IMG/VR virus record: IMGVR_UViG_3300020183_000058
Length of the DNA: 64,000 bases
Source: an uncultured virus (IMG/VR IMGVR_UViG_3300020183_000058)
Taxonomy: Duplodnaviria > Heunggongvirae > Uroviricota > Caudoviricetes > Kyanoviridae
Direction: 5' to 3' (one strand)
How positions within the stretch are numbered: position 1 is the first letter of the stretch; the number at the start of each line of letters is the position of its first letter. Shown piece after piece: positions 1-64,000 of this stretch. The translations under genes and the position numbers were made by a program. The notes beneath the pieces are model-generated. The model did no database searches, was not told the origin of the DNA, and saw only the letters and a program-made list of their open reading frames with translations.

Positions 1-222
1 AGATGCAGATCTTTCTAAGTAATCACTAAAAGATGTATTTTTTAAAAATTCATTGATAGTATCTGAAGATACACTACTCCATGCAGGACCATATAATCTA
101 AATCTATTATCTGTTAGTGCAGACATCCTTAATTGAATTTCTTTTGCCAACCAAAGATGATCAGGATACTGTGCTTGTTCAGTTAGGAACGGATTCCTAA
201 AAATAGAATTATCTTTTGTCAT
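1..222 (-). CDS. hypothetical protein, 5' part (runs off window start)
   Basis: ATG at 222-220 just downstream of the tRNA; open to position 1 (MTKDNSIFRNPFLTEQAQYPDHLWLAKEIQLRM...). Not in the ORF track because no stop lies in the window. Confidence 0.6.
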   Translation of the reverse strand, partial: MTKDNSIFRNPFLTEQAQYPDHLWLAKEIQLRMSALTDNRFRLYGPAWSSVSSDTINEFLKNTSFSDYLERSAS

Positions 223-238
223 AAGGAAAAATATTATA

Positions 239-311
239 TGGAGATAAGGAGACTCGAACTCCTGACTCCCTGCTTGCAAAGCAGGTGCTCTACCAACTGA
301 GCTATACCCCC
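239..311 (-). tRNA. tRNA-Ala (anticodon UGC), CCA not encoded
   Basis: Reverse complement GGGGGTATAGCTCAGTTGGTAGAGCACCTGCTTTGCAAGCAGGGAGTCAGGAGTTCGAGTCTCCTTATCTCCA folds as a cloverleaf: anticodon arm CCTGC-TTTGCAA-GCAGG, T-loop TTCGAGT, G3:U70 alanine identity pair, discriminator A. Confidence 0.97.
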
Positions 312-874
312 AGGTTAAAACTAATTGTTGTTCTATTTAACTCTGATCTTGACGGATATGCAGTATGCATTAACCAAGAAGGAAACAAGAGTAATGTACC
401 AGGTTTAGGGTATATTGTCAAGAGCGCATTAGAAAACCTCAACTCTTGACCAAAAATAAATTGAGTATGTCCATCAGTTAAGGGTACATTATTATTAGAA
501 GTGTCAGATGTAGATGGTGGACAGTCTATGTATAAAACTCCACTAAGTAATCCAGTATGTTCATGTATTGGATTATAATCAGAATACTGACATATATTAA
601 CCCATGCAGACAGGATATGCAATGGTTCATGAGTATTGACCTCATTTAAATACTCTTGTCCTGCTTTTAAAAGAAATTTATCCAGACCTATGTTGTTAGC
701 AACTGTATATTCTAAAACATATTGATGTGTGTTTTTGCCCGCAAGGTCAGATGAATAATCAGAGTTTGGTCCAGTCAATAAGCTATTAGCATGATCTCTC
801 AACTTGTACAACATTATATTGTCAATTGTAGTTGAGAGAACCTTAGGACCAAGTTGAAGAAATTTAGACTGCAT
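302..874 (-). CDS. putative 2OG-Fe(II) oxygenase (HxH...H type)
   Basis: YNPIHEHTGLLSGVLY, PKPGTLLLFPSWLMH and RTTISFN motifs of the double-stranded beta-helix oxygenases common in cyanophages. Confidence 0.85.
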   Translation of the reverse strand: MQSKFLQLGPKVLSTTIDNIMLYKLRDHANSLLTGPNSDYSSDLAGKNTHQYVLEYTVANNIGLDKFLLKAGQEYLNEVNTHEPLHILSAWVNICQYSDYNPIHEHTGLLSGVLYIDCPPSTSDTSNNNVPLTDGHTQFIFGQELRFSNALLTIYPKPGTLLLFPSWLMHTAYPSRSELNRTTISFNLGV

Positions 875-2585
875 CGTTAACTATTTTACTAAAATCAGAA
901 ACTTTTTCAAATTTAATATTGTGTTCAAATTTATCGGTAAGGACTTCTCCTTTATGGGAGATTACAAAAACATTTGTTTTTTTATCTATACCATGTAAGA
1001 TCTTCATTAATTCTTCAGTTGCAGAGGAATCCAACGAACTGTCAAATACTTCATCCAATAATAACAAGTTAGTGGATACAGAATTTTTCATATTCGCAAT
1101 TTCTCTCCAGGTAAACAATAGAGCAAGATCGATCTTTTGTTTTTCACCTTCAGAGAAAGATGCATAGGTAAATTCATCACGATAACGTGATTTAATTACC
1201 TCATTAAATTCTTCATCAAGAGTAAAGTTAACATAAAAATCCATGCTTGTCAAGTGCTTATTAATAAATCTGTTCATGTTTGGAACATACTTTTTAATAA
1301 TCTGTGCCTTAACTCCACTATCTTTAAGTAAGTTAGCAACTACATCATATTCAGATTGTTCCTTAGATACATCTGAACACCGTTTTTCAATTGCAAGATA
1401 TTCTTCCTTATATGCTTCCAACTTACCTTGCATCATTGCGATGTTTGGAGACTCATTTAGTCGTTGAATTTCAGAATTAAGTTTGACAATATTCTTTTCG
1501 TTATGGGCAATCCTATCTCGTAGTTGATTAATTTTATATAAATTATCTTTTAACTTGCTCTCTTGTTTAATAAGAATATCTAATTGATCATTAGTAGAAA
1601 TAATTTTTTGCTGGAGTTGTATACAACCATTATCAAATTGTTCAGAACTCTTACGAAGCTCGGATAATTTCCGATCTTTGAACTCACTATCGATAATCTG
1701 ATCACATGTAGGACAAGTATCATTCTCTGTAAAGAATGCAATATCCTTTTGGGTATGATAAAATCTATTCTGAAGTTTATTCAAGATAGCATTTGCATTT
1801 TTTAGATCTTGCTTGTGTTTATCAACATTAATAATTTCAGTATGAATATCTAAATTTTCTGCCTCAAAGATATTGATGTCTCTATTATACTCAAAGACTT
1901 CTTCTTCCAGAATAGAAATATCTTTGATCTTCAAATCAATCTCACCCACATTCGTTGTTTGCGAATTGCGAATATGATCCTCCTGCATCTTTACTTTATC
2001 TTCTGCAGACTTCAATTCATACTTACATTCCTTCTGTCGTTCAAAATTTACACGTATTCTATCTTTCAATAAAAGTTTCATTGTCGAAAAGATTTGAATG
2101 TCCAAAATATCTTCAATGACTTCTCTCCGATAGGCAGGAGTTAATTGCATAAACGGCACAAAAGTAGATGAACCAAGAATGACCACCTGAGTAAAGGCTT
2201 TATAATTCATCTTCAGAACAGATTGTTCTAACCATTTTTGCTGGTCGGCAGCAGCTGCTGTTTGATCAACTAGTATATCGTTTTTATAAATTTCAAATCT
2301 ATTAGGTTTTATTCCACGTACAACATTCCAAACAACTCCATTAATAGTAAATTCAATTTGAACTACACAATCCTTTTCATTGATTGAATTTACTAGTTGT
2401 GGTTTATTAATTTTGCGAAATGGTTTATTAAACAAAACAAAAGTAATAGCATCCAAGATAGTGCTTTTACCTGCGCCGTTATATCCTTGGATTAAAGTTG
2501 AATGATGTCTGTCAAGTTCAATCTCAGTAAATTGATTTCCAGTACTGAGAAAGTTTTTCCATTTAATAGTATTGAAAATAATCAT
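864..2585 (-). CDS. gp46: recombination endonuclease ATPase subunit (gp46, SbcC/Rad50-like)
   Basis: Walker A GYNGAGKST, CPTC zinc hook within coiled coil, FSEGEK signature, LLLLDEVFD Walker B. Confidence 0.97.
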   Translation of the reverse strand: MIIFNTIKWKNFLSTGNQFTEIELDRHHSTLIQGYNGAGKSTILDAITFVLFNKPFRKINKPQLVNSINEKDCVVQIEFTINGVVWNVVRGIKPNRFEIYKNDILVDQTAAAADQQKWLEQSVLKMNYKAFTQVVILGSSTFVPFMQLTPAYRREVIEDILDIQIFSTMKLLLKDRIRVNFERQKECKYELKSAEDKVKMQEDHIRNSQTTNVGEIDLKIKDISILEEEVFEYNRDINIFEAENLDIHTEIINVDKHKQDLKNANAILNKLQNRFYHTQKDIAFFTENDTCPTCDQIIDSEFKDRKLSELRKSSEQFDNGCIQLQQKIISTNDQLDILIKQESKLKDNLYKINQLRDRIAHNEKNIVKLNSEIQRLNESPNIAMMQGKLEAYKEEYLAIEKRCSDVSKEQSEYDVVANLLKDSGVKAQIIKKYVPNMNRFINKHLTSMDFYVNFTLDEEFNEVIKSRYRDEFTYASFSEGEKQKIDLALLFTWREIANMKNSVSTNLLLLDEVFDSSLDSSATEELMKILHGIDKKTNVFVISHKGEVLTDKFEHNIKFEKVSDFSKIVNDAV

Positions 2586-2839
2586 GGGGGAAATACAATG
2601 TCTTCAGGTGTAATAATGCAATAATTGTAACCAAATAATTCACAGTTTTTTACTACTATCTCTTGATCTATATCAACAACTTCCAGATGTTCATGCTCCG
2701 CACTATCATCATTAGCAACTAGTAGTCCTAGATACCTTTCTGCGTCGTCTATTTCTTCAAACATTTGAACGACTTTACCGTTCGATTTGTCTTGAACTGC
2801 ATAGACACCTCCGTTTTGTGAATCCATTAACAAGAACAT
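2582..2839 (-). CDS. conserved hypothetical phage protein between g47 and g46
   Basis: 85-aa acidic ORF overlapping both neighbours; FEEIDDAERYLGLL and C-terminal DIVFPP resemble a cyanophage/cyanobacterial small-protein family (recalled). Confidence 0.75.
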   Translation of the reverse strand: MFLLMDSQNGGVYAVQDKSNGKVVQMFEEIDDAERYLGLLVANDDSAEHEHLEVVDIDQEIVVKNCELFGYNYCIITPEDIVFPP

Positions 2840-3879
2840 TAGTATTCTAGTGCTTCGGTGTACAGTGTTTTAATTATACCAAAAACTGAGGATTTGTCAA
2901 CTTTAAATTCAACCTCATCAATAAATTTTTCTAACATAGTTAGTGTATCTTCTATTTCAAGATCGATCTGATCTTCTGGATATTCAAAACTTAAGTCTTC
3001 GATAATCTTAAGTTCTGCTGGATGACTATCATAGATTAGTTTTAGGAACCTATCAAATTTTAAAATGTCATCTTTCTTTTCAACAATCAACTTAACATAT
3101 TTATTCTGGATATCCGAAAAATCTTTAGTGAGGTCAACCGTATCTTCATTATAATATTCTTTATGGAACATTGTGAATGGATTGCGGTAAAATTTGAGAT
3201 CTAAAGTTTCAGTATCTAAAATATGAAATCCACGTTTTGCTTTATAATCGTTCCAATATAATTCATACGGATTGCCAAGGTAATGAATATTACCCTTATT
3301 CGACTTAGTATGAAAATGTCCTGATAATACTTTGTTGAATTTTTTAAAAGGTTCGATACTAATTCCATGTTCCATCACAATACCAGGGACACTCTCAAAA
3401 CCAGTAAACTCAAGATGGCCCACACAGAGAGTTGAAGTAGATTGTTCCAGAAGTTCGTAAACTCTGGATCGATTATCATCACATATCCAAGGGATGCCAA
3501 GTACAGGCAAAGAACCAAGAAGGAATTCACCAGGGCTATCCACAACCTGAATGTTTCCATACTCTCCCAAGAGGAGAGATGGGGCATTAATTCGGAGAGT
3601 GTTTTTATAGTAGATATCATGGTTTCCTACGAGCATGGTTAACGTGACACCCATCTTTTCTAATGGATCAAACCACATACCCTTTGCTGCCTCAAGTGAA
3701 AGAAAATTCACAGATTTGCGACGGTCAAAAGTATCTCCTAAACAGAGGACGTGTTTAATGTTATATGCTTCAATGAATGGAATTACTACGGTTGAATAAA
3801 ATTTTTGATAATAATCAACGTAAATTTGCGAGTCATTTCTGACACCAAAGTGTTGATCTGTAATAACGAGGACCTTCAT
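2839..3879 (-). CDS. gp47: recombination endonuclease nuclease subunit (gp47, SbcD/Mre11-like)
   Basis: Metallophosphoesterase motifs DQHFG, GDTFD, GNHD, GHFH; start set at MKVLVITD (3879), directly after the gp55 stop. Confidence 0.96.
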   Translation of the reverse strand: MKVLVITDQHFGVRNDSQIYVDYYQKFYSTVVIPFIEAYNIKHVLCLGDTFDRRKSVNFLSLEAAKGMWFDPLEKMGVTLTMLVGNHDIYYKNTLRINAPSLLLGEYGNIQVVDSPGEFLLGSLPVLGIPWICDDNRSRVYELLEQSTSTLCVGHLEFTGFESVPGIVMEHGISIEPFKKFNKVLSGHFHTKSNKGNIHYLGNPYELYWNDYKAKRGFHILDTETLDLKFYRNPFTMFHKEYYNEDTVDLTKDFSDIQNKYVKLIVEKKDDILKFDRFLKLIYDSHPAELKIIEDLSFEYPEDQIDLEIEDTLTMLEKFIDEVEFKVDKSSVFGIIKTLYTEALEY

Positions 3880-3880
3880 A

Positions 3881-4348
3881 TTAGTATCTACTGGAAGTTT
3901 CAATTCTTGATTTTATTTGATTGTAATCTGAATAATTATAATCATCTTCAGTAGTAAAAAGTTGATCATAACCAGACTTTTCAATAATCTTTTCTTTAAT
4001 GTCTAGTTGTCTTTTTTCTTTATGAATCCGTCTAAGGAAAGCAAAATATACAATTTGCGTAAAGTAAGCAAATGGATTCCTAGATTTCTCAGGATCAAAA
4101 TTATCAATGTATTGAATGCAGTTCTCAATACCATCGCAAATCATATCATCCTTATACATGTAATTGATAAAGTTTGGACGATAAGATAGATGTGTAGCAA
4201 TCTTCAAAAAACATTCACCAATGTAATTTGATACTTTTGGTTTTGGCAGTCCTTTATTTTGTGCTATTACAATCTTTTGACGGTAATCAATAAGGGCTGC
4301 TAAGAACTCCTGATTATCTATGTAATGGTTCTTTTTCTTTTTATGCAT
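3881..4348 (-). CDS. gp55: late-transcription sigma factor (gp55)
   Basis: HYIDNQEFLAAL, YIGECFLKIATHLSYRPNFINY, NPFAYFTQIVYFAFLRRI; start set at MHKKKK (4348), downstream of the predicted promoter. Confidence 0.97.
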   Translation of the reverse strand: MHKKKKNHYIDNQEFLAALIDYRQKIVIAQNKGLPKPKVSNYIGECFLKIATHLSYRPNFINYMYKDDMICDGIENCIQYIDNFDPEKSRNPFAYFTQIVYFAFLRRIHKEKRQLDIKEKIIEKSGYDQLFTTEDDYNYSDYNQIKSRIETSSRY

Positions 4349-4371
4349 GTAGGATCTAGCAGTCTGGATGT

Positions 4372-4400
4372 ATATTACCAAGTCGTAACACATTTGTCAA
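4372..4400 (-). promoter_or_regulatory. sigma70-type (pre-late) promoter for gp55-g47-g46
   Basis: Minus strand TTGACA (4400-4395), 17-nt spacer, TAATAT (4377-4372). Confidence 0.8.
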
Positions 4401-4404
4401 GTAC

Positions 4405-4433
4405 TTGACACAGTGCTTCAAAACCAGTACAAT
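4405..4433 (+). promoter_or_regulatory. sigma70-type promoter pointing antisense into the uvsW/uvsY region
   Basis: Plus strand TTGACA (4405-4410), 17-nt spacer, TACAAT (4428-4433). Confidence 0.7.
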
Positions 4434-4449
4434 CGACCATGTGGGAGTT

Positions 4450-4875
4450 TCAAAGATATTTAAAAATTCTTTCTAATTTAATCTTTGCATCTTTCAACGT
4501 CGATATCATCCCCATTTCTTCAGTTACTTCAATCTCTTTTGTTGATGGTTTGTACGTGGGGTCCTGTTCATTAATCCAAGAAGTATAATAATACTTGATC
4601 TCTTTACTCATAGATCCAATACTAACGATAGACTTTTCAGTGATTACGAAAAAGTCTTCATCAGAGAGTTCCATCCACTTATTAAAAGAAATTCCTTTTT
4701 GTATTTTTTTAGACTCTCCTTTCAATTCATGTATTTTTGCTTCTGCTGGATCTTGAACATATACATGAGTTTCTCCTTCATCTGCAGATGCTAGCATTTT
4801 ACCCACTACATATTCTCCTGTAGTGAGTTTGATGACTCCATGGAACTCTTCTTCGTGTCTGATGTAATTAATCAT
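4450..4875 (-). CDS. conserved hypothetical protein downstream of uvsW (Sm-like fold plausible)
   Basis: 141 aa, FHGVIKLTTGEYVVGK N-terminus; syntenic position between uvsW and g55 as in cyanomyoviruses (recalled). Confidence 0.75.
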   Translation of the reverse strand: MINYIRHEEEFHGVIKLTTGEYVVGKMLASADEGETHVYVQDPAEAKIHELKGESKKIQKGISFNKWMELSDEDFFVITEKSIVSIGSMSKEIKYYYTSWINEQDPTYKPSTKEIEVTEEMGMISTLKDAKIKLERIFKYL

Positions 4876-4877
4876 AC

Positions 4878-6332
4878 TTAGCTCCTTAGTTTGACATCGA
4901 TAATTTCATAACTAAAATCCTCCTCATTGTATATACTAATTCTTTCAAATAGATGCTTTAAAGTATAATTTGGACGATCACCTTTACTTATATTATCGGC
5001 AATATCGAATAATTTTGCTTGTGCTTTATTATCCCCCTTTCTCAATACCCTTCCAATTGATTGAAGATTGCGAACTCTTGATTTTGAGGGGGATGCAAAT
5101 ATGACATTATGTAGATTCTTAATATTGATGCCTGTTGAAAACGTTCCGTATGTAGCAACAATGATTGCATTCTTTTCTTTTTCAGTAAGGGAACGAATAT
5201 ACTCTCGTTCTTCTGCCTCTACACCACCATGTACATAAAATACTGGTTTGTCAATACTACTATTTATCAGTTCATAAAGTGGGTCTCCATGCTTCTCGAC
5301 ATAGTTGACGAGTAATAGTGTGTTTCCATCTATATCTCGACATAAGTTACGAATAAATTTATTCCTACCTTCATGCGAAACAATGTAATCCATTTCATCT
5401 TGATAGGAATCAAAATGTCTTGATTCATGTTTTAGTAATAAAACACTGATATCTAACTTTGCTAATTGACCCTTATTTTGTAAATCTTTAGTTCTAGTTA
5501 TTTTATTGCACTTTCCAAATAAACCTTCTAGAACTAACTGATGTGTAGTACTACCATCTAAAGTTCCAGTCAAACCAACTCGATACTTACAGTCATGTAA
5601 TTTTGTTAGTATACTTGTCAGACTTTTTGCTTTGTAGAGGTGCGCTTCATCGCCGATGACAACATTAAACCTATTAAAAAAATTTTTAGGTTCTTTGTAG
5701 ATAGATTGCCACGTAGATATGACAACAGGAGATTTTGTATAACGGTCTTTACCTCCATAGATTTTTGCACAGTATGCGTCTGCTTTCCATCCATAATCTT
5801 CGAAGTCCTTATACATTTGTTCAACTAGAGATGTCGTTGGCACAATAATTAAAATGTTTCTATCATGCTGTAAGTGCCACCTTACCATCGAATATATGAT
5901 AAGAGACTTACCAGATCCAGTGGGGGATAGAAGGAGTCTACGGTGGTATTTGATTGCCTCAAAGACTGCCTTATATTGGTAGTCACGTGCTTTAAACGGT
6001 AACCCGAGTCCTTTGACGAAACCAACGATTCCTTCTGGAGTGATAAATTCTTCTTCATCATTTGGGTATCCATAGAATTTGTTACCTTCTACATTAAAAG
6101 AATATCCACGTTCATTTAAATATTCAGTTAAATGATTGTAGAGACCAACATATATTTCTCCATTACCAGGTGAGTACAAACGAATCTTGCCATCCCACAC
6201 TCTGCTTTTGTATTGTGGCATGAATTTTGCTGCTGGTACTTCAAACGTAAAGTAGTCTGATAGTTCTTTATGGATATGTGGTTCTGTTTCTACGGTTAGA
6301 TAAACTTCATTTTTCTTTTTGATAATTGTCAT
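4878..6332 (-). CDS. uvsW: SF2 RNA-DNA/DNA-DNA helicase UvsW
   Basis: SPTGSGKS, GDEAH, GLTGT and QSIGRVLR helicase motifs; WDGKIRL N-terminal motif. Confidence 0.96.
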   Translation of the reverse strand: MTIIKKKNEVYLTVETEPHIHKELSDYFTFEVPAAKFMPQYKSRVWDGKIRLYSPGNGEIYVGLYNHLTEYLNERGYSFNVEGNKFYGYPNDEEEFITPEGIVGFVKGLGLPFKARDYQYKAVFEAIKYHRRLLLSPTGSGKSLIIYSMVRWHLQHDRNILIIVPTTSLVEQMYKDFEDYGWKADAYCAKIYGGKDRYTKSPVVISTWQSIYKEPKNFFNRFNVVIGDEAHLYKAKSLTSILTKLHDCKYRVGLTGTLDGSTTHQLVLEGLFGKCNKITRTKDLQNKGQLAKLDISVLLLKHESRHFDSYQDEMDYIVSHEGRNKFIRNLCRDIDGNTLLLVNYVEKHGDPLYELINSSIDKPVFYVHGGVEAEEREYIRSLTEKEKNAIIVATYGTFSTGINIKNLHNVIFASPSKSRVRNLQSIGRVLRKGDNKAQAKLFDIADNISKGDRPNYTLKHLFERISIYNEEDFSYEIIDVKLRS

Positions 6333-6754
6333 CCACCAGCCTCAAATCTTCTATGTTCTAATGCATTTTTAATTTGATAAGTTCTATTAGAAATCATCCT
6401 AAGAATGCTCTCAATATAATTTATACACTCTTCTGCATATGCCATTTTCATCTCACATTTCTGCAAGTCTTCATCTGCATCCATAAACATAGGTATGTCA
6501 GTTTTAAGAAGTTTTAAATCAAATGGTCTATCTTTATACTCTTCCTTTGATGCTTTACCACTATAATATTTGTATCTATCTCTCAACAGTGTCTTACATT
6601 TAAAGGTGTTTTCCTTAAGTATAAATTTAAACTCTGTGTATAGTTTGTAATATTTTTGGTGTAGTTGAGGTATCTTTAAAGATTCGTTATCAAGATCAAA
6701 TTCGTTGATTTTACTATCAACTTCCCACATTTCTTGAATCTTTTCTAGGTTCAT
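6329..6754 (-). CDS. uvsY: recombination mediator UvsY
   Basis: ESLKIPQLHQKY, RTYQIKNALEHRRFEAG; adjacent to uvsW. Confidence 0.92.
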   Translation of the reverse strand: MNLEKIQEMWEVDSKINEFDLDNESLKIPQLHQKYYKLYTEFKFILKENTFKCKTLLRDRYKYYSGKASKEEYKDRPFDLKLLKTDIPMFMDADEDLQKCEMKMAYAEECINYIESILRMISNRTYQIKNALEHRRFEAGG

Positions 6755-6963
6755 AATAATTCCACATTAATAATACGAATTTCTCTTTCAGTCTCTGCCA
6801 TTATATGTTTTTCATTCATCAGAATTTGTGATGCTTCTTCCTCTGAACTAGCAGTAATTATTTTTGTTTTGGTATAAATTTGTTCTCTAACTTTATTGCA
6901 ATAGTTAAAACCACACCCACTTGGGCAATCTGTTTTGAGTTGGTATGTTAATTTGTATTCCAT
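6751..6963 (-). CDS. hypothetical protein
   Basis: ATG at 6963 right after the gp3 stop; stop overlaps the uvsY start (ATGA); CPSGCGFNYC cysteine cluster. Confidence 0.6.
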   Translation of the reverse strand: MEYKLTYQLKTDCPSGCGFNYCNKVREQIYTKTKIITASSEEEASQILMNEKHIMAETEREIRIINVELL

Positions 6964-6964
6964 A

Positions 6965-7501
6965 TTATAGCAAAGAAATACCGTTTTTGTTACAGACATC
7001 ATAACTTTTATATTTAAAGGTCACTTCTGCAGTGAAAAAATCTGTATCTGTAGTAGTAGCTTCGAATCTGAGAGTATTTAAATTAATTGGATATACATCT
7101 TCAAATTTGATTTGAGCAATAGTTTTTAAGTTACTGTTTAAAACAAACAAAGTTGCATCCGTGTTTGGATTGTAAATACCATCATTTGTAGTATTCTGTT
7201 TTTCGAATAATTGTCTATCCGCAAAACTATCAGGGACACCTAACCCTCGTAACCATTTTTGAATTAGAATATAATTTTCTAAATTTTCATCAATAAGAAA
7301 AGTCAAAACTAAATCATCATACTCAAATGCTGTAGGAACGGGTAGAGGGACAAAGGGTGTTGGTATTTGAGTTTGCAAAACACTCACAGCTGGAATATTT
7401 GCAGATTGACAAAAGTATGTGACCTTTTGGTTTTTACCTAGAATGAATCTAAAACCAGCTGGTGATAAGAAATTTCTATTTGCAATCTGTTCTGCAATCA
7501 T
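6965..7501 (-). CDS. gp3: tail tube terminator / tail completion protein (gp3)
   Basis: NRNFLSPAGFRF, YFCQSANIP, FLIDENLENY and FKY motifs; position after g23. Confidence 0.9.
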   Translation of the reverse strand: MIAEQIANRNFLSPAGFRFILGKNQKVTYFCQSANIPAVSVLQTQIPTPFVPLPVPTAFEYDDLVLTFLIDENLENYILIQKWLRGLGVPDSFADRQLFEKQNTTNDGIYNPNTDATLFVLNSNLKTIAQIKFEDVYPINLNTLRFEATTTDTDFFTAEVTFKYKSYDVCNKNGISLL

Positions 7502-7523
7502 CGTCTTAAATTGTATGACAAAC

Positions 7524-7530
7524 TATTTAG
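7524..7530 (-). promoter_or_regulatory. late promoter variant CTAAATA for g3-uvsY-uvsW
   Basis: CTAAATA immediately after the g23 terminator, 22 nt before the gp3 ATG. Confidence 0.55.
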
Positions 7531-7532
7531 AC

Positions 7533-7556
7533 AAAAAAAGGACCCCGAAGGGTCCT
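7533..7556 (-). terminator. rho-independent terminator after g23
   Basis: AGGACCC-TTCG-GGGTCCT hairpin (C-UUCG-G tetraloop typical of T4-like phages) followed by a T run. Confidence 0.93.
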
Positions 7557-7574
7557 GGTTAATTGAAGAAAGGA

Positions 7575-8945
7575 TCACATTAGGTTGATTACCTTTACCT
7601 TTCTGTAGTAGACGTTTGCGTCTGCGGTGAGAGCACCTTCACCTTGGGTAAGACCCTCAGCATATGGGTTAGCAACTAGACCATAACGGGTCTTGAAGCC
7701 AATCTTGGGCTGGAAGGTATCCTGACCGATTGCACGTACCATCTGTAGAGGTACATATGGGCAATAGAAGAGACCTGCATCATAAGGTGAGGTTCCCTTA
7801 TAACCCATTACGAAGAAGTGGTTAGCAGAAACGTTTGCTGAATAAGGATCAACATAAACCTTAATGCGACCATTGAGGGTTCCAACTAGAGTTGAGGAAG
7901 TATCATCAACACCAGCAAGAGCATTGTTGCCGTTAAGTGCAGGGGTGTAGTCAAGAACACCAGCCATGCCAAGAGCACTTGCTACGTCTGCAGAGCAAAC
8001 GATGAAGTTACCCTTACCACGACGAGTCTGTTGACCGATGGCATTTGCTTCTCTTTCGATTTGGAAGAGTAGACCCTTGAACTTCTCTACTGACCAACGA
8101 CCGTTGGAGTCAACGTCGAGGTCGAATACACCAGCAGTTGCGGTGTTGTTTTGAGCACCAGGCTTTGCGATTGCATAGATGGTACGAACAATCTCACGGT
8201 TGATCTCAGCAAGAACCTCAGTTGAAAGAATGTTAGCAAGTTCGGTTTCTGCATCGAGACCATGAACTGCCTTGAGGTCTTGTGCGAGCTCTAGTGAGTA
8301 CTCAGCCTTGAGGGCACGTGACTTCGCAGTAACAGTGACCTTCTCGATGGAGAAGTTCATTTCTGCGAATGCGTTTGAACCAGTACCGAGTGTTTCTGAC
8401 TCGTCTGTTCTCATTGCACGACCAGTGGTATAAGTACCACCGTCTAGAAGTGCTGATGGGTTTGCACCTGAGTGTGCAGTCGATGAACCGAAACCTGAGG
8501 TTCCAGCTGCGTCACGACCTGTGAAGTCGGTATCTGCTTCGTTGTAGAATGCTTCAGCACCAGCAGTGCGGTTTGTGCCATAACGTGAACGCATTGCGAA
8601 AATGAGTCCAGTAGGACCTGTCATTGGCTGAACACCGCAGAGGTCGTAAGCAAGAAGCTTAGGCATCGAACGACGAATCAAGCTGATTAGAACAGGGTCG
8701 AAACCTGCTACAGGACCAGTTGATGTTGCGGATGCTGAGAAACCAGCTACTGAAGAGGTTGAACCAGTATGGTTGGTTGGTGATGCTTCTGAAAGCATAA
8801 CACCACGCTCTTCACGTAGGAATTTTTCTTGGTTTTCTAGAAGAACAGCAGTAACTGCTTTCTTGTAATTGTCTTGAATTGCAGGAAGGTTCTTGTGCTC
8901 AAGAATGGGAGCCCACTTTTCCTGCAAATGCTCTGAATTGAACAT
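7575..8945 (-). CDS. gp23: major capsid protein (gp23)
   Basis: LQEKWAPIL, GVQPMTGPTGLIFAMR, EINRE, YCPYVPL, FQPKIGFKTRYG. Confidence 0.99.
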   Translation of the reverse strand: MFNSEHLQEKWAPILEHKNLPAIQDNYKKAVTAVLLENQEKFLREERGVMLSEASPTNHTGSTSSVAGFSASATSTGPVAGFDPVLISLIRRSMPKLLAYDLCGVQPMTGPTGLIFAMRSRYGTNRTAGAEAFYNEADTDFTGRDAAGTSGFGSSTAHSGANPSALLDGGTYTTGRAMRTDESETLGTGSNAFAEMNFSIEKVTVTAKSRALKAEYSLELAQDLKAVHGLDAETELANILSTEVLAEINREIVRTIYAIAKPGAQNNTATAGVFDLDVDSNGRWSVEKFKGLLFQIEREANAIGQQTRRGKGNFIVCSADVASALGMAGVLDYTPALNGNNALAGVDDTSSTLVGTLNGRIKVYVDPYSANVSANHFFVMGYKGTSPYDAGLFYCPYVPLQMVRAIGQDTFQPKIGFKTRYGLVANPYAEGLTQGEGALTADANVYYRKVKVINLM

Positions 8946-8975
8946 TGCTTTTGTCTCCGTTTGTGGATATGTAAA

Positions 8976-8983
8976 TATTTATA
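8976..8983 (-). promoter_or_regulatory. T4-type late promoter TATAAATA (g23)
   Basis: Exact consensus, intergenic, followed by GGAG SD. Confidence 0.9.
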
Positions 8984-8995
8984 ATTAATTAGGTT

Positions 8996-9994
8996 TTAGG
9001 ACCAACGTGAGATAGCATTCATGTATGCGGACATAGAATCCGATACCTGAGTATTCTCTAGTTGTGCATCCTCAGTTAAAGCACCAGGCTTATTTGCTGG
9101 GAAATATGACTCCTTGAGAGTTTGAACTTTGTCTCTGAAAGTCTCTTCAGAAACGCACTCGATACTCTCGGTAAGAGAAATCATCTTTTCTCTTTGAGAC
9201 ATTGCCAAACCTTCACAAACTTCGTTCACAATCCCATTCTTAATATAATTACCGAGTTTCTTAGTCAATAGAACATTGCTTTCGATTTGCTCGTTAAGTT
9301 TGCCTTCCATAGTATCTAGTTGACCTTCCAATTCATCTAATAGGTCAACTCTCTCGTCGTCAATGTTAACATTGTTATCGACGAAAACTTGTCTGAGACC
9401 AGTCATTACTGACTCTGCGATCTCAGTTTTAATGCCGTTCTGGATCGCAATTTCATTTTGCTCCATCCAGGTGGTTACGGCATAGTTGAGGTAAGTATCT
9501 ACTTTTTCTGCTAGTTCTAACTTAACCTTCTCAACTTCTTCCTTGAGTGCTACAGCATACTCTTCATGAATAACTTCTAGTTGCTCATTGATACGAGAAA
9601 TAACTGCTGCCTCAAAAATTGTTGCTGCCTTGGTTTTGAACTCTGCGGAAAGATCTTCACCCTCGGTAAGAGCAGCAACGTCAGAAGAAAGATCAACATC
9701 AAATGTTCTTGTCTCTTCTTCCGTTACAGACTCTTCCGCATCCTCTGATTCTTCGGCAAGTTTGCCTGAAGCTTGTGATGGATGTGTAGAGGGTGCCGCA
9801 GTCTTCTTCATTTTTGCAGCAACTTTCTTACCAATAGGACCACCATCTGGTGTTTCTTTTGATGATCCACCGAGATCCTCACCTTCGTTATGAAGTTCAG
9901 ATTTCTCAGCTGGCTTAGCACCTTTGGTAACTACATTCTCTTCTAGTTGTTCATCTTCTGAAAAGATTTGCTCAATTGCTTCTACTTCTGACAT
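8996..9994 (-). CDS. gp22: prohead core scaffold protein (gp22)
   Basis: Acidic coiled coil; EFKTKAATIFEAAV, KVDTYLNY, TLKESYF; between g21 and g23. Confidence 0.95.
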   Translation of the reverse strand: MSEVEAIEQIFSEDEQLEENVVTKGAKPAEKSELHNEGEDLGGSSKETPDGGPIGKKVAAKMKKTAAPSTHPSQASGKLAEESEDAEESVTEEETRTFDVDLSSDVAALTEGEDLSAEFKTKAATIFEAAVISRINEQLEVIHEEYAVALKEEVEKVKLELAEKVDTYLNYAVTTWMEQNEIAIQNGIKTEIAESVMTGLRQVFVDNNVNIDDERVDLLDELEGQLDTMEGKLNEQIESNVLLTKKLGNYIKNGIVNEVCEGLAMSQREKMISLTESIECVSEETFRDKVQTLKESYFPANKPGALTEDAQLENTQVSDSMSAYMNAISRWS

Positions 9995-10030
9995 TACAGT
10001 CTCCTTGATAATTTCTATTATTTCTATATT

Positions 10031-10038
10031 TATTTATA
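10031..10038 (-). promoter_or_regulatory. late promoter TATAAATA (g22)
   Basis: Exact consensus, intergenic. Confidence 0.88.
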
Positions 10039-10040
10039 AA

Positions 10041-10694
10041 TTACAATGATTTTAGAAATTGCTCAAAGACTTGAGCTTGTCTTTCAATCAATTGCGACTT
10101 GGTTGGAGCAGTTTTTACGTAGGTCTGCATTTGTTGAATTTGCGATTCCGCAATTCTTCCATTCTGCCAAACCCACTCTTTACCTTCCATAATTCCATTT
10201 ACAAATGCATCTGGTGCGGAAGGATCTGCTACAATATCAGCAGCAGTAGCTAGCATGAAATCATCTTTTACATAATGGATTCCATTCTTTTCTTCTAATG
10301 ATCCTAGACCTCTAGAAGAAACTCCTAACTTAACTCCCTCATCGAGTAATGATTTTGCAATCTTACCCATGGGAGTTTCTAGAAGTTTTGCTCTACCAAT
10401 AAAATTATTGTTTTCTCTTTGTAGAGAAACAATTTTATGAGAAACACGATCAAGATTGATGTTTGGACCATCAGGATGACCTAGTTCCCCAAGAGCTCTG
10501 CCCGTTCCGACAAAGTTCTCATTGTATTTAGCAACTTCTCTCTCAAGAATGTTCACATCATAATATCTTTTATTGCGATTTTCCATATTTCCTTGAAGGA
10601 AAATCCCCTCAATGAAGTAATTTTTAGAACCTGTTTCTTTCGATTCTTCACAAATTACAGCAATTTCTTCAATTGCCTCTGAAATAAGTTTCAT
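10041..10694 (-). CDS. gp21: prohead protease (gp21)
   Basis: ALGELGHP, GVSSRGLGS, DIVADPSAPDAFV. Confidence 0.97.
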   Translation of the reverse strand: MKLISEAIEEIAVICEESKETGSKNYFIEGIFLQGNMENRNKRYYDVNILEREVAKYNENFVGTGRALGELGHPDGPNINLDRVSHKIVSLQRENNNFIGRAKLLETPMGKIAKSLLDEGVKLGVSSRGLGSLEEKNGIHYVKDDFMLATAADIVADPSAPDAFVNGIMEGKEWVWQNGRIAESQIQQMQTYVKTAPTKSQLIERQAQVFEQFLKSL

Positions 10695-10867
10695 TATTCT
10701 TCTTCCTCTTCTGTTTGTGGATTAAACCAAGATTGTGCAATTTCAATTCTCTTATCGGCAATTGCGTCAATAGATTTTTCATTCATCGCAGCAGCAACAT
10801 AATCCATCACATCAACTTTATTATCGTTGAATAACGCATCTACAATATTGTAAGCATGATCTGACAT
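10694..10867 (-). CDS. small acidic protein, possible prohead core protein (gp67/gp68-like position)
   Basis: 57-aa ORF below the track cutoff (MSDHAYNIVDALFNDNKVDVMDYVAAAMNEKSIDAIADKRIEIAQSWFNPQTEEEE), AGAGGA SD, TAATG coupling to g21. Confidence 0.8.
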   Translation of the reverse strand: MSDHAYNIVDALFNDNKVDVMDYVAAAMNEKSIDAIADKRIEIAQSWFNPQTEEEEE

Positions 10868-10888
10868 AAAATATCCTCTATAATAAAC

Positions 10889-10896
10889 TATTTATT
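10889..10896 (-). promoter_or_regulatory. late promoter AATAAATA
   Basis: NATAAATA in the intergenic gap after g20. Confidence 0.7.
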
Positions 10897-10902
10897 AAAA
10901 AA

Positions 10903-12510
10903 TTAAAACTCACCACGTTTGTAATCAGCTTCATCTGGACCAGGAGGTAGTTGTTCTTCCATAGGAACTTGCCCAGGAGCACCACCCTGCATCATTGGAT
11001 CATTCATCATTGCTGGATCTGGGATAATACCATTCGCAATTTCTTGTTCTATCTGCTGATCAATTTCTCCAATTTCCGTCTCAGTTTGCTTAAGAATTTG
11101 ACGACGAATATAATCAACGGAGAAATATTTACCAAGGAAAGGATCCATTTGTGAAACTAATCCAAGTCTTTCGTTGAGCATTTCATTTTCTTTGAGTTCA
11201 GCAAAATGATTATCTGCAACGTAACTAAATTGGATATGCTCCTTCATCTGATCCCAATCGTCCAGGGAACAGACTCCTTTTAATACGCATTGTGTCTTAA
11301 GAAGATCTAGGAACAAGTCACTAAACTTTTTGCGGAGACGAGTAATAAATTTTTGGAATTTAATTTCATCACGATTAATCTCTGCAGATCTTCCAATGTT
11401 GAAAGTGTTCTCCGATTCCAAACGTGACTCGGGAACATTTAGGGATCTGTATAATTTTCTTTGGAAGTATTTGACATCCTCCAGTTCACCCAAATTCTGC
11501 CCACCAGGGAGAGTAGTAATTTCCGTTCCTCTACCACCCTCACGACGAGGAAGCCAAAAGTCCTCAAGCATCGACATAAATTTGCGATCATCTTTGATCT
11601 CTCCAGTACTAGCATCGTAAACTAACTTATTACGATAACGTGACATCACTTCACGTAAATATTGTTCTGCTTTTTGCTTAGGTAGATTGCCTACATCGAT
11701 ATAAAAGATTCTTCTTTCTGGAGCACGAGACAAACGATAGATAACAAGTGAGTCCTCAATCATGCGGAGTTGGTTGAGTGCCTTAATTGCTTTGTGCATG
11801 TGTGACAGAACCATGTTTCGGTTCATGTCTAACAGACCAGAGTGTGCATAACAAATAGCATCATTAGAAACTTTGATGCCAGTAGTATCGTAACCACGAA
11901 GACCCTTGTTGTTGTAGACATAGTATTCCACCGATTTACGACTGATTGCTTCATCGGTGATACTACCTGGTACAGAACGTTCTTTTTGTTCTTCAAACTC
12001 AATAACTTTACGGATTTTACGAGGATCAATAAATCTTAGTTCTAAAATTCCTTCTTTTGGGTTCTGTAAATCTACTACTTTATGATAAAATAATTTTCCA
12101 TCAATATACCAACGACGGAAAATGTCATAAGATTTCTTATCAAAATCCAAAAGTTCTAAAACATTATGAAATTCTTCTCTTATTCTTCTTTTTAATGAAT
12201 CTGAAACTTTTAAATTTGAAAGTTCAACTTCTACTGGAACGTCATCCATTCCACCGTTAATTGCTTCATTAACAATATCATCAATTGCAGAATCACATTC
12301 AGGATGAAGAGACATGTCACGATAACGCATGACAAGTTCCCATTCATTTTTAACATAACCATCGATGTCTACATACTGACCAAAATAGCCACCTCCAACA
12401 ATAGGGGTGGCTGCATCATCAGATTGGGGTTGGACAAAGGAGGGTCCCTTAGGACCTTTCTTTGCCCTCTCCAAACTATATCCAAATAGACGAGATTGCT
12501 GCTGCGTCAT
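10903..12510 (-). CDS. gp20: portal vertex protein (gp20)
   Basis: RRWYIDG, IYRLSRAPERRIFYIDVGNLPK, EDFWLPRREGGRGTEITTLPGGQN. Confidence 0.99.
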   Translation of the reverse strand: MTQQQSRLFGYSLERAKKGPKGPSFVQPQSDDAATPIVGGGYFGQYVDIDGYVKNEWELVMRYRDMSLHPECDSAIDDIVNEAINGGMDDVPVEVELSNLKVSDSLKRRIREEFHNVLELLDFDKKSYDIFRRWYIDGKLFYHKVVDLQNPKEGILELRFIDPRKIRKVIEFEEQKERSVPGSITDEAISRKSVEYYVYNNKGLRGYDTTGIKVSNDAICYAHSGLLDMNRNMVLSHMHKAIKALNQLRMIEDSLVIYRLSRAPERRIFYIDVGNLPKQKAEQYLREVMSRYRNKLVYDASTGEIKDDRKFMSMLEDFWLPRREGGRGTEITTLPGGQNLGELEDVKYFQRKLYRSLNVPESRLESENTFNIGRSAEINRDEIKFQKFITRLRKKFSDLFLDLLKTQCVLKGVCSLDDWDQMKEHIQFSYVADNHFAELKENEMLNERLGLVSQMDPFLGKYFSVDYIRRQILKQTETEIGEIDQQIEQEIANGIIPDPAMMNDPMMQGGAPGQVPMEEQLPPGPDEADYKRGEF

Positions 12511-12539
12511 AATCTAAAGAAACTCCAGTTCTACTGGAT

Positions 12540-12547
12540 TATTTATG
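12540..12547 (-). promoter_or_regulatory. late promoter CATAAATA (g20)
   Basis: NATAAATA in the intergenic gap before g20. Confidence 0.75.
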
Positions 12548-12557
12548 CAAAAAGAAA

Positions 12558-13160
12558 TTAGGTTCTGGCACCAGAATCTAGATTCTCTGCTTCACTGTCA
12601 GTCTTTTGGGTCCAGTATTGAACTTGGAACTCAACAGTATACTCTTCGATAGCATCGTTGGATTCCCATGCAAGGTCAATTGCACTTACGTTTGTTGGGA
12701 AAATATCAACGAATTCGTAAGAACGAAGAATGTCACCCTGTCTACCTAACTGTCTTACAGTTGCTTTAGCATAATAGTCACTGATTTTAGCAAAGTCCGA
12801 ATAGTTCTCATTTTGATATTGGATCTTGGAAATCCAAAGTTCAAAGTAAGAACGTAGTTGGAACTTAGCATCATTCATGACGGTAACAGTCCATGGTTCG
12901 TAGGTACGATCACCTGCGATTTTCAGAGTACGACCTCTGAAAGGAACTTCAATAACACCAACTGTGGAAGCAGGTAGGTTTGCTGCCTTGACCAGAACTA
13001 ATGATTTCTTTTTGAGATCACTGCTGGACGCACCCTGATTCGTTGAACCAGTAATAGCAGTAGGGAAATTTAATTCCACTTGGAATAGATTAGGACGAGC
13101 AAAATCCGAATTTACATATGACTTAAATGTATCAATACTTGCTCTAGACTTACTTGCCAT
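12558..13160 (-). CDS. gp19: tail tube protein (gp19)
   Basis: ARPNLFQV, FRGRTLKIAGDRT, IEEYTVEFQVQYW. Confidence 0.97.
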   Translation of the reverse strand: MASKSRASIDTFKSYVNSDFARPNLFQVELNFPTAITGSTNQGASSSDLKKKSLVLVKAANLPASTVGVIEVPFRGRTLKIAGDRTYEPWTVTVMNDAKFQLRSYFELWISKIQYQNENYSDFAKISDYYAKATVRQLGRQGDILRSYEFVDIFPTNVSAIDLAWESNDAIEEYTVEFQVQYWTQKTDSEAENLDSGART

Positions 13161-13186
13161 TTTGAATAGTCTCCTTTTAGTTTAAG

Positions 13187-13194
13187 TATTTATA
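13187..13194 (-). promoter_or_regulatory. late promoter TATAAATA (g19)
   Basis: Exact consensus followed by AGGAG SD. Confidence 0.88.
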
Positions 13195-13195
13195 A

Positions 13196-15922
13196 TCAGC
13201 TGACGATTTCAGCAAAGGTTGTGCCAGTTCTGGTAGCAACAAATGTTAGGGTGATGTAGTTGATGGAACGTGTTGGCTTCACGTAAATTTCAGCATAGAA
13301 TTCACCACGATCAATTGCTTCTGGTGGGTTATTTGTAGAATCACAAACAACTAAGAAATCAATGATACCTCTGCGACCTTGTACTTGACGGAGATATGGT
13401 TCAATGATATTTCTAAAGGATGAACGAGTAATTTCATCATTTAGTTCAAAGAGTTGCTGCTTGGCAGCATCTGAGATTGTTCTCTCAATTGCAAGGAACA
13501 AACGACGAACGTTGATTCTATCGAATGCTGACTGATAACCAAGTGCAGTCTTATCACCAAAGAGAACAATACCTTGACCTGGGAAATTAACGACTGGGTT
13601 AATTCTGTTAGCATATAGTTTGTCTCTTTGATCTTTCAGTGGTGAGTATGCTAGTTTAATAGCATTCTTGAGTGCACCTCTGTTTAGACCTGCTGGTGAG
13701 AACCATGGTTCTTGATTTACTGTGGTCTGTAAGCAAAGACCAGCAATATCAGCATTACATGGAATGTAACGATAAGTATCATTATACTTGTCGTAAATAT
13801 ACTTGTAGTTGCTATCAAACACAGTGTATGAAGAAGACTGTAGTAGGCTATAGAATACTACGGATCTGTCAACAATGACATTTGGATCAACTTGTCCTAC
13901 AACATCTCCTCTAATTGGTGAGATGAATGCGATACAATCCTTACGGGTATTTGCAATATCAATTAATTTTTGTGCCTTTGCAACACTATCTTGGAATGAT
14001 CCGAATGAAGGACCCATGATTAGATAGTCAACCTTAACGGTTTCTTGGTCCGCAACTAGATCATATGCACCAAGAACTTGATCTCTGGAGAGAGTATAAC
14101 CATCTTCTCCACCTTGTAAGGTGTATGAAATTGTGGAATTATTCTTGGTTGCAACTAGATCTTCATTTAGTAGATTCTTGAAAGCTACTGATGACTTGAA
14201 GAGGTCGAAACTTCTATTTAAACCACTTGAACCAATGTCACCAATTTTTGTTGCATCTACATCATAAATTTCATTTTGCTCATGTGAACCCCAATATAGA
14301 TATTGTGAGTTGGCTTTGAGGACATCTCTGTAATAGTTATTTTCCCCTTGTGGTCCTTTAGCATTGCTTGCTTTTGAGATGAATAGGAATTTCTCTAAAA
14401 CTGAACCAGGGGTTCCAGTGATCTTACCATCTGCATCGAGAACAAGCATGTGCATTTCATCATTCTTTCCACCTCTTTCATTAATGAATTGAGATGTAGT
14501 TGGACGTGGTGCAATGTTGATCCACTTTTGACCATCACCAAATTCACGATCTTCATATTCTGCTCTTACACCAAGGATGATAACAGTTCTTGCTGCTCCC
14601 ACAGTAGGTGAATCTGATACGTTTTGGTTAACCTGGAACAATGCCGAACTGGTTGCGTGAGTATAAACTCTTCTTTCTACTCCAACAATAGTACCAGTAG
14701 CTCCTCCAGGTCCAGTTAGGGTTTGTCCGTTTTGGAAGTATGTTGTTGAAGAACCAACTGTTACCTCTAGAATTCTTCTGCCTGGATCCCAAGCAACTAC
14801 AGTTGCAGCAACTGCACCAGAAGCAGCAGTAACAGCAGCACCAGCTACGAATGTTCCAGCAAGACCAACAGAATCTAACTTTACGAGCACTGAATAGTGG
14901 TATACTTTAGCAGAAACGTTTGCAGGGCTATACTGAATACTTGCTCCTGCTGGGAATGACCATTCAACTCCAGATGAAGGAGATGCAACGGTTAGTACTT
15001 GATCAGCACCAGCATCTGTCATAAGAATCTTAAGTGAATTCCCATAAGTTCCAGGAGTACGTGCTGCCCATACCCATGGGTTTGCTGCAGATTCTACAGT
15101 TGTTTCGTAGAAGTTTAGGTTCTTGATTAGTGGTGGGGTAATACCAGTAACGTTGGTTTCGTTTAAGTTAGTAGCATCAATAGTAACAACAAGTTTTGTA
15201 ACATCAGCACCATCAGCATGTGCTGCAGCAGTTGTTCCAAATTGAGCTCTAGATACTGTTAGGTTATTTGCAGTAATAGCAGTTACCTGAAGAATTTCAT
15301 TTCCAATAATAATGTAACCGTTAACAGCAATGTTTAAGTTAGGTGCAGTAGTTACTGTTAGGGTTGTATCAGATGCAGTGAAAACTCCACCTTCGTTAAT
15401 TGTTGTTTGATTGGCAGTAATTGGTTCCAATAAACTAATTGGTCTTCCAGCAACGTGAGATGCAGCAGATGTTGAAAGTGCCCCTCTAACTACGGTGACA
15501 TCGTTACCACTTACTGCAGTAACAGTCATGAGTTCACTATCGATTCTAATGTGATCACCAACACTGAAGTTAGTTGATGATACTACACTAACTACTGTAT
15601 CGGATGCAGATAGGTTTGCACTAACAACGGTTGCTTTATCAATAGCATTTCTTAGTGATGCACTATTTGCACGAATAACTTTTAGTGATCCACCATAAAG
15701 CATAAATTGAGATGCTGAGTACCAAAACTCATAGTTTTGATCGTTTGGTTTGCCGAATACTTGAAGTAATTGCTTTTCTGATAAGATGTCTACAACTTCC
15801 TCAACAGGTCCTTTTTCAAATGAACCTGCAATAACTCCAATGTTGTCAACAACTGTATTGGCAACTGTAGTAAGGTCTCTCTCGACGACCACTACTCCAG
15901 GTGATAGCTGAGTAGATGCCAT
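13196..15922 (-). CDS. gp18: tail sheath protein (gp18), enlarged by inserted domains
   Basis: LSPGVVVVERDLT, PWFSPAG, FDRINVRRLF, KPTRSINYITLTFVA; 908 aa. Confidence 0.97.
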   Translation of the reverse strand: MASTQLSPGVVVVERDLTTVANTVVDNIGVIAGSFEKGPVEEVVDILSEKQLLQVFGKPNDQNYEFWYSASQFMLYGGSLKVIRANSASLRNAIDKATVVSANLSASDTVVSVVSSTNFSVGDHIRIDSELMTVTAVSGNDVTVVRGALSTSAASHVAGRPISLLEPITANQTTINEGGVFTASDTTLTVTTAPNLNIAVNGYIIIGNEILQVTAITANNLTVSRAQFGTTAAAHADGADVTKLVVTIDATNLNETNVTGITPPLIKNLNFYETTVESAANPWVWAARTPGTYGNSLKILMTDAGADQVLTVASPSSGVEWSFPAGASIQYSPANVSAKVYHYSVLVKLDSVGLAGTFVAGAAVTAASGAVAATVVAWDPGRRILEVTVGSSTTYFQNGQTLTGPGGATGTIVGVERRVYTHATSSALFQVNQNVSDSPTVGAARTVIILGVRAEYEDREFGDGQKWINIAPRPTTSQFINERGGKNDEMHMLVLDADGKITGTPGSVLEKFLFISKASNAKGPQGENNYYRDVLKANSQYLYWGSHEQNEIYDVDATKIGDIGSSGLNRSFDLFKSSVAFKNLLNEDLVATKNNSTISYTLQGGEDGYTLSRDQVLGAYDLVADQETVKVDYLIMGPSFGSFQDSVAKAQKLIDIANTRKDCIAFISPIRGDVVGQVDPNVIVDRSVVFYSLLQSSSYTVFDSNYKYIYDKYNDTYRYIPCNADIAGLCLQTTVNQEPWFSPAGLNRGALKNAIKLAYSPLKDQRDKLYANRINPVVNFPGQGIVLFGDKTALGYQSAFDRINVRRLFLAIERTISDAAKQQLFELNDEITRSSFRNIIEPYLRQVQGRRGIIDFLVVCDSTNNPPEAIDRGEFYAEIYVKPTRSINYITLTFVATRTGTTFAEIVS

Positions 15923-15960
15923 TTGTTATTCTCCTTAGAATATCATTTTGTGTCTATGAA

Positions 15961-15968
15961 TATTTATA
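15961..15968 (-). promoter_or_regulatory. late promoter TATAAATA (g18)
   Basis: Exact consensus, intergenic, AGGAG SD downstream. Confidence 0.88.
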
Positions 15969-16004
15969 ATTTAGGAAGTTTCAAATGGGGAAACTTTGCG
16001 TGAA

Positions 16005-16232
16005 CTACCAATCTGGATATGTCCAATATGTTTGTTTGTCTGATTTTCTACTAGACATGATTCTTTTTACAGTGCATTGCTTGCACTCATACGAATATGC
16101 AGAAGGGTATGGACCTCTATCTTTATGTGTTTTATAAAAATCGTCCAATAAATTTTTCACCTTTCCACACACTCTGCATTTTCTCTGAGTGAATAATATA
16201 TGCTCTAGTTCTATCTGATCATCAAAATCCAT
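16005..16232 (-). CDS. small CxxC...CxxC (zinc-finger-like) protein
   Basis: CRVC...CKQC; start MDFDDQ coupled to the g17 stop (TAATG). Confidence 0.75.
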   Translation of the reverse strand: MDFDDQIELEHILFTQRKCRVCGKVKNLLDDFYKTHKDRGPYPSAYSYECKQCTVKRIMSSRKSDKQTYWTYPDW

Positions 16233-17887
16233 TAACGGAATTCCCACATAAATGCTTTGTCTCCATATTCATCAACATGCCAACGATCCCCTTCAGAATC
16301 AACAAAACTTTCACCACCACCTAATCCATCATCCATGAATCCAAAGGGTGCCATGTCTGCTTCAATTGCCTCTCTCTGTTCCTCATAGATTCTTTGTCGA
16401 ACGTCATTGTCATGAAGTTCCTTAAAGAATGGTTGCATTGCCAACCAAGCAAAGATGACCAAAGACATTGCTAAGTCATCATTACAACCCTCTTCTGCCT
16501 GAAAACTATTTTGTTTCTGAATAAAAGTAGTTAATTCACTGATAGTATCATAGTCTTTAATTAATAACTTATCTTCTTCGATAAGTGCTTTTAAGTTGGA
16601 GCACCCAACTTTTTTAACTGCCATAGTCATTCTCACACCAAGGGATGCTTTCTTGCCCGAGAATCCAGTGCCCACAATTTGTCCAGCTCTTCCCCTCATA
16701 GAACACATGAGTAGGTTGTCATATTCTAAATCATATTGCAAAATATCAGCAACCTGTGCACCAATATCATTTACCTCAATTAAAATATGACATTTATTAT
16801 ATGCCTTTGCTACCTGATTAATGATATTGGGTAAAATAATAGGTTTAATCTCATTGTCTTTAAATTTGGCAACAAGTTTGTATGGAATAGTAGTAGTATC
16901 CATCACTGTAAATGCTGAGTAATCATTGTTTGTACCACGAGATACATCAACAGTCATTACATATTGGTGGTCACTAATTGGATCTTCAAAAATATCTAGT
17001 CTACCATTTTGTTTAATGGGATCTTCATAAACCATATTCCTTAATTTTGCAGGATTGATTAGAGTATCAACCGATCCCAGAAACTCACACTCAAATTCTT
17101 GAGTAAACTGTCTCTGAGAAGTGTTTGCAATTGTTTGTTCTTTCCATGCAGCATCACGACCAGGAACCTGAGACCAATGAACTTCTAGAGGGATATAACT
17201 ATTCTTCTGCCTTTCAGCATCATGCCAAAGTTTATAGAACATGTTCATTCCGTTTGGTGTCGAAATGATAATTACCTTGGTTGTTTTACCAGATGAAATC
17301 GTAGGATATACAGAAGAGAAGAACTGCTCTGCAATATTATTTGGAATGAACGCAAACTCGTCTAGGAAGATGATATTAAACGAGTTCCCTCGAACTGCAC
17401 TAGATGACGTGGATGCAGCAATAATCTTAGAACCGTTTTCTAATTCTAAGGATCCCTTGTTCCAGGATACAATACCATGTTGCATCCACTTGGGTAAATT
17501 TTCATATGATAGTTGTAAACGAGACAAAAGTTCTCTTGACGTTTCTGCCTTGTTTGCTAGAATAGCAATCTTAACATTGTCATTGAACAATGCATAGTGC
17601 ATCAGATAGGAAACACATGTTGTTGATTTTCCTGTCTGACGTGGGAGTTTTGCAATGTTAAATCTATTCTCGTGAAAATTTTTAATAAGTTGCTCTTGGA
17701 AATCCCATACATTAAATGGAACAAGACCTTCATCCAAGGAAACAATCTTTACATAATTTTTGGCAAAATAAAGTGGATCATCTGAACATTTAATATATTC
17801 TGCAACTTGCTCAGCAGTAAACTCTTGCTTTACATTTGCTTTTTTGAGATTAGGATTACCTAAATAAACTTCATCGTTTGGCATCAT
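16232..17887 (-). CDS. gp17: terminase large subunit (gp17)
   Basis: YLGNPNLK, PRQTGKST, IIFLDEFAF, ISTPNG, DDLAM; uninterrupted. Confidence 0.98.
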   Translation of the reverse strand: MMPNDEVYLGNPNLKKANVKQEFTAEQVAEYIKCSDDPLYFAKNYVKIVSLDEGLVPFNVWDFQEQLIKNFHENRFNIAKLPRQTGKSTTCVSYLMHYALFNDNVKIAILANKAETSRELLSRLQLSYENLPKWMQHGIVSWNKGSLELENGSKIIAASTSSSAVRGNSFNIIFLDEFAFIPNNIAEQFFSSVYPTISSGKTTKVIIISTPNGMNMFYKLWHDAERQKNSYIPLEVHWSQVPGRDAAWKEQTIANTSQRQFTQEFECEFLGSVDTLINPAKLRNMVYEDPIKQNGRLDIFEDPISDHQYVMTVDVSRGTNNDYSAFTVMDTTTIPYKLVAKFKDNEIKPIILPNIINQVAKAYNKCHILIEVNDIGAQVADILQYDLEYDNLLMCSMRGRAGQIVGTGFSGKKASLGVRMTMAVKKVGCSNLKALIEEDKLLIKDYDTISELTTFIQKQNSFQAEEGCNDDLAMSLVIFAWLAMQPFFKELHDNDVRQRIYEEQREAIEADMAPFGFMDDGLGGGESFVDSEGDRWHVDEYGDKAFMWEFR

Positions 17888-18107
17888 CTTTTGGTTCGGG
17901 CATCAATGTATTTAAACTATTTAACCTACTTGCCCATGTGATTCCACTTGTTGAACCCCTACAAGGATTTATACAAGTATCATCACCATATTTATTGCAT
18001 ACTAAACCAGCAAGATCATGTGGATCACCTTCTTTACCCGTTCCAGACCAATAGTGTTGATTGTTGATCCAGGTAGCTCCACATTTGGGGCAAATTTTAG
18101 AGTGCAT
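17871..18107 (-). CDS. small Cys-rich hypothetical protein
   Basis: CPKC...DLAGLVC...CINPC; overlaps the g17 start; preceded by a late promoter. Confidence 0.75.
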   Translation of the reverse strand: MHSKICPKCGATWINNQHYWSGTGKEGDPHDLAGLVCNKYGDDTCINPCRGSTSGITWASRLNSLNTLMPEPKDDAKR

Positions 18108-18134
18108 ATATTTTAAATTAATTTGCGGTGTTAG

Positions 18135-18142
18135 TATTTATG
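18135..18142 (-). promoter_or_regulatory. late promoter CATAAATA (upstream of the g17 unit)
   Basis: NATAAATA in an intergenic gap. Confidence 0.7.
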
Positions 18143-18168
18143 AAAAATTGTAACACCATGCACTTAAA

Positions 18169-18579
18169 TTACTTCTTCCGTTTGGATTCCAACACTGAAA
18201 AATCTTTTTTCTTAGTACCACCATCATATTCCCAAGCATAACCTTCAACAATCATCTGGTCGTTGACTGATATTTCTTCACCGTTGATATACAGGTGTCC
18301 GATGATACGACCATACTTCTCTGTGCTATCTGGAAGTTCAGTCTTGATTAAAATATCTCTAGCAAACCTCAATTTTTCTTTGAGCCATTCTTTCGATTCG
18401 AGTCCGAGTTTCTTTTCGTATTCATCTTTTGTTCTACTCTCAGGCGTGTCAATGCCCGCAAGACGAATTCGCTTACTGAGAGAGATATCAAAACCAAGAT
18501 CAATGTCAGCGTCAATAGTGTCGCCATCTACTACCTTTGCGATTGAACGAATTCTGTAAATATATGGGTCTTTATTCAT
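18169..18579 (-). CDS. thermonuclease (staphylococcal nuclease family)
   Basis: KVVDGDTI, RIRLAGIDTPE, KYGRII, GYAWEY. Confidence 0.92.
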   Translation of the reverse strand: MNKDPYIYRIRSIAKVVDGDTIDADIDLGFDISLSKRIRLAGIDTPESRTKDEYEKKLGLESKEWLKEKLRFARDILIKTELPDSTEKYGRIIGHLYINGEEISVNDQMIVEGYAWEYDGGTKKKDFSVLESKRKK

Positions 18580-18772
18580 TCCACCATCCCTCTTGTTTAT
18601 GTATCCAAATTTTTAAATCTTTGACGTATTTTCTAAGTATTTGTGCTTGTTCTTCATGCCAAGGATCACCAGTTTTCATATAAAAACGAGTGTGATGATC
18701 TATAGCTTTAAGTATTTGATAGATGGCAGGATTCCAACACTCCCTTTGTGGAGTGTTCCATTCTCGTGGCAC
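18572..18772 (-). CDS. hypothetical protein
   Basis: GTG start, MPREWNTP; stop overlaps the nuclease start. Confidence 0.7.
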   Translation of the reverse strand: MPREWNTPQRECWNPAIYQILKAIDHHTRFYMKTGDPWHEEQAQILRKYVKDLKIWIHKQEGWWNE

Positions 18773-18876
18773 GGGATTACTAGCGAGTGTACGTCAGTAT
18801 AACGAAGATATTCAAGTTGACATTGACCTGGACTAATCTCAACATAACCCACAATCAAAAAAGCAATAAATTCCAT
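18700..18876 (-). CDS. hypothetical protein (58 aa, hydrophobic N-terminus)
   Basis: MEFIAFLIVGYVEISPGQCQLEYLRY...; starts 4 nt after the previous stop, but overlaps the next ORF by 73 nt. Confidence 0.5.
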   Translation of the reverse strand: MEFIAFLIVGYVEISPGQCQLEYLRYTDVHSLVIPCHENGTLHKGSVGILPSIKYLKL

Positions 18877-18880
18877 AAGA

Positions 18881-19093
18881 TTAAATCAATTGTTGTTTAT
18901 GGTGTGGCAAACTTCTATCTTGTGGTCTACCATTCTTAGGAAATTGATAAACCCCATTGATACAAAGAATCCAATTAGTTCCTGTCTTAGGATCATGAAT
19001 ACGAATTCTATCACAGGTTCTCATAAAGTGTGGCACCTGACCTGGACCCATTGGAGTAGCTGTAAAAAGTGATGCTAAAATTAGAGGGATCAC
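18881..19093 (-). CDS. hypothetical protein with signal-peptide-like N-terminus
   Basis: GTG start overlapping the upstream stop; MIPLILASLFTA; two Cys. Confidence 0.6.
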   Translation of the reverse strand: MIPLILASLFTATPMGPGQVPHFMRTCDRIRIHDPKTGTNWILCINGVYQFPKNGRPQDRSLPHHKQQLI

Positions 19094-19206
19094 TTTTTCT
19101 TACCACCATTTTTTGCTTTCTTAGCAGTAGCATTACCCTGATTCTGTTTGGAGTTCTTTTGACCTCCAGGAGAACCTTTCTTCCCCTTGTTTGGTGACTT
19201 AGACAT
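19090..19206 (-). CDS. very basic 38-aa peptide
   Basis: MSKSPNKGKKGSPGGQKNSKQNQGNATAKKAKNGGKKK; TGATG coupling upstream and GTGA coupling downstream. Confidence 0.7.
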   Translation of the reverse strand: MSKSPNKGKKGSPGGQKNSKQNQGNATAKKAKNGGKKK

Positions 19207-19757
19207 CAGCAGTTCCACGCACGTAACGACATATTTATGCGAGAATCTGGATCTCTTGCAGTTTTCTCGGAGGTTAGCTTTTCTTTCATGCCTTTCATTC
19301 TGGCACAAAATGACGCCCTGCGGGGATTTCCAACCTCTTTTGAAGGTGCCTTGAGATTAGATCCAGGATTTGCTCTTTCGTAAGATTTACGTCCCTTCTC
19401 ATTCAGACCTCCCTTTTTGTTCTTACCTTCTTTACGTTGCCATGCAGCAACTTCTTTGATATACTCACCGAAAGGTTTTAGATCTGTGTGATTTTTTATT
19501 AGTTTGGATGCTTTTCTTTCTGCTGCTTTTCTACGAGTCTCTGCTTCTGCAGGACTCATACCTTTTGATGTTGCCGTCTTGTGTGCTTCATCTCCAGCTG
19601 CTTTTACTCCTGCTGCAAATTTTTCTTTTGCATCTGAATGAGATTTTGCAACTTCAGTATTACTAATAGGTCCAACTGGTCTTGATTGAATACCACCCAT
19701 TCGTGCTCTTCTTGCATTACCAGATGATACATTTTCGTTTAGCATATCAACCACCAA
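19206..19757 (-). CDS. basic hypothetical protein with a widespread phage C-terminal domain (AWQRKEGK...SFCARM...WNC)
   Basis: Recognisable recurrent phage motif; start may be 19745 (MLNE). Confidence 0.75.
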   Translation of the reverse strand: MVVDMLNENVSSGNARRARMGGIQSRPVGPISNTEVAKSHSDAKEKFAAGVKAAGDEAHKTATSKGMSPAEAETRRKAAERKASKLIKNHTDLKPFGEYIKEVAAWQRKEGKNKKGGLNEKGRKSYERANPGSNLKAPSKEVGNPRRASFCARMKGMKEKLTSEKTARDPDSRINMSLRAWNC

Positions 19758-20271
19758 CGATTTGGACTTCTTCTACCGTAATTGCATTACTGCCTGCAGT
19801 GATCTTTACACATCTATGTACATATGCTTTGCTACCACTGGTATATGCATAGTCAGCAGATGCAGCAGATGAGTCAATATCTGTAGTAATGGTATTATCA
19901 GTTGCTGCAGTAATCGTTTTACCCACAGTATCTGCAGATTCAAATGCAGATGCGATTACTGAAGATGGATCTAGGACTGCAATAAAGTCTCCTACTGCAA
20001 ATGGATGAGTACCAGTTGTTGCCCCTGCAAGATCTCCTAGTGTATATACTGCAGTAGCAGAATCTGTTGCAGCCGTGATTGCTGCTCTTCCTGGATTAGC
20101 ACCCTTTAGGAGAACTGCTTGACCAGCAAAAAGTTGGATAGCAGGACCACTACCAAAAGTAACAGTAGATGCAGATGCAGCACTAACTCTGTAAACACCA
20201 GTTTTTACAAGTTGGTATTCTGTTCCAGCCGCAGCAATACTATTTGTACTTATAACATTGAGAACGGACAT
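19747..20271 (-). CDS. putative virion structural protein (Ala/Thr-rich)
   Basis: GGAG SD and late promoter upstream; beta-rich composition. Confidence 0.75.
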   Translation of the reverse strand: MSVLNVISTNSIAAAGTEYQLVKTGVYRVSAASASTVTFGSGPAIQLFAGQAVLLKGANPGRAAITAATDSATAVYTLGDLAGATTGTHPFAVGDFIAVLDPSSVIASAFESADTVGKTITAATDNTITTDIDSSAASADYAYTSGSKAYVHRCVKITAGSNAITVEEVQIVGG

Positions 20272-20302
20272 ATTAAACTCCGATAGTAATTCTTTCTATA
20301 TC

Positions 20303-20752
20303 TTATTTATCTAAAGACTGCTTTTGTTGTTTCAGAAGCTTTGACAACTCTGATGTTGATCCAATGAATAATGCATTTGTCACGTTCTGTGGTTGATTAT
20401 TTTTCTTAGGGTTTTCAATTTCACTAAGTTTCTTTTGCAGATCAATTAATTTATCAGTCACATCCCCAACATTTTTTATGAGTTGCCCAGCAACTTCATA
20501 TGCACGAGGGTGGTCTGATTGCTGTGCAAGTTCCAATGCACCCTGAACTGCTTCCTGTCCTTTAGATATCAAAGTATAAAGTTGAGCACGACTATAATCA
20601 TAATCATTTTTTATATCAGTTCCTGCTTGTGGCGGCTCAACAATATCGGCAGGTGGAGCATCCTTTATAATTTCACTGGACACTTCAAATACTGCATCTA
20701 AACCATCAAACTGGTTCGTCTTGTCCTGTGACTGGGTTCCATTGTTTTCCAT
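20303..20752 (-). CDS. gp16: terminase small subunit (gp16)
   Basis: DYDYSRAQLY, HPRAYEVAGQLIK, NALFIGSTSELSKLLK; start at 20752 has GGAG 7 nt upstream. Confidence 0.92.
   Translation of the reverse strand: MENNGTQSQDKTNQFDGLDAVFEVSSEIIKDAPPADIVEPPQAGTDIKNDYDYSRAQLYTLISKGQEAVQGALELAQQSDHPRAYEVAGQLIKNVGDVTDKLIDLQKKLSEIENPKKNNQPQNVTNALFIGSTSELSKLLKQQKQSLDK
20304..20311 (-). promoter_or_regulatory. late promoter GATAAATA overlapping the g16 stop
   Basis: NATAAATA 32 nt before the next ATG. Confidence 0.65.
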
Positions 20753-21503
20753 CGGTGTACTCCGTAAATGAATCATCAAAACCAAAATCATCTGTCCACT
20801 TTGCAGTGATTGGATCTGGTTCAACTGTATATCTCAACTCACGAGCTGCGGTTGTGTCAACTGTAGTATATGTATCGACAATTGCCTTCTTAATTTCCTT
20901 GCCACTGAGATCAACGACAGGACCGTATACATAAGTTTTTACTGTAAAAGACAACGTATAAATCAAAGTTCTCCTTTCCTCAAAGTCACCTTCATATTCA
21001 TCTTTGTAATCAAGATCATTTAGTACAACTGGAAAGTCCTTTTTCTCTCCAATTTCAGGCAAAACATTTACAGTGATTGAAAAGAATGGTTGAAAATATG
21101 GCAAAATTTGCTCTACAATCTGTAAAGCATCATCTTGGTTTTTTGATAGGATTGCCAGTGAAAATCCAATATTATATGGAACTGGCATGTATGTATTTTT
21201 CCCATCCTGCGATCTAATTTGTTGAGTTGGGGAAACTTTCCTAGATGCATCGTAACTAATACTTGTCATCTCAAATGCCATTCTTGGCAAGGTGATAGCA
21301 GTACTCTTTCGGGTAGGATCCTGTGAAGTACCAATTTGCCTGATACGTGCTAACCATTTTTGCTGACTGCCATATGACAGGGGGATTTTCATGGCTTCAA
21401 CAACTGAACCATTCTTTCTTCTTATTTCAATATTATTGAAAAGAGTTCCAAATGCGATTACAGTTTTTCTAAAAACTTCGTTGTAAAAATAATTTCCTAA
21501 CAT
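20706..21503 (-). CDS. gp15: tail sheath stabiliser/completion protein (gp15)
   Basis: FYNEVFRKTVIAFGTLFNNI, LPRMAFE, QIVEQILPYFQP. Confidence 0.96.
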   Translation of the reverse strand: MLGNYFYNEVFRKTVIAFGTLFNNIEIRRKNGSVVEAMKIPLSYGSQQKWLARIRQIGTSQDPTRKSTAITLPRMAFEMTSISYDASRKVSPTQQIRSQDGKNTYMPVPYNIGFSLAILSKNQDDALQIVEQILPYFQPFFSITVNVLPEIGEKKDFPVVLNDLDYKDEYEGDFEERRTLIYTLSFTVKTYVYGPVVDLSGKEIKKAIVDTYTTVDTTAARELRYTVEPDPITAKWTDDFGFDDSFTEYTDGKQWNPVTGQDEPV

Positions 21504-22378
21504 TACACATTACTCCCCATGTTTCCATATTCTCCAAATGGATTTCTTTCAGTAAAATCTAAAAGGGTATTTCCTGAATCCTCATAATATTTATTATCAT
21601 CATATTCACTGTTGGTATTATCTAATGTATTTGTGTATGCAGCTACCCAAGATGCAAGAGAAGTTTGACCAGTGACTGTTTCCCCTGGTGTAAATTTACC
21701 TGATCTATCGTAGATAATAAGTTTTCTATTAGTTGGATCCCAAGATCTAACCATTGCAGTTACACCTGAAGTTCCACCCGCAACAGATTCACCTTCTACA
21801 AATGTTCCTGTTCCTCCAGCAGCCAGTGTAACAGTAACTGTAGTTGAAAGTAACTTACTAACTTCATCAATATCTGCAACACCAGTTGAAATTTTCTCAT
21901 CACTAAACTCGAAGACTTCAGTTTTTAAATTCCAAACATAATTTTTACCAAATTGATAAAATGGTGTTTCATATTCTACGTAATTAATTTGGAATAATTT
22001 TTTACCCATTGGGAACCAAATTAGATCTCCTTCGTTTGGTTTTCCCTCTCTAATTAAAACCGTATTATCATCTACTGCTTCTTTAAATCTTTTTCTAGAA
22101 ATAACAAATTCCATTTGGTCTTGAATCCTTAGACCAAATTTACTGTACAAATCTCCATCACCACCATAACCAGTTGTGTCTGCAATGTATGCTTCAATGA
22201 GAAATGCACCATTGAATTGCGACATAGTATCTTCACCAAAAACTGTATCTTCTCTGACCAAAGTTCTTGGAACATAATAAACATCTTTCCCAAACATTTT
22301 GATTTGTTCGATAACAAGACTTTCGTGAAGATCTTGCTCACCTTGAATTGAGTGTGTAAAAAAGGGATTAGTTGCCAT
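21503..22378 (-). CDS. gp14: neck protein (gp14)
   Basis: EQDLHESLVIEQIKMFG, PNEGDLIWFP, DFTERNPFG. Confidence 0.96.
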   Translation of the reverse strand: MATNPFFTHSIQGEQDLHESLVIEQIKMFGKDVYYVPRTLVREDTVFGEDTMSQFNGAFLIEAYIADTTGYGGDGDLYSKFGLRIQDQMEFVISRKRFKEAVDDNTVLIREGKPNEGDLIWFPMGKKLFQINYVEYETPFYQFGKNYVWNLKTEVFEFSDEKISTGVADIDEVSKLLSTTVTVTLAAGGTGTFVEGESVAGGTSGVTAMVRSWDPTNRKLIIYDRSGKFTPGETVTGQTSLASWVAAYTNTLDNTNSEYDDNKYYEDSGNTLLDFTERNPFGEYGNMGSNV

Positions 22379-22379
22379 T

Positions 22380-23174
22380 TTATCCTATCATGTCCAATGG
22401 TGGAAGTTCGTATGTAGTTCTTAATTCCTCATCATACTTTTTAAGTTCATCAATAGCATTGTTATAAATCATCTCACCATTCATAGTGATACCACCAGGA
22501 AGTTGAACATTTTGATACTTAGTTAGATTAGTACCCCAATATTTCTTGATCATTGAAGTTGCATAATCTTTTACCCAAAGTTCATTAAAAATTTTTGTAT
22601 ATGATGAAGGATCAGTAGCACGTTGACATTCAAAAATCATGAATTCCCCAGCATGAATGTCTGTTCTCCAATCCATATCAATATACAATCTATTTCCTGC
22701 TCTATTATAACGAATCGGTTTAAAGTGCTCCAACATAAAATCAATCATACTCAAGTGTTGTTGAATCATATAGTAGTGATAAAATTGTGTTGATGTAAAA
22801 TCATATAGGTCATTTAAACGAATTTGATATCTAATATCAAACATGTTTGCAGTTCCTTTATCTGTGAAACTAAAAATGTTGTCTACAGAAATAACCCACT
22901 CAGGAACCACAAGAAAATTCTGCATCTCCTTAAACTCTGGAGGTCCAGCAGAAACAACACTATCTGCTCTTGCAGCATCAATTTCTGCCTGTGTAAACTG
23001 ATGCTTTAAATAAACTCTTTCAATTCCATCGTAATGGAATTCATTAAATTTCTGAAGAGTGTAATCGATAGCATCATCAATTTGATCATCAGAAACATTT
23101 ACTTCCAAGACAGGTTTACCCAACTTGCGAAGGCAATATTCTTTGAGTGTAGCTTTTGAATTTGGTTTTCCCAT
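22380..23174 (-). CDS. gp13: neck protein (gp13)
   Basis: LKEYCLRKLGKPV, WGTNLTKY, LPGGITMNG. Confidence 0.96.
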   Translation of the reverse strand: MGKPNSKATLKEYCLRKLGKPVLEVNVSDDQIDDAIDYTLQKFNEFHYDGIERVYLKHQFTQAEIDAARADSVVSAGPPEFKEMQNFLVVPEWVISVDNIFSFTDKGTANMFDIRYQIRLNDLYDFTSTQFYHYYMIQQHLSMIDFMLEHFKPIRYNRAGNRLYIDMDWRTDIHAGEFMIFECQRATDPSSYTKIFNELWVKDYATSMIKKYWGTNLTKYQNVQLPGGITMNGEMIYNNAIDELKKYDEELRTTYELPPLDMIG

Positions 23175-23178
23175 AGCC

Positions 23179-26100
23179 TTAGAGTGGTAAGTAACGGATT
23201 GAAACGTTTACACCTGCTGTTGGTGCAGCAGTTAATTTTACAACGGACGAGAATGTTGCCGTAGTTGTAGTGGTGTTTATTGCACTTACAGTAAACTGGA
23301 TATTCTCTGCTGAAGAACTACCACCAACTAACAATCCACTAATAGTAATCGTAGAACCTGCAGTATAATTTGTACCACCATTATTAACAGTTACACCAAC
23401 AATTTCACCCAGGGCTCCCCTAGAAACGTTAAATGTTGCTCCAGTTCCTGTTCCTGATGATGTCGATGCAACTGCAGTGTATGATGTATTTGCTTGAGAT
23501 TCAACTGCAGCTCCTGATGGGGTTCCAATTGTTGAAATCTCTGCTCTTCTTAGTGCAGTTAAATTATTTGCAGATAGAGTAATTGTTGTTCCTGAAATAT
23601 TTGTGATAGTTGCATTTGCAGCAATTCCTGTACCTGAAACTGGTTGCCCAACAACTAGTCCAGTCGCAGAGGAAACAACAACTGTATTTTCTCCTCTATG
23701 TCCAACAACATTATTAAGAATAGTTTGATTAGAATAAGTATATTCAGTTGATGGAGTTTGAATTAAACCACCAACAATAACTAGTATATCAGCACCATCA
23801 CTTGCTCTTCCTGTTGTTGAAACAAATGCCGTTTGTGTCCCATCAGCAGTGTAAGAAACATTAGAGTATGTTAAAGCATTTCTATTGATATTGATTGCAT
23901 TTCCAGCATCATCGTATGTCACAGTGACACCAGAATGAGCTCCGTTTGTAACTAAAGCAGTTGCAGTTGCATCCTGTGCTCTTTCATTTGTGAAGTATAA
24001 ATTAGTTCCTTCCGTTAAATTAGTTGTTGATTTAGCAGTAAACGCAGTATCAAATCTTGTTTGTGTATAGTAAAGATTAGTGCCTTCTGCAAGATTAGTT
24101 GTTGTCTTTGCACCAAATGCAGTATCAAATCTACCTTGGGTGTAATACTGGTTAGTTCCTTCAGCAATATCTGAAGTAGTTGCATTTGTTCCTGTTGTTA
24201 CTCGACCCTTAGCATCAACAATAACCTTAGTATATGTACCTGCAGTTACACCAGAGTTTGCTAGTGTAAATGGAATTGTGATATTAGCAGATCCATTAAA
24301 TGATGTAGCAGTTCCAGTACCATCACCAGAAATACCAATTGTTCTTGCTGTTTGTAACGTAGTTGCTGTGGAAGCATTACCAGTTAGTGCTCCAGAAATT
24401 CCTCCATTTGCTGTAAGCAAACCAGTAAATGTGGATACTCCAGTAACACCTAATGTTCCAGTAATTGAAGTATTACCAGTGACTCCTAATGTAGAGGAAA
24501 GTGTGGTTCCTCCAGTGACTGCTAATGTGCCTGCAATTGTAGTATTACCAGAGGAAGAATCTACAGTAAATTTGTCTACAGCAGATGCATTTTGAATCTT
24601 GAATAGTTCTGTCGCAGCAGTGTTAGAACCAACGATTGTTACGTTTCTGTTTAGAGTTACATTATCAGTAACAGATAGAGTGCTTGAAAGTGTTGTTGCA
24701 CCAGTAACTCCCAAAGATGAACTTAGGGTAGTTGGTCCAGATACACCAAGAGACGAACTTAAAGTGGTTGTAGATGAAACTGCTAAGGTTCCAGTAATTG
24801 AAGCACTTGATGTTGAAGGGTTAAATACAAATCTGTCAACTCCAGAAGAATTTCTAATAGATAAAATACCACCAGTTATAGTTACATTGGATGTTGTTGT
24901 TAGTGAATTGCTTAAGGTTAGAGATCCAGTAAAAAGACTATTTGCATTTACAGTGAATTGGTCTGATGCAGCATCACCAATAGTTACATTACTATTAGCA
25001 ATTAGTGCTCCAGTTAAGGTAGTTGTACCAGTTACACCAAGAGTTGAACTTAAAGTAGTTGCACCAGTTACTCCGAGAGATGAATTTAAAGAAGTTGTAC
25101 CAATTACACCAAGTGCACCAGAAATAGTTGTATTACCAGATGCAGAGTCAACCAGGAATTTAGTTACGGGAGTTCCAGCTCCATCGGTAATTCTGAAGAA
25201 TTCGGTTGCTGGTGTAGTACTACCAGCAATTGTTAAACCACCATTAAATGTTGCAAGACTAGTGGCTGTTAAAGTGCCAGTAAGAGTTGTATTACCAGTG
25301 ACTCCTAGAGTCGAACTGAGTGTTGTTGCACCAGTAACTCCTAAGGTTGAACTAAGTGTTGTAGCACCAGTAACTCCAAGAGATGAATTTAGTGTAGTTG
25401 CACCAGTTACACCAAGTGTACCAGCAATAGTTGTATTACCAGATGCTGCAGTAATATTAAACTTATTAGTATTGATGGCAACATCACCAGTAATTGCAAG
25501 AGTATTACTTAGTGTAGTTGCTCCAGTTACATTTAATGATGATGAAAGAGTTGTGACGGCAGCAACTGCTAATGTGCCAGCAATCACAGTATTTCCAGAT
25601 GCAGAAGAAACTGTAAATTTGTTTGTATTGATCGTTAAGTTGCCACTTTGAACTACATTAGCAATATTTACTAAGTTTCTAGATGAATCAACAACTGCTA
25701 TGCCGTTAATTCTGTATTCTTTGCCAGCAGCAAGATTTAAATGTTCAGATAATGTCCATGCTCCTGTTGAGTTAATCCAACTGATTGTTTTATCAGTTGT
25801 TCCCTTGAGTGTAATTCCACCCCCATCTGCTGTAGTGTTGGTTGGAGATGCAATGGAACCAAGTTCAATATTTTTATCATCAACTGTCATTGTGACAGAA
25901 TTCACTGTTGTTGTCGTTCCCTCGACAATTAGGTTGCCATAAATTGTTGTGTTGCCACCAACTACTAATGGTTGTGCCCCAGAAATGGTAACAGGAGCAG
26001 TGAAAGTTGTAGTTGCATTAACAGTTAATGCATCGGAAGCAGCATCCCCCAATATATTGTTGCTACCAAATGCATTAAAATTATTTGAAAGTGTAGTTAT

Positions 26101-29097
26101 TCCAGTTACTGCAAGAGTTGAACCAAGAGTTGTAGCACCACCAACTCTAAGTTGTGATGCAATTCCAGCACCACCTGATACAACTAATGCACCAGTGTTT
26201 GTTGCTGTTGAGTCTGTGGTATTAGAGACCGTAGCAATACCAGTTACACCAAGAGTTGAACTTAAGGTAGTTGCTCCAGTCACATTTAATGTAGAAGTTA
26301 AAGTAGATGCACCCGTAATTGTGGCTGCCCCACCAACTCTAAGTTGCTTAGCAATACCTACACCACCAGTTACGATAACAGCACCAGTAGTAGTTGATGT
26401 TGAATCAGTAGCATTACTAGTTACAATTTGTCCAATACTATCAAGTCTTGCTGTGTTTGATGCAATATTGAACTTGAATGGTGATGTACCATCGTTGTCG
26501 ATAGAAACATTACCTTTGAAAATGGTGTTGCCACTGTAGCTTACAGCACCATCTACATCGAACTGTCCATATACTTTGAATGAACCACCAACAACTAAAC
26601 TATTTGCAATTGAAACTCCACCATCAACTTTGAGAGCACCATAAGTTCCAAGAGAAGCATATGCAGTACCTGCAATAGCAGCAGTGACATTGCTATTGGC
26701 AGTGTTTTGGATATTGACTGTAGATGCGGATTGGGTTGTTAGATTACCAGTGAGAGTTGTGTCCCCAGTAACTCCTAAGGTTGAACTGAGTGTTGTAGCA
26801 CCAGTAGTACTAAGAGTGCCTTGAATTGTGGTATTACCTGTTGCAGAATCAACCAAGAATTTAGTCACAGGAGTTGATGCACCATCGGTAATTCTAAAGA
26901 ATTCTGTTGCTGCTGTAGTATTACCAGTAATCGTTACACCATTGTTGAATGTAGCTAGATTAGTAACTGCTAGAGTGCCCTGTAAGACGGTGTTTGAAGC
27001 AATGTTCGCATTTCCCCCTACCCAGAGGTTTCCACTGATTCCAGTGCCTCCTGTGACTACCAGAGTGCCTGTGGTTGTACTAGTTGAGTTAACGTTACTA
27101 CTGAGGGCAAGGTTGCCAGCAATAAGACCAGCATCAGTACCAGAAAAGACTTCAGAAGTATTTGTTGCATTGTAGAGGAAACGATAACCACCAGTTGTGC
27201 TTGCTAAGGTTGAATATGAATCATCCCAACCAAAGAAACCTAAACGAGCTTCTGTATCATAATATTTGAATTCAATACCACGATCTTTGTTGTCATCTGT
27301 GGTGGGAGTTTGATCACCACCAAGAGTTAGGACGACATCATCGATTGTAATTGTTGTTGAGTTTACAGTTGTAGTTGTACCATCAACCTGTAAATTACCT
27401 TTAATTTGAACCGTACCAGTATCATCTCCAATACCAGCAGGATCAAGAATGATAGTTGAGTTAGTTGAACTTAATGTATTGTTTGCAAAATAGAAGTCTT
27501 CGACACGAACATCAGCACTAGAAGATATTAGAGAAATCTGTTGTGGTGCTAGAAGAGAAATAGTTGTATTAGTTGACGTAATATCAATAGATTCATCAGC
27601 AGCAATTTCAATTTTTGCATCACCAGAACCAGTATTGTTAGCAGTCAAACGAAGGAATCTATTAGATGCTGTATTTGCATCCATAAGAATGGTAAGAGAA
27701 CCAGCACGATTAATTGTTTGAATTGTATTGCTAGTCTTATCTAAAGTGATATCCGAGAAAATTGTAGAAGTGGTTGTATTGATATCTACGTTGTTATCAG
27801 CAGCAAGACACTTAAGAAGAGGATCGCCAGAAGTGTTGTTAACTGAGAGATCATTGATGGTTGTGATACCACGATAACCTGTAGTGCTAGTAAGCTCATT
27901 ATCAAGCTCGTAAGAAGTAAACGAATTGCCATCAGCAAACCTAATCTGATTATTTTGAAGTTGAGTATTATCTACACCTGCCGCAGCAATTACAACATGA
28001 CCGTTTGAATCTACATCAAAGTCTTCTTGATCGAAAGATGCAAGACCTTTTTGACGGGTTGTTACCGTACCAAGATGTCTCCACGTTACTCCACCATCTG
28101 ATACATCACCACTATTATGAACTGGTTGTATAGTCTGAGAAGTACCAGAGTTCAATGCTTGATAAAGTCTCCCTTGCTGAACAACTTTATCATAACGAGA
28201 ATATGAAGTAGCAGTAGCCCAAGTCGGTGCTGTTGTTCCTTCTACTGCAGTTGCGATTGGGAAATCGGTAATACTATAAATTCTTCCCCAAATATCTACA
28301 CCAACTCTCGATGCAAAAATTGTTTGCGTTGCACCCGCAATTGATGGAACGTTGAATAATTTCTGAGTTGCACCAGAACCAAAGTAACCAGGACCAGCAG
28401 CAGCAACTCCTGTTTCTGCAAGATCTAGTGTTGGGTTTCCTGAAACAGCATTACCATTTTGAATGGTAATTCTTCCTGTATCTGCAACAACGACTGCTCT
28501 AGTTACAATATTACCTTCAGATGCTCTTGTGATAATTCCTACAGTAGATATTCCAGCAAAAGAAGTTAAGTCTACATCCAATGGTTGAGCATCAACTAAT
28601 CCATAACCAGCAATTGTAGTTGGATTTTGTGCTTGTCTAACACGACCTTGAGAGTCAACTGTTACCTTTGTATATGTTCCAGTGGCATTTTCATTTAATG
28701 GATTATAGTGTGGAAGAGTATTAATGAATGATAATTGAGCAACTAAGTTTAGGTTGGATGAACCATCAAAAGTTCCAGCACCAACCAAGTCACCAGCAAG
28801 AGTGAGCTGACGTGCGTTTGCCAATCTGGTTGCAGTCGAAGCATTACCAATTAAAGTGCCAGTAATTGCTCCAGCTGCAAATCCACCATCGGCATCTCTT
28901 TTAACTAGTGTATTTGCTGTATTAGTTTCAGCTTCGATAGGTCTTTCATATTTCAATTGGTTCCATGTGGTTACACCATCACCAATTTTGATACGACCAG
29001 TATCGATTTCGATGCCCAATTCACCTTGTGCCAGTGTTGGGTTCACGTTAGCCCATTGTTGAGCACCATCTCTTCTTAACTGGATTCTATTTGCCAT
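23179..29097 (-). CDS. long tail fibre / fibre-like protein (1972 aa)
   Basis: Mtd_N-like N-terminus (IQLRRD...NPTLAQGELGIEIDTGRIKIGDG), GTYTKVTVD fibre motifs, Thr/Gly-rich repeats. Confidence 0.88.
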   Translation of the reverse strand: MANRIQLRRDGAQQWANVNPTLAQGELGIEIDTGRIKIGDGVTTWNQLKYERPIEAETNTANTLVKRDADGGFAAGAITGTLIGNASTATRLANARQLTLAGDLVGAGTFDGSSNLNLVAQLSFINTLPHYNPLNENATGTYTKVTVDSQGRVRQAQNPTTIAGYGLVDAQPLDVDLTSFAGISTVGIITRASEGNIVTRAVVVADTGRITIQNGNAVSGNPTLDLAETGVAAAGPGYFGSGATQKLFNVPSIAGATQTIFASRVGVDIWGRIYSITDFPIATAVEGTTAPTWATATSYSRYDKVVQQGRLYQALNSGTSQTIQPVHNSGDVSDGGVTWRHLGTVTTRQKGLASFDQEDFDVDSNGHVVIAAAGVDNTQLQNNQIRFADGNSFTSYELDNELTSTTGYRGITTINDLSVNNTSGDPLLKCLAADNNVDINTTTSTIFSDITLDKTSNTIQTINRAGSLTILMDANTASNRFLRLTANNTGSGDAKIEIAADESIDITSTNTTISLLAPQQISLISSSADVRVEDFYFANNTLSSTNSTIILDPAGIGDDTGTVQIKGNLQVDGTTTTVNSTTITIDDVVLTLGGDQTPTTDDNKDRGIEFKYYDTEARLGFFGWDDSYSTLASTTGGYRFLYNATNTSEVFSGTDAGLIAGNLALSSNVNSTSTTTGTLVVTGGTGISGNLWVGGNANIASNTVLQGTLAVTNLATFNNGVTITGNTTAATEFFRITDGASTPVTKFLVDSATGNTTIQGTLSTTGATTLSSTLGVTGDTTLTGNLTTQSASTVNIQNTANSNVTAAIAGTAYASLGTYGALKVDGGVSIANSLVVGGSFKVYGQFDVDGAVSYSGNTIFKGNVSIDNDGTSPFKFNIASNTARLDSIGQIVTSNATDSTSTTTGAVIVTGGVGIAKQLRVGGAATITGASTLTSTLNVTGATTLSSTLGVTGIATVSNTTDSTATNTGALVVSGGAGIASQLRVGGATTLGSTLAVTGITTLSNNFNAFGSNNILGDAASDALTVNATTTFTAPVTISGAQPLVVGGNTTIYGNLIVEGTTTTVNSVTMTVDDKNIELGSIASPTNTTADGGGITLKGTTDKTISWINSTGAWTLSEHLNLAAGKEYRINGIAVVDSSRNLVNIANVVQSGNLTINTNKFTVSSASGNTVIAGTLAVAAVTTLSSSLNVTGATTLSNTLAITGDVAINTNKFNITAASGNTTIAGTLGVTGATTLNSSLGVTGATTLSSTLGVTGATTLSSTLGVTGNTTLTGTLTATSLATFNGGLTIAGSTTPATEFFRITDGAGTPVTKFLVDSASGNTTISGALGVIGTTSLNSSLGVTGATTLSSTLGVTGTTTLTGALIANSNVTIGDAASDQFTVNANSLFTGSLTLSNSLTTTSNVTITGGILSIRNSSGVDRFVFNPSTSSASITGTLAVSSTTTLSSSLGVSGPTTLSSSLGVTGATTLSSTLSVTDNVTLNRNVTIVGSNTAATELFKIQNASAVDKFTVDSSSGNTTIAGTLAVTGGTTLSSTLGVTGNTSITGTLGVTGVSTFTGLLTANGGISGALTGNASTATTLQTARTIGISGDGTGTATSFNGSANITIPFTLANSGVTAGTYTKVIVDAKGRVTTGTNATTSDIAEGTNQYYTQGRFDTAFGAKTTTNLAEGTNLYYTQTRFDTAFTAKSTTNLTEGTNLYFTNERAQDATATALVTNGAHSGVTVTYDDAGNAININRNALTYSNVSYTADGTQTAFVSTTGRASDGADILVIVGGLIQTPSTEYTYSNQTILNNVVGHRGENTVVVSSATGLVVGQPVSGTGIAANATITNISGTTITLSANNLTALRRAEISTIGTPSGAAVESQANTSYTAVASTSSGTGTGATFNVSRGALGEIVGVTVNNGGTNYTAGSTITISGLLVGGSSSAENIQFTVSAINTTTTTATFSSVVKLTAAPTAGVNVSIRYLPL
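24420..26830 (-). repeat. 36-bp / 12-aa (TLGVTGATTLSS) intragenic repeats in the fibre
   Basis: Tandem copies at about 25280-25425, further clusters near 24430-24530, 24660-24800, 25010-25120, 26240-26320 and 26750-26820. Confidence 0.9.
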
Positions 29098-29118
29098 TTG
29101 ATATAATCCTGATAATAG

Positions 29119-29664
29119 TTAATTCTTCCCTAACTTATTTATACCAGGAATTAAATCACCTAGTGTCATATGTTCTACGGGATGCGTTTGAAAAACAATA
29201 CTATAACGATTGATAAGTGCTTGCTTTACTGGTGGTCTTCCTAGGTGTAAAATTTTTGATTTAAATTTAATCAATCTTCCTGGTTTCGGAGTTATCGACT
29301 GAATAATTTCTCCGTCATCTCCTACAAAAACAGTTTCTCCTCCCATATTTACATCCCAATTGGTATTCAAATAAATCAAATAAGTTAGACCATCCTCTGA
29401 GTGTGAATCAATATGCGTTCTGGGGGAGTCACCAAATCCAAAAGAGTTGTACAAACATTTTTTGAAAAATGTTTTTTGATAACCTAGAATATCAATAAAT
29501 TGATATGCAAGTGGTTCAAACGTACCAACAAATGTTTTGCCTAAAGTAGGATTATTGTATTGTGGATTATCTGCTAAGTAATCCCATTTTTGATAAGTGT
29601 CAAAATAATGGCAACCCTCAGCAATTAGTTCATCAGAAAACAAATAATCATATACTTTAATCAT
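29119..29664 (-). CDS. 2OG-Fe(II) oxygenase (prolyl 4-hydroxylase-like)
   Basis: HID, GGETVF, PKPGRLIKF...H, RYSIVF; start set at 29664 using the GGAG upstream. Confidence 0.88.
   Translation of the reverse strand: MIKVYDYLFSDELIAEGCHYFDTYQKWDYLADNPQYNNPTLGKTFVGTFEPLAYQFIDILGYQKTFFKKCLYNSFGFGDSPRTHIDSHSEDGLTYLIYLNTNWDVNMGGETVFVGDDGEIIQSITPKPGRLIKFKSKILHLGRPPVKQALINRYSIVFQTHPVEHMTLGDLIPGINKLGKN
29136..29143 (-). promoter_or_regulatory. late promoter TATAAATA for the fibre gene, inside the 3' end of the oxygenase gene
   Basis: Exact consensus 38 nt upstream of the fibre ATG. Confidence 0.78.
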
Positions 29665-29677
29665 TATAATCTCCATT

Positions 29678-29700
29678 AAAAAAGAGGGGCTTCACCCCTC
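29678..29700 (-). terminator. rho-independent terminator
   Basis: GAGGGG-TGAAG-CCCCTC followed by TTTTTT. Confidence 0.88.
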
Positions 29701-29707
29701 AATTTAT

Positions 29708-29929
29708 TTATTCTTCTGTGGGATTGTCTACAACTTCATCATTTTCCACAACTTGAGGATTCAGATACTGAAGAGTTTCCATTGCACCTTGTAGTTTTAG
29801 TGCTACCTGTTCATTTTCTTTAACCTTAGCAATAAGTTGTTGATTCTCAGCAATAATAGCATCATATCTTGCTTTAAACTGTTCTAAAAGAACTTCAGGA
29901 GCAAGAATCTCAGGGGTATCAACTGTCAT
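29708..29929 (-). CDS. small coiled-coil hypothetical protein
   Basis: AGGAG SD; KLQGAMETL heptad pattern. Confidence 0.8.
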   Translation of the reverse strand: MTVDTPEILAPEVLLEQFKARYDAIIAENQQLIAKVKENEQVALKLQGAMETLQYLNPQVVENDEVVDNPTEE

Positions 29930-30161
29930 TTTTTTCTCCTACTAATTGTAATAATAAACTTTTAATCGTGTTCATATCAGATTTTAACTCAGAAACATCA
30001 GTTTGTAAAGAGGTGATTGCCTGCTGTTGTGCTTTTCTTTTACGAGAAGCTTCAACAGCATTTAAATATAAGTCTTCATTAACATTCACGATAGCACCAC
30101 TCCTAGAATCTCTAGATAAATCATCAAATCCGTCTACTTTTATATATCGATTGTCACTCAT
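29919..30161 (-). CDS. conserved hypothetical protein following the VrlC-like gene
   Basis: YIKVDG...RDSRSGAIVN and a C-terminal coiled coil; start MSDNRY right after the upstream stop. Confidence 0.8.
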   Translation of the reverse strand: MSDNRYIKVDGFDDLSRDSRSGAIVNVNEDLYLNAVEASRKRKAQQQAITSLQTDVSELKSDMNTIKSLLLQLVGEKNDS

Positions 30162-30162
30162 A

Positions 30163-33100
30163 TTATAAATCCAACAACGCAATAACTCTAAAGTCTTTGA
30201 TTACAGGAACATATGCCTGATTCTGACTGTTCATAATGATCTTAACTTGGAAACCAATGAAGTTTAATGAATCAACAGTGAAATCAAAATCATGTAGTTC
30301 AAACTTCTCAGTCTTGGGAATACTAGTATCTGGACCACCAGTGGTATTGAAATATTCAAAACCAATCTCATCTACTGATAATGTGCTACCAACAGGTATA
30401 ACTTTGTACATCACTTTAACATCTGTATATGGGTGCATGTTAGCAGAGAACATCACTTTCAAACTATTTGCTGGATTTGTCAATTCTACAAATTTAGAAA
30501 TATAAATTGCCCTGTTTTTATCTCCAGATGCTTTTCTAGAATCTGCTTTATCTAAGGGAATATTATTAATTCTATTTGTGGTAGTAATTACACTAGTTCT
30601 ATCCAAATCAATTACAGGAGAAATATTTACATTATTTGAAATAACATTCATTTCATAAATTAAAGACTTAGAACCATTTAAATGAGTATCTTCGTTAACT
30701 TGTGAACAAATAATTTTTTGATTATTTAAAATATTTGGTACACCAACAATAACATCTTCGTAGATACCATCATTAACAAAAGAACTTTCTAGTAATGTTG
30801 CACCATCATCATTAATAGAAGTACCAGATACACAATTAAATCTATGAAGTATATCCGTATTTGGTAGTTTCATTTGTGTAATCTGTGGAGTAATGCACTC
30901 AAATGCAACATTCTGTGTTGCGTAGATATTACTACCACCAGAAACTATTCCATTTGATGCAATTGAATCTGTGGTAACTTCGTAAGTATCTAATGTTGGA
31001 TTAGTAATTCCATCGTGAACAGTATTAATTTCGATCATTGGAATTCCATCAAAATTATAACACTCCACACCTTCCTCTGTTCCATGTGCCTGCAAGTTTG
31101 ATCCACCAGCAGCTCTACCACCAGAAGGAATAGTAATGATAGTTCCATCAGAACTAATCTCGATGTATTTTATAATTTCCGAACCAATTTTAATATATCC
31201 AGGATTTGCTACATCTAATGGTAATCCATTAACAACTTTATGGAATCCATTTGCATCATTTACATGCAACTCAAAGTTTGAACCAACACCGTCTGCAGTT
31301 CCAATACCATTCGTATGGTATGCAGCATCAATAATAGTTGGTGCTACTTCTGAAACTACTCCAGTAATACTTACTGTATTTGCTTGGTCATGCATACCAT
31401 GATTTTGGTGAGTTACAATTAATTTATTTGATACATTAAAGAATGATGGGTTAATAGAGATGAAACGGTTAATATCATCCCCACTAAGTGCAACACCATT
31501 TGTAGCAATTGAACCTGATCCAACTACAGTTGAATTTACCGTCATTGATACTGTATCACCTGCTGCGAATGTTCCAGTAACTGATTTTAAAGATATAACT
31601 CTTGTTGATGAATTATACGCAGTAACAACACCACTTCCTCCAGCACTACTTGTCAATTTCTGTCCAACAGTAAAGGTTCCAGTTACACCACTGTTGAGAG
31701 TTATATCAGCTAATGATCTACTAGAAACAATTCGATAAACTGCCAATGCACCACCAGTTACACCTGTTCTGAAAGTACCTTGAATATCATCAATGATCAA
31801 ATGTCCATTTACTCCACCACCCCCTTGAACAACTTGTCTAATAATCGCAGAAGGTGTTGGAGATTGATCAGTCATGCTGATTTCTGCACCAACAGTATAT
31901 GAAATAGTTGAACTATTCAATGTAATTTTTAGTTGTGGTTTAGTAGTTTCGATTGCATTGGGGATTAAATTATGAATTTGATTATTACCGATGCCTAGTT
32001 TAGCATTGTTAAATACCGCACGACCAGCTACTGCAGTATTGAATACTGCTTTATACATGCTAAATTTCAAATCTTCATATTGATCTGCGGTCCATGTAGT
32101 TGCGTTTTGTGATTTGAAAAGTACACCTGCATATGGTTGCTCTGAAATAGTTCTATCGTTTGTGATATCATTTTCACCCATTCTTGAAACCCAAACCTTA
32201 TATTCATTTGAGTCAGTAAATAGAACAAATGCATATTCTTGTGATTCCTGTAAATAAACAGGTGCTGGTAAGACAAAAGTTGTTGGAATAGATCCATTAT
32301 CTGAGAGTTGAACATCCTTAGGTAGGATAGTTGTATCAGAGAATGGTAGGATCTTAGTTGTTGGATAACCATTCTGCATTGTACGAATCTGACAGTTGAT
32401 GGGGATCTTTTCATCTTTTGTCTTAAAGTATACATCCACCTTAGTAATGAATGCTCCACCCTTAGAGTCAATCAAGAATGATTGGGCAAGAGGATCCCAC
32501 CAACCAACTTGTCTGAGTTCTGTTCTAGTGCTCTGTAAGGTCTGGTTTTGAGTTACTGTATCACGTACAATGTCTGCATTTCTTACAGCAAGAATTGTCT
32601 CTTGTTGAGTTTCTAAGGTGCCAGCAGCTTCATACGTTGCTTCCCCTGCTGAATCAACATCACCAAGAACTCTAGAGTCTGTGGGACTAGACGTAAATCT
32701 AAATACTCTTCTACCAGTTCCCCATCTTGGGTTTGCTGATATGTTTGGAGAAGGAATAAAGAAAACTCCAGTTAAATTTCCACTCAAATCAGAAATTAAT
32801 CTTTTCTCCTTTACGATTGCTCTAGCACCAGATGTTTGACCAACTAATACTTCACCTTGTACTGGGTTTCCAAAGAAATCTCCATTAACTTGGGATGCCA
32901 TTAGTGTTGTATTGATGTTAATAATGTCTGTCGTTGATGCATATGCAGTCGGTAATGGAGTTTGTGTATATGGATTTGTTGGAAATCCATCATTAGGAGA
33001 TACTAATCTCATTCTAACCCCAGAAGTTACACCTACTACTGTTTCACCTTGTTGGAATGGAATATTGTTTGTTTTAGAATCAATCGTTGAGTTTTTAATA

Positions 33101-36100
33101 ACTTCAATAATTTTTGGTGTAGTATAGACAGAAACTTCTCTAGTATCAAAGAATGGATACATTCTTGTTTTTGGTTTTATTCTTTGAATCTTAAATTCGA
33201 TATTTCTAGAACGAATCCAAGGAATACTTGCTCTAGCAATTACGTTATCTCCAAGACTTTGACGATCAATACGTGGAACAACTTGAGTTCTTACACCTTG
33301 ACGAGTTTGGTTTGTTGTTGTGGTGATATCTGTACTTTGAAGGACTCTACGTGGAGCACCAAAACAGAAGCATTGCTCAAGCCAAGAACCACTAGTAGCT
33401 CCAGTCTGTGTGCCACTCCAGGTTGTTTGCCAGGAACCCCACTGAATAGGTGCAAATCCACTTTGATCTGCTCCTAGACGTGCGACGGTAGCATCAAAAT
33501 CACCTTCAACGTTAACAATTCTCTGAGGTGCACGTTGTGTATCTACCCAGTCATCAGATGATGGTGTTAAATCAACTCTTCCAATAAATGCAAATACGTT
33601 GAATGGGTTTACGTTTTCTACTCTAGAAGCATATGGTTGATGAATAAATCTTGTATGCTCGTATGGTAGGGTGAGGATTGCACTGTTTGAACTCAATACT
33701 AGATTGCTTGATGCTGTTGGATTATATTCCAATGGGACATTAGATGTGTAGTGTGCTGGACGTAAGAAACCAGCAACAAAGTCCATAGAACATTCGTAAT
33801 CTGGATGGTTAGTACCAGCAGCAGTTAATGAGCTAAAGTCATCAACCATAAAACCATTCTTAAATTTATCAAATCCGTCAGAATCCTTAATTGAAAGTGT
33901 ATTGGTTTCCATCTCAAGTAGGTTGAGTGAAGTATAATACTCAACTTGATCTAAACGTTTTTCAATAACACCAATATCTTTCATTGTAAAACGTCTGTTA
34001 TTTTCACGTTTAATATATACTTCTTCTGGGTCATACCCATATGCTTCATGGGTAAGAGTACACATAAGCATTGCATTTAATAAATTGTCTGGTGGTACTG
34101 GAGTCTCAGATGATTTTCCTTTTATGATTTGGAATTCCCTTTGATCAGTTACAAATAACTTATCAATTCTAGGTAGATAAAAATCATAGTCGCAACGGAA
34201 ATCGGATTCTGGTTTAGGAATATCGGAGATAGTAGCATTGTTTGATGCACCACCAGATAAGAAACTTCTATCTTTAAAATCTAAAGTAGCACAATTAACA
34301 AAGTATGGATCTGACGTAGTTCCAGAACCAGATAAGTTTGGTGTAATAGCTGGTCTAAAATCTAACACATCTCTTAAATTTTTCTTCTCACGACCAAAAC
34401 CTAAGGATGGAATTTCTTCATAATCAATACCAATATAAGAAGAACCGTTGAAATAATCACCTGATGATTCATGTGTGAATCTATCAAAAATTACTAGTAA
34501 TTTTCTTAATGGTGCTGATGTGTTGGGTTTTCTAATTAATTTTGACACATCATAAAAATATCCATTTTGATTAGGATCTAATATAAAGTTATTTGTGATA
34601 TTATTACTACCATTATTCACCGATCCTTCGTTATCATCAGCAAGACCTTCTACTGGTTGATCTATTGTATTAACTCCAACGATAGTTTCACCAGGAATAA
34701 ATTTATTCTCATTTTTATAAACAAATTGACATACTAAAGTTACTCCAGAAAAACTAATAACTAATCCCTTAGCACCAGAAGTTTTTCCTTGAATTAATGT
34801 TCCTTTCTTAAAGAAAGTAGCATCTTGCATTGTGATACTTGGCACTGATGGAGAACCATCTACGGTAGATTCGTACACTGCCTGCAATTCATATGCATCT
34901 GTGCACCCTAATGAAATTTCTTCATCTTCAATTCTAGTACCATAAATTGAACCATAGTTCAAACCAAATTTAGTTACGTCACCACTAATACTAGTTCTTT
35001 CTAGTTTCAAAACATTCATTTTTGTCGCAGTTTTGATTCTCTTAGCAACTTGGTTCTTTGAAAGTGATGCAACTAAACGAACAGTAGTAAATCCAGTTAA
35101 GTTACTTACTGTGAGAGATGTTCTTGGTGTACCAGTAGAGTTGAATGAAATTTTATCTGAAATATCAATAATAGTTCCAGCTGTTGGTGCAAGAGAAACT
35201 AGATTATAATGATCTTTATCATATGCTAAGAACTGCTCATCTGAAGGAAGAGTAATCGTAAAGTTATTGGAACCAGTAACTGTAATATTGTCAAAAGATC
35301 TTGCAACTATAACTGATTCATCACTAACTGCTCTGACGGAACTCTTTGGCATTTCAATTAAAAGATCAGCATATTGCTTTTCTTTTAACTGTGGTCTTAA
35401 TCTATAAAGAGAGTTATAAGTTCCATTTGCAAGAGTTCCTCCACTTTCTAAAGTAAGAACAGTAGAATTAGAAAGTTGGTTATCAATATTTGTTGAAACT
35501 AAACTAATTTTCTTAACTTGAGCATACTTAGTAGTATCGAAGAAAATCATATCACCAGGTCTTAAATCTCTGGTAAAATTACTTAAAGATCCAGTAAGTG
35601 TGGTAGATCCAGAAACAGTAAAGGATGTTCCACTAATAATTCTCTTTTCATCCAAAACTGCTGATGCTTGGAAGGTAACTGTACTTGAATTATTTCTACC
35701 CACAATTGCTTTTGTATCAATAAAATCATATTGATAAAAATCATTTAAAACACCAAGTTCAATACCATCCTTTACAATAACTTCACCTTCAATAAATTTA
35801 CCATAAATTTGATAACACTTAATTAGTGATCCTGTTTGATCTGACTCAACAAATGCTTTTGCTTTAGATGTACGACCTCTAATTACTTGACCTTGAACAA
35901 GAGTCACACTATTTGATAGTTTAAATAAACTTAGTGGTTGAACATCAAATAGATATGCTTTATAAGTTGTTGTTGGAGCATTTACAGTAGTACCACTATC
36001 GTATTCGTAGATAGCAGTTCTTGCATAACCAATAATGTTACCTGCAATAGTTCCATTTGAACCTCTTTGATCCCTTAGTTCTACCAATTGATAATTTGTT

Positions 36101-37341
36101 GTAATACCATTTCCATTAATAATAGGTGAACCCCAAACCTCGTTGACTGTTAAGAAGTTCCCCATATCAAATGGGATGATACTATTTTGTAATGCTTTCG
36201 TATCTCTTGGTTTATCTAAATCAACATAAGATGGTGCTAAAGTTTCAATTTCATATCCTAGAACATATGCTTTACCTGGACCAATCTCCACAGCATATTT
36301 GGTTTCAGATGATGCATTTCCTTGTTGTGTTTTTGTACCTAACGCAAATACACCGTTATTCAATCCATCATCTAGAGATTCTCTCATTCGTACATCAAAA
36401 TCTTTAATGGTATAATTACCAGATTCATCATACGTTCTAATTGCAAGCATCTTTTCCAATTCTGAATACTGAGTTCTTTCTACGAACTTTTCAACCTTAG
36501 AATTGTTTAGACGAAGTAATTCAATGAAATTTTTATCTGTATCATCATCGATTACTTTTTTAACCAATGTTACTTTGATTCTAAATCTATGCCCACCTGG
36601 TGCCGCATAGTTAGAAGTGCCAGTTGCATTATCATTTAATGCTTCATCATCTTCTGGTGTAATAATAGATTCTGAAACTTCAAGACCTACACGATATGAT
36701 GGATAGTTGCTGTATTGATCAAGGATAATAGTTTGTTCTGGAACATCAACAAAGTATCCTCTAATAAAATAGACACCAGTATTAATAGCTGCAGTTGAAC
36801 CAATTGCAATGGCATTGTTTGGTAGCAATTGTGCAAATGGTGTACCAACTTCAATTAGGTTTGTACCAAATGTAATTTCTTTATCGCAAACTAACTGCTC
36901 ATTATTTACAAAAGTTCTTATCTCACTATTATCTCCACCAGACTCGGTATATTTTACATATAGTGTGATATAACCTTTTTCGGATTCTTCTGCAGATAAT
37001 GTATAGACGACCTTTGCCTTAACATTAGTTGTTAATCCAGTGATAATAGATCCAACTAACTTCTCTCGATAATTCTCAACTGCTGTACCAAGGAAGTTTG
37101 CTTGAAGAATTACTGCCTGAGCTTTAGTATCATATCCAATTTGCCCAGGAATGACCATCGCACCTTCTTTGAAAAGGTGTGTACCTACAGACTCAATTTG
37201 ATTCTGTAGTATAGATTGCAATGTGGTTAATTCTCTAGCCTGTACTGGAAATCCAGGTCTAAATAGAACCTTATAAAAATTGCTAAATTTATCAAAATCA
37301 TCATAATATGGTGAAATGTTGAGATTAGTATTCTGGGGCAT
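30163..37341 (-). CDS. VrlC-like / DUF4815-like virion structural protein (2392 aa)
   Basis: PYYDDFD...VLFRPGFPVQARELTTLQSILQNQ, APGGHR, RTYDESGNY, DPLAQSF, GVLFKSQN. Confidence 0.9.
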   Translation of the reverse strand: MPQNTNLNISPYYDDFDKFSNFYKVLFRPGFPVQARELTTLQSILQNQIESVGTHLFKEGAMVIPGQIGYDTKAQAVILQANFLGTAVENYREKLVGSIITGLTTNVKAKVVYTLSAEESEKGYITLYVKYTESGGDNSEIRTFVNNEQLVCDKEITFGTNLIEVGTPFAQLLPNNAIAIGSTAAINTGVYFIRGYFVDVPEQTIILDQYSNYPSYRVGLEVSESIITPEDDEALNDNATGTSNYAAPGGHRFRIKVTLVKKVIDDDTDKNFIELLRLNNSKVEKFVERTQYSELEKMLAIRTYDESGNYTIKDFDVRMRESLDDGLNNGVFALGTKTQQGNASSETKYAVEIGPGKAYVLGYEIETLAPSYVDLDKPRDTKALQNSIIPFDMGNFLTVNEVWGSPIINGNGITTNYQLVELRDQRGSNGTIAGNIIGYARTAIYEYDSGTTVNAPTTTYKAYLFDVQPLSLFKLSNSVTLVQGQVIRGRTSKAKAFVESDQTGSLIKCYQIYGKFIEGEVIVKDGIELGVLNDFYQYDFIDTKAIVGRNNSSTVTFQASAVLDEKRIISGTSFTVSGSTTLTGSLSNFTRDLRPGDMIFFDTTKYAQVKKISLVSTNIDNQLSNSTVLTLESGGTLANGTYNSLYRLRPQLKEKQYADLLIEMPKSSVRAVSDESVIVARSFDNITVTGSNNFTITLPSDEQFLAYDKDHYNLVSLAPTAGTIIDISDKISFNSTGTPRTSLTVSNLTGFTTVRLVASLSKNQVAKRIKTATKMNVLKLERTSISGDVTKFGLNYGSIYGTRIEDEEISLGCTDAYELQAVYESTVDGSPSVPSITMQDATFFKKGTLIQGKTSGAKGLVISFSGVTLVCQFVYKNENKFIPGETIVGVNTIDQPVEGLADDNEGSVNNGSNNITNNFILDPNQNGYFYDVSKLIRKPNTSAPLRKLLVIFDRFTHESSGDYFNGSSYIGIDYEEIPSLGFGREKKNLRDVLDFRPAITPNLSGSGTTSDPYFVNCATLDFKDRSFLSGGASNNATISDIPKPESDFRCDYDFYLPRIDKLFVTDQREFQIIKGKSSETPVPPDNLLNAMLMCTLTHEAYGYDPEEVYIKRENNRRFTMKDIGVIEKRLDQVEYYTSLNLLEMETNTLSIKDSDGFDKFKNGFMVDDFSSLTAAGTNHPDYECSMDFVAGFLRPAHYTSNVPLEYNPTASSNLVLSSNSAILTLPYEHTRFIHQPYASRVENVNPFNVFAFIGRVDLTPSSDDWVDTQRAPQRIVNVEGDFDATVARLGADQSGFAPIQWGSWQTTWSGTQTGATSGSWLEQCFCFGAPRRVLQSTDITTTTNQTRQGVRTQVVPRIDRQSLGDNVIARASIPWIRSRNIEFKIQRIKPKTRMYPFFDTREVSVYTTPKIIEVIKNSTIDSKTNNIPFQQGETVVGVTSGVRMRLVSPNDGFPTNPYTQTPLPTAYASTTDIININTTLMASQVNGDFFGNPVQGEVLVGQTSGARAIVKEKRLISDLSGNLTGVFFIPSPNISANPRWGTGRRVFRFTSSPTDSRVLGDVDSAGEATYEAAGTLETQQETILAVRNADIVRDTVTQNQTLQSTRTELRQVGWWDPLAQSFLIDSKGGAFITKVDVYFKTKDEKIPINCQIRTMQNGYPTTKILPFSDTTILPKDVQLSDNGSIPTTFVLPAPVYLQESQEYAFVLFTDSNEYKVWVSRMGENDITNDRTISEQPYAGVLFKSQNATTWTADQYEDLKFSMYKAVFNTAVAGRAVFNNAKLGIGNNQIHNLIPNAIETTKPQLKITLNSSTISYTVGAEISMTDQSPTPSAIIRQVVQGGGGVNGHLIIDDIQGTFRTGVTGGALAVYRIVSSRSLADITLNSGVTGTFTVGQKLTSSAGGSGVVTAYNSSTRVISLKSVTGTFAAGDTVSMTVNSTVVGSGSIATNGVALSGDDINRFISINPSFFNVSNKLIVTHQNHGMHDQANTVSITGVVSEVAPTIIDAAYHTNGIGTADGVGSNFELHVNDANGFHKVVNGLPLDVANPGYIKIGSEIIKYIEISSDGTIITIPSGGRAAGGSNLQAHGTEEGVECYNFDGIPMIEINTVHDGITNPTLDTYEVTTDSIASNGIVSGGSNIYATQNVAFECITPQITQMKLPNTDILHRFNCVSGTSINDDGATLLESSFVNDGIYEDVIVGVPNILNNQKIICSQVNEDTHLNGSKSLIYEMNVISNNVNISPVIDLDRTSVITTTNRINNIPLDKADSRKASGDKNRAIYISKFVELTNPANSLKVMFSANMHPYTDVKVMYKVIPVGSTLSVDEIGFEYFNTTGGPDTSIPKTEKFELHDFDFTVDSLNFIGFQVKIIMNSQNQAYVPVIKDFRVIALLDL

Positions 37342-37354
37342 CGGACTTCCTACT

Positions 37355-38890
37355 TTAGAATTCGACTACAATTTTGATATCTTCGATCTGGTCACCAGCA
37401 CGTGAGATTGACCTTCTATTATCTATATAGATTACATCACCAGAGTTCTTATCGATCTCTGGTTTTGCATATCCATTGGTAAATCTCATTCCTAGATCAT
37501 ATTCTGTATTATTAATAGATCTTGTGGATGAGTTTGGAATAATTGGAAAGTTAACATCTGGTTCTGCAGAAGTTCCAGATGATGCTCCAATTACTGGATT
37601 ACCACCTTCAAACTCCGATAATGATCCAGTAATTTCTGGAAAGATACCATCAATTCTATTTTGATAGTATTTTAATACTTTAGTTGTAGAGTTCCAAGAA
37701 ATGACTCTACCTCTAGCAGTAATTTGTTGTCCACCAATAGTTCTTGTTTGAGAGATGATCTCATCAGTTTGATATGATCCAGTAAATGTTGGTGGGAAAA
37801 TAACAGCATATGTTCCAGATAATGTTAATTCAGACGCAAGTTCTGTAGTGCCAAAACGATTTGGATTAATAATAAGACCGATTCTTCGATAATCATTATC
37901 TGTTGGGAAGTCACCAGATCCTTCTGCATAAGAAAACTTGGTATTAATCATGACTCTATATCCACCCAATTCAAATGATGGATCTGAACCATGACCTCCT
38001 TTTGGGGGAATAATCACATCGAGAAGACCACCAGTACCAGTACCAGCTCCAATACCATTGATTTCATCAACAATGATTTGTCCGAAAGAATATTCAGATC
38101 CACCAGAGGTTACGGTTGATGAAACAATCTTACCACCATCTACAACGATAGAAACTCTTCCTCCTGAACCATCTCCTTTAATGGGAACGTTTTCATAAGT
38201 ACCATTGTTATAACCAGATCCCGAAGAGGAAATAATAACAGTATCAATTTCACCTTCTGCTGCTTCTGACTGAACTGCAACATCACTTAGTACTGGCATA
38301 TACTCATTTGAAAAGAATTTCAAAACAGAGCCAACGGGAATAGTATAAACATACTTCCATCTATATCCATCAGTAGTTGTAATTACAGATGTAGAAGTTC
38401 CAGTTGGTTCTACAGTTGATGGTTTTCCATTAGGGTCTGATGGTGAAGTACCATTAAAGATACACTTATATACTTGATACTGTGAGTTTACGACATAAAA
38501 GTCAGCATCATATAGTTTAGTAGCACCAGACGATGCTGTTTTAATGGAAGAATAATCATGACGATACATGTCATATGTGTATCCCAAACCACCTGTTGTT
38601 TGTTCTGGTGGAGTCCAGTCAATACGACGTATAACTTGAATAGTATCGTTTGCTAAAACTCTTTTTAGAGAAATTAGATCATCGTATACATCACTAAACT
38701 GTTGGAATGAGTCAATAGGATCTGGTGGGACATTCTCATTGTCCCACTCTTGTGGTCTTCCAATAAAAACATAAAGACGATCTCTATTTGTTCCTGCAAC
38801 AATGTCCGAAGCAGTTTTATCTGGACCTTCTAAGGTTTTGATAAATCTTTTTGCCGCAAAAACTCTAAATTGGTCGGTAAGTAATGCCAT
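37355..38890 (-). CDS. gp8: baseplate wedge subunit (gp8)
   Basis: LYVFIGRPQEW, YQVYKCIFNG, DGYRWKY, QIEDIKIVVEF. Confidence 0.95.
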   Translation of the reverse strand: MALLTDQFRVFAAKRFIKTLEGPDKTASDIVAGTNRDRLYVFIGRPQEWDNENVPPDPIDSFQQFSDVYDDLISLKRVLANDTIQVIRRIDWTPPEQTTGGLGYTYDMYRHDYSSIKTASSGATKLYDADFYVVNSQYQVYKCIFNGTSPSDPNGKPSTVEPTGTSTSVITTTDGYRWKYVYTIPVGSVLKFFSNEYMPVLSDVAVQSEAAEGEIDTVIISSSGSGYNNGTYENVPIKGDGSGGRVSIVVDGGKIVSSTVTSGGSEYSFGQIIVDEINGIGAGTGTGGLLDVIIPPKGGHGSDPSFELGGYRVMINTKFSYAEGSGDFPTDNDYRRIGLIINPNRFGTTELASELTLSGTYAVIFPPTFTGSYQTDEIISQTRTIGGQQITARGRVISWNSTTKVLKYYQNRIDGIFPEITGSLSEFEGGNPVIGASSGTSAEPDVNFPIIPNSSTRSINNTEYDLGMRFTNGYAKPEIDKNSGDVIYIDNRRSISRAGDQIEDIKIVVEF

Positions 38891-38913
38891 TTCAGTACTC
38901 GTTTTTCCTTAGT

Positions 38914-38921
38914 TATTTATA
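38914..38921 (-). promoter_or_regulatory. late promoter TATAAATA (g8)
   Basis: Exact consensus, intergenic. Confidence 0.88.
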
Positions 38922-38926
38922 CTATA

Positions 38927-41080
38927 TTAATTACCTGTTTCGTCTCTCACTAAGGAGAAGTAAGATACAGAAGTAATCTTTCCATTTCCACCACCTGCAC
39001 CCGTAATTGTCTCTCCAATTTGATACTCTGATGGTGGATTGGATCCAAATTGTGGAGTTTTTACATATAGTAAATTAAAAGTTTCTAGGTATGTAGGATC
39101 GTCCTCAAGTTCTTGAGGTTCATTTTGCATTCTTACGACAATTGCTCTTGTATTAGTACCAATAATTGATCCAACTGGATGTGATAATTCTAATGTCGTA
39201 GAGTTAATAATTCTTTTAATGACGGATCCTGGAGTAATTACATCACCTGCCACTAACATACCTTCTTCAAGATCTACTGTATTTGCTACAACAATAATGT
39301 TTGATAACGAATTCATGGTGGCACTGGTTGACCATAAACCATTAATTATTGTTCTATAGTAGATAATAGTACTTTGAATTGTACTAGTTGCTCCTGTTGC
39401 TATTGCACCAGAAATAAATGGGGTTGCTGCAAGTGGTTTTACTCCTAGTTTAATTATACATGTATGTCTTTCACCATCAGTTAATCCTGTTACTTCAATA
39501 ATAGATGGTTCTAATGGTGGCAATGAAGCATCTCTAACAATTTCTCCCGTAGTGAATAATGTTGTATTTGTGCCTCCTGTATTTTCTTCAATACCATATA
39601 ATGTATCAGCTCTGCCACCATTTAAGTAAATTTGATCTTCATATGCAGTACCTTCATTGTAGATGTCAGCAAATCCATCACCACCAGGAAACAGTGTAGA
39701 TGTTGAAGTAACTTCACCAAGATAAAAATCTTCAAATTTATAATCTTGCAAAATAGATATGGTTGGTTGAGTTAGTATAATAATAAATTCTCCTATTGCC
39801 TCAATAGTTCTATGTGGAAATGTTGTTGCCGAACCAGATATACCACCACTAAATGAAATAACATTTGATTTTTCATTTGCTCTGCCTGCATCAATGAATG
39901 CTAATTCATCAATTTCAAATTTAATGTACAAAGATTTTGTCTCTGGAACCCAATCATATACTTTAGCAATTTTATTAGATGCATTTGCATTAACTCTATT
40001 TACTCTATCTGTGACTTGGAATTTGTATTGCGAAATTCCAAATGCATCATCAGCTCCATTATCTAATACAATTTTTTGATCATATCTGAAGTTAACACCT
40101 CTATTACATCCAGTAAGACTCGTTGGAGTTTTTCCAGTAAAGGATATAATTTCTTTGTTTAAGAAGATTGATCCAGATCCTGGTAATCCTCCAGTTGACT
40201 CTAAATGGATTACTGTATCGGAAGGTTCTACATCTTTAATCAATCCGACAACATTTTTAACTACAGAATTATAAATCTGTCTATTTCTAATTTTTCTTGA
40301 TAACTTAGTTTGTCTTGCAAATACAACCTCTGGTGCCGATGTATATCTATCTCCTCCATTTATAATTTCAATATCTGAAATTTGTCCAAGGTCTGTAAAT
40401 GCTTGTGCCTTTGCACCAGATCCTCCTCCACCAACTAATAAAACTAGAGGATTTGTTTCATAGAACTCCCCAGGATTTTCAATGTAGATGCTAGATACTG
40501 TCCCAAATTCATTAATATTTACAACACCTTGAGCACCTGATCCACCACCTCCAGAAATAGAAACTAGTGTATTGGCATTCAGATATTCTCTCCCTGTGTT
40601 TATAATAGATAAACCAGTTATGAATCCAGTTACAGGACTTAGAGTAGCACCAGTTCCCCCTCCTCCTCTAATTTGAGCAAGTGTAGTGCCAAAATAACTA
40701 TCACCCTGAGATGTCATTTGAATGTATTCAATCTCTCCTGTATCAACACCATATTGATCTTTTTTTAAAAAAACTTTACCTATTGCACCAGATGGAGTTC
40801 CCTCTCCCAGTCCTGGAGGGTTAGTTCCTGTTATCTCAACTCTTAACGGATCATATCCATATCCACCATCAATAACTTGTACCTTTATAATTTCACCATT
40901 TTTAATAATTGGTCTAAGTTTTGCTTCTTGTGTTGGAACTCCTGCCCCAGTAATCCTTAATAGGGGAGGAGCATCCGATCTATATCCAGATCCACCAGAA
41001 AGAATCTCAACACTATCTACACCCAAGTATTGATTAAATATTGGTCTTATCTTAGCTCCAGATCCAGGTACAATTGCCAT
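38927..41080 (-). CDS. baseplate wedge-associated structural protein (gp7-like, Gly-rich repeats)
   Basis: GSGA/GGSGY...P...GGGGSGA repeats; located upstream of g8. Confidence 0.75.
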   Translation of the reverse strand: MAIVPGSGAKIRPIFNQYLGVDSVEILSGGSGYRSDAPPLLRITGAGVPTQEAKLRPIIKNGEIIKVQVIDGGYGYDPLRVEITGTNPPGLGEGTPSGAIGKVFLKKDQYGVDTGEIEYIQMTSQGDSYFGTTLAQIRGGGGTGATLSPVTGFITGLSIINTGREYLNANTLVSISGGGGSGAQGVVNINEFGTVSSIYIENPGEFYETNPLVLLVGGGGSGAKAQAFTDLGQISDIEIINGGDRYTSAPEVVFARQTKLSRKIRNRQIYNSVVKNVVGLIKDVEPSDTVIHLESTGGLPGSGSIFLNKEIISFTGKTPTSLTGCNRGVNFRYDQKIVLDNGADDAFGISQYKFQVTDRVNRVNANASNKIAKVYDWVPETKSLYIKFEIDELAFIDAGRANEKSNVISFSGGISGSATTFPHRTIEAIGEFIIILTQPTISILQDYKFEDFYLGEVTSTSTLFPGGDGFADIYNEGTAYEDQIYLNGGRADTLYGIEENTGGTNTTLFTTGEIVRDASLPPLEPSIIEVTGLTDGERHTCIIKLGVKPLAATPFISGAIATGATSTIQSTIIYYRTIINGLWSTSATMNSLSNIIVVANTVDLEEGMLVAGDVITPGSVIKRIINSTTLELSHPVGSIIGTNTRAIVVRMQNEPQELEDDPTYLETFNLLYVKTPQFGSNPPSEYQIGETITGAGGGNGKITSVSYFSLVRDETGN

Positions 41081-41102
41081 TTATATATTCTCTCTACTAT
41101 GA

Positions 41103-41110
41103 TATTTATC
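41103..41110 (-). promoter_or_regulatory. late promoter GATAAATA overlapping the protease stop
   Basis: NATAAATA 22 nt before the next ATG. Confidence 0.65.
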
Positions 41111-42764
41111 TGATATATTTGATTTTTACTCTTGGAAATGTTTGACCTTCTGATCCCCTACCATTTTGATTTTTTCTGGGGTATACTTCCCCAGTCAATC
41201 CTCTAAACAATTTATAAAACAAATACCTATTATTTGAGTCTCCAAAACCAGTATACGGTGATTGGTTTGGTGTCGATCCAACGGTAATTTGATTTAATTT
41301 TGAAGTTTTGATTAATATATTTTTTATTTCATTTTGTTTAATATTTGGACAAGATTCCACAATCAACGCAGCAACACCAGCAACTTGTGGAGATGACATA
41401 CTAGTTCCAGAAATTGATCCTAATTTATAACTAGAATTTCTTGGATCATTTACCAAATTAATTCCCCATTCAGAAGCAGCTCCAGTATCATATACTGCTG
41501 AAATGATATTTGAACCAGGTGCCCAAATGTCAATTCTTGATCCCCAATTACTAAAATTGGATTTATTTTCTCCTATTAAAGTGCCAACACTACCAACACA
41601 AATTACTCCATCTGCGGCTCCTGGGGATGAACCTCTAGAGTGATACACCACACCAAAATTATTTGTTGAAACATAATTATTGTAATCTAGTCCTGTTGAA
41701 GGTTGCATATTCCAATATGAATTTCCTGCAGATGAGACTATAATAACTCCATCTGCAATTGCATCCTGAATATCTGCATCTAACGCAGCATATCTTGCAG
41801 GTACTCTGTAAAGATAAGTACCACCAGGAACAGGAACTCCATTTGCTTGTAAAGTGGTTGCTTTAACTGTAGTTGAGAATCCACTTAAACTAGTAGTAGT
41901 ACCTCGATATGTAACAGAGGTTACCTGTGATAAGTCAATTTGATTATAACTATATCCCCAACTATGATTAGTTACGGTAGGGTTTCTTGTTCCTGTTGCT
42001 GGATTAATTGGTTTAAACAAATGAAATGCTCTGAGATAATCAAATAAATATAATTCCCAATTTCCCCCAGGAGGAGCATTCCCACCATTATAACCAAATT
42101 CCATATTATAGATCTTTGAATCTCTTGCCCAACCCTGTGTATTTCCTGCAACAGTTCCAGCCACATGAGTTCCATGATTGCTAGAAATATTACTATAACT
42201 ATATGGTCCAGTATAGGGAAACTCTAAAAATTCATTGTATAAAAACCAGTTAATTTGATCGACTCTACTACCACCTGTTCCGTCTGGGTTTACTGCAAAT
42301 TCTGGGTGAAGAGGATTTATATGAGAATCAACAATTACTACGTCAACGTTTTTACCTGATGCAGTTGTGTTTATTGTTCCTGTTTGTGATGGATATGGAT
42401 ATCCATCTGTTCCCCAACTAGGTATTTGAGATCCTCTTGCACAACGAAGTAAACCCCAATTTTTTTCATTACTCCCTATTGTAGAACTTTTTTGAAATAT
42501 TCCTGTTTGATTGTAATACGGTGTTACTACTAATCCCACTTCAGATGGTAATAGTTCAACAGCTAAAACTCTAGAATCATTTCTTAAAAGTTCTGCTTCT
42601 TCTTCTGTTAATAAGTAATGAGTGTTTCTAGAGATATTTCTTCTCATTGCACATTCAACTAATCTATTTGGAATAGTAATGGAACCTCCTTCGGTTTCCA
42701 TGTCTTCATAGAATGCATCGAGATCTTGAAAATTTTGTAATGTTACTACGTATTCTTTCATCAT
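41106..42764 (-). CDS. subtilisin-family (S8) serine protease
   Basis: Triad motifs VDVVIVDS, HGTHVAGTVAG, GTSMSSPQVAG and oxyanion SAGN; N-terminal prodomain-like segment. Confidence 0.95.
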   Translation of the reverse strand: MMKEYVVTLQNFQDLDAFYEDMETEGGSITIPNRLVECAMRRNISRNTHYLLTEEEAELLRNDSRVLAVELLPSEVGLVVTPYYNQTGIFQKSSTIGSNEKNWGLLRCARGSQIPSWGTDGYPYPSQTGTINTTASGKNVDVVIVDSHINPLHPEFAVNPDGTGGSRVDQINWFLYNEFLEFPYTGPYSYSNISSNHGTHVAGTVAGNTQGWARDSKIYNMEFGYNGGNAPPGGNWELYLFDYLRAFHLFKPINPATGTRNPTVTNHSWGYSYNQIDLSQVTSVTYRGTTTSLSGFSTTVKATTLQANGVPVPGGTYLYRVPARYAALDADIQDAIADGVIIVSSAGNSYWNMQPSTGLDYNNYVSTNNFGVVYHSRGSSPGAADGVICVGSVGTLIGENKSNFSNWGSRIDIWAPGSNIISAVYDTGAASEWGINLVNDPRNSSYKLGSISGTSMSSPQVAGVAALIVESCPNIKQNEIKNILIKTSKLNQITVGSTPNQSPYTGFGDSNNRYLFYKLFRGLTGEVYPRKNQNGRGSEGQTFPRVKIKYIR

Positions 42765-43648
42765 GCCTCTAGTTGCAATAGAGTGAGTGATACTGTAATT
42801 GTATTTGCGGACCCAGATTTATTAGTCACTTTCATGTAAATATTTGATCCTGGTGTAGTATCGTTGTTAAATCCAAATACTGCAGGTGTCATTAGTTGTG
42901 TTTGTGGTCCAGTGGTGATAACTTCTGCAATTACACCAGCACCGTTTGCAGGATCTTCGTCTTCTAATCTACTGTAGTCAGCAGCTCTGCTATTTGAATC
43001 AGTGTAGATAGTAACCCAGGCAGCAGTACTTGTTTGTACCTTTAACAGAGAGTATGACTTAAATCCAGTAACCTCAATATATCCAGATGCATTATTTCCA
43101 AGAACTATAGTATTTGCTGCTACAGTTGTTCTTGAAGACAGACCAACTAATTGTTGACTTAATTCTGCATAATCTGCAATTCTTTTCCAAGCAGATCCAT
43201 CAGAATAATATAATCTATTGGTTGTTGTTACCTTAGCAAGCATACCTGCTTTGGTAGATGCAGTTGGCAGGTCGGGGATATCATTATAATTTGCCCAATT
43301 TAAATCCGCAGCATTTCCAGTTGTAGAAACAGTTGCTAGATTTGGTTTATTTAAGATTTGAGCAATCCCAGATGTAGCATTCCAGTTTGCATTAACTTGT
43401 GGTTGTGGAATAATAGGTAGGTTTGTTAACTCATTATATGATAAAACTGATGATACAAACTGAGTACCATTTGATCTAAGAATTTTACCTGCTACTACAT
43501 CATCAATATTAATTTGTAAATTAGTTCCTGTACCAAGAGATTGGTACAGTTCATCAACCATAGCATTTAATTTACTAGCACCAAATCGTATACTATCTCC
43601 AGTTCCGTCGTTTGGTGAAGTTCCAATATTTAAAGACTGCTTTGCCAT
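42761..43648 (-). CDS. baseplate protein with a gp9/gp10-like N-terminal domain
   Basis: MAKQSLNIGTSPNDGTGDSIRFGASKLN matches the T4 gp9/gp10 N-terminal motif. Confidence 0.8.
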   Translation of the reverse strand: MAKQSLNIGTSPNDGTGDSIRFGASKLNAMVDELYQSLGTGTNLQINIDDVVAGKILRSNGTQFVSSVLSYNELTNLPIIPQPQVNANWNATSGIAQILNKPNLATVSTTGNAADLNWANYNDIPDLPTASTKAGMLAKVTTTNRLYYSDGSAWKRIADYAELSQQLVGLSSRTTVAANTIVLGNNASGYIEVTGFKSYSLLKVQTSTAAWVTIYTDSNSRAADYSRLEDEDPANGAGVIAEVITTGPQTQLMTPAVFGFNNDTTPGSNIYMKVTNKSGSANTITVSLTLLQLEA

Positions 43649-43671
43649 GATGGTTATTCTTTTTCCTTTAG

Positions 43672-43679
43672 TATTTATG
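43672..43679 (-). promoter_or_regulatory. late promoter CATAAATA overlapping the giant-gene stop
   Basis: NATAAATA 23 nt before the gp9-like ATG. Confidence 0.7.
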
Positions 43680-46600
43680 TTTGGTCTAAAGTTAATTGGG
43701 TATTATCTATTGTTGCAGAAGTACTATCAAGAGTTGGATTAAATCCAGTTGGTAAATCGGGAACAAGATTATCAACTAGAACTTCAGGATATACATATCC
43801 TGAACCAGAGTTTGCCACGACTACCTGATATACACCAACTCTTGCTAAGATTTGCCCATCAAAACCAGTTGGTGATAGGACGTTAACAGTTGGTCTTGTT
43901 ATATATCCAGATCCAGGTGCAGTTACCAAAGCAGTATCAATTCTTCCTGGAGTAATGACTGCAGTTGCTTTACCATTTCTACCTTTAACAGATCCAGAGT
44001 ATTCAAATGTTACAAGTGAATTAGATGATTCAATAACAGCAACAGTACGATTTGAATCTTCACCATCAATGAAGATTTCATCTCCAATTTCAATCGGTGG
44101 AACAACAGTTGCTGCAACAACGTCTGCATCAGAACCAATATATGAGAATGCTACGAATGAAGATCCAGCACGAGGAATTTCTGAGAATGTAATTCTTGAA
44201 CCAATTAATTTAAATCCAACCCCAGGTTCCTGAAGAACACCATTGATAGCAACAATAATATTATTTTCAGGCAGAATAATATTTGATTGAACACCTTGAG
44301 TAATTGTCAGTGAGTAGAATACTCCATTAAATTTAAGGTTGAATGAACTTCTAAGTGAATCAAAGTCAAATGAGATATCATCTAACAGTCTTAGTTTACC
44401 AATATAATATGCATTAAACGTAGATCCCGCAGGTGGAGCTTCAGTGAACTGAATATTATCTGCAAAAATAGTATATGCATAGTCTGCTCCAGGTGGTTGT
44501 AGGATACCATTAACAAATACTAATAAGTGACCATCAGAATCTGGGAAGTATGGAGTTCCATTATTGTAAGTTAATTTGAATGATACTGTACTTCCATCAA
44601 AACCTCTTGCATATCTATTGACTCTTGCTACTACTTCAGTAGGATTAATATTGATTAATTTTAATCCACCATTTAATAGTAACTGTTGATTTGATAGGAA
44701 GGTTCCACTTACTTCAGTTAACCATAACTTAAAGTTTCCTCCACTTTGCTCAATTCTAGTAATTTTGCCAGAAGGTGATGATGTGGTAGTATTGACTGTA
44801 AGAACCTGACCAAATATTTTTGGTTGAAGTGTTCCAGGTTGGAATACACCAACTACAGAACTTCCAGTGTTTACATCATTATCAAAATTGCTTGTTTTGT
44901 TGCCAATAAACATTGTACCAGTTACGGAATCATATGAAATGACAGTTGCATATTGACCTGTAGGTAAGTTGTTAACAATAACATCTAGTTTATCACCTTG
45001 TAAGAAAGTGTCAGATGGATTTCCACCAGTAGTAACTGTACTTAAATTAAGTACTAGTTGAGTTACAGTAGATCCTCTTAGATATTCTCCAATTATAGGA
45101 GCATTAAATCCTACAGCATCAAAACAGGATAACAAGACTTCTGATTCAGATGCATATACAAACTCACTATATGAGAACCCACCTTGAAGTGTTTCTGTAT
45201 CTAGTGTTAGTGTACCAGAAGTATTTCCGAGTATTGCTCCAGAATTGTAATTCCATTGATTAATTTTTGCAAAAGCAGCAGAATTTTCCGAATAAATTGG
45301 ACTACCAGTTGAGAATGTTCCCATCATTGGTTTTAGCATCATTTTATTAGATACTGTAGTAATAGTACCAGTAGCACCACTAGTATTTCCTGTTAATACA
45401 TCACCAACTTGTATACCAGGAGAAATAGAAATTAGATCCAAATAGGTACTACCATTAGTTTGATAAACGATAGCAGTATTATTTAATGCATCCTCAACAG
45501 TTTCCCCAGTAACAAATTTAGGAGGATTCTGCCCACCACCTAGTGTGATAGTATATCTATTGTATAATTTTCTAATTTGATATTTGTTGTATTGCAATGC
45601 TGAAATTTCTGCAACCGATGTTGAAGTTTCACCATATATAAATGCTGATGGTTCGAATGAAATTGAGTACGGAATAGGAATTGTTCTAGTTGCATAAGTT
45701 TTTGATGGAACCTCTACCCCAGCATCTCTAGTAATACTAGTGATGTTTGCAGGAGTATTAATTACAAGCTTGTAGATAGCAATTAATGTATCAATATAAG
45801 TTGAAGTATCACCAACAGCCAATGCTTGCTCACTATATCTTGGTTGGTTAGTAGTAGGTCCTAATGGATTTAATGTTTGAGTAACTGCTTTGTTTGCCCA
45901 GAATTTAATTCTATCCAAGTGGAATTTAAGATGGACTGGATTATATCCACTGAAAGCAATAAAATTATAGAACGCATCTAACCAACTTAAGCATCTCGCA
46001 TAAGATTTAGCATTGCCATTTGTAACAAGATCATACAACATGTCAGCAATTATATCAAAACCAAAACTAACTGTTCCAGGATATAGTGGATATGCTTGTT
46101 TAGTATCGTTATATGCTTCATTTGCAATATAACTTCTATTAAACAACAAGAGTTTTGCAGCATTTCTTCTATTCTGTGAACTATACTGAGCAGATTCCTC
46201 AGAAATAATACCTAACAGTAAGTCAAATAGTGTTGAGATTGCAGAAGTTACATTTGCACAACCGTTTGGATTTTGATTAACTGGATCTCCAGTTATAGAC
46301 AAGTTTCTATATGGTTGGACATTTGTATATAATGCAACATATGCCCCTGATGGAGTGTTCGTAGAGTTTTTAGCATAAAGTAAATTGTTAACTGCCTTTT
46401 GAGCAATTGGTTTTGCCAACTCTAAAGATTTATGCATTGCTAATAATTCATCTTCAACAAATAAAATATTAGTGTTAGTATCAAGGTATGTATTAAATGC
46501 ATCCAGGGTTGCATTATTACCACCAGTAATAAGATCCGTCATCATCGCAGGAATGAGATGATCTCTCAAATCCCGAATGCATTTCTGCGTATTTGGATTT

Positions 46601-49600
46601 GTAAATAGATCATAAACAACACCAGTTGGAACATATGTCCATTTGAAATATGCCTCGATTCCCTCAACAACTTCTTCTGCAATATACTGTCTATTAAAAT
46701 ACAGTAAATCTGCAGCATCTCTGAATCTATCTCCAGTTGGTGCTAATATGTCTGCAATAACATCACATAGATAAGTTACTTCATTAGTAACATTTGCACT
46801 ATATGTAGACACCACTGGAATAATAATAATATCCGAATATAGTGTAGTTATAGTATTTGTCAGAATACCATTGATTATTTCTCCAATTTTCTGGTATGCA
46901 TAAACCGATTGTAGTAATTCATTTCCAATAAACTTCACCCCACCTGATTTTTCAAGATATGCTTTGGCAGTATAAACAGTTTGATAATTACCACCAAGAT
47001 TTAAATCGTTAACGATACCATCTACAATTAATCCTGCATCTCTAGCACAAGTATCTGTACCTTCGTATCCACCTGCTTCATCCCCTGGCATAACCAGTAG
47101 TGGATATTTTGCTTTTAAATATCCCATCATTTCATCAACAATAAACTGTTTGTTCTTCCTTACATAATCAGCTGCTTGTCTGTATTCTTCTCTAGCAGAA
47201 TCAATGACCTCAACAACTAATTTTTTAGACAGAGGATCTATCTGACCAATAACAGAAACAGAAGTTCTTAACGCATCATATGTTGCCTCAACATAACTTT
47301 CTGGATAAATATCAGTTACTCCACTTGGACCATCAAAGTGGAATAATAGAATATCTCCAGAATCACCTTCATGTGCTTCTACTTGTGGAGTGAAGTTTGC
47401 AGTATATCTATTAATTGCTGATATTCTCAACTCATCGATTAAACCACGGAAACCAGTACCATCTTGATATGTAGAACCTATTCTTAATGTTTGACCAACA
47501 TAATTTAAGTCGTCTGCAAATGTTTGAGTTTGAAGAACTCCATTAATATACATCTTAGTAGTTAAATTACCTTTAACCACAGCAATATGAGTCCAAGTAT
47601 TTACTGGGATTGTTTCATTAGAAATAATCCTATTAGCACCGTTTGTATAATATACAACTTGATTTAATGTATTGATATACAATGTAGGAACAACCTGAGC
47701 CCCTGGGTTTGATGATCTCATATCAAGTAGATATTGTGAAGTGGCATTTACTGTTTTGTAAATCCACATTTCCATTGTCCAATTATTAGTACCCAATCCA
47801 AGTTTTTCTGGATTATCAATTTTAATATTATTTGTACCAGTGTTGCTTACTCCAAAGGCAGCTGAGGAAATACCAAACTTATTGCTATAAGTTGGTAATA
47901 TCTTATTAGGTACAATTTTTGTAGCAATAATAGTATCTAATGTTAACCATAAAGTATCAATTGCAGATGCAATATCAGCACACTGTGGAGTTGATGTATC
48001 TACAGTAATTGTCGTATCCTTATTTGGTGCTATAGTTGTATATTTTGCAAAATTCAATGTAAAGATTGCAGAACCTGTTCCAGCAGTAGATGGATTTTGG
48101 TTTAATAATAATGTAGTATCTGATAATATTGAAACAACACGGGTGTCGGATGAGAATCCAGTTCCAGTAACATCCATACCTTCAACAATACCAACAGTTG
48201 AAGTTACTGTTAATGTAGTTGATGCAGCTCTAACTGTATTTGGCATGGTAACAGTAAAGTTACGCATTGCTGCAATCATTAGATCTCTACCATACTTATA
48301 TGCTGCTCGTGATTGTTCTTCTTCTCCAAGAATAAATTGAATGTTTCCATTGCCATCTACATAGTAATCACCTGCAGTTATAACTGAAGAATTACCACCA
48401 TACAATAAATCGAATACAAATGCTTCTACAATCTTTCCAATATCTCTCTTACACTTAGTTTCTCCTGGTGAAAAATCACCTGGATTTTCTGCAGGAATTC
48501 CTGCAATACTTCCACTAGTAATAGCAGTAGTTAACATGGTGAATAATGTAGAAATTGTATTCTTAACATTCACGCATGAACTTTCATTTGTGTTTGATGA
48601 CGTACCTGACCCTGGAGTGGGGTCAGCCGTAATTGTTAAATCTTTGTATGGTAATGCGTTTGTAATTGCAGAATAGCACAGATCTCTTGCTGCATTAAAA
48701 GCAGCTACAGCTTGTGCCTCTTCACCAACTAAACCATTATTAATTGGTGCACCATTGGTAAAATAGTATAATGTCGATTGTCTGGTCCACTTGTTACCAC
48801 CATCATATAAATCTTGAGCAATTGATAATACAATCAATCTTATGTCTCTCTTACACTTATCTGGACCACCAGGAACTGAAAATGTAGGATATTGTGATAT
48901 AAGTTGATTGTATGCATTGATAACAATGTAATCAAGATTTCCACGTATTAAGTTTGCCGCATCTTTGTAACGATATGAATTTGATGGGGATTTTGGATAA
49001 TAAAAATCTGGATATTTTCTAGCAATATAACCAATAATTTCTTCTTTGATTAACTCAGTGTTTGCACTAATTCTATTGGCTGCATCAACAAACCTAAAAT
49101 TAGGTGTAGGTGTGAGTCTTACTTTTGGTGTTCCTGTATTAGTGATCTTCCAGTTTGCTAGTCTCTCATTAGCAGTGAATACTCCAGTTGGTGGTTTTAC
49201 ATACAAATAAGCATTTGCTGTGTTTACGCCAATAATTTCTGCTTGAGTTCCACTAGTTAATCCTGTCAGAGTAAATTCTGGGAAGAAGGTGCCTGCTGTT
49301 TTATTCTTGTAAACAATCTTTCTAGATCTAATTGTTTCACCAGTAGTAAATGCACCATCTGTAATAGTAATTGAATTCAGAGAATTTAAGTTACCATCAT
49401 TTAATGCTGTTGTTAAAATTGCAACTAGAGTATCAATATTAGATCTGATGTTTGCACATGAACCTGGATTTGTGTTTCCTGGTGTTCCTGATGTTGGAGA
49501 TGGATCGAATATAATACTCAGATCTTGCTGAGCACCAGGAATTGTTAATCCATTTACTACAGCCAGTTTCATGTAGTCACGAGCTTTATTGAACCCAAAT

Positions 49601-52600
49601 ACTGACTGTATTACTTCTCCGTCTAATCCATAAGATAGCAATTGAGTGTCACTACTAAAGTATTTTTTAGTGTTGGTAACAATGTTAGCATTACCAGCAG
49701 ATGCTAAATCATTACATACCGCATCAATTATATATCCAAGATCTCTTTCGCATTTTGCAGTACTATTATTTGGGAAATCAAAATCTGGATATTCTGCTTC
49801 AATATCATCAATTACCTGATTGATGATTGCAGTTCTATTTAATTGAATTAGTTTCTTGGCATCGAGTCCTCTATGGAAATCTGGTACATTAGCATTAGCA
49901 TATGAAATTTCTACATTTCTAATGTAATCACCTTCAGACCAAGTTCCAGATGAGTTGTCGTATACTAAATTAATATTTTGGGCAAACTCTGATAGGGGGA
50001 AGTTTTGGTTGACAAATTGAGTATAATTATCAACTTTTGCTGCACCAATAATTGTTTTACTAACATCATCAGTAATAGTATTGGGATTTTGTGGTAGAGG
50101 CAGTCTCTCAAAAATCAGACCAAAGAATGAAGATCCAGTGTTAATCGTGAGACTTGAGACAACTTGATTTGTTTGAGGATCTCTATATGGACCAATCTTT
50201 GTAACTTTTGCAACGATTCCAGTTTGTGCACTGATGAAGAAATCATTTAGTTTAATTTCAAATAAACCTGTTTCATACTTAGATGTACCAAAAGTTTTAC
50301 TAATAATGAGTCTATTAGTTTGTGAACCAATATTCCATACACCAGGATTTGAGAAAGGCAATGATGCAATTGATCCACTAGATAATGCATTAGTTAAAAT
50401 TCCAACAATAGTAGCAATTGCAGATCTAACATCAGCACAATTGTTTGGATTTAGGTTAGTATTAGTATTTGGATTTGCTCCTCCATTAGTAGCGGATACT
50501 TTATCTGCATAAATATCAACATCTTTAAATGGAAGTTGATTATTAACTGCTTGCTGCATATAATATACTGCTCTGTTGAAAGCATATATTGCTTGCTCTT
50601 CTTCACCAAGAAGACCATTTACGAGTGGAGCACCATTGTTAAAGTATTTTTTAGTTGTCTCAATTATATTTGAATTACCAGCACCCTTCAAATCTAAACG
50701 AGTAGCATCGACGACATAACCAATATCTCTCCTACACTTATCTGGACCACCAGCTCCCCCAGGAACTGAAAATACAGGATATTGTGTTTGTAGATCATTA
50801 AATGCTTGCTCAATGATATATGTTCTATTACCTTCAATTAAATTAGCTGCATCTTGGAAACGGTTTCCACTTTGTGCTGTTAAATTATTCCAAGCACTAA
50901 TTTGTGTTGGGAATTCTGGGAAATATGTTGCTAAGTTAATTTCTTCAACAATTGCAATTTTTTTGTTGAGATTTGTAATCTGCTCACCAAACTCAAAAAT
51001 TGTATCCTGAATAACAGTAGAAACAGAGACTAAGGTAGCATTTAACCCTGTAGCAGATGCCACAATAGTTTCATTGACCTGGAAAGATCCAACAACATTA
51101 ATTACATCTAGATAAGACGTTGTACTAGAAACAACAACCGCAGTTGCGTTTGTAGTAATACCTCTAATCTGTTGATTGATTTCTGGTAAAATACCTGAGA
51201 TGTTAGAAATTGCAATTCTTTTTACTTGTACAGGTTCAAACTCAATTTCTCTATAAACTACAGAAGCAGGTGGCTTTGGTGGTTCAGTAAATTGGATATT
51301 ACCATTTGCAATCGTATATGATTGTACAGGAGCTTGTACAATACCATTGATAAGAATCATTGACTGACCAGTTGAAGCAATTGCTTGGTCTCCATTGATC
51401 TTAAGTGGGAAAGCTGTTTTTTCTCCATCAAACAGTGAGGATATATCATCAATTTTTTTGACGACTGATGTCAGAATTTCTTCTGATGATGTAAGTCTCT
51501 TATTTCTAAAGATAACATCACTATTATTAAATTCTGAATAAATTGGTTGAGCAGCAGCAAAGTTAATAATCTCTGCAAAATTTGTAAATTCTGAAATGTC
51601 TACTCTCTTAGTAAAATCAGTAGCAACTTTTCTACCAGAAAGATCCTTACCACCTGTTAGATTCAATTGACCAAAGATATTAAATCCAGCAGGGTGGTTA
51701 ATTTTTCTTACAGTATCTCTCCAAGTGTTGATTGGAATTTCACTATTAACCACATATGCAAAGTCTTGATAAAAATAGGAGTCTTGAATTTTTTGTACAA
51801 TCTCTGATGGTTTACCAACGTTATCAATAAATTTACCAGTAGTTTGTGTTAATGAACCAATATTCAATGTTCCTACTGCAGTATTGATGTTATCAATGGT
51901 TCCACTTGCTTTAGAAATAATACCAGTGACTTTTTCACCGACTTTCCAATCCCCAGTATAATCAACTACTTTTAATAGTCTTGGACCAATCTGCCAACCA
52001 TTGTTAGTTGAAACATAACCAACTGCAGAAGGGTCATCTAAATTATTACCTTGGAATACCTTTTCACCTTGTAAGAATCTAGAAGTTTCTACAATTGCTT
52101 CTGCCTTACCACCAAATACCTCAGTAAGTAAAATCTGCTTACCTGAACCATTGTTCAGGAAAGTAATAAATTGACCATTCAGTGCATCTTGAGCTGTGAG
52201 AGCAATTCTTAACTGGTTATCTTCAAGACCATTTATACTACCTGCAATAGCAAAATAAATTTGACCTTCAACTAACGATGTTAAACCTGCCGAAGATGGT
52301 TGTGGTAATTGTCCTATTGTAGATCCAATGTCATCTGCTCTTAAAGAAACTTCAGCTCCAGTACCGATTCCATGAGGGAAATTAAACTGGAAATACCCAA
52401 GGTCAACGTTTACCACATATACAAATTCTGATTTCAATACTACTTTTGGTTCAGATGAATATCCAGATCCAGGATCTTTAACAAAAATTTCCTGAAGACG
52501 ATTGTTTTTAACTGTTGCAACAGCAATTGCACCAGTTCCACCACCACCTTCTATAATTACTGCAGGAGCAGTTGTATACCCAGAACCAGGATTGGTTACT

Positions 52601-55600
52601 TTAATTTCTGTCAATACTGATGTATTAAACAGTTGTAAAATTGTTGGGAAAGTAATTTCTGGTTGTAGTGTATAATCATGAGGGTAGTCAAAACCAAAGT
52701 TATTGTTCTTTAACCTTTTAATTTTACCAACTTGAGTTCCCTGCAGGAACACAGAAGCACCATTACCTTGAGGAGGAATAACTACGTCCAGAATACCTCC
52801 AGAACCTGCCAAACTTGGTCCAAGAATACCAGGGACAGCATCTATTTGAATAAATCCTGTAGTATATCCCTTACCAGGATCAATTAGATCTACATCAGTG
52901 ATAGTTCCAGATACAGGATCACCACCCAATTCTACTGTAATATTAACTTTTCCACCTTCACCATCTCCAGAGATTGGAACATCTTTATATACACCAAGAG
53001 CGTATTCAGTTCCACCATTAGTAATATCAATCCTATCAATCTGTCTATCAGAAGCTATATTAGTAACGATTGGCAGTTTCTTATAGAATCCACCTTTGTT
53101 TACTAATTTAATAGAATTGATTGGACCTGCTGCTTTGATAGAAGTTGTTGAATACGAAGTCGAATCTAAGATTACTGGTCCTTCTGGTTCTCTTTCTAAT
53201 TGGAATTTAAACGTTTTTGAAGTTGGAGTTGCAGTGATTCTAAATTTACCCTTATATGGAGTCTCAACAACGTCAATATACGAATTAACACCCACTGGAC
53301 TATCTGCACCAGTTCTTGCAGGATCAAAGTAATATGAGATATTTGTTACATCACCAATAGTTTTAAATCTAACATAAGGAATTACACCTGGTGGATCAAG
53401 TCCTGGATTTCCACTTCTTGTAATGTTGTTAAATGAATATTCCAACTTGTATTGATTATCTTTTGAAAATGATAGGTAATATCCTGCATTAGATGAATCT
53501 CCAACATCAAAGATATATTGATGTCCTTTAACAAATACTAAAGATGGATGCTTTGCGTAAATATTAACAGCAGTTATAGAAGTGCTGGTAATAGGATCTA
53601 ATTGAGTTACAGATCTTAATGCAAAAGTAAATTCTCTAGTATTGATAACTCTATTGACAAAGAAACTACCATTAAACACATTATATAAGAATCCTTCAAC
53701 AAAGATAATATCTTTTGCAAGATAATTGTGTGCTCTTGATGCAACAACGTAAAGATCTCCAGTATTCGTATTTGATACGGACTTAACAATTTTTCTAAGA
53801 TTTGACTTTAAGGTTATTTTTGTAACTGCAGTGAGACCTGTTAATGTAGCTACAGTATGTGCAGCATTAAATGAAATGTTAACTCCATTAAATCCAATAG
53901 GTACAATATCTCCAGGTAGGAAATTAGATCCCGCAATAACGTCAACAATTTTTAGGACATAATCATCGGCACTATATGCCTTAAATTCTTTTGTGCCAGC
54001 AACTAGATCACTCGTATAATTAGATAGAGGAATTGTAAAAGTGCCAATATTTGTTGTAAATGGAACTTCCAAAAATGTATATTCAAATTCATTAATAGTA
54101 TCGACAGAATCTTTAATTCTAGATGTAGTATTTAAAGTTCCAAAAATTTTACCAATGGTAACATAATCATCACCAGCTTCGATAATCTTACCATAAGCAC
54201 TAACAACGTTTTGTGCATTTTGTCCAGTTCCTTGAACAGTGTACCATTCAAGTTGTGATCCAACTTTAAATCTGCTTGGTTGATTAAATGTAATTTTTTT
54301 AACAATATCAACCTTTGTTACTGAGGAATCTTTAAGATAATACTTATCAATTACATTAGCAGATATCTTAAGTGTTTTTCCAGCAGGTGTTGGAATGGTT
54401 GCAGTCCTAGATGCCCAAGTTTCTGTTCCTGAAGTAAATGTGTAATTTCCAGGCAAGTGAAGGCTAACGGCATCAGAGAAATCCAATAACTGATAACCAG
54501 CACTACCAGGTGAAAACGGACCTACAGTTGCTACTAAGTCTTCATCAATTGAATATGTAACATTTGTTATTAGTACACTGCTAATAGTGTTTAACGAAGT
54601 AACAGCATATGATCCAAGTTTAGTATGGTTGTTGTCAAATTTAATTAAAGAAGAAATATCATATGTTTTTCCAACATTAAAGTGTAGTAATAATGAAGTA
54701 CGAGCATCTTTATCAAATGATGCTGTTGGAACTGTAAAAGTAGTTGTATATCTTGCAAGACCCTTAGTGACTCTAACTTCATCAATAAAACCATTTAGAT
54801 CATATGGACTGTTTCCTACAATATCTCCACCAAGTTTAATACCTCGTGCAGGATAGTTAACTGTATCAACAGCACTAGTTGGTTGAAGAACACCATTAAC
54901 AAATAGTCTAGTTGTTCCACCTGATCTAGAAACTGCAATGTGATACCATGTGTTTGTTACAACTGTTGTGACAGAGAGTAAATTTATACCACTACCTGTT
55001 ATGTACCTAACAACACCAGCTGCGGTAACGTCAATATATGGAGCCACGTCAGAACCAGATGTTCTTTGATCCCATAAAACTCTAGTGTTGGATAGATTAT
55101 TTAAACGAGCCCAAAACTCAATTGTGAAATCACCTGTTTCAAATCCATATCCTGCATTTGATTCTATGGTTACATAATCACCATTTCCATCAAAGGATAC
55201 GGAACTTCCTCCAAATTGATATTGTGCTGTTGAAATAGCAGCATTTCCAACAAATGTTGGTGTTACAATATCAGATGTAGTTACACCAAACACCACCACA
55301 TCTGCAGAACTATCTGAACAAATACTATATCCTTTCCAAGCACCATTTACATTAATTCTAGAATCATTTAAAATAGTACCATTGTGCTTAAATTTAACTA
55401 GATCCACAAAGGAACCAGTTGAAGTTTCTACACTTATACCTAGAGTAACATTATTAAATACATCGACTGTATGACCAACTCCTTTTAATCTAGTGAACGT
55501 AGTTGCTGCTGGAGATATCCTCTTTGCCCATACTGGTTTGTCGTATTGTTCTAGATCAATTCTAAACAGAGTAACTTTCTCTGGTTCAGATGTAGCTACA

Positions 55601-58600
55601 TTAATTTCTGTAGCATATAGGTACATGCCTTCATAATCATCAATCTTAATTTTTGGATTAGTAAATTTGTAGTTTGTTGGGTTTTGTATTCTTCTTCCCC
55701 AATCATGAATTAAATCAATATTATCATATGATAGTCTTCCATAGATAATATCTTCTCCACCTATAATTCCAGTCCAATAAACGTAACCGTCATGGGCATA
55801 GATATCAGTGAGTACTTCTTCTTCTGAATCTGTAGTTAATTTTCTTTTCTCTACAATATCACTCAGTTCTGACATTAATACAAACCACATATCATTGCCA
55901 GATTCACTATTTGTATCTGTATAACCACCAATAATTAGAGCATCTAATTCATCAGACCAATCAATTGCAGTAGCATAATCTCTTCTAGTATTTCCAGAAA
56001 TACCTGCAAGTTCTTTTTGCCATTGGATGATACCATCAGGTTGATTATTACTATTAAAACCAGAAATATACTTAGCAACTAAGACATCAGGATTATATGT
56101 TAAGTTTACAGTATTTTGAATTGTATTTCCAACAACATAAATTGTGTGTGGGTTTGTATCTACAACAACTAATCTATTCCACACTGCAAATTTTACTCCA
56201 GCCGTTGGCGCAGATGGTGTTAGGGTTCTTTTCCATACTAATCTACCATCATTATTAAACTTTGCTAGTACTGCAATACTATCTCCATTATCCCTAATAA
56301 ATCTACCACAAGAATAGATACTTCTATCTTCAGCAATCTTAGAGTCTTGCCACTCAATATAACCACCAGCACCATCAAATTCTGTAGCAAAATAATTTGC
56401 TTTTTTGAAAATTTGAGGATGAGTTACTCGAATTTGTGGAGGATTATCTACATCATATGAATTACCAGAATTTATAATGTTAACTTTTGAAATTCTTCCT
56501 TGTGATTCTAAACTGATATCCAATAATGCATCTTGACCATCACTTGTAATTAATTCATATTCTGCTGGAATATCATTATTATAACCAATACCTTCTTGGA
56601 TTACTGCTACTTGCTCCAATCCAGAAACAGTTTTAACTTTAAATGATTTGAAGTTAGTGTCTAATGCAGCCTCGGTATCAACAATTACAATGTCACCAAT
56701 TGCTAATCCATGGTCATCTTCTGTGGTAATTGTTGCGATAGTATTGACATCATCAAAAGTAGTTGTATAATTTAGAATTTTTGGTCCCTTCACAGACTCT
56801 ACTTTTGCAGATGCACCAAATCCATCAGTTCCTTCATTATCAAATGTAACTTTATCGTTGACTTTATAACTGACACCTGGATTTTCAATGACAAATCCAT
56901 CAATTTGTGCAGATTCAAATTTAGTAATAGTATCTACTTCAATATCAACTTTTGATTCAATATCAACAGATGGGAAATAATCAAATAGTTCTAATGACTG
57001 CTCTTCTGTCAATTCGAGAATTTCATCTTCTTCATCGGGTACAATTAATCCATCATTGTTAGAATCTTGAATTTCAAAGATAATAGTTTCACCATTCTCA
57101 GTAGTAATCGTATCTGTTCTTTGATTTGGTTGTCTATCTGTATCAATATCTACGTCTTCATATGGGTCTCTAAATCTTACAACATCTCTAGGAATATTAA
57201 ATTGTACAGCAGTTTGTGATAAGTTCCACTTATCTACTGCTGAATAATATTGAGGTCCTAGAATATATGGGAATACAGGGTTTCCTTCTGCAGATGCATC
57301 AATAGTTACAAAGTATGCATATGTTCCGTTTGGAAACTCAGGAGTTTTACAGAATCTTCCATTATATTCATCCAAATCTCCTGATCCAAAACCATATTCA
57401 TAATCTTGTATAAATGAACCAGCTGGATGGAATGATAAAGGTGGACCATCAATTCTTTTTGGAATAGGATTAGTATCTACGTTGTATATAATATTTGCTT
57501 TTAATTTATATGAAGTTACTAACCTACGTACTCCTTTAGATGAATCTGTGGGATCTGTGAAACCATATGGTCCGTAAATAGGATTTCCATCAAATGCCCA
57601 TCCAAGAATTGGTGAATGTGAGAATGTTCCTTCTTTTTCTTTAATAACTTGCTGAGAATTTTTGAATACATTATCTCCAAGGACATATCTCAATGTTTGT
57701 GGATTTGATATGTGTGCATATTCACCACCATACTGAGTATTATAACCAGCAAATACATATCCACGAGCAGAATCCAATTTAGTTTTTAGTTGATATTCTA
57801 AATCATATACCCATTGGAATACATTTGTTTTAAAAACCGCACCTTGTCCAATAGATTCCAAACGAATACTAGTTCTACCTTGAGTATAACCTACACCTCT
57901 ATTGATAATCACAACACCAATTACTTTTCCTTTATCTTCACCTATTGTTCCAATAATTGCTTTTGCCTTTGCACCAAATCCATCACCATTAATATAAACA
58001 TTAGGAGCAGTAGTATATCCTTCACCAGAATTAATTACAGCAATTGAAACTACTCTACCATTAATAATGATTGGTTGTGCTTCTGCTTTTACACCAGAAC
58101 TTAAAACAATAGCTGGAACGCTTGTGTAATCTTTACCAGTTTTCGTAACAGTTACTTTTTTAATAGGTCCTCTAACTTGTGCAGTTGCAGTAGCACCATT
58201 GCCGCCACCACCAGAAATGCTGATAAGTGGTTCTGATGTATATCCTTCTCCTGGAGTTTCTACTAAAATTTGAGTAACCACACCATTGGTTACAATTGCC
58301 TTTGCAGTTGCACCAGCTCCTCCTCCACCAACGATAGACACCAATGGTTCTGTTTTATATGCTTCTCCACCTGATGTTACATCAAATGCTGAGATAGCTC
58401 CATTAACTACTACTTCAGCAGAAGCTCCTGTTCCACCACCACCTACGAATGTCAGGGCAGGAGGTGAAGAAGCATCATATCCCTCTCCAGGAACAATAAT
58501 ATCAACATTAGTAATTCCACCATAAACTACAGATTCTTGTGATTTATATGACCATGCTGTTACACCATTAACCCAAGTTGCAATTGCACCTGGTTGGATA

Positions 58601-61600
58601 TTGTATCTTACAGAAGTTGTATTTGCTACTAATGGGAATCTATAAAGTTTTCTCTGATTTCCTGGAATGAGTGCGGAGTTTACAAATGGTCCAATTTTAT
58701 AGTTAGGAATTCCAGTTGCTGCTACATATACATATTCATTATTAAAGAAAGTATTTTGTATATTACTTGTAAAATTAGTAACTAAGTTATTAACTTGAAT
58801 ATCATCACTCTTTCCTTTATTTAAGTCAACTGAAATTAAAATATTTCCTTGAGGTGATAACTCAGCAGGTTGAGGTAATTCATACGAAAAAACAAAATTA
58901 CTAATACGTGCCGAAACTAAGAATGAACCATTATAAACAATTGGATTTGCACCATAAACAGTTACTTGGTCACCAACTAGAAGACCATGAGGATTTGTAC
59001 AGGTTACCGTTGCAGTTTTGTTGTTTAATCCCCCAGGAACAATCTGTTCAATTTTAACTAATTTCTTGACGTTAAATAACCAATTAGTTACTTTTTTATC
59101 TTCTGTAGATGCCCCCAACTTGGCAACATTTAATTTATCTCCAGGCAAATAATATGAACCAGAATTTGTTAATTCTGTAGTTGCTGCTTCTGCAATCCCC
59201 ACCACTTTCAATTTAACTTGATTTGGAGTTCCAGCATTTGCATATAGGAAAATATCAGAAGTGATGGATGTTCCAGCATCCCAATTAGAAGCTACATTGT
59301 TCTTAGAACGAGTACATTCTAAGAACTGATTTAGTGTCTTTTCTTTATATTGAATATATTCCTGAACATCATTTTCTGTGCCTACAATAATGATGCCATT
59401 TCTCTCTGGCCATCCAAGAGTGGAGTCAACAGTTAATATGTTAGTATCTTCATCAACACCTTCTACTAACTTTGTTTTGTATGGGATAATAAAATCACCT
59501 ACTTTAGTTTCTTCTGAAATTGCAATTTCGTAAATTTGATTTTCACCAACAAAAATTGAAATTACATTTTCAACAAGAGCAGATGCATATTTTACATGAC
59601 TATCTACATCATCTTCATACTGCGTGATAATAGTATTGATTAAATTCCCAGGATCCCCATCAATTAATTTAACACGTAAAACGGTATCTACAGACCATGT
59701 AGCTGCTGATGGCTTGAATAATTCTTCTTTGGGATAACTTACTGAAATATTCTCACCAAATATTACCTTGAAGAGATATTCTAAAGCATTTTTAGTTCCC
59801 TTTGACAGATAGAAATCTTTTATTGATTTAATAATCTGAGCAGAATTTACTTTAGTATAATCAATATTAAAAGATGGCAAATATTGATCTACAAATCTTT
59901 TAAAAATTTGAAGTAAAAATAATGAATCTAAATTTTTAACTATGGCACCCTGTCCATGTTGTCTTGGACGAGATGCTAATTCATTTCTAAATACCTGCTC
60001 TCCATTATCATCATAATTAACTACATTACTTACACCCCTACTAACATCAACAAATGCTGAGGGGGTGTATTCGGATCCTTCCGTAAGAATTGTAAATCCA
60101 GTAACTTCACCAACTCCAACATTTGTGGATGCTTTTGCTTCTGGTGGTGGGGAAATGAATACGGTTGGTGGTTCTGATGAAGAATATCCACTACCAAATG
60201 CTGTAATATTAATATCTGTAATTGTACCATTAAAAATTGTTGCAGCTGCTTTGGCTCCTGTTCCACCGAAAGCAAATCCATTAATATCTTTTCTATTATC
60301 GACAATGTATACTGATGGTGGATCAATATATCCAGTTCCACCACTAAGAATTTCAATATTAGTAACACTACCATTATTTACAATTACATCTAAAATTTGT
60401 GCTCCGACAGGATCAATAATTCTAACTCTAGGCTCAAAAGTATATCCGTTTCCTCTAGAAATAACTTGGAAACCACTTACTTGATCGTCAGTTAATACTG
60501 CTCTTATAATTGCTTGATTACTACCTGGCGTTGTTGGTGGATCAACATAAATTATTGGTGGATTTTTGTATCCATTTCCACCCTTAAGAATCGATAGACT
60601 TCCTCCAAGAATTTTTCCCTGTCCATCAATTGCTGCTTTACTTGTAATTTTTGCACCACCAGGATTTGTAAATTTAACTTTTGGTGGAGTAAGATAACCA
60701 GAACCACTATTTAATAGTTTAACCTTGGATACAGATCCAGTCTGATCATCTATAACAACTTCTGCTACAGGTCTAGTTCCGTTCTCGGGTGGATCATCAA
60801 AACTAATTAAAGGTGGATTTAAAGATGTGTAACCTGTTCCACCATACAATAGATTAAAGGTTTTTACACCATCAATCAACGCAACCGCAGTTGCATCTTT
60901 TCCAACTTTTGCATCTATAGTAACTTTTGGAACAAAATTAGTAGAATATCCAGATCCACCATCAATGACGATAATAGATGTAACTTTACTATTTTCAACC
61001 TTAGATATGATTTGTGCTCCTTTACCACTATCTTTAGCAGTATACTCAATAGATCTTATGAAGAGTTTTGAACCTGGTGATGGAGTATCTGTTAGTAAAA
61101 TTTCATTTTTTGATGTAAATACATAATCCTCATATGGAGTCAATAGCACTTTATCCAATGTAACTATTGATAGGATCTCTGATCTTGAAATATATGGTTG
61201 CTGATTTGTTAATAAACGATATTTCTTGGTATTTTCTAAGGTAGTAATTTCATCGAGTGGTTTAACAGCATTCTGTGCAAATCCAAGAAGATATTTGATG
61301 TAAGTTCCACCATCTCCATCAGCAGAGGTTTTTGGTCTAGGTGGAGTAGTAAATATAATATTTGTTCCTGAAATATTATAATCAATATCAGGTTTTAAAA
61401 TTTTTCCATATAGTGAGACAATTAAATGCTCTTTATCAATAGGACTAACTGGTTGTCCAGCAACACGTAACGCATACGTGTTTCTCATAATTGGTGGTGT
61501 ACCAGTTGGAACTAACTGTGGTAATAATGATTCTAATACTTGGTATCTTGAATCAAATTCAACAAGACTAATCCCAGGAGTTAAAACTACATTGGGGGAC

Positions 61601-61923
61601 TTTGTTATACCCTCATAGTAAAATACTTCGTTATCAATTAAGAACGAACCATCTTTCTCTACAAAACCAGTAACATCTTCAACAAAGACAGTGGAGTCTT
61701 TATATCCAACATCATCTAACAGAATTGTAGAACCTGTTAGTGAAATAGGATTATAAGTGTTAACATTTAGATATTCACCCAAATTGTTAACAATGTCGTA
61801 TGGACGACCTGTTTTCTCTTGTGATTTATAATATTCTTGAAGCAAGGTATAGAAAATTTCATTCTCTTCTTGAATAAAAAGAGGTTGTTGATCTTTAACC
61901 CTATCGGATACCTTAATATTCAT
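43675..61923 (-). CDS. giant baseplate wedge protein (gp7-like, 6082 aa) with YHYH-like, beta-propeller-like, two LamG-like and seven phycobiliprotein-like domains
   Basis: Follows g6; gp7-type motifs IKSIKDFYLSKGT and IQDSYFYQDFAYVV...HPAGFNIFG; many GGSGY..P..GGGG repeats. Confidence 0.88.
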   Translation of the reverse strand: MNIKVSDRVKDQQPLFIQEENEIFYTLLQEYYKSQEKTGRPYDIVNNLGEYLNVNTYNPISLTGSTILLDDVGYKDSTVFVEDVTGFVEKDGSFLIDNEVFYYEGITKSPNVVLTPGISLVEFDSRYQVLESLLPQLVPTGTPPIMRNTYALRVAGQPVSPIDKEHLIVSLYGKILKPDIDYNISGTNIIFTTPPRPKTSADGDGGTYIKYLLGFAQNAVKPLDEITTLENTKKYRLLTNQQPYISRSEILSIVTLDKVLLTPYEDYVFTSKNEILLTDTPSPGSKLFIRSIEYTAKDSGKGAQIISKVENSKVTSIIVIDGGSGYSTNFVPKVTIDAKVGKDATAVALIDGVKTFNLLYGGTGYTSLNPPLISFDDPPENGTRPVAEVVIDDQTGSVSKVKLLNSGSGYLTPPKVKFTNPGGAKITSKAAIDGQGKILGGSLSILKGGNGYKNPPIIYVDPPTTPGSNQAIIRAVLTDDQVSGFQVISRGNGYTFEPRVRIIDPVGAQILDVIVNNGSVTNIEILSGGTGYIDPPSVYIVDNRKDINGFAFGGTGAKAAATIFNGTITDINITAFGSGYSSSEPPTVFISPPPEAKASTNVGVGEVTGFTILTEGSEYTPSAFVDVSRGVSNVVNYDDNGEQVFRNELASRPRQHGQGAIVKNLDSLFLLQIFKRFVDQYLPSFNIDYTKVNSAQIIKSIKDFYLSKGTKNALEYLFKVIFGENISVSYPKEELFKPSAATWSVDTVLRVKLIDGDPGNLINTIITQYEDDVDSHVKYASALVENVISIFVGENQIYEIAISEETKVGDFIIPYKTKLVEGVDEDTNILTVDSTLGWPERNGIIIVGTENDVQEYIQYKEKTLNQFLECTRSKNNVASNWDAGTSITSDIFLYANAGTPNQVKLKVVGIAEAATTELTNSGSYYLPGDKLNVAKLGASTEDKKVTNWLFNVKKLVKIEQIVPGGLNNKTATVTCTNPHGLLVGDQVTVYGANPIVYNGSFLVSARISNFVFSYELPQPAELSPQGNILISVDLNKGKSDDIQVNNLVTNFTSNIQNTFFNNEYVYVAATGIPNYKIGPFVNSALIPGNQRKLYRFPLVANTTSVRYNIQPGAIATWVNGVTAWSYKSQESVVYGGITNVDIIVPGEGYDASSPPALTFVGGGGTGASAEVVVNGAISAFDVTSGGEAYKTEPLVSIVGGGGAGATAKAIVTNGVVTQILVETPGEGYTSEPLISISGGGGNGATATAQVRGPIKKVTVTKTGKDYTSVPAIVLSSGVKAEAQPIIINGRVVSIAVINSGEGYTTAPNVYINGDGFGAKAKAIIGTIGEDKGKVIGVVIINRGVGYTQGRTSIRLESIGQGAVFKTNVFQWVYDLEYQLKTKLDSARGYVFAGYNTQYGGEYAHISNPQTLRYVLGDNVFKNSQQVIKEKEGTFSHSPILGWAFDGNPIYGPYGFTDPTDSSKGVRRLVTSYKLKANIIYNVDTNPIPKRIDGPPLSFHPAGSFIQDYEYGFGSGDLDEYNGRFCKTPEFPNGTYAYFVTIDASAEGNPVFPYILGPQYYSAVDKWNLSQTAVQFNIPRDVVRFRDPYEDVDIDTDRQPNQRTDTITTENGETIIFEIQDSNNDGLIVPDEEDEILELTEEQSLELFDYFPSVDIESKVDIEVDTITKFESAQIDGFVIENPGVSYKVNDKVTFDNEGTDGFGASAKVESVKGPKILNYTTTFDDVNTIATITTEDDHGLAIGDIVIVDTEAALDTNFKSFKVKTVSGLEQVAVIQEGIGYNNDIPAEYELITSDGQDALLDISLESQGRISKVNIINSGNSYDVDNPPQIRVTHPQIFKKANYFATEFDGAGGYIEWQDSKIAEDRSIYSCGRFIRDNGDSIAVLAKFNNDGRLVWKRTLTPSAPTAGVKFAVWNRLVVVDTNPHTIYVVGNTIQNTVNLTYNPDVLVAKYISGFNSNNQPDGIIQWQKELAGISGNTRRDYATAIDWSDELDALIIGGYTDTNSESGNDMWFVLMSELSDIVEKRKLTTDSEEEVLTDIYAHDGYVYWTGIIGGEDIIYGRLSYDNIDLIHDWGRRIQNPTNYKFTNPKIKIDDYEGMYLYATEINVATSEPEKVTLFRIDLEQYDKPVWAKRISPAATTFTRLKGVGHTVDVFNNVTLGISVETSTGSFVDLVKFKHNGTILNDSRINVNGAWKGYSICSDSSADVVVFGVTTSDIVTPTFVGNAAISTAQYQFGGSSVSFDGNGDYVTIESNAGYGFETGDFTIEFWARLNNLSNTRVLWDQRTSGSDVAPYIDVTAAGVVRYITGSGINLLSVTTVVTNTWYHIAVSRSGGTTRLFVNGVLQPTSAVDTVNYPARGIKLGGDIVGNSPYDLNGFIDEVRVTKGLARYTTTFTVPTASFDKDARTSLLLHFNVGKTYDISSLIKFDNNHTKLGSYAVTSLNTISSVLITNVTYSIDEDLVATVGPFSPGSAGYQLLDFSDAVSLHLPGNYTFTSGTETWASRTATIPTPAGKTLKISANVIDKYYLKDSSVTKVDIVKKITFNQPSRFKVGSQLEWYTVQGTGQNAQNVVSAYGKIIEAGDDYVTIGKIFGTLNTTSRIKDSVDTINEFEYTFLEVPFTTNIGTFTIPLSNYTSDLVAGTKEFKAYSADDYVLKIVDVIAGSNFLPGDIVPIGFNGVNISFNAAHTVATLTGLTAVTKITLKSNLRKIVKSVSNTNTGDLYVVASRAHNYLAKDIIFVEGFLYNVFNGSFFVNRVINTREFTFALRSVTQLDPITSTSITAVNIYAKHPSLVFVKGHQYIFDVGDSSNAGYYLSFSKDNQYKLEYSFNNITRSGNPGLDPPGVIPYVRFKTIGDVTNISYYFDPARTGADSPVGVNSYIDVVETPYKGKFRITATPTSKTFKFQLEREPEGPVILDSTSYSTTSIKAAGPINSIKLVNKGGFYKKLPIVTNIASDRQIDRIDITNGGTEYALGVYKDVPISGDGEGGKVNITVELGGDPVSGTITDVDLIDPGKGYTTGFIQIDAVPGILGPSLAGSGGILDVVIPPQGNGASVFLQGTQVGKIKRLKNNNFGFDYPHDYTLQPEITFPTILQLFNTSVLTEIKVTNPGSGYTTAPAVIIEGGGGTGAIAVATVKNNRLQEIFVKDPGSGYSSEPKVVLKSEFVYVVNVDLGYFQFNFPHGIGTGAEVSLRADDIGSTIGQLPQPSSAGLTSLVEGQIYFAIAGSINGLEDNQLRIALTAQDALNGQFITFLNNGSGKQILLTEVFGGKAEAIVETSRFLQGEKVFQGNNLDDPSAVGYVSTNNGWQIGPRLLKVVDYTGDWKVGEKVTGIISKASGTIDNINTAVGTLNIGSLTQTTGKFIDNVGKPSEIVQKIQDSYFYQDFAYVVNSEIPINTWRDTVRKINHPAGFNIFGQLNLTGGKDLSGRKVATDFTKRVDISEFTNFAEIINFAAAQPIYSEFNNSDVIFRNKRLTSSEEILTSVVKKIDDISSLFDGEKTAFPLKINGDQAIASTGQSMILINGIVQAPVQSYTIANGNIQFTEPPKPPASVVYREIEFEPVQVKRIAISNISGILPEINQQIRGITTNATAVVVSSTTSYLDVINVVGSFQVNETIVASATGLNATLVSVSTVIQDTIFEFGEQITNLNKKIAIVEEINLATYFPEFPTQISAWNNLTAQSGNRFQDAANLIEGNRTYIIEQAFNDLQTQYPVFSVPGGAGGPDKCRRDIGYVVDATRLDLKGAGNSNIIETTKKYFNNGAPLVNGLLGEEEQAIYAFNRAVYYMQQAVNNQLPFKDVDIYADKVSATNGGANPNTNTNLNPNNCADVRSAIATIVGILTNALSSGSIASLPFSNPGVWNIGSQTNRLIISKTFGTSKYETGLFEIKLNDFFISAQTGIVAKVTKIGPYRDPQTNQVVSSLTINTGSSFFGLIFERLPLPQNPNTITDDVSKTIIGAAKVDNYTQFVNQNFPLSEFAQNINLVYDNSSGTWSEGDYIRNVEISYANANVPDFHRGLDAKKLIQLNRTAIINQVIDDIEAEYPDFDFPNNSTAKCERDLGYIIDAVCNDLASAGNANIVTNTKKYFSSDTQLLSYGLDGEVIQSVFGFNKARDYMKLAVVNGLTIPGAQQDLSIIFDPSPTSGTPGNTNPGSCANIRSNIDTLVAILTTALNDGNLNSLNSITITDGAFTTGETIRSRKIVYKNKTAGTFFPEFTLTGLTSGTQAEIIGVNTANAYLYVKPPTGVFTANERLANWKITNTGTPKVRLTPTPNFRFVDAANRISANTELIKEEIIGYIARKYPDFYYPKSPSNSYRYKDAANLIRGNLDYIVINAYNQLISQYPTFSVPGGPDKCKRDIRLIVLSIAQDLYDGGNKWTRQSTLYYFTNGAPINNGLVGEEAQAVAAFNAARDLCYSAITNALPYKDLTITADPTPGSGTSSNTNESSCVNVKNTISTLFTMLTTAITSGSIAGIPAENPGDFSPGETKCKRDIGKIVEAFVFDLLYGGNSSVITAGDYYVDGNGNIQFILGEEEQSRAAYKYGRDLMIAAMRNFTVTMPNTVRAASTTLTVTSTVGIVEGMDVTGTGFSSDTRVVSILSDTTLLLNQNPSTAGTGSAIFTLNFAKYTTIAPNKDTTITVDTSTPQCADIASAIDTLWLTLDTIIATKIVPNKILPTYSNKFGISSAAFGVSNTGTNNIKIDNPEKLGLGTNNWTMEMWIYKTVNATSQYLLDMRSSNPGAQVVPTLYINTLNQVVYYTNGANRIISNETIPVNTWTHIAVVKGNLTTKMYINGVLQTQTFADDLNYVGQTLRIGSTYQDGTGFRGLIDELRISAINRYTANFTPQVEAHEGDSGDILLFHFDGPSGVTDIYPESYVEATYDALRTSVSVIGQIDPLSKKLVVEVIDSAREEYRQAADYVRKNKQFIVDEMMGYLKAKYPLLVMPGDEAGGYEGTDTCARDAGLIVDGIVNDLNLGGNYQTVYTAKAYLEKSGGVKFIGNELLQSVYAYQKIGEIINGILTNTITTLYSDIIIIPVVSTYSANVTNEVTYLCDVIADILAPTGDRFRDAADLLYFNRQYIAEEVVEGIEAYFKWTYVPTGVVYDLFTNPNTQKCIRDLRDHLIPAMMTDLITGGNNATLDAFNTYLDTNTNILFVEDELLAMHKSLELAKPIAQKAVNNLLYAKNSTNTPSGAYVALYTNVQPYRNLSITGDPVNQNPNGCANVTSAISTLFDLLLGIISEESAQYSSQNRRNAAKLLLFNRSYIANEAYNDTKQAYPLYPGTVSFGFDIIADMLYDLVTNGNAKSYARCLSWLDAFYNFIAFSGYNPVHLKFHLDRIKFWANKAVTQTLNPLGPTTNQPRYSEQALAVGDTSTYIDTLIAIYKLVINTPANITSITRDAGVEVPSKTYATRTIPIPYSISFEPSAFIYGETSTSVAEISALQYNKYQIRKLYNRYTITLGGGQNPPKFVTGETVEDALNNTAIVYQTNGSTYLDLISISPGIQVGDVLTGNTSGATGTITTVSNKMMLKPMMGTFSTGSPIYSENSAAFAKINQWNYNSGAILGNTSGTLTLDTETLQGGFSYSEFVYASESEVLLSCFDAVGFNAPIIGEYLRGSTVTQLVLNLSTVTTGGNPSDTFLQGDKLDVIVNNLPTGQYATVISYDSVTGTMFIGNKTSNFDNDVNTGSSVVGVFQPGTLQPKIFGQVLTVNTTTSSPSGKITRIEQSGGNFKLWLTEVSGTFLSNQQLLLNGGLKLININPTEVVARVNRYARGFDGSTVSFKLTYNNGTPYFPDSDGHLLVFVNGILQPPGADYAYTIFADNIQFTEAPPAGSTFNAYYIGKLRLLDDISFDFDSLRSSFNLKFNGVFYSLTITQGVQSNIILPENNIIVAINGVLQEPGVGFKLIGSRITFSEIPRAGSSFVAFSYIGSDADVVAATVVPPIEIGDEIFIDGEDSNRTVAVIESSNSLVTFEYSGSVKGRNGKATAVITPGRIDTALVTAPGSGYITRPTVNVLSPTGFDGQILARVGVYQVVVANSGSGYVYPEVLVDNLVPDLPTGFNPTLDSTSATIDNTQLTLDQT
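45758..50862 (-). repeat. seven ~150-aa helical repeats (DAA.LI..N...YP...KCxRD...DL..GN...C..V.S.I.TL)
   Basis: Repeats begin at about aa 3688, 4018, 4277, 4318, 4914, 5066 and 5250 of the 6082-aa protein. Confidence 0.92.
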
Positions 61924-61943
61924 GTCTTACCTAAATTATGTTG

Positions 61944-64000
61944 CTAGAAACAAGATGTAACTGATGGATCATCAATATCGGGGAATGATGTAAAGATTGC
62001 TCCAATATTTAGATCATTGATTGATCCAAGGACATTAGGATCTAATGTAAATGGATCGAAAGTTCCAGCTCCCTGAGTTACTGTTGCTACATCCTGAGGA
62101 ATAATCACAGGAATTGATATATCTAGTAACGTTCCAGGTGGAGGTGTAATAATAGGAGAAGCAGGAAGTGCTGTAGTATTTATAGTGCCTAGAACACCTG
62201 TTCCTGTTGGTGATGCGGTGCCTATACCAGAAATACCAAGAACTTTTATAGGTCCAAAACAAACAATTCCTTTTTTATAATCAACAGTACCAATTTTATT
62301 TTTTAGAATAATAGTTTTTGAGTTAAGAGTTGTAATTAACTGTACAGTTCCTTTGCCATCATCTCTCATTCTGACAGGAACAAAAACTGTTTCACTGTTT
62401 CCAACAAAAATACCAGCATCTAATTGATCAGAATAATTTAGATTAATTAATTGTTCAGTAATGCCATCTACGAAAAATTCATTTGTGATCATAGCATTAA
62501 ATAATGCTTTACATGATACACCATCATTTCCGTTACCAACAAAATCACTAGGATTTACAAGACTTTGACCAAAATTTAAACAAGTTGAGTTGTTCTCACC
62601 AAATTCTGGAGCAAATTTCTTGGTTACTGTTACTTGAGTTATATTTCCTTTTACCGATGGATCTGCAGCATCAATAAGACAATTCAGTTTAGAATAATCA
62701 ATTCTGTTTCCAAATTTATTTAAGTTAGACTGACCATTAAATTCACCAATAATACCTTGCACTTTACCTACCAAGTCGGTATTACTTATTGATGTTAGAT
62801 TAGGATCATAGTAAACATATGATTTAAGATTCATTGTCATTTCATCAGCACCAACAATGACAGGTTCAATAGAAGCCATGGCATATTCTTTTAAGTCTTT
62901 AACAATAGACTTTCTTGTTGCTTCATTTAATTGAGTTCCAGATTTTGTTTTAATTGCAATGTATACTTTACCATAAATTGGAGGTGTTAAAGTTTCTCCT
63001 CCATATGCTTTAACTGCGACTGCATTGGGGTATACCATTTGAGTAATGGTCTCGTAATCTTGCTCTGTAACTGCTCTATACTGTGCCGTATAGAGTCTAG
63101 GAGCACGGTATTTGATAGTTGTGATGTCTTCTGCCATTACACCATCCTGAGACCCCTGTATGGTGTTAATTCTGACCACTGCTGGGTCAATAGCCCTACC
63201 TAAATTATCAACAAATTCACCAATAGAATAAAACAACTTACAACCGTTGCCATCTGCACCTTTGGTACGAAGATATGAAAGAATAATATATTCTCCATCA
63301 ATTAATTTTCTACCAATAGTTCCATCTCCAAAAGTTACTTTATATTTTGTATCTTCAATTTCTTCTATAAAGTAAACTCTGGAGGTAGAATCTAAAGTAG
63401 TAATATTTCTTACGGGAGTGTAAGTATCAATTTCTTGAGACTGCTCAGAAGGACGAATATAAACTTCCAGTAGTGTAGTATCAACGTCAGCATTCGGAAT
63501 AATATATTCTTGATTTACAGTATTATCTACAGTATAATTAAAATTTAATCTATTTCCTTGATATATGACTAATTTATCAAATGTTGCAACTCCTGTAATT
63601 GGATTAACATTTGCAAAAATATCTTTTAAAGTGGCAAATGTGAAAGAATCATCATCTGTAGAACTAACAAAATTATCTCCTGCTTTCAGTTTAATGTAAT
63701 TTGGATATATCCCTTCAGAAGTTAAACTAGATTGAATTTGAATTTTAATACATGCTTTTGCCGCTTTAAGTGATGCTGGAGTATAGTTGAGTAATTTTGC
63801 AACCTTTACAACATTTTCTCTAATTGTGGCACTTTCCAAAAAGTGCTCATTGACAATCATGTTAGCATTAAATGCTGTGTAATAAGTATTATATGCAAGA
63901 GTATCCAGCAAATAAGAAGAAGCTGATCCCTCAAAGTCATAATCTGTAAAATCTTTTCGTGTTCTTAGGTATGACTTAATCGATTCTCTTATTTGAAAGA
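61944..64000 (-). CDS. gp6: baseplate wedge subunit (gp6), 5' end outside the window
   Basis: FTDYDFEGS upstream in frame, LAYNTYY, FGDG, RAVTEQDY, YGKVYIAIK. Confidence 0.96.
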   Translation of the reverse strand, partial: FQIRESIKSYLRTRKDFTDYDFEGSASSYLLDTLAYNTYYTAFNANMIVNEHFLESATIRENVVKVAKLLNYTPASLKAAKACIKIQIQSSLTSEGIYPNYIKLKAGDNFVSSTDDDSFTFATLKDIFANVNPITGVATFDKLVIYQGNRLNFNYTVDNTVNQEYIIPNADVDTTLLEVYIRPSEQSQEIDTYTPVRNITTLDSTSRVYFIEEIEDTKYKVTFGDGTIGRKLIDGEYIILSYLRTKGADGNGCKLFYSIGEFVDNLGRAIDPAVVRINTIQGSQDGVMAEDITTIKYRAPRLYTAQYRAVTEQDYETITQMVYPNAVAVKAYGGETLTPPIYGKVYIAIKTKSGTQLNEATRKSIVKDLKEYAMASIEPVIVGADEMTMNLKSYVYYDPNLTSISNTDLVGKVQGIIGEFNGQSNLNKFGNRIDYSKLNCLIDAADPSVKGNITQVTVTKKFAPEFGENNSTCLNFGQSLVNPSDFVGNGNDGVSCKALFNAMITNEFFVDGITEQLINLNYSDQLDAGIFVGNSETVFVPVRMRDDGKGTVQLITTLNSKTIILKNKIGTVDYKKGIVCFGPIKVLGISGIGTASPTGTGVLGTINTTALPASPIITPPPGTLLDISIPVIIPQDVATVTQGAGTFDPFTLDPNVLGSINDLNIGAIFTSFPDIDDPSVTSCF

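What the first reader, a model, noticed from the sequence alone, without database searches (positions are those of the whole stretch)
45758..50862. Phycobiliprotein-like domains with intact bilin-attachment motifs inside a giant phage baseplate protein
SEEN: the otherwise beta/Gly-rich 6082-aa protein has seven helical-looking repeats. Six carry C-x-R-D: KCRRDIGY (C3730, nt 50734-36), KCERDLGY (C4058), KCKRDIRL (C4357), KCKRDIGK (C4491), TCARDAGL (C4959), KCIRDLRD (C5115). Each follows a segment like RFQDAANLIEGNRTYIIEQAFNDLQTQYPVFSVPGG. KNOWN (recalled motifs): phycobiliprotein subunits read R..A..(I/L)..N...IV..A...LF...P....PGG...CxRD (alpha-phycocyanin KCARDIGYY, beta ACLRDMEII, allophycocyanin TCLRDLDYY). 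Cys84 binds the bilin, Arg86 the propionate and Asp87 the pyrrole nitrogens. The spacing here fits that layout. The repeats lack the N-terminal X/Y helices used for alpha/beta pairing. INFERENCE: host-derived antenna-protein folds were built into a virion protein and may carry bilins. Possible roles are light-dependent adsorption or baseplate triggering, photoprotection, or binding to host structures. I know of no description of this, but could not search the literature.
Basis: partly seen in the sequence, partly recalled or inferred. Interest (0 to 1): 0.95.

Follow-up and report, generated by a model that had tools for sequence, protein, structure and literature searches.

The report
Phycobiliprotein-like domains in cyanophage baseplate protein
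A giant baseplate protein of a marine cyanobacterial virus contains seven domains that are true relatives of its host's light-harvesting pigment proteins, with the pigment-attachment residues kept in six, so the virus particle may carry light-absorbing bilins.

Summary
The 6082-aa ORF (43675-61923, minus strand) lies between gp6 and gp8 homologues of a T4-like cyanomyovirus. It has six C-x-R-D motifs at the stated residues, where chance predicts 0.04.

They sit in seven copies of a ~170-aa helical domain that is a real phycobiliprotein (PBP) homologue:
- Pfam PF00502 scores 71 bits.
- Repeat profiles hit only PBPs among the 60 listed solved-structure matches (best E 2e-6).
- hhalign against CpcA gives 95.7% probability.
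- The AlphaFold model matches PBPs best (Z 15.8, rmsd 2.2 Å).
- The X/Y helices are absent.

A second conserved Cys aligns with beta-Cys153, and most copies elsewhere have only one Cys. So a disulfide does not explain why the motif Cys is conserved.

Both tblastn queries against 50,697 phage records hit only cyanophages, apart from one unassigned marine virus. In a 27-genome panel, 14 genomes carry the domain. CpeT, a bilin lyase whose role in phages is unresolved, was found in 12 of those 14 and in 0 of the 13 without the domain.

Bilin binding is untested. In many isolates the Arg is replaced, and P-SSM4 copies lack the Cys.

I found no paper describing this. The scan noted the same thing earlier on other DNA (e1-6479697).

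The parts
43675..61923 (-). 6082-aa giant baseplate (gp7-position) virion protein that carries the domains
   Evidence: ORF list and translation. PHROG 701 'virion structural protein', E 6e-224. Pfam Baseplate_wedge PF23786 at 27.8 bits against a cut-off of 27, plus YHYH and two Laminin_G_3 domains. The P-HM1 counterpart is annotated gp7.
50353..50880 (-). PBP-like domain 1 (aa 3682-3857); KCRRD Cys3730 at nt 50734-50736; second Cys3829 at nt 50437-50439
   Evidence: HMM envelope. PF00502 at 21.3 bits. AlphaFold model pLDDT 83.4, pTM 0.83. Structure search Z 15.8 to phycoerythrin beta.
49372..49884 (-). PBP-like domain 2 (aa 4014-4184); KCERD Cys4058; second Cys4156
   Evidence: PF00502 at 15.3 bits.
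48985..49098 (-). Extra copy of the N-terminal helix hairpin alone (aa 4276-4313)
   Evidence: HMM match to profile positions about 8-45 only. The same stand-alone module is seen 113 times in relatives.
48490..48987 (-). PBP-like domain 3 (aa 4313-4478); KCKRD Cys4357; second Cys4450
   Evidence: PF00502 at 22.7 bits, over the 22.2 cut-off.
47920..48468 (-). PBP-like domain 4 (aa 4486-4668); it starts directly at KCKRD Cys4491 with no N-terminal hairpin; about 40 aa are inserted before the last helix; second Cys4648
   Evidence: Two HMM pieces, 4486-4584 and 4626-4668. No Pfam hit on its own.
47419..47841 (-). Laminin_G_3 (concanavalin-like) domain between PBP-like domains 4 and 5
   Evidence: PF13385, E 2e-18.
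46738..47202 (-). PBP-like domain 5 (aa 4908-5062); TCARD Cys4959; no Cys at the canonical second site, Cys5053 lies 10 residues later
   Evidence: PF00502 at 17.9 bits.
46189..46734 (-). PBP-like domain 6 (aa 5064-5245); KCIRD Cys5115; second Cys5222
45727..46194 (-). PBP-like domain 7 (aa 5244-5399), degenerate: neither Cys is present (SFGFD in place of the motif)
61944..63911 (-). gp6 baseplate wedge homologue directly upstream (context)
   Evidence: PHROG 219, E 1e-170. Pfam Gp6 domains, weak.
37355..38890 (-). gp8 baseplate wedge homologue downstream (context)
   Evidence: Pfam Phage-Gp8, E 1.6e-15. PHROG 438, E 2e-213.

Best explanation
The seven repeats are true homologues of phycobiliproteins: a bilin-binding globin fold without the X/Y dimerisation helices, fused in tandem into the gp7-position baseplate protein of a T4-like cyanomyovirus. 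This step is shown; I put it at about 0.95.

The rest is inferred. The six canonical copies probably still take up a bilin (PEB or PCB) in the infected cell and attach it by a thioether bond at the Cys84-equivalent Cys, about 0.45. Copies that keep a second Cys may attach another bilin at the beta-Cys153-equivalent position. The bilin would come from host or phage haem oxygenase and bilin reductase. The phage's own T-type lyase CpeT, whose substrate is unknown, is the best candidate for attaching it.

A baseplate or tail fibre carrying a chromophore would give the particle a light sensor. The most likely use is gating adsorption or baseplate triggering by light, about 0.25.
For: HOMOLOGY
- PF00502 scores 71 bits, E 1.5e-19, over aa 3650-5400 in four stretches.
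- Profiles of the repeats hit only PBPs among the 60 listed matches to solved-structure sequences, best E 4e-6 and 1.8e-6.
- hhalign of 22 phage domains against 25 real CpcA gives 95.7%, E 8.7e-9. Against 24 CpcB it gives 79%, E 1.6e-5. The motif Cys falls on Cys84/Cys82, and the second Cys falls on beta-Cys153.
- The AlphaFold model has pLDDT 83.4. All listed Foldseek hits are PBPs, TM 0.45-0.61.
- In the search of 48,161 chains the top 8 are all PBP family: Z 15.8, rmsd 2.2 Å, 145 residues, model 1-169 against chain 26-184. Other globins score 10.8 or less.

CONSERVATION OF THE BILIN SITE
- In 1515 copies from the 150 best of 1554 representative proteins plus this protein, Cys is kept in 1472, Arg in 1426, Asp in 1500, and the full triad in 1406.
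- 894 of 1247 copies with the motif Cys have no other Cys. The motif Cys occurs without the second Cys in 293 of 505 copies. Its conservation is therefore not explained by an intradomain disulfide.

HOST RESTRICTION
- 363 of 363 records (one is an unassigned 'Marine virus') and 86 of 86 records are cyanophages, out of 50,697 phage records.

LINK TO A LYASE
- In 27 genomes, CpeT (PF06206, E <= 1e-3) is present in 12 of 14 with the domain and 0 of 13 without it.
- The two misses, P-SSM7 and S-ShM2, are listed as CpeT-like in Table 3 of PMC3037559 (passages read).

LITERATURE (passages read)
- CXRD is the bilin-attachment motif of PBPs, and BBAG globins that carry it attach bilins without a lyase (PMC10151467).
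- The roles of phage pcyA/pebS and cpeT are called a mystery and unresolved (PMC3037559).
- P-HM1 and P-HM2 do not adsorb in the dark, while P-SSM2 and P-SSP7 do. [quoted passage not shown]
- In my panel P-HM1, P-HM2 and S-PM2 carry canonical copies, and P-SSM2 and P-SSP7 carry none.
Against: - No experiment or coordinate-level check was possible. The tools give no model coordinates, so pocket shape and the Cys-Cys distance were not measured.
- The match to PBPs covers mainly helices B and E (Pfam profile positions 25-87 of 155). The register of the F-G region differs between the CpcA and CpcB alignments.
- In 14 isolate genomes only 21 of 58 copies keep C-x-R-D. Many read C-x-D-D or C-x-T-D: Cys in 50 of 58, Asp kept, the propionate-binding Arg lost. 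Seven of the 14 phages show no canonical copy in the stretches examined.
- All detected P-SSM4 copies lack both Cys although the phage has CpeT.
- The 93% triad figure comes from the best-scoring 150 representatives and is biased upward.
- Near-invariant residues that PBPs lack (Asp at Cys+14 in 97%, a Tyr in 99%, GGN) suggest a site that differs from the PBP site.
- Copies without the N-terminal hairpin exist, which would leave one wall of a PBP-type pocket open.
- P-SSM2 has haem oxygenase and a bilin reductase but no domain. Phage bilin synthesis therefore does not depend on the domain.
- Phages with the S-type lyase lack the domain.
- The second Cys almost never occurs without the first (3 against 195), which would also fit a disulfide in the copies that have both.
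- The CpeT correlation rests on few independent lineages.
- The link to adsorption rests on five phages.
Confidence: 0.45

Rival explanations
1. An exapted scaffold. A PBP-type globin domain was captured once and is now only a rigid helical building block of long baseplate and fibre proteins, with no bilin. The conserved Cys and Asp serve other chemistry, such as disulfides between domains or subunits that harden the particle in sea water, or a metal site.
For: - The domain is modular and highly repetitive, with up to 36 matched stretches in one protein. N-terminal hairpins and C-terminal modules also occur on their own.
- Arg is replaced by Asp or Thr in many isolate copies while Cys and Asp stay.
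- Extra invariant Asp, Tyr and Asn residues are absent from PBPs.
- Copies that lose the first Cys also lose the second in isolates, and the second Cys is rarely present alone.
- P-SSM4 keeps the domain without any Cys.
Against: - 894 of 1247 copies have a single Cys, so any disulfide would have to be between domains.
- A purely structural role does not explain why the PBP chromophore triad is the best-conserved feature (1406 of 1515). It also does not explain restriction to cyanophages or co-occurrence with a bilin lyase.
- By the CpcB alignment the two Cys sit at the beta-82 and beta-153 positions. From recalled PBP geometry, not measured here, those sites are far apart.
Confidence: 0.38
2. 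A bilin-bearing domain with a role other than sensing. The chromophores could quench or screen light to protect the particle. They could act as a folding or assembly check that couples virion maturation to the host's pigment metabolism. Or the domains could simply sequester bilins.
For: This rests on the same evidence for bilin binding as the best explanation. In addition, 7 of 14 domain-bearing isolates lack canonical copies, so a uniform sensing function is not obvious. Cyanophages are exposed to strong light in surface water (general knowledge).
Against: Nothing points specifically to this. The location in the baseplate and tail-fibre-like proteins, not the capsid, fits poorly with protecting the DNA. 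The adsorption phenotypes line up with presence of the domain.
Confidence: 0.1
3. Chance resemblance or a generic helical repeat. The C-x-R-D motifs and the helical pattern would mimic PBPs without common descent.
For: Single repeats score only 15-23 bits against PF00502. Three of the seven give no hit. Identity to PBPs is 13-21%.
Against: Chance predicts 0.036 motifs against 6 seen. All 60 listed solved-structure matches are PBPs in both profile searches. hhalign gives E 8.7e-9. The PBP family fills the top 8 of 48,161 chains, well above other globins.
Confidence: 0.02

Closest known systems
Phycobiliprotein alpha and beta subunits (phycocyanin, phycoerythrin, allophycocyanin; Pfam PF00502)
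   Same: - Globin-like fold of helices A, B, E, F, G and H (Z 12.1-15.8).
- Helix B, then Y/F-P, a loop and K-C-x-R-D-(I/L)-G-Y ... G-G in the same register.
- A second Cys just before the last helix, where beta subunits carry Cys153.
   Different: - No X/Y helices, so no alpha-beta dimer of the PBP kind.
- Never found as a free ~170-aa subunit. Only 2 short fragments were found among proteins of 85-352 aa.
- It occurs as tandem copies inside virion proteins of thousands of residues.
- 13-21% identity to PBPs.
- It has its own invariant residues (Asp at Cys+14, GGN, a Tyr).
- Encoded by phages.
ApcE (core-membrane linker) bilin-binding domain
   Same: A PBP-type domain embedded in a large multidomain protein. 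It is a structural match: Z 13.7 to 4xxi_A and Z 12.1-12.7 to full-length ApcE chains.
   Different: ApcE has one such domain and belongs to the phycobilisome. From recall, not tested here, its bilin Cys is not at position 84 and attachment is autocatalytic. The phage protein has seven copies with the Cys at the position-84 equivalent.
BBAGs (bilin biosynthesis-associated globins) of heterotrophic bacteria, PMC10151467
   Same: They are distant PBP paralogues outside the phycobilisome. BBAG-1 and BBAG-3 keep CXRD and bind bilins without a lyase (passages read). This shows that CXRD in such a globin predicts bilin binding.
   Different: BBAGs are free-standing cytoplasmic proteins encoded next to haem oxygenase and pre-PcyA genes. 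I did not compare sequences with them, because none was at hand.
Photocobilin / photoglobin and RsbR-type sensor globins
   Same: The same globin superfamily is used here as a sensory module. They are the next-best structural matches (Z 10.6-10.8).
   Different: They have no CXRD motif and score clearly lower than PBPs. They are cellular signalling proteins.
T4 gp7 baseplate wedge protein
   Same: Same gene position between gp6 and gp8. The P-HM1 counterpart is annotated gp7. There is a borderline Baseplate_wedge Pfam hit.
   Different: T4 itself has no match to the PBP-like domain profile. The cyanophage protein carries many added domains.

Membership tests
Phycobiliprotein (Pfam PF00502) | Sequence match to the family model above its gathering score | tested here: met
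   The region aa 3650-5400 scores 71 bits against a cut-off of 22.2. Single repeats score 21.3, 15.3, 22.7, none, 17.9, none and none, so only 1 of 7 passes alone. Only profile positions about 25-87 of 155 are matched.
Phycobiliprotein (Pfam PF00502) | PBP-type globin fold (helices A/B, E, F, G, H) | tested here: met
   The AlphaFold model (pLDDT 83.4) matches phycoerythrin beta at Z 15.8, rmsd 2.2 Å over 145 residues. The top 8 of 48,161 chains are PBP family. All listed Foldseek hits are PBPs.
Phycobiliprotein (Pfam PF00502) | Cys84-x-Arg86-Asp87 chromophore site on helix E | tested here: met
   Six of seven copies in this protein have it. It aligns column for column with Cys84 of CpcA and Cys82 of CpcB. 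It is not universal in relatives: 21 of 58 copies in isolates.
Phycobiliprotein (Pfam PF00502) | N-terminal X and Y helices that form the alpha-beta monomer | tested here: not met
   Structural alignments start at PBP residues 26-29. hhalign starts at template column 27 (CpcA) or 35 (CpcB). Nothing helical precedes the domain in the model.
Phycobiliprotein (Pfam PF00502) | Free subunit of about 160-180 aa that assembles into discs and rods with linkers | tested here: not met
   The copies are embedded in a 6082-aa virion protein. A search among proteins of 85-352 aa found only 2 fragments from contigs of about 570 bases.
Phycobiliprotein (Pfam PF00502) | Covalently bound bilin | not testable with these tools
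   This needs expression with bilin synthesis genes, or mass spectrometry of virions.
BBAG-type bilin-binding globins | CXRD motif in a PBP-like globin | tested here: met
   The motif is defined in PMC10151467.
BBAG-type bilin-binding globins | Gene neighbourhood with haem oxygenase and a ferredoxin-dependent bilin reductase | tested here: inconclusive
   The genes scanned next to the ORF (37355-43648 and 61944-63911) gave only baseplate-type hits and a subtilase, no haem oxygenase or bilin reductase. The window's own genome is not held. In P-HM1 and P-HM2 these genes exist but lie far from the domain genes.
T4-type gp7 baseplate wedge protein | Position between gp6 and gp8 and a match to a baseplate wedge model | tested here: met
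   gp6 lies at 61944-63911 and gp8 at 37355-38890. PF23786 scores 27.8 bits against a cut-off of 27. The P-HM1 homologue is annotated gp7. Presence in the particle is inferred, not shown for this phage.

The most novel reading that the evidence does not exclude
Particles of many T4-like cyanomyoviruses are biliproteins. The phage-encoded lyase CpeT exists to put bilins onto PBP-like domains of the virus's own baseplate and tail-fibre proteins, helped where present by phage haem oxygenase, PebS or PcyA. This gives the free virion a photoreceptor that lets it adsorb or fire only in the light. The reading would explain two long-standing puzzles together: why phages of hosts without phycobilisomes carry bilin genes and a lone cpeT, and why adsorption of S-PM2, P-HM1 and P-HM2 needs light independently of host photosynthesis.
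Probability: 0.25. Interest if true: 0.97.

Novelty: new variant of a known kind. Interest (0 to 1): 0.86.

Why it matters
Phycobiliproteins are known as antenna subunits of cyanobacteria and algae, and more recently as BBAG globins of bacteria. A large lineage of the same fold built into virus particles is not in the literature I could search. That lineage has 1554 representative clusters at 50% identity, with up to 36 matched stretches in one protein.

If the domains carry bilins, a virus particle would have its own photoreceptor. To my knowledge that has no precedent.

The finding turns two open questions in marine virology into bench experiments with existing strains (S-PM2, P-HM1/2, Syn9): the purpose of phage cpeT, ho1, pebS and pcyA, and the mechanism of light-dependent adsorption.

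The co-occurrence with CpeT found here (12 of 14 against 0 of 13 genomes) gives a concrete candidate substrate for an enzyme whose target is not known. These phages kill a sizeable share of the ocean's main primary producers, so light-gated infection would matter for models of diel mortality.

Tried and rejected
- Intradomain disulfide as the reason for the conserved Cys: rejected for the motif Cys, because 894 of 1247 copies have one Cys only and the first Cys occurs without the second in 293 of 505. It is not excluded for copies that have both.
- Chance motif: rejected.
- Free-standing homologues: only 2 fragments.
- Megablast of the region against phage records: no match. Protein-level search was needed.
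- Searching the window's own genome for cpeT, bilin reductase and haem oxygenase: the assembly is not held. The nearest record, G001, is a 44-kb fragment rated 25% complete with no match, which says nothing.
- Link to S-type lyases: S-CREM2 and S-CBWM1 have weak CpeS matches but no domain, so this was dropped.
- Link to phage bilin synthesis genes: P-SSM2 has both genes but no domain, so there is no simple link.
- ESM Atlas look-up: no usable hit.
- The search for related loci with the 7-repeat alignment failed for lack of a conserved stretch. A single repeat worked.
- Literature: eight searches found no description of PBP-like domains in phage structural proteins. The library lacks most subscription journals. 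Two papers could not be read and are cited from reference lists and recall only: Gasper et al. 2017 on phage CpeT (not held) and Jia et al. 2010 on light-dependent adsorption.
- No phylogeny of the domain against PBP classes was attempted, because identity is too low.
- The second structure job and the complex job were not used.

Full report
CONTEXT
The window is the structural-gene block of a T4-like cyanomyovirus, with all large ORFs on the minus strand. Pfam and PHROG scans identify the following, among others:
- major head protein (7575-8945), scaffold and portal
- tail sheath (13196-15922) and terminase
- gp15 and the neck proteins
- a 1972-aa protein with an Mtd_N domain
- a 2OG-Fe(II) oxygenase
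- a 2392-aa DUF4815 protein
- gp8 (37355-38890)
- a subtilase and a gp9/10-like protein
- gp6 (61944-63911)

The 6082-aa ORF at 43675-61923 lies between gp6 and the gp8 group. It matches PHROG 701 'virion structural protein' (E 6e-224). It gives a borderline Baseplate_wedge hit (27.8 bits against a cut-off of 27) and carries YHYH and two Laminin_G_3 domains. Its P-HM1 counterpart is annotated gp7. That the protein is in the particle is inferred from synteny and annotation; it is not shown for this phage.

THE OBSERVATION
The protein has only 21 Cys. Its composition predicts 0.036 such motifs, and no shuffle out of 1000 gave more than one.

An HMM of the repeats delimits seven copies of a domain of about 155-180 aa, plus one extra copy of its N-terminal helix hairpin. 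Copy 4 starts directly at the motif and has an insertion. Copy 7 has lost the Cys.

A second Cys precedes the last helix in five copies, in a C-(A/V)-(D/N)-(I/V) context.

WHAT THE DOMAIN IS
Four independent lines say it is a phycobiliprotein homologue.
1. Pfam PF00502 scores 71 bits (E 1.5e-19) over the region in four stretches. Single repeats score 15-23 bits, and the match covers profile positions 25-87 of 155.
2. I built two profiles: one from the 7 window repeats, and one from 22 full-length copies (6 from the window, 16 from IMG/VR contigs). Both find only PBPs among the 60 listed matches to solved-structure sequences. The best E-values are 4e-6 and 1.8e-6, covering PBP residues about 33-105.
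3. I fetched real cpcB-cpcA loci from cyanobacterial genomes and aligned 24 CpcB and 25 CpcA sequences. hhalign of the phage profile gives 95.7% probability and E 8.7e-9 against CpcA. Against CpcB it gives 79% and E 1.6e-5. The motif Cys falls on Cys84/Cys82.
4. An AlphaFold model of copy 1 (pLDDT 83.4, pTM 0.83) has six helices. All listed Foldseek matches in the PDB are PBPs (E from 2e-3, TM 0.45-0.61). In the search of 48,161 chains the top eight are all PBP family. The best is phycoerythrin beta: Z 15.8, rmsd 2.2 Å, 145 residues, model 1-169 on chain 26-184. The set includes the ApcE bilin-binding domain at Z 13.7. The next matches (RsbR, photocobilin, sensor globins) score 10.8 or less.

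THE TWO CYSTEINES
The CpcB alignment places the second conserved Cys on beta-Cys153, the site served by T-type lyases. That part of the alignment carries no printed confidence and should be taken as moderate evidence. The ranges of the structural alignment are consistent with it.

A profile search of 1.84 billion representatives found 1554 proteins at E <= 1e-3, with 548 at E <= 1e-30. They are mostly thousands of residues long and have up to 36 matched stretches. I examined 1515 copies from the best 150 representatives plus this protein:
- Cys is kept in 1472, Arg in 1426 and Asp in 1500.
- The full triad is kept in 1406.
- 894 of 1247 copies with the motif Cys have no other Cys.
- The second Cys is present in 225 of 535 copies that cover its position.
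- Among the 505 copies that cover both sites, 293 have only the first Cys, 195 have both, 3 have only the second and 14 have neither.

So an intradomain disulfide cannot be why the motif Cys is conserved.

The sample is biased towards canonical multi-copy proteins. In the domain stretches of 14 isolate genomes I counted 58 copies that cover the motif:
- 50 have the Cys, and all 50 keep the Asp.
- Only 21 have the full C-x-R-D.
- Tail-fibre-like proteins of S-PM2 and Syn1 and the gp7 of P-HM1/2 are canonical.
- The gp7-position giants of Syn9, Syn10, Syn19, S-SSM5, P-RSM4 and P-SSM7 read C-x-D-D or C-x-T-D.
- The P-SSM4 copies have no Cys at all.
- In isolates, copies that lack the first Cys also lack the second.

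These results count against a uniform bilin site. The protein in this window, with six canonical copies, is at the well-preserved end.

DISTRIBUTION
- tblastn of aa 3650-4460 against 50,697 phage records hit 363 records: 284 Synechococcus, 60 'Cyanophage', 18 Prochlorococcus and 1 unassigned 'Marine virus'.
- A divergent representative (P0008) hit 86 records of the same kinds only.
- Named BFVD structure matches are all Synechococcus phage tail or structural proteins, plus uncultured caudoviruses.
- Seven of nine representatives scanned also pass PF00502.
- No free-standing form was found.

A GENOME PANEL
I searched 27 complete phage genomes in six frames with the domain profile.

Fourteen have the domain, with 3-13 matches each: S-PM2, P-HM1, P-HM2, Syn9, Syn10, P-SSM4, Syn1, P-RSM4, P-SSM7, Syn19, Syn33, S-ShM2, S-SSM5 and S-SM1.

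Thirteen do not:
- T4-like cyanophages P-SSM2, S-SM2 and S-SSM7
- cluster-C phages S-CREM2, S-B68, S-N03 and S-CRM01
- S-CBWM1, S-TIM5, the siphovirus P-SS2, the podoviruses P-SSP7 and Syn5, and T4

Pfam's own PF00502 model gives weak matches (E <= 0.01) at the same places in 12 of the 14, and in none of the 13.

The lyase family CpeT (PF06206, E <= 1e-3) is found in 12 of the 14 and in none of the 13. The two misses, P-SSM7 and S-ShM2, are listed as CpeT-like in Table 3 of PMC3037559. Syn1, which that table lists as lacking cpeT, has a clear match (E 1.5e-35).

The negatives among T4-like cyanophages fall into cluster C and three further genera. The number of independent events is therefore small, and no phylogenetic correction was made.

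Bilin synthesis genes do not follow the domain. I searched for them only in the first 12 genomes. P-SSM2 has haem oxygenase and a bilin reductase but no domain; P-HM1/2 have both genes and the domain. S-type lyase matches occur in two phages without the domain.

LITERATURE
Passages read from four papers:
- PMC10151467 states that CXRD is the PBP attachment motif and that BBAG-1/3 globins with this motif bind bilins without lyases.
- PMC3037559 calls the role of phage pcyA and pebS a mystery and that of cpeT unresolved, with cpeT in 12 of 16 genomes.
- PMC10452541 notes that only cyanomyoviruses carry HO, PcyA and CpeT, with PebS also in one podovirus.
- PMC6628666 reports that P-HM1 and P-HM2 do not adsorb in the dark, while P-SSM2 and P-SSP7 do. 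[quoted passage not shown]

In my panel the three light-dependent phages have canonical copies and the two dark-adsorbing ones have no domain. That is five phages, which is suggestive only.

Eight searches found no paper describing PBP-like domains in phage structural proteins. Subscription journals are largely outside the library. Gasper et al. 2017 and Jia et al. 2010 could not be read.

I reached the same reading independently.

VERDICT
The domain is a new, large, phage-borne lineage of the PBP/bilin-binding globin family. It lacks X/Y helices and is fused in tandem into baseplate and fibre proteins.

Whether it carries a bilin is open; I put it at about 0.45 for canonical copies. The main rival is a scaffold domain whose Cys and Asp serve other chemistry, at about 0.38.

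The boldest reading not excluded is a virion photoreceptor loaded by phage CpeT that gates adsorption by light. I give it about 0.25. It is directly testable with existing phages.

Noticed in passing
window 41106-42764 (-): A subtilase-family (Peptidase_S8, E 7e-31) protein is encoded inside the baseplate gene block, between the gp9/10-like gene and a baseplate wedge gene. Sullivan et al. 2010 mention an S8 peptidase found only in P-HM1/P-HM2 among the 16 cyanophages they compared.
   Followed up: no
window 23179-29097 (-), with + strand ORFs at 24599-25651 and 25949-26539: A 1972-aa structural protein starts with an Mtd_N (major tropism determinant N-terminal) domain. Two long ORFs lie on the opposite strand inside it, and GC skew turns positive only in 24001-28000. 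I did not examine whether this reflects repeats or composition.
   Followed up: no
window 29119-29676 (-): A 2OG-Fe(II) oxygenase gene sits among the structural genes. In S-PM2 a 2OG-Fe(II) oxygenase directly precedes the domain-bearing giant ORF, and cpeT lies 1.5 kb upstream of it.
   Followed up: no
window 57292-57738 (-), aa 1396-1544 of the giant protein: There is a YHYH domain (PF14240, E 4e-30) and a second Laminin_G_3 domain (aa 2245-2385) in the N-terminal two thirds of the same protein.
   Followed up: no
P0004, P0008 (metagenome representatives): The domain is modular. The N-terminal helix hairpin forms tandem arrays of its own (113 stand-alone hits). C-terminal modules starting at the Cys follow one another without hairpins. 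One protein has 36 matched stretches.
   Followed up: partly
NC_015288.1 (Syn1) 19950-20462: There is a clear CpeT match (E 1.5e-35), although Table 3 of PMC3037559 lists Syn1 as lacking a CpeT-like gene.
   Followed up: partly
L082 and L083: The phycocyanin-alpha motif scan returned contigs in bins labelled Rhizobium sp. and Candidatus Obscuribacterales. This is probably bin contamination by cyanobacterial contigs.
   Followed up: no
bioRxiv 10.1101/2024.12.13.628456: A preprint reports a cyanobacteriochrome-like ORF in a freshwater cyanophage. That is a different bilin photoreceptor fold in a phage. No virion location is claimed in the passages I saw.
   Followed up: no
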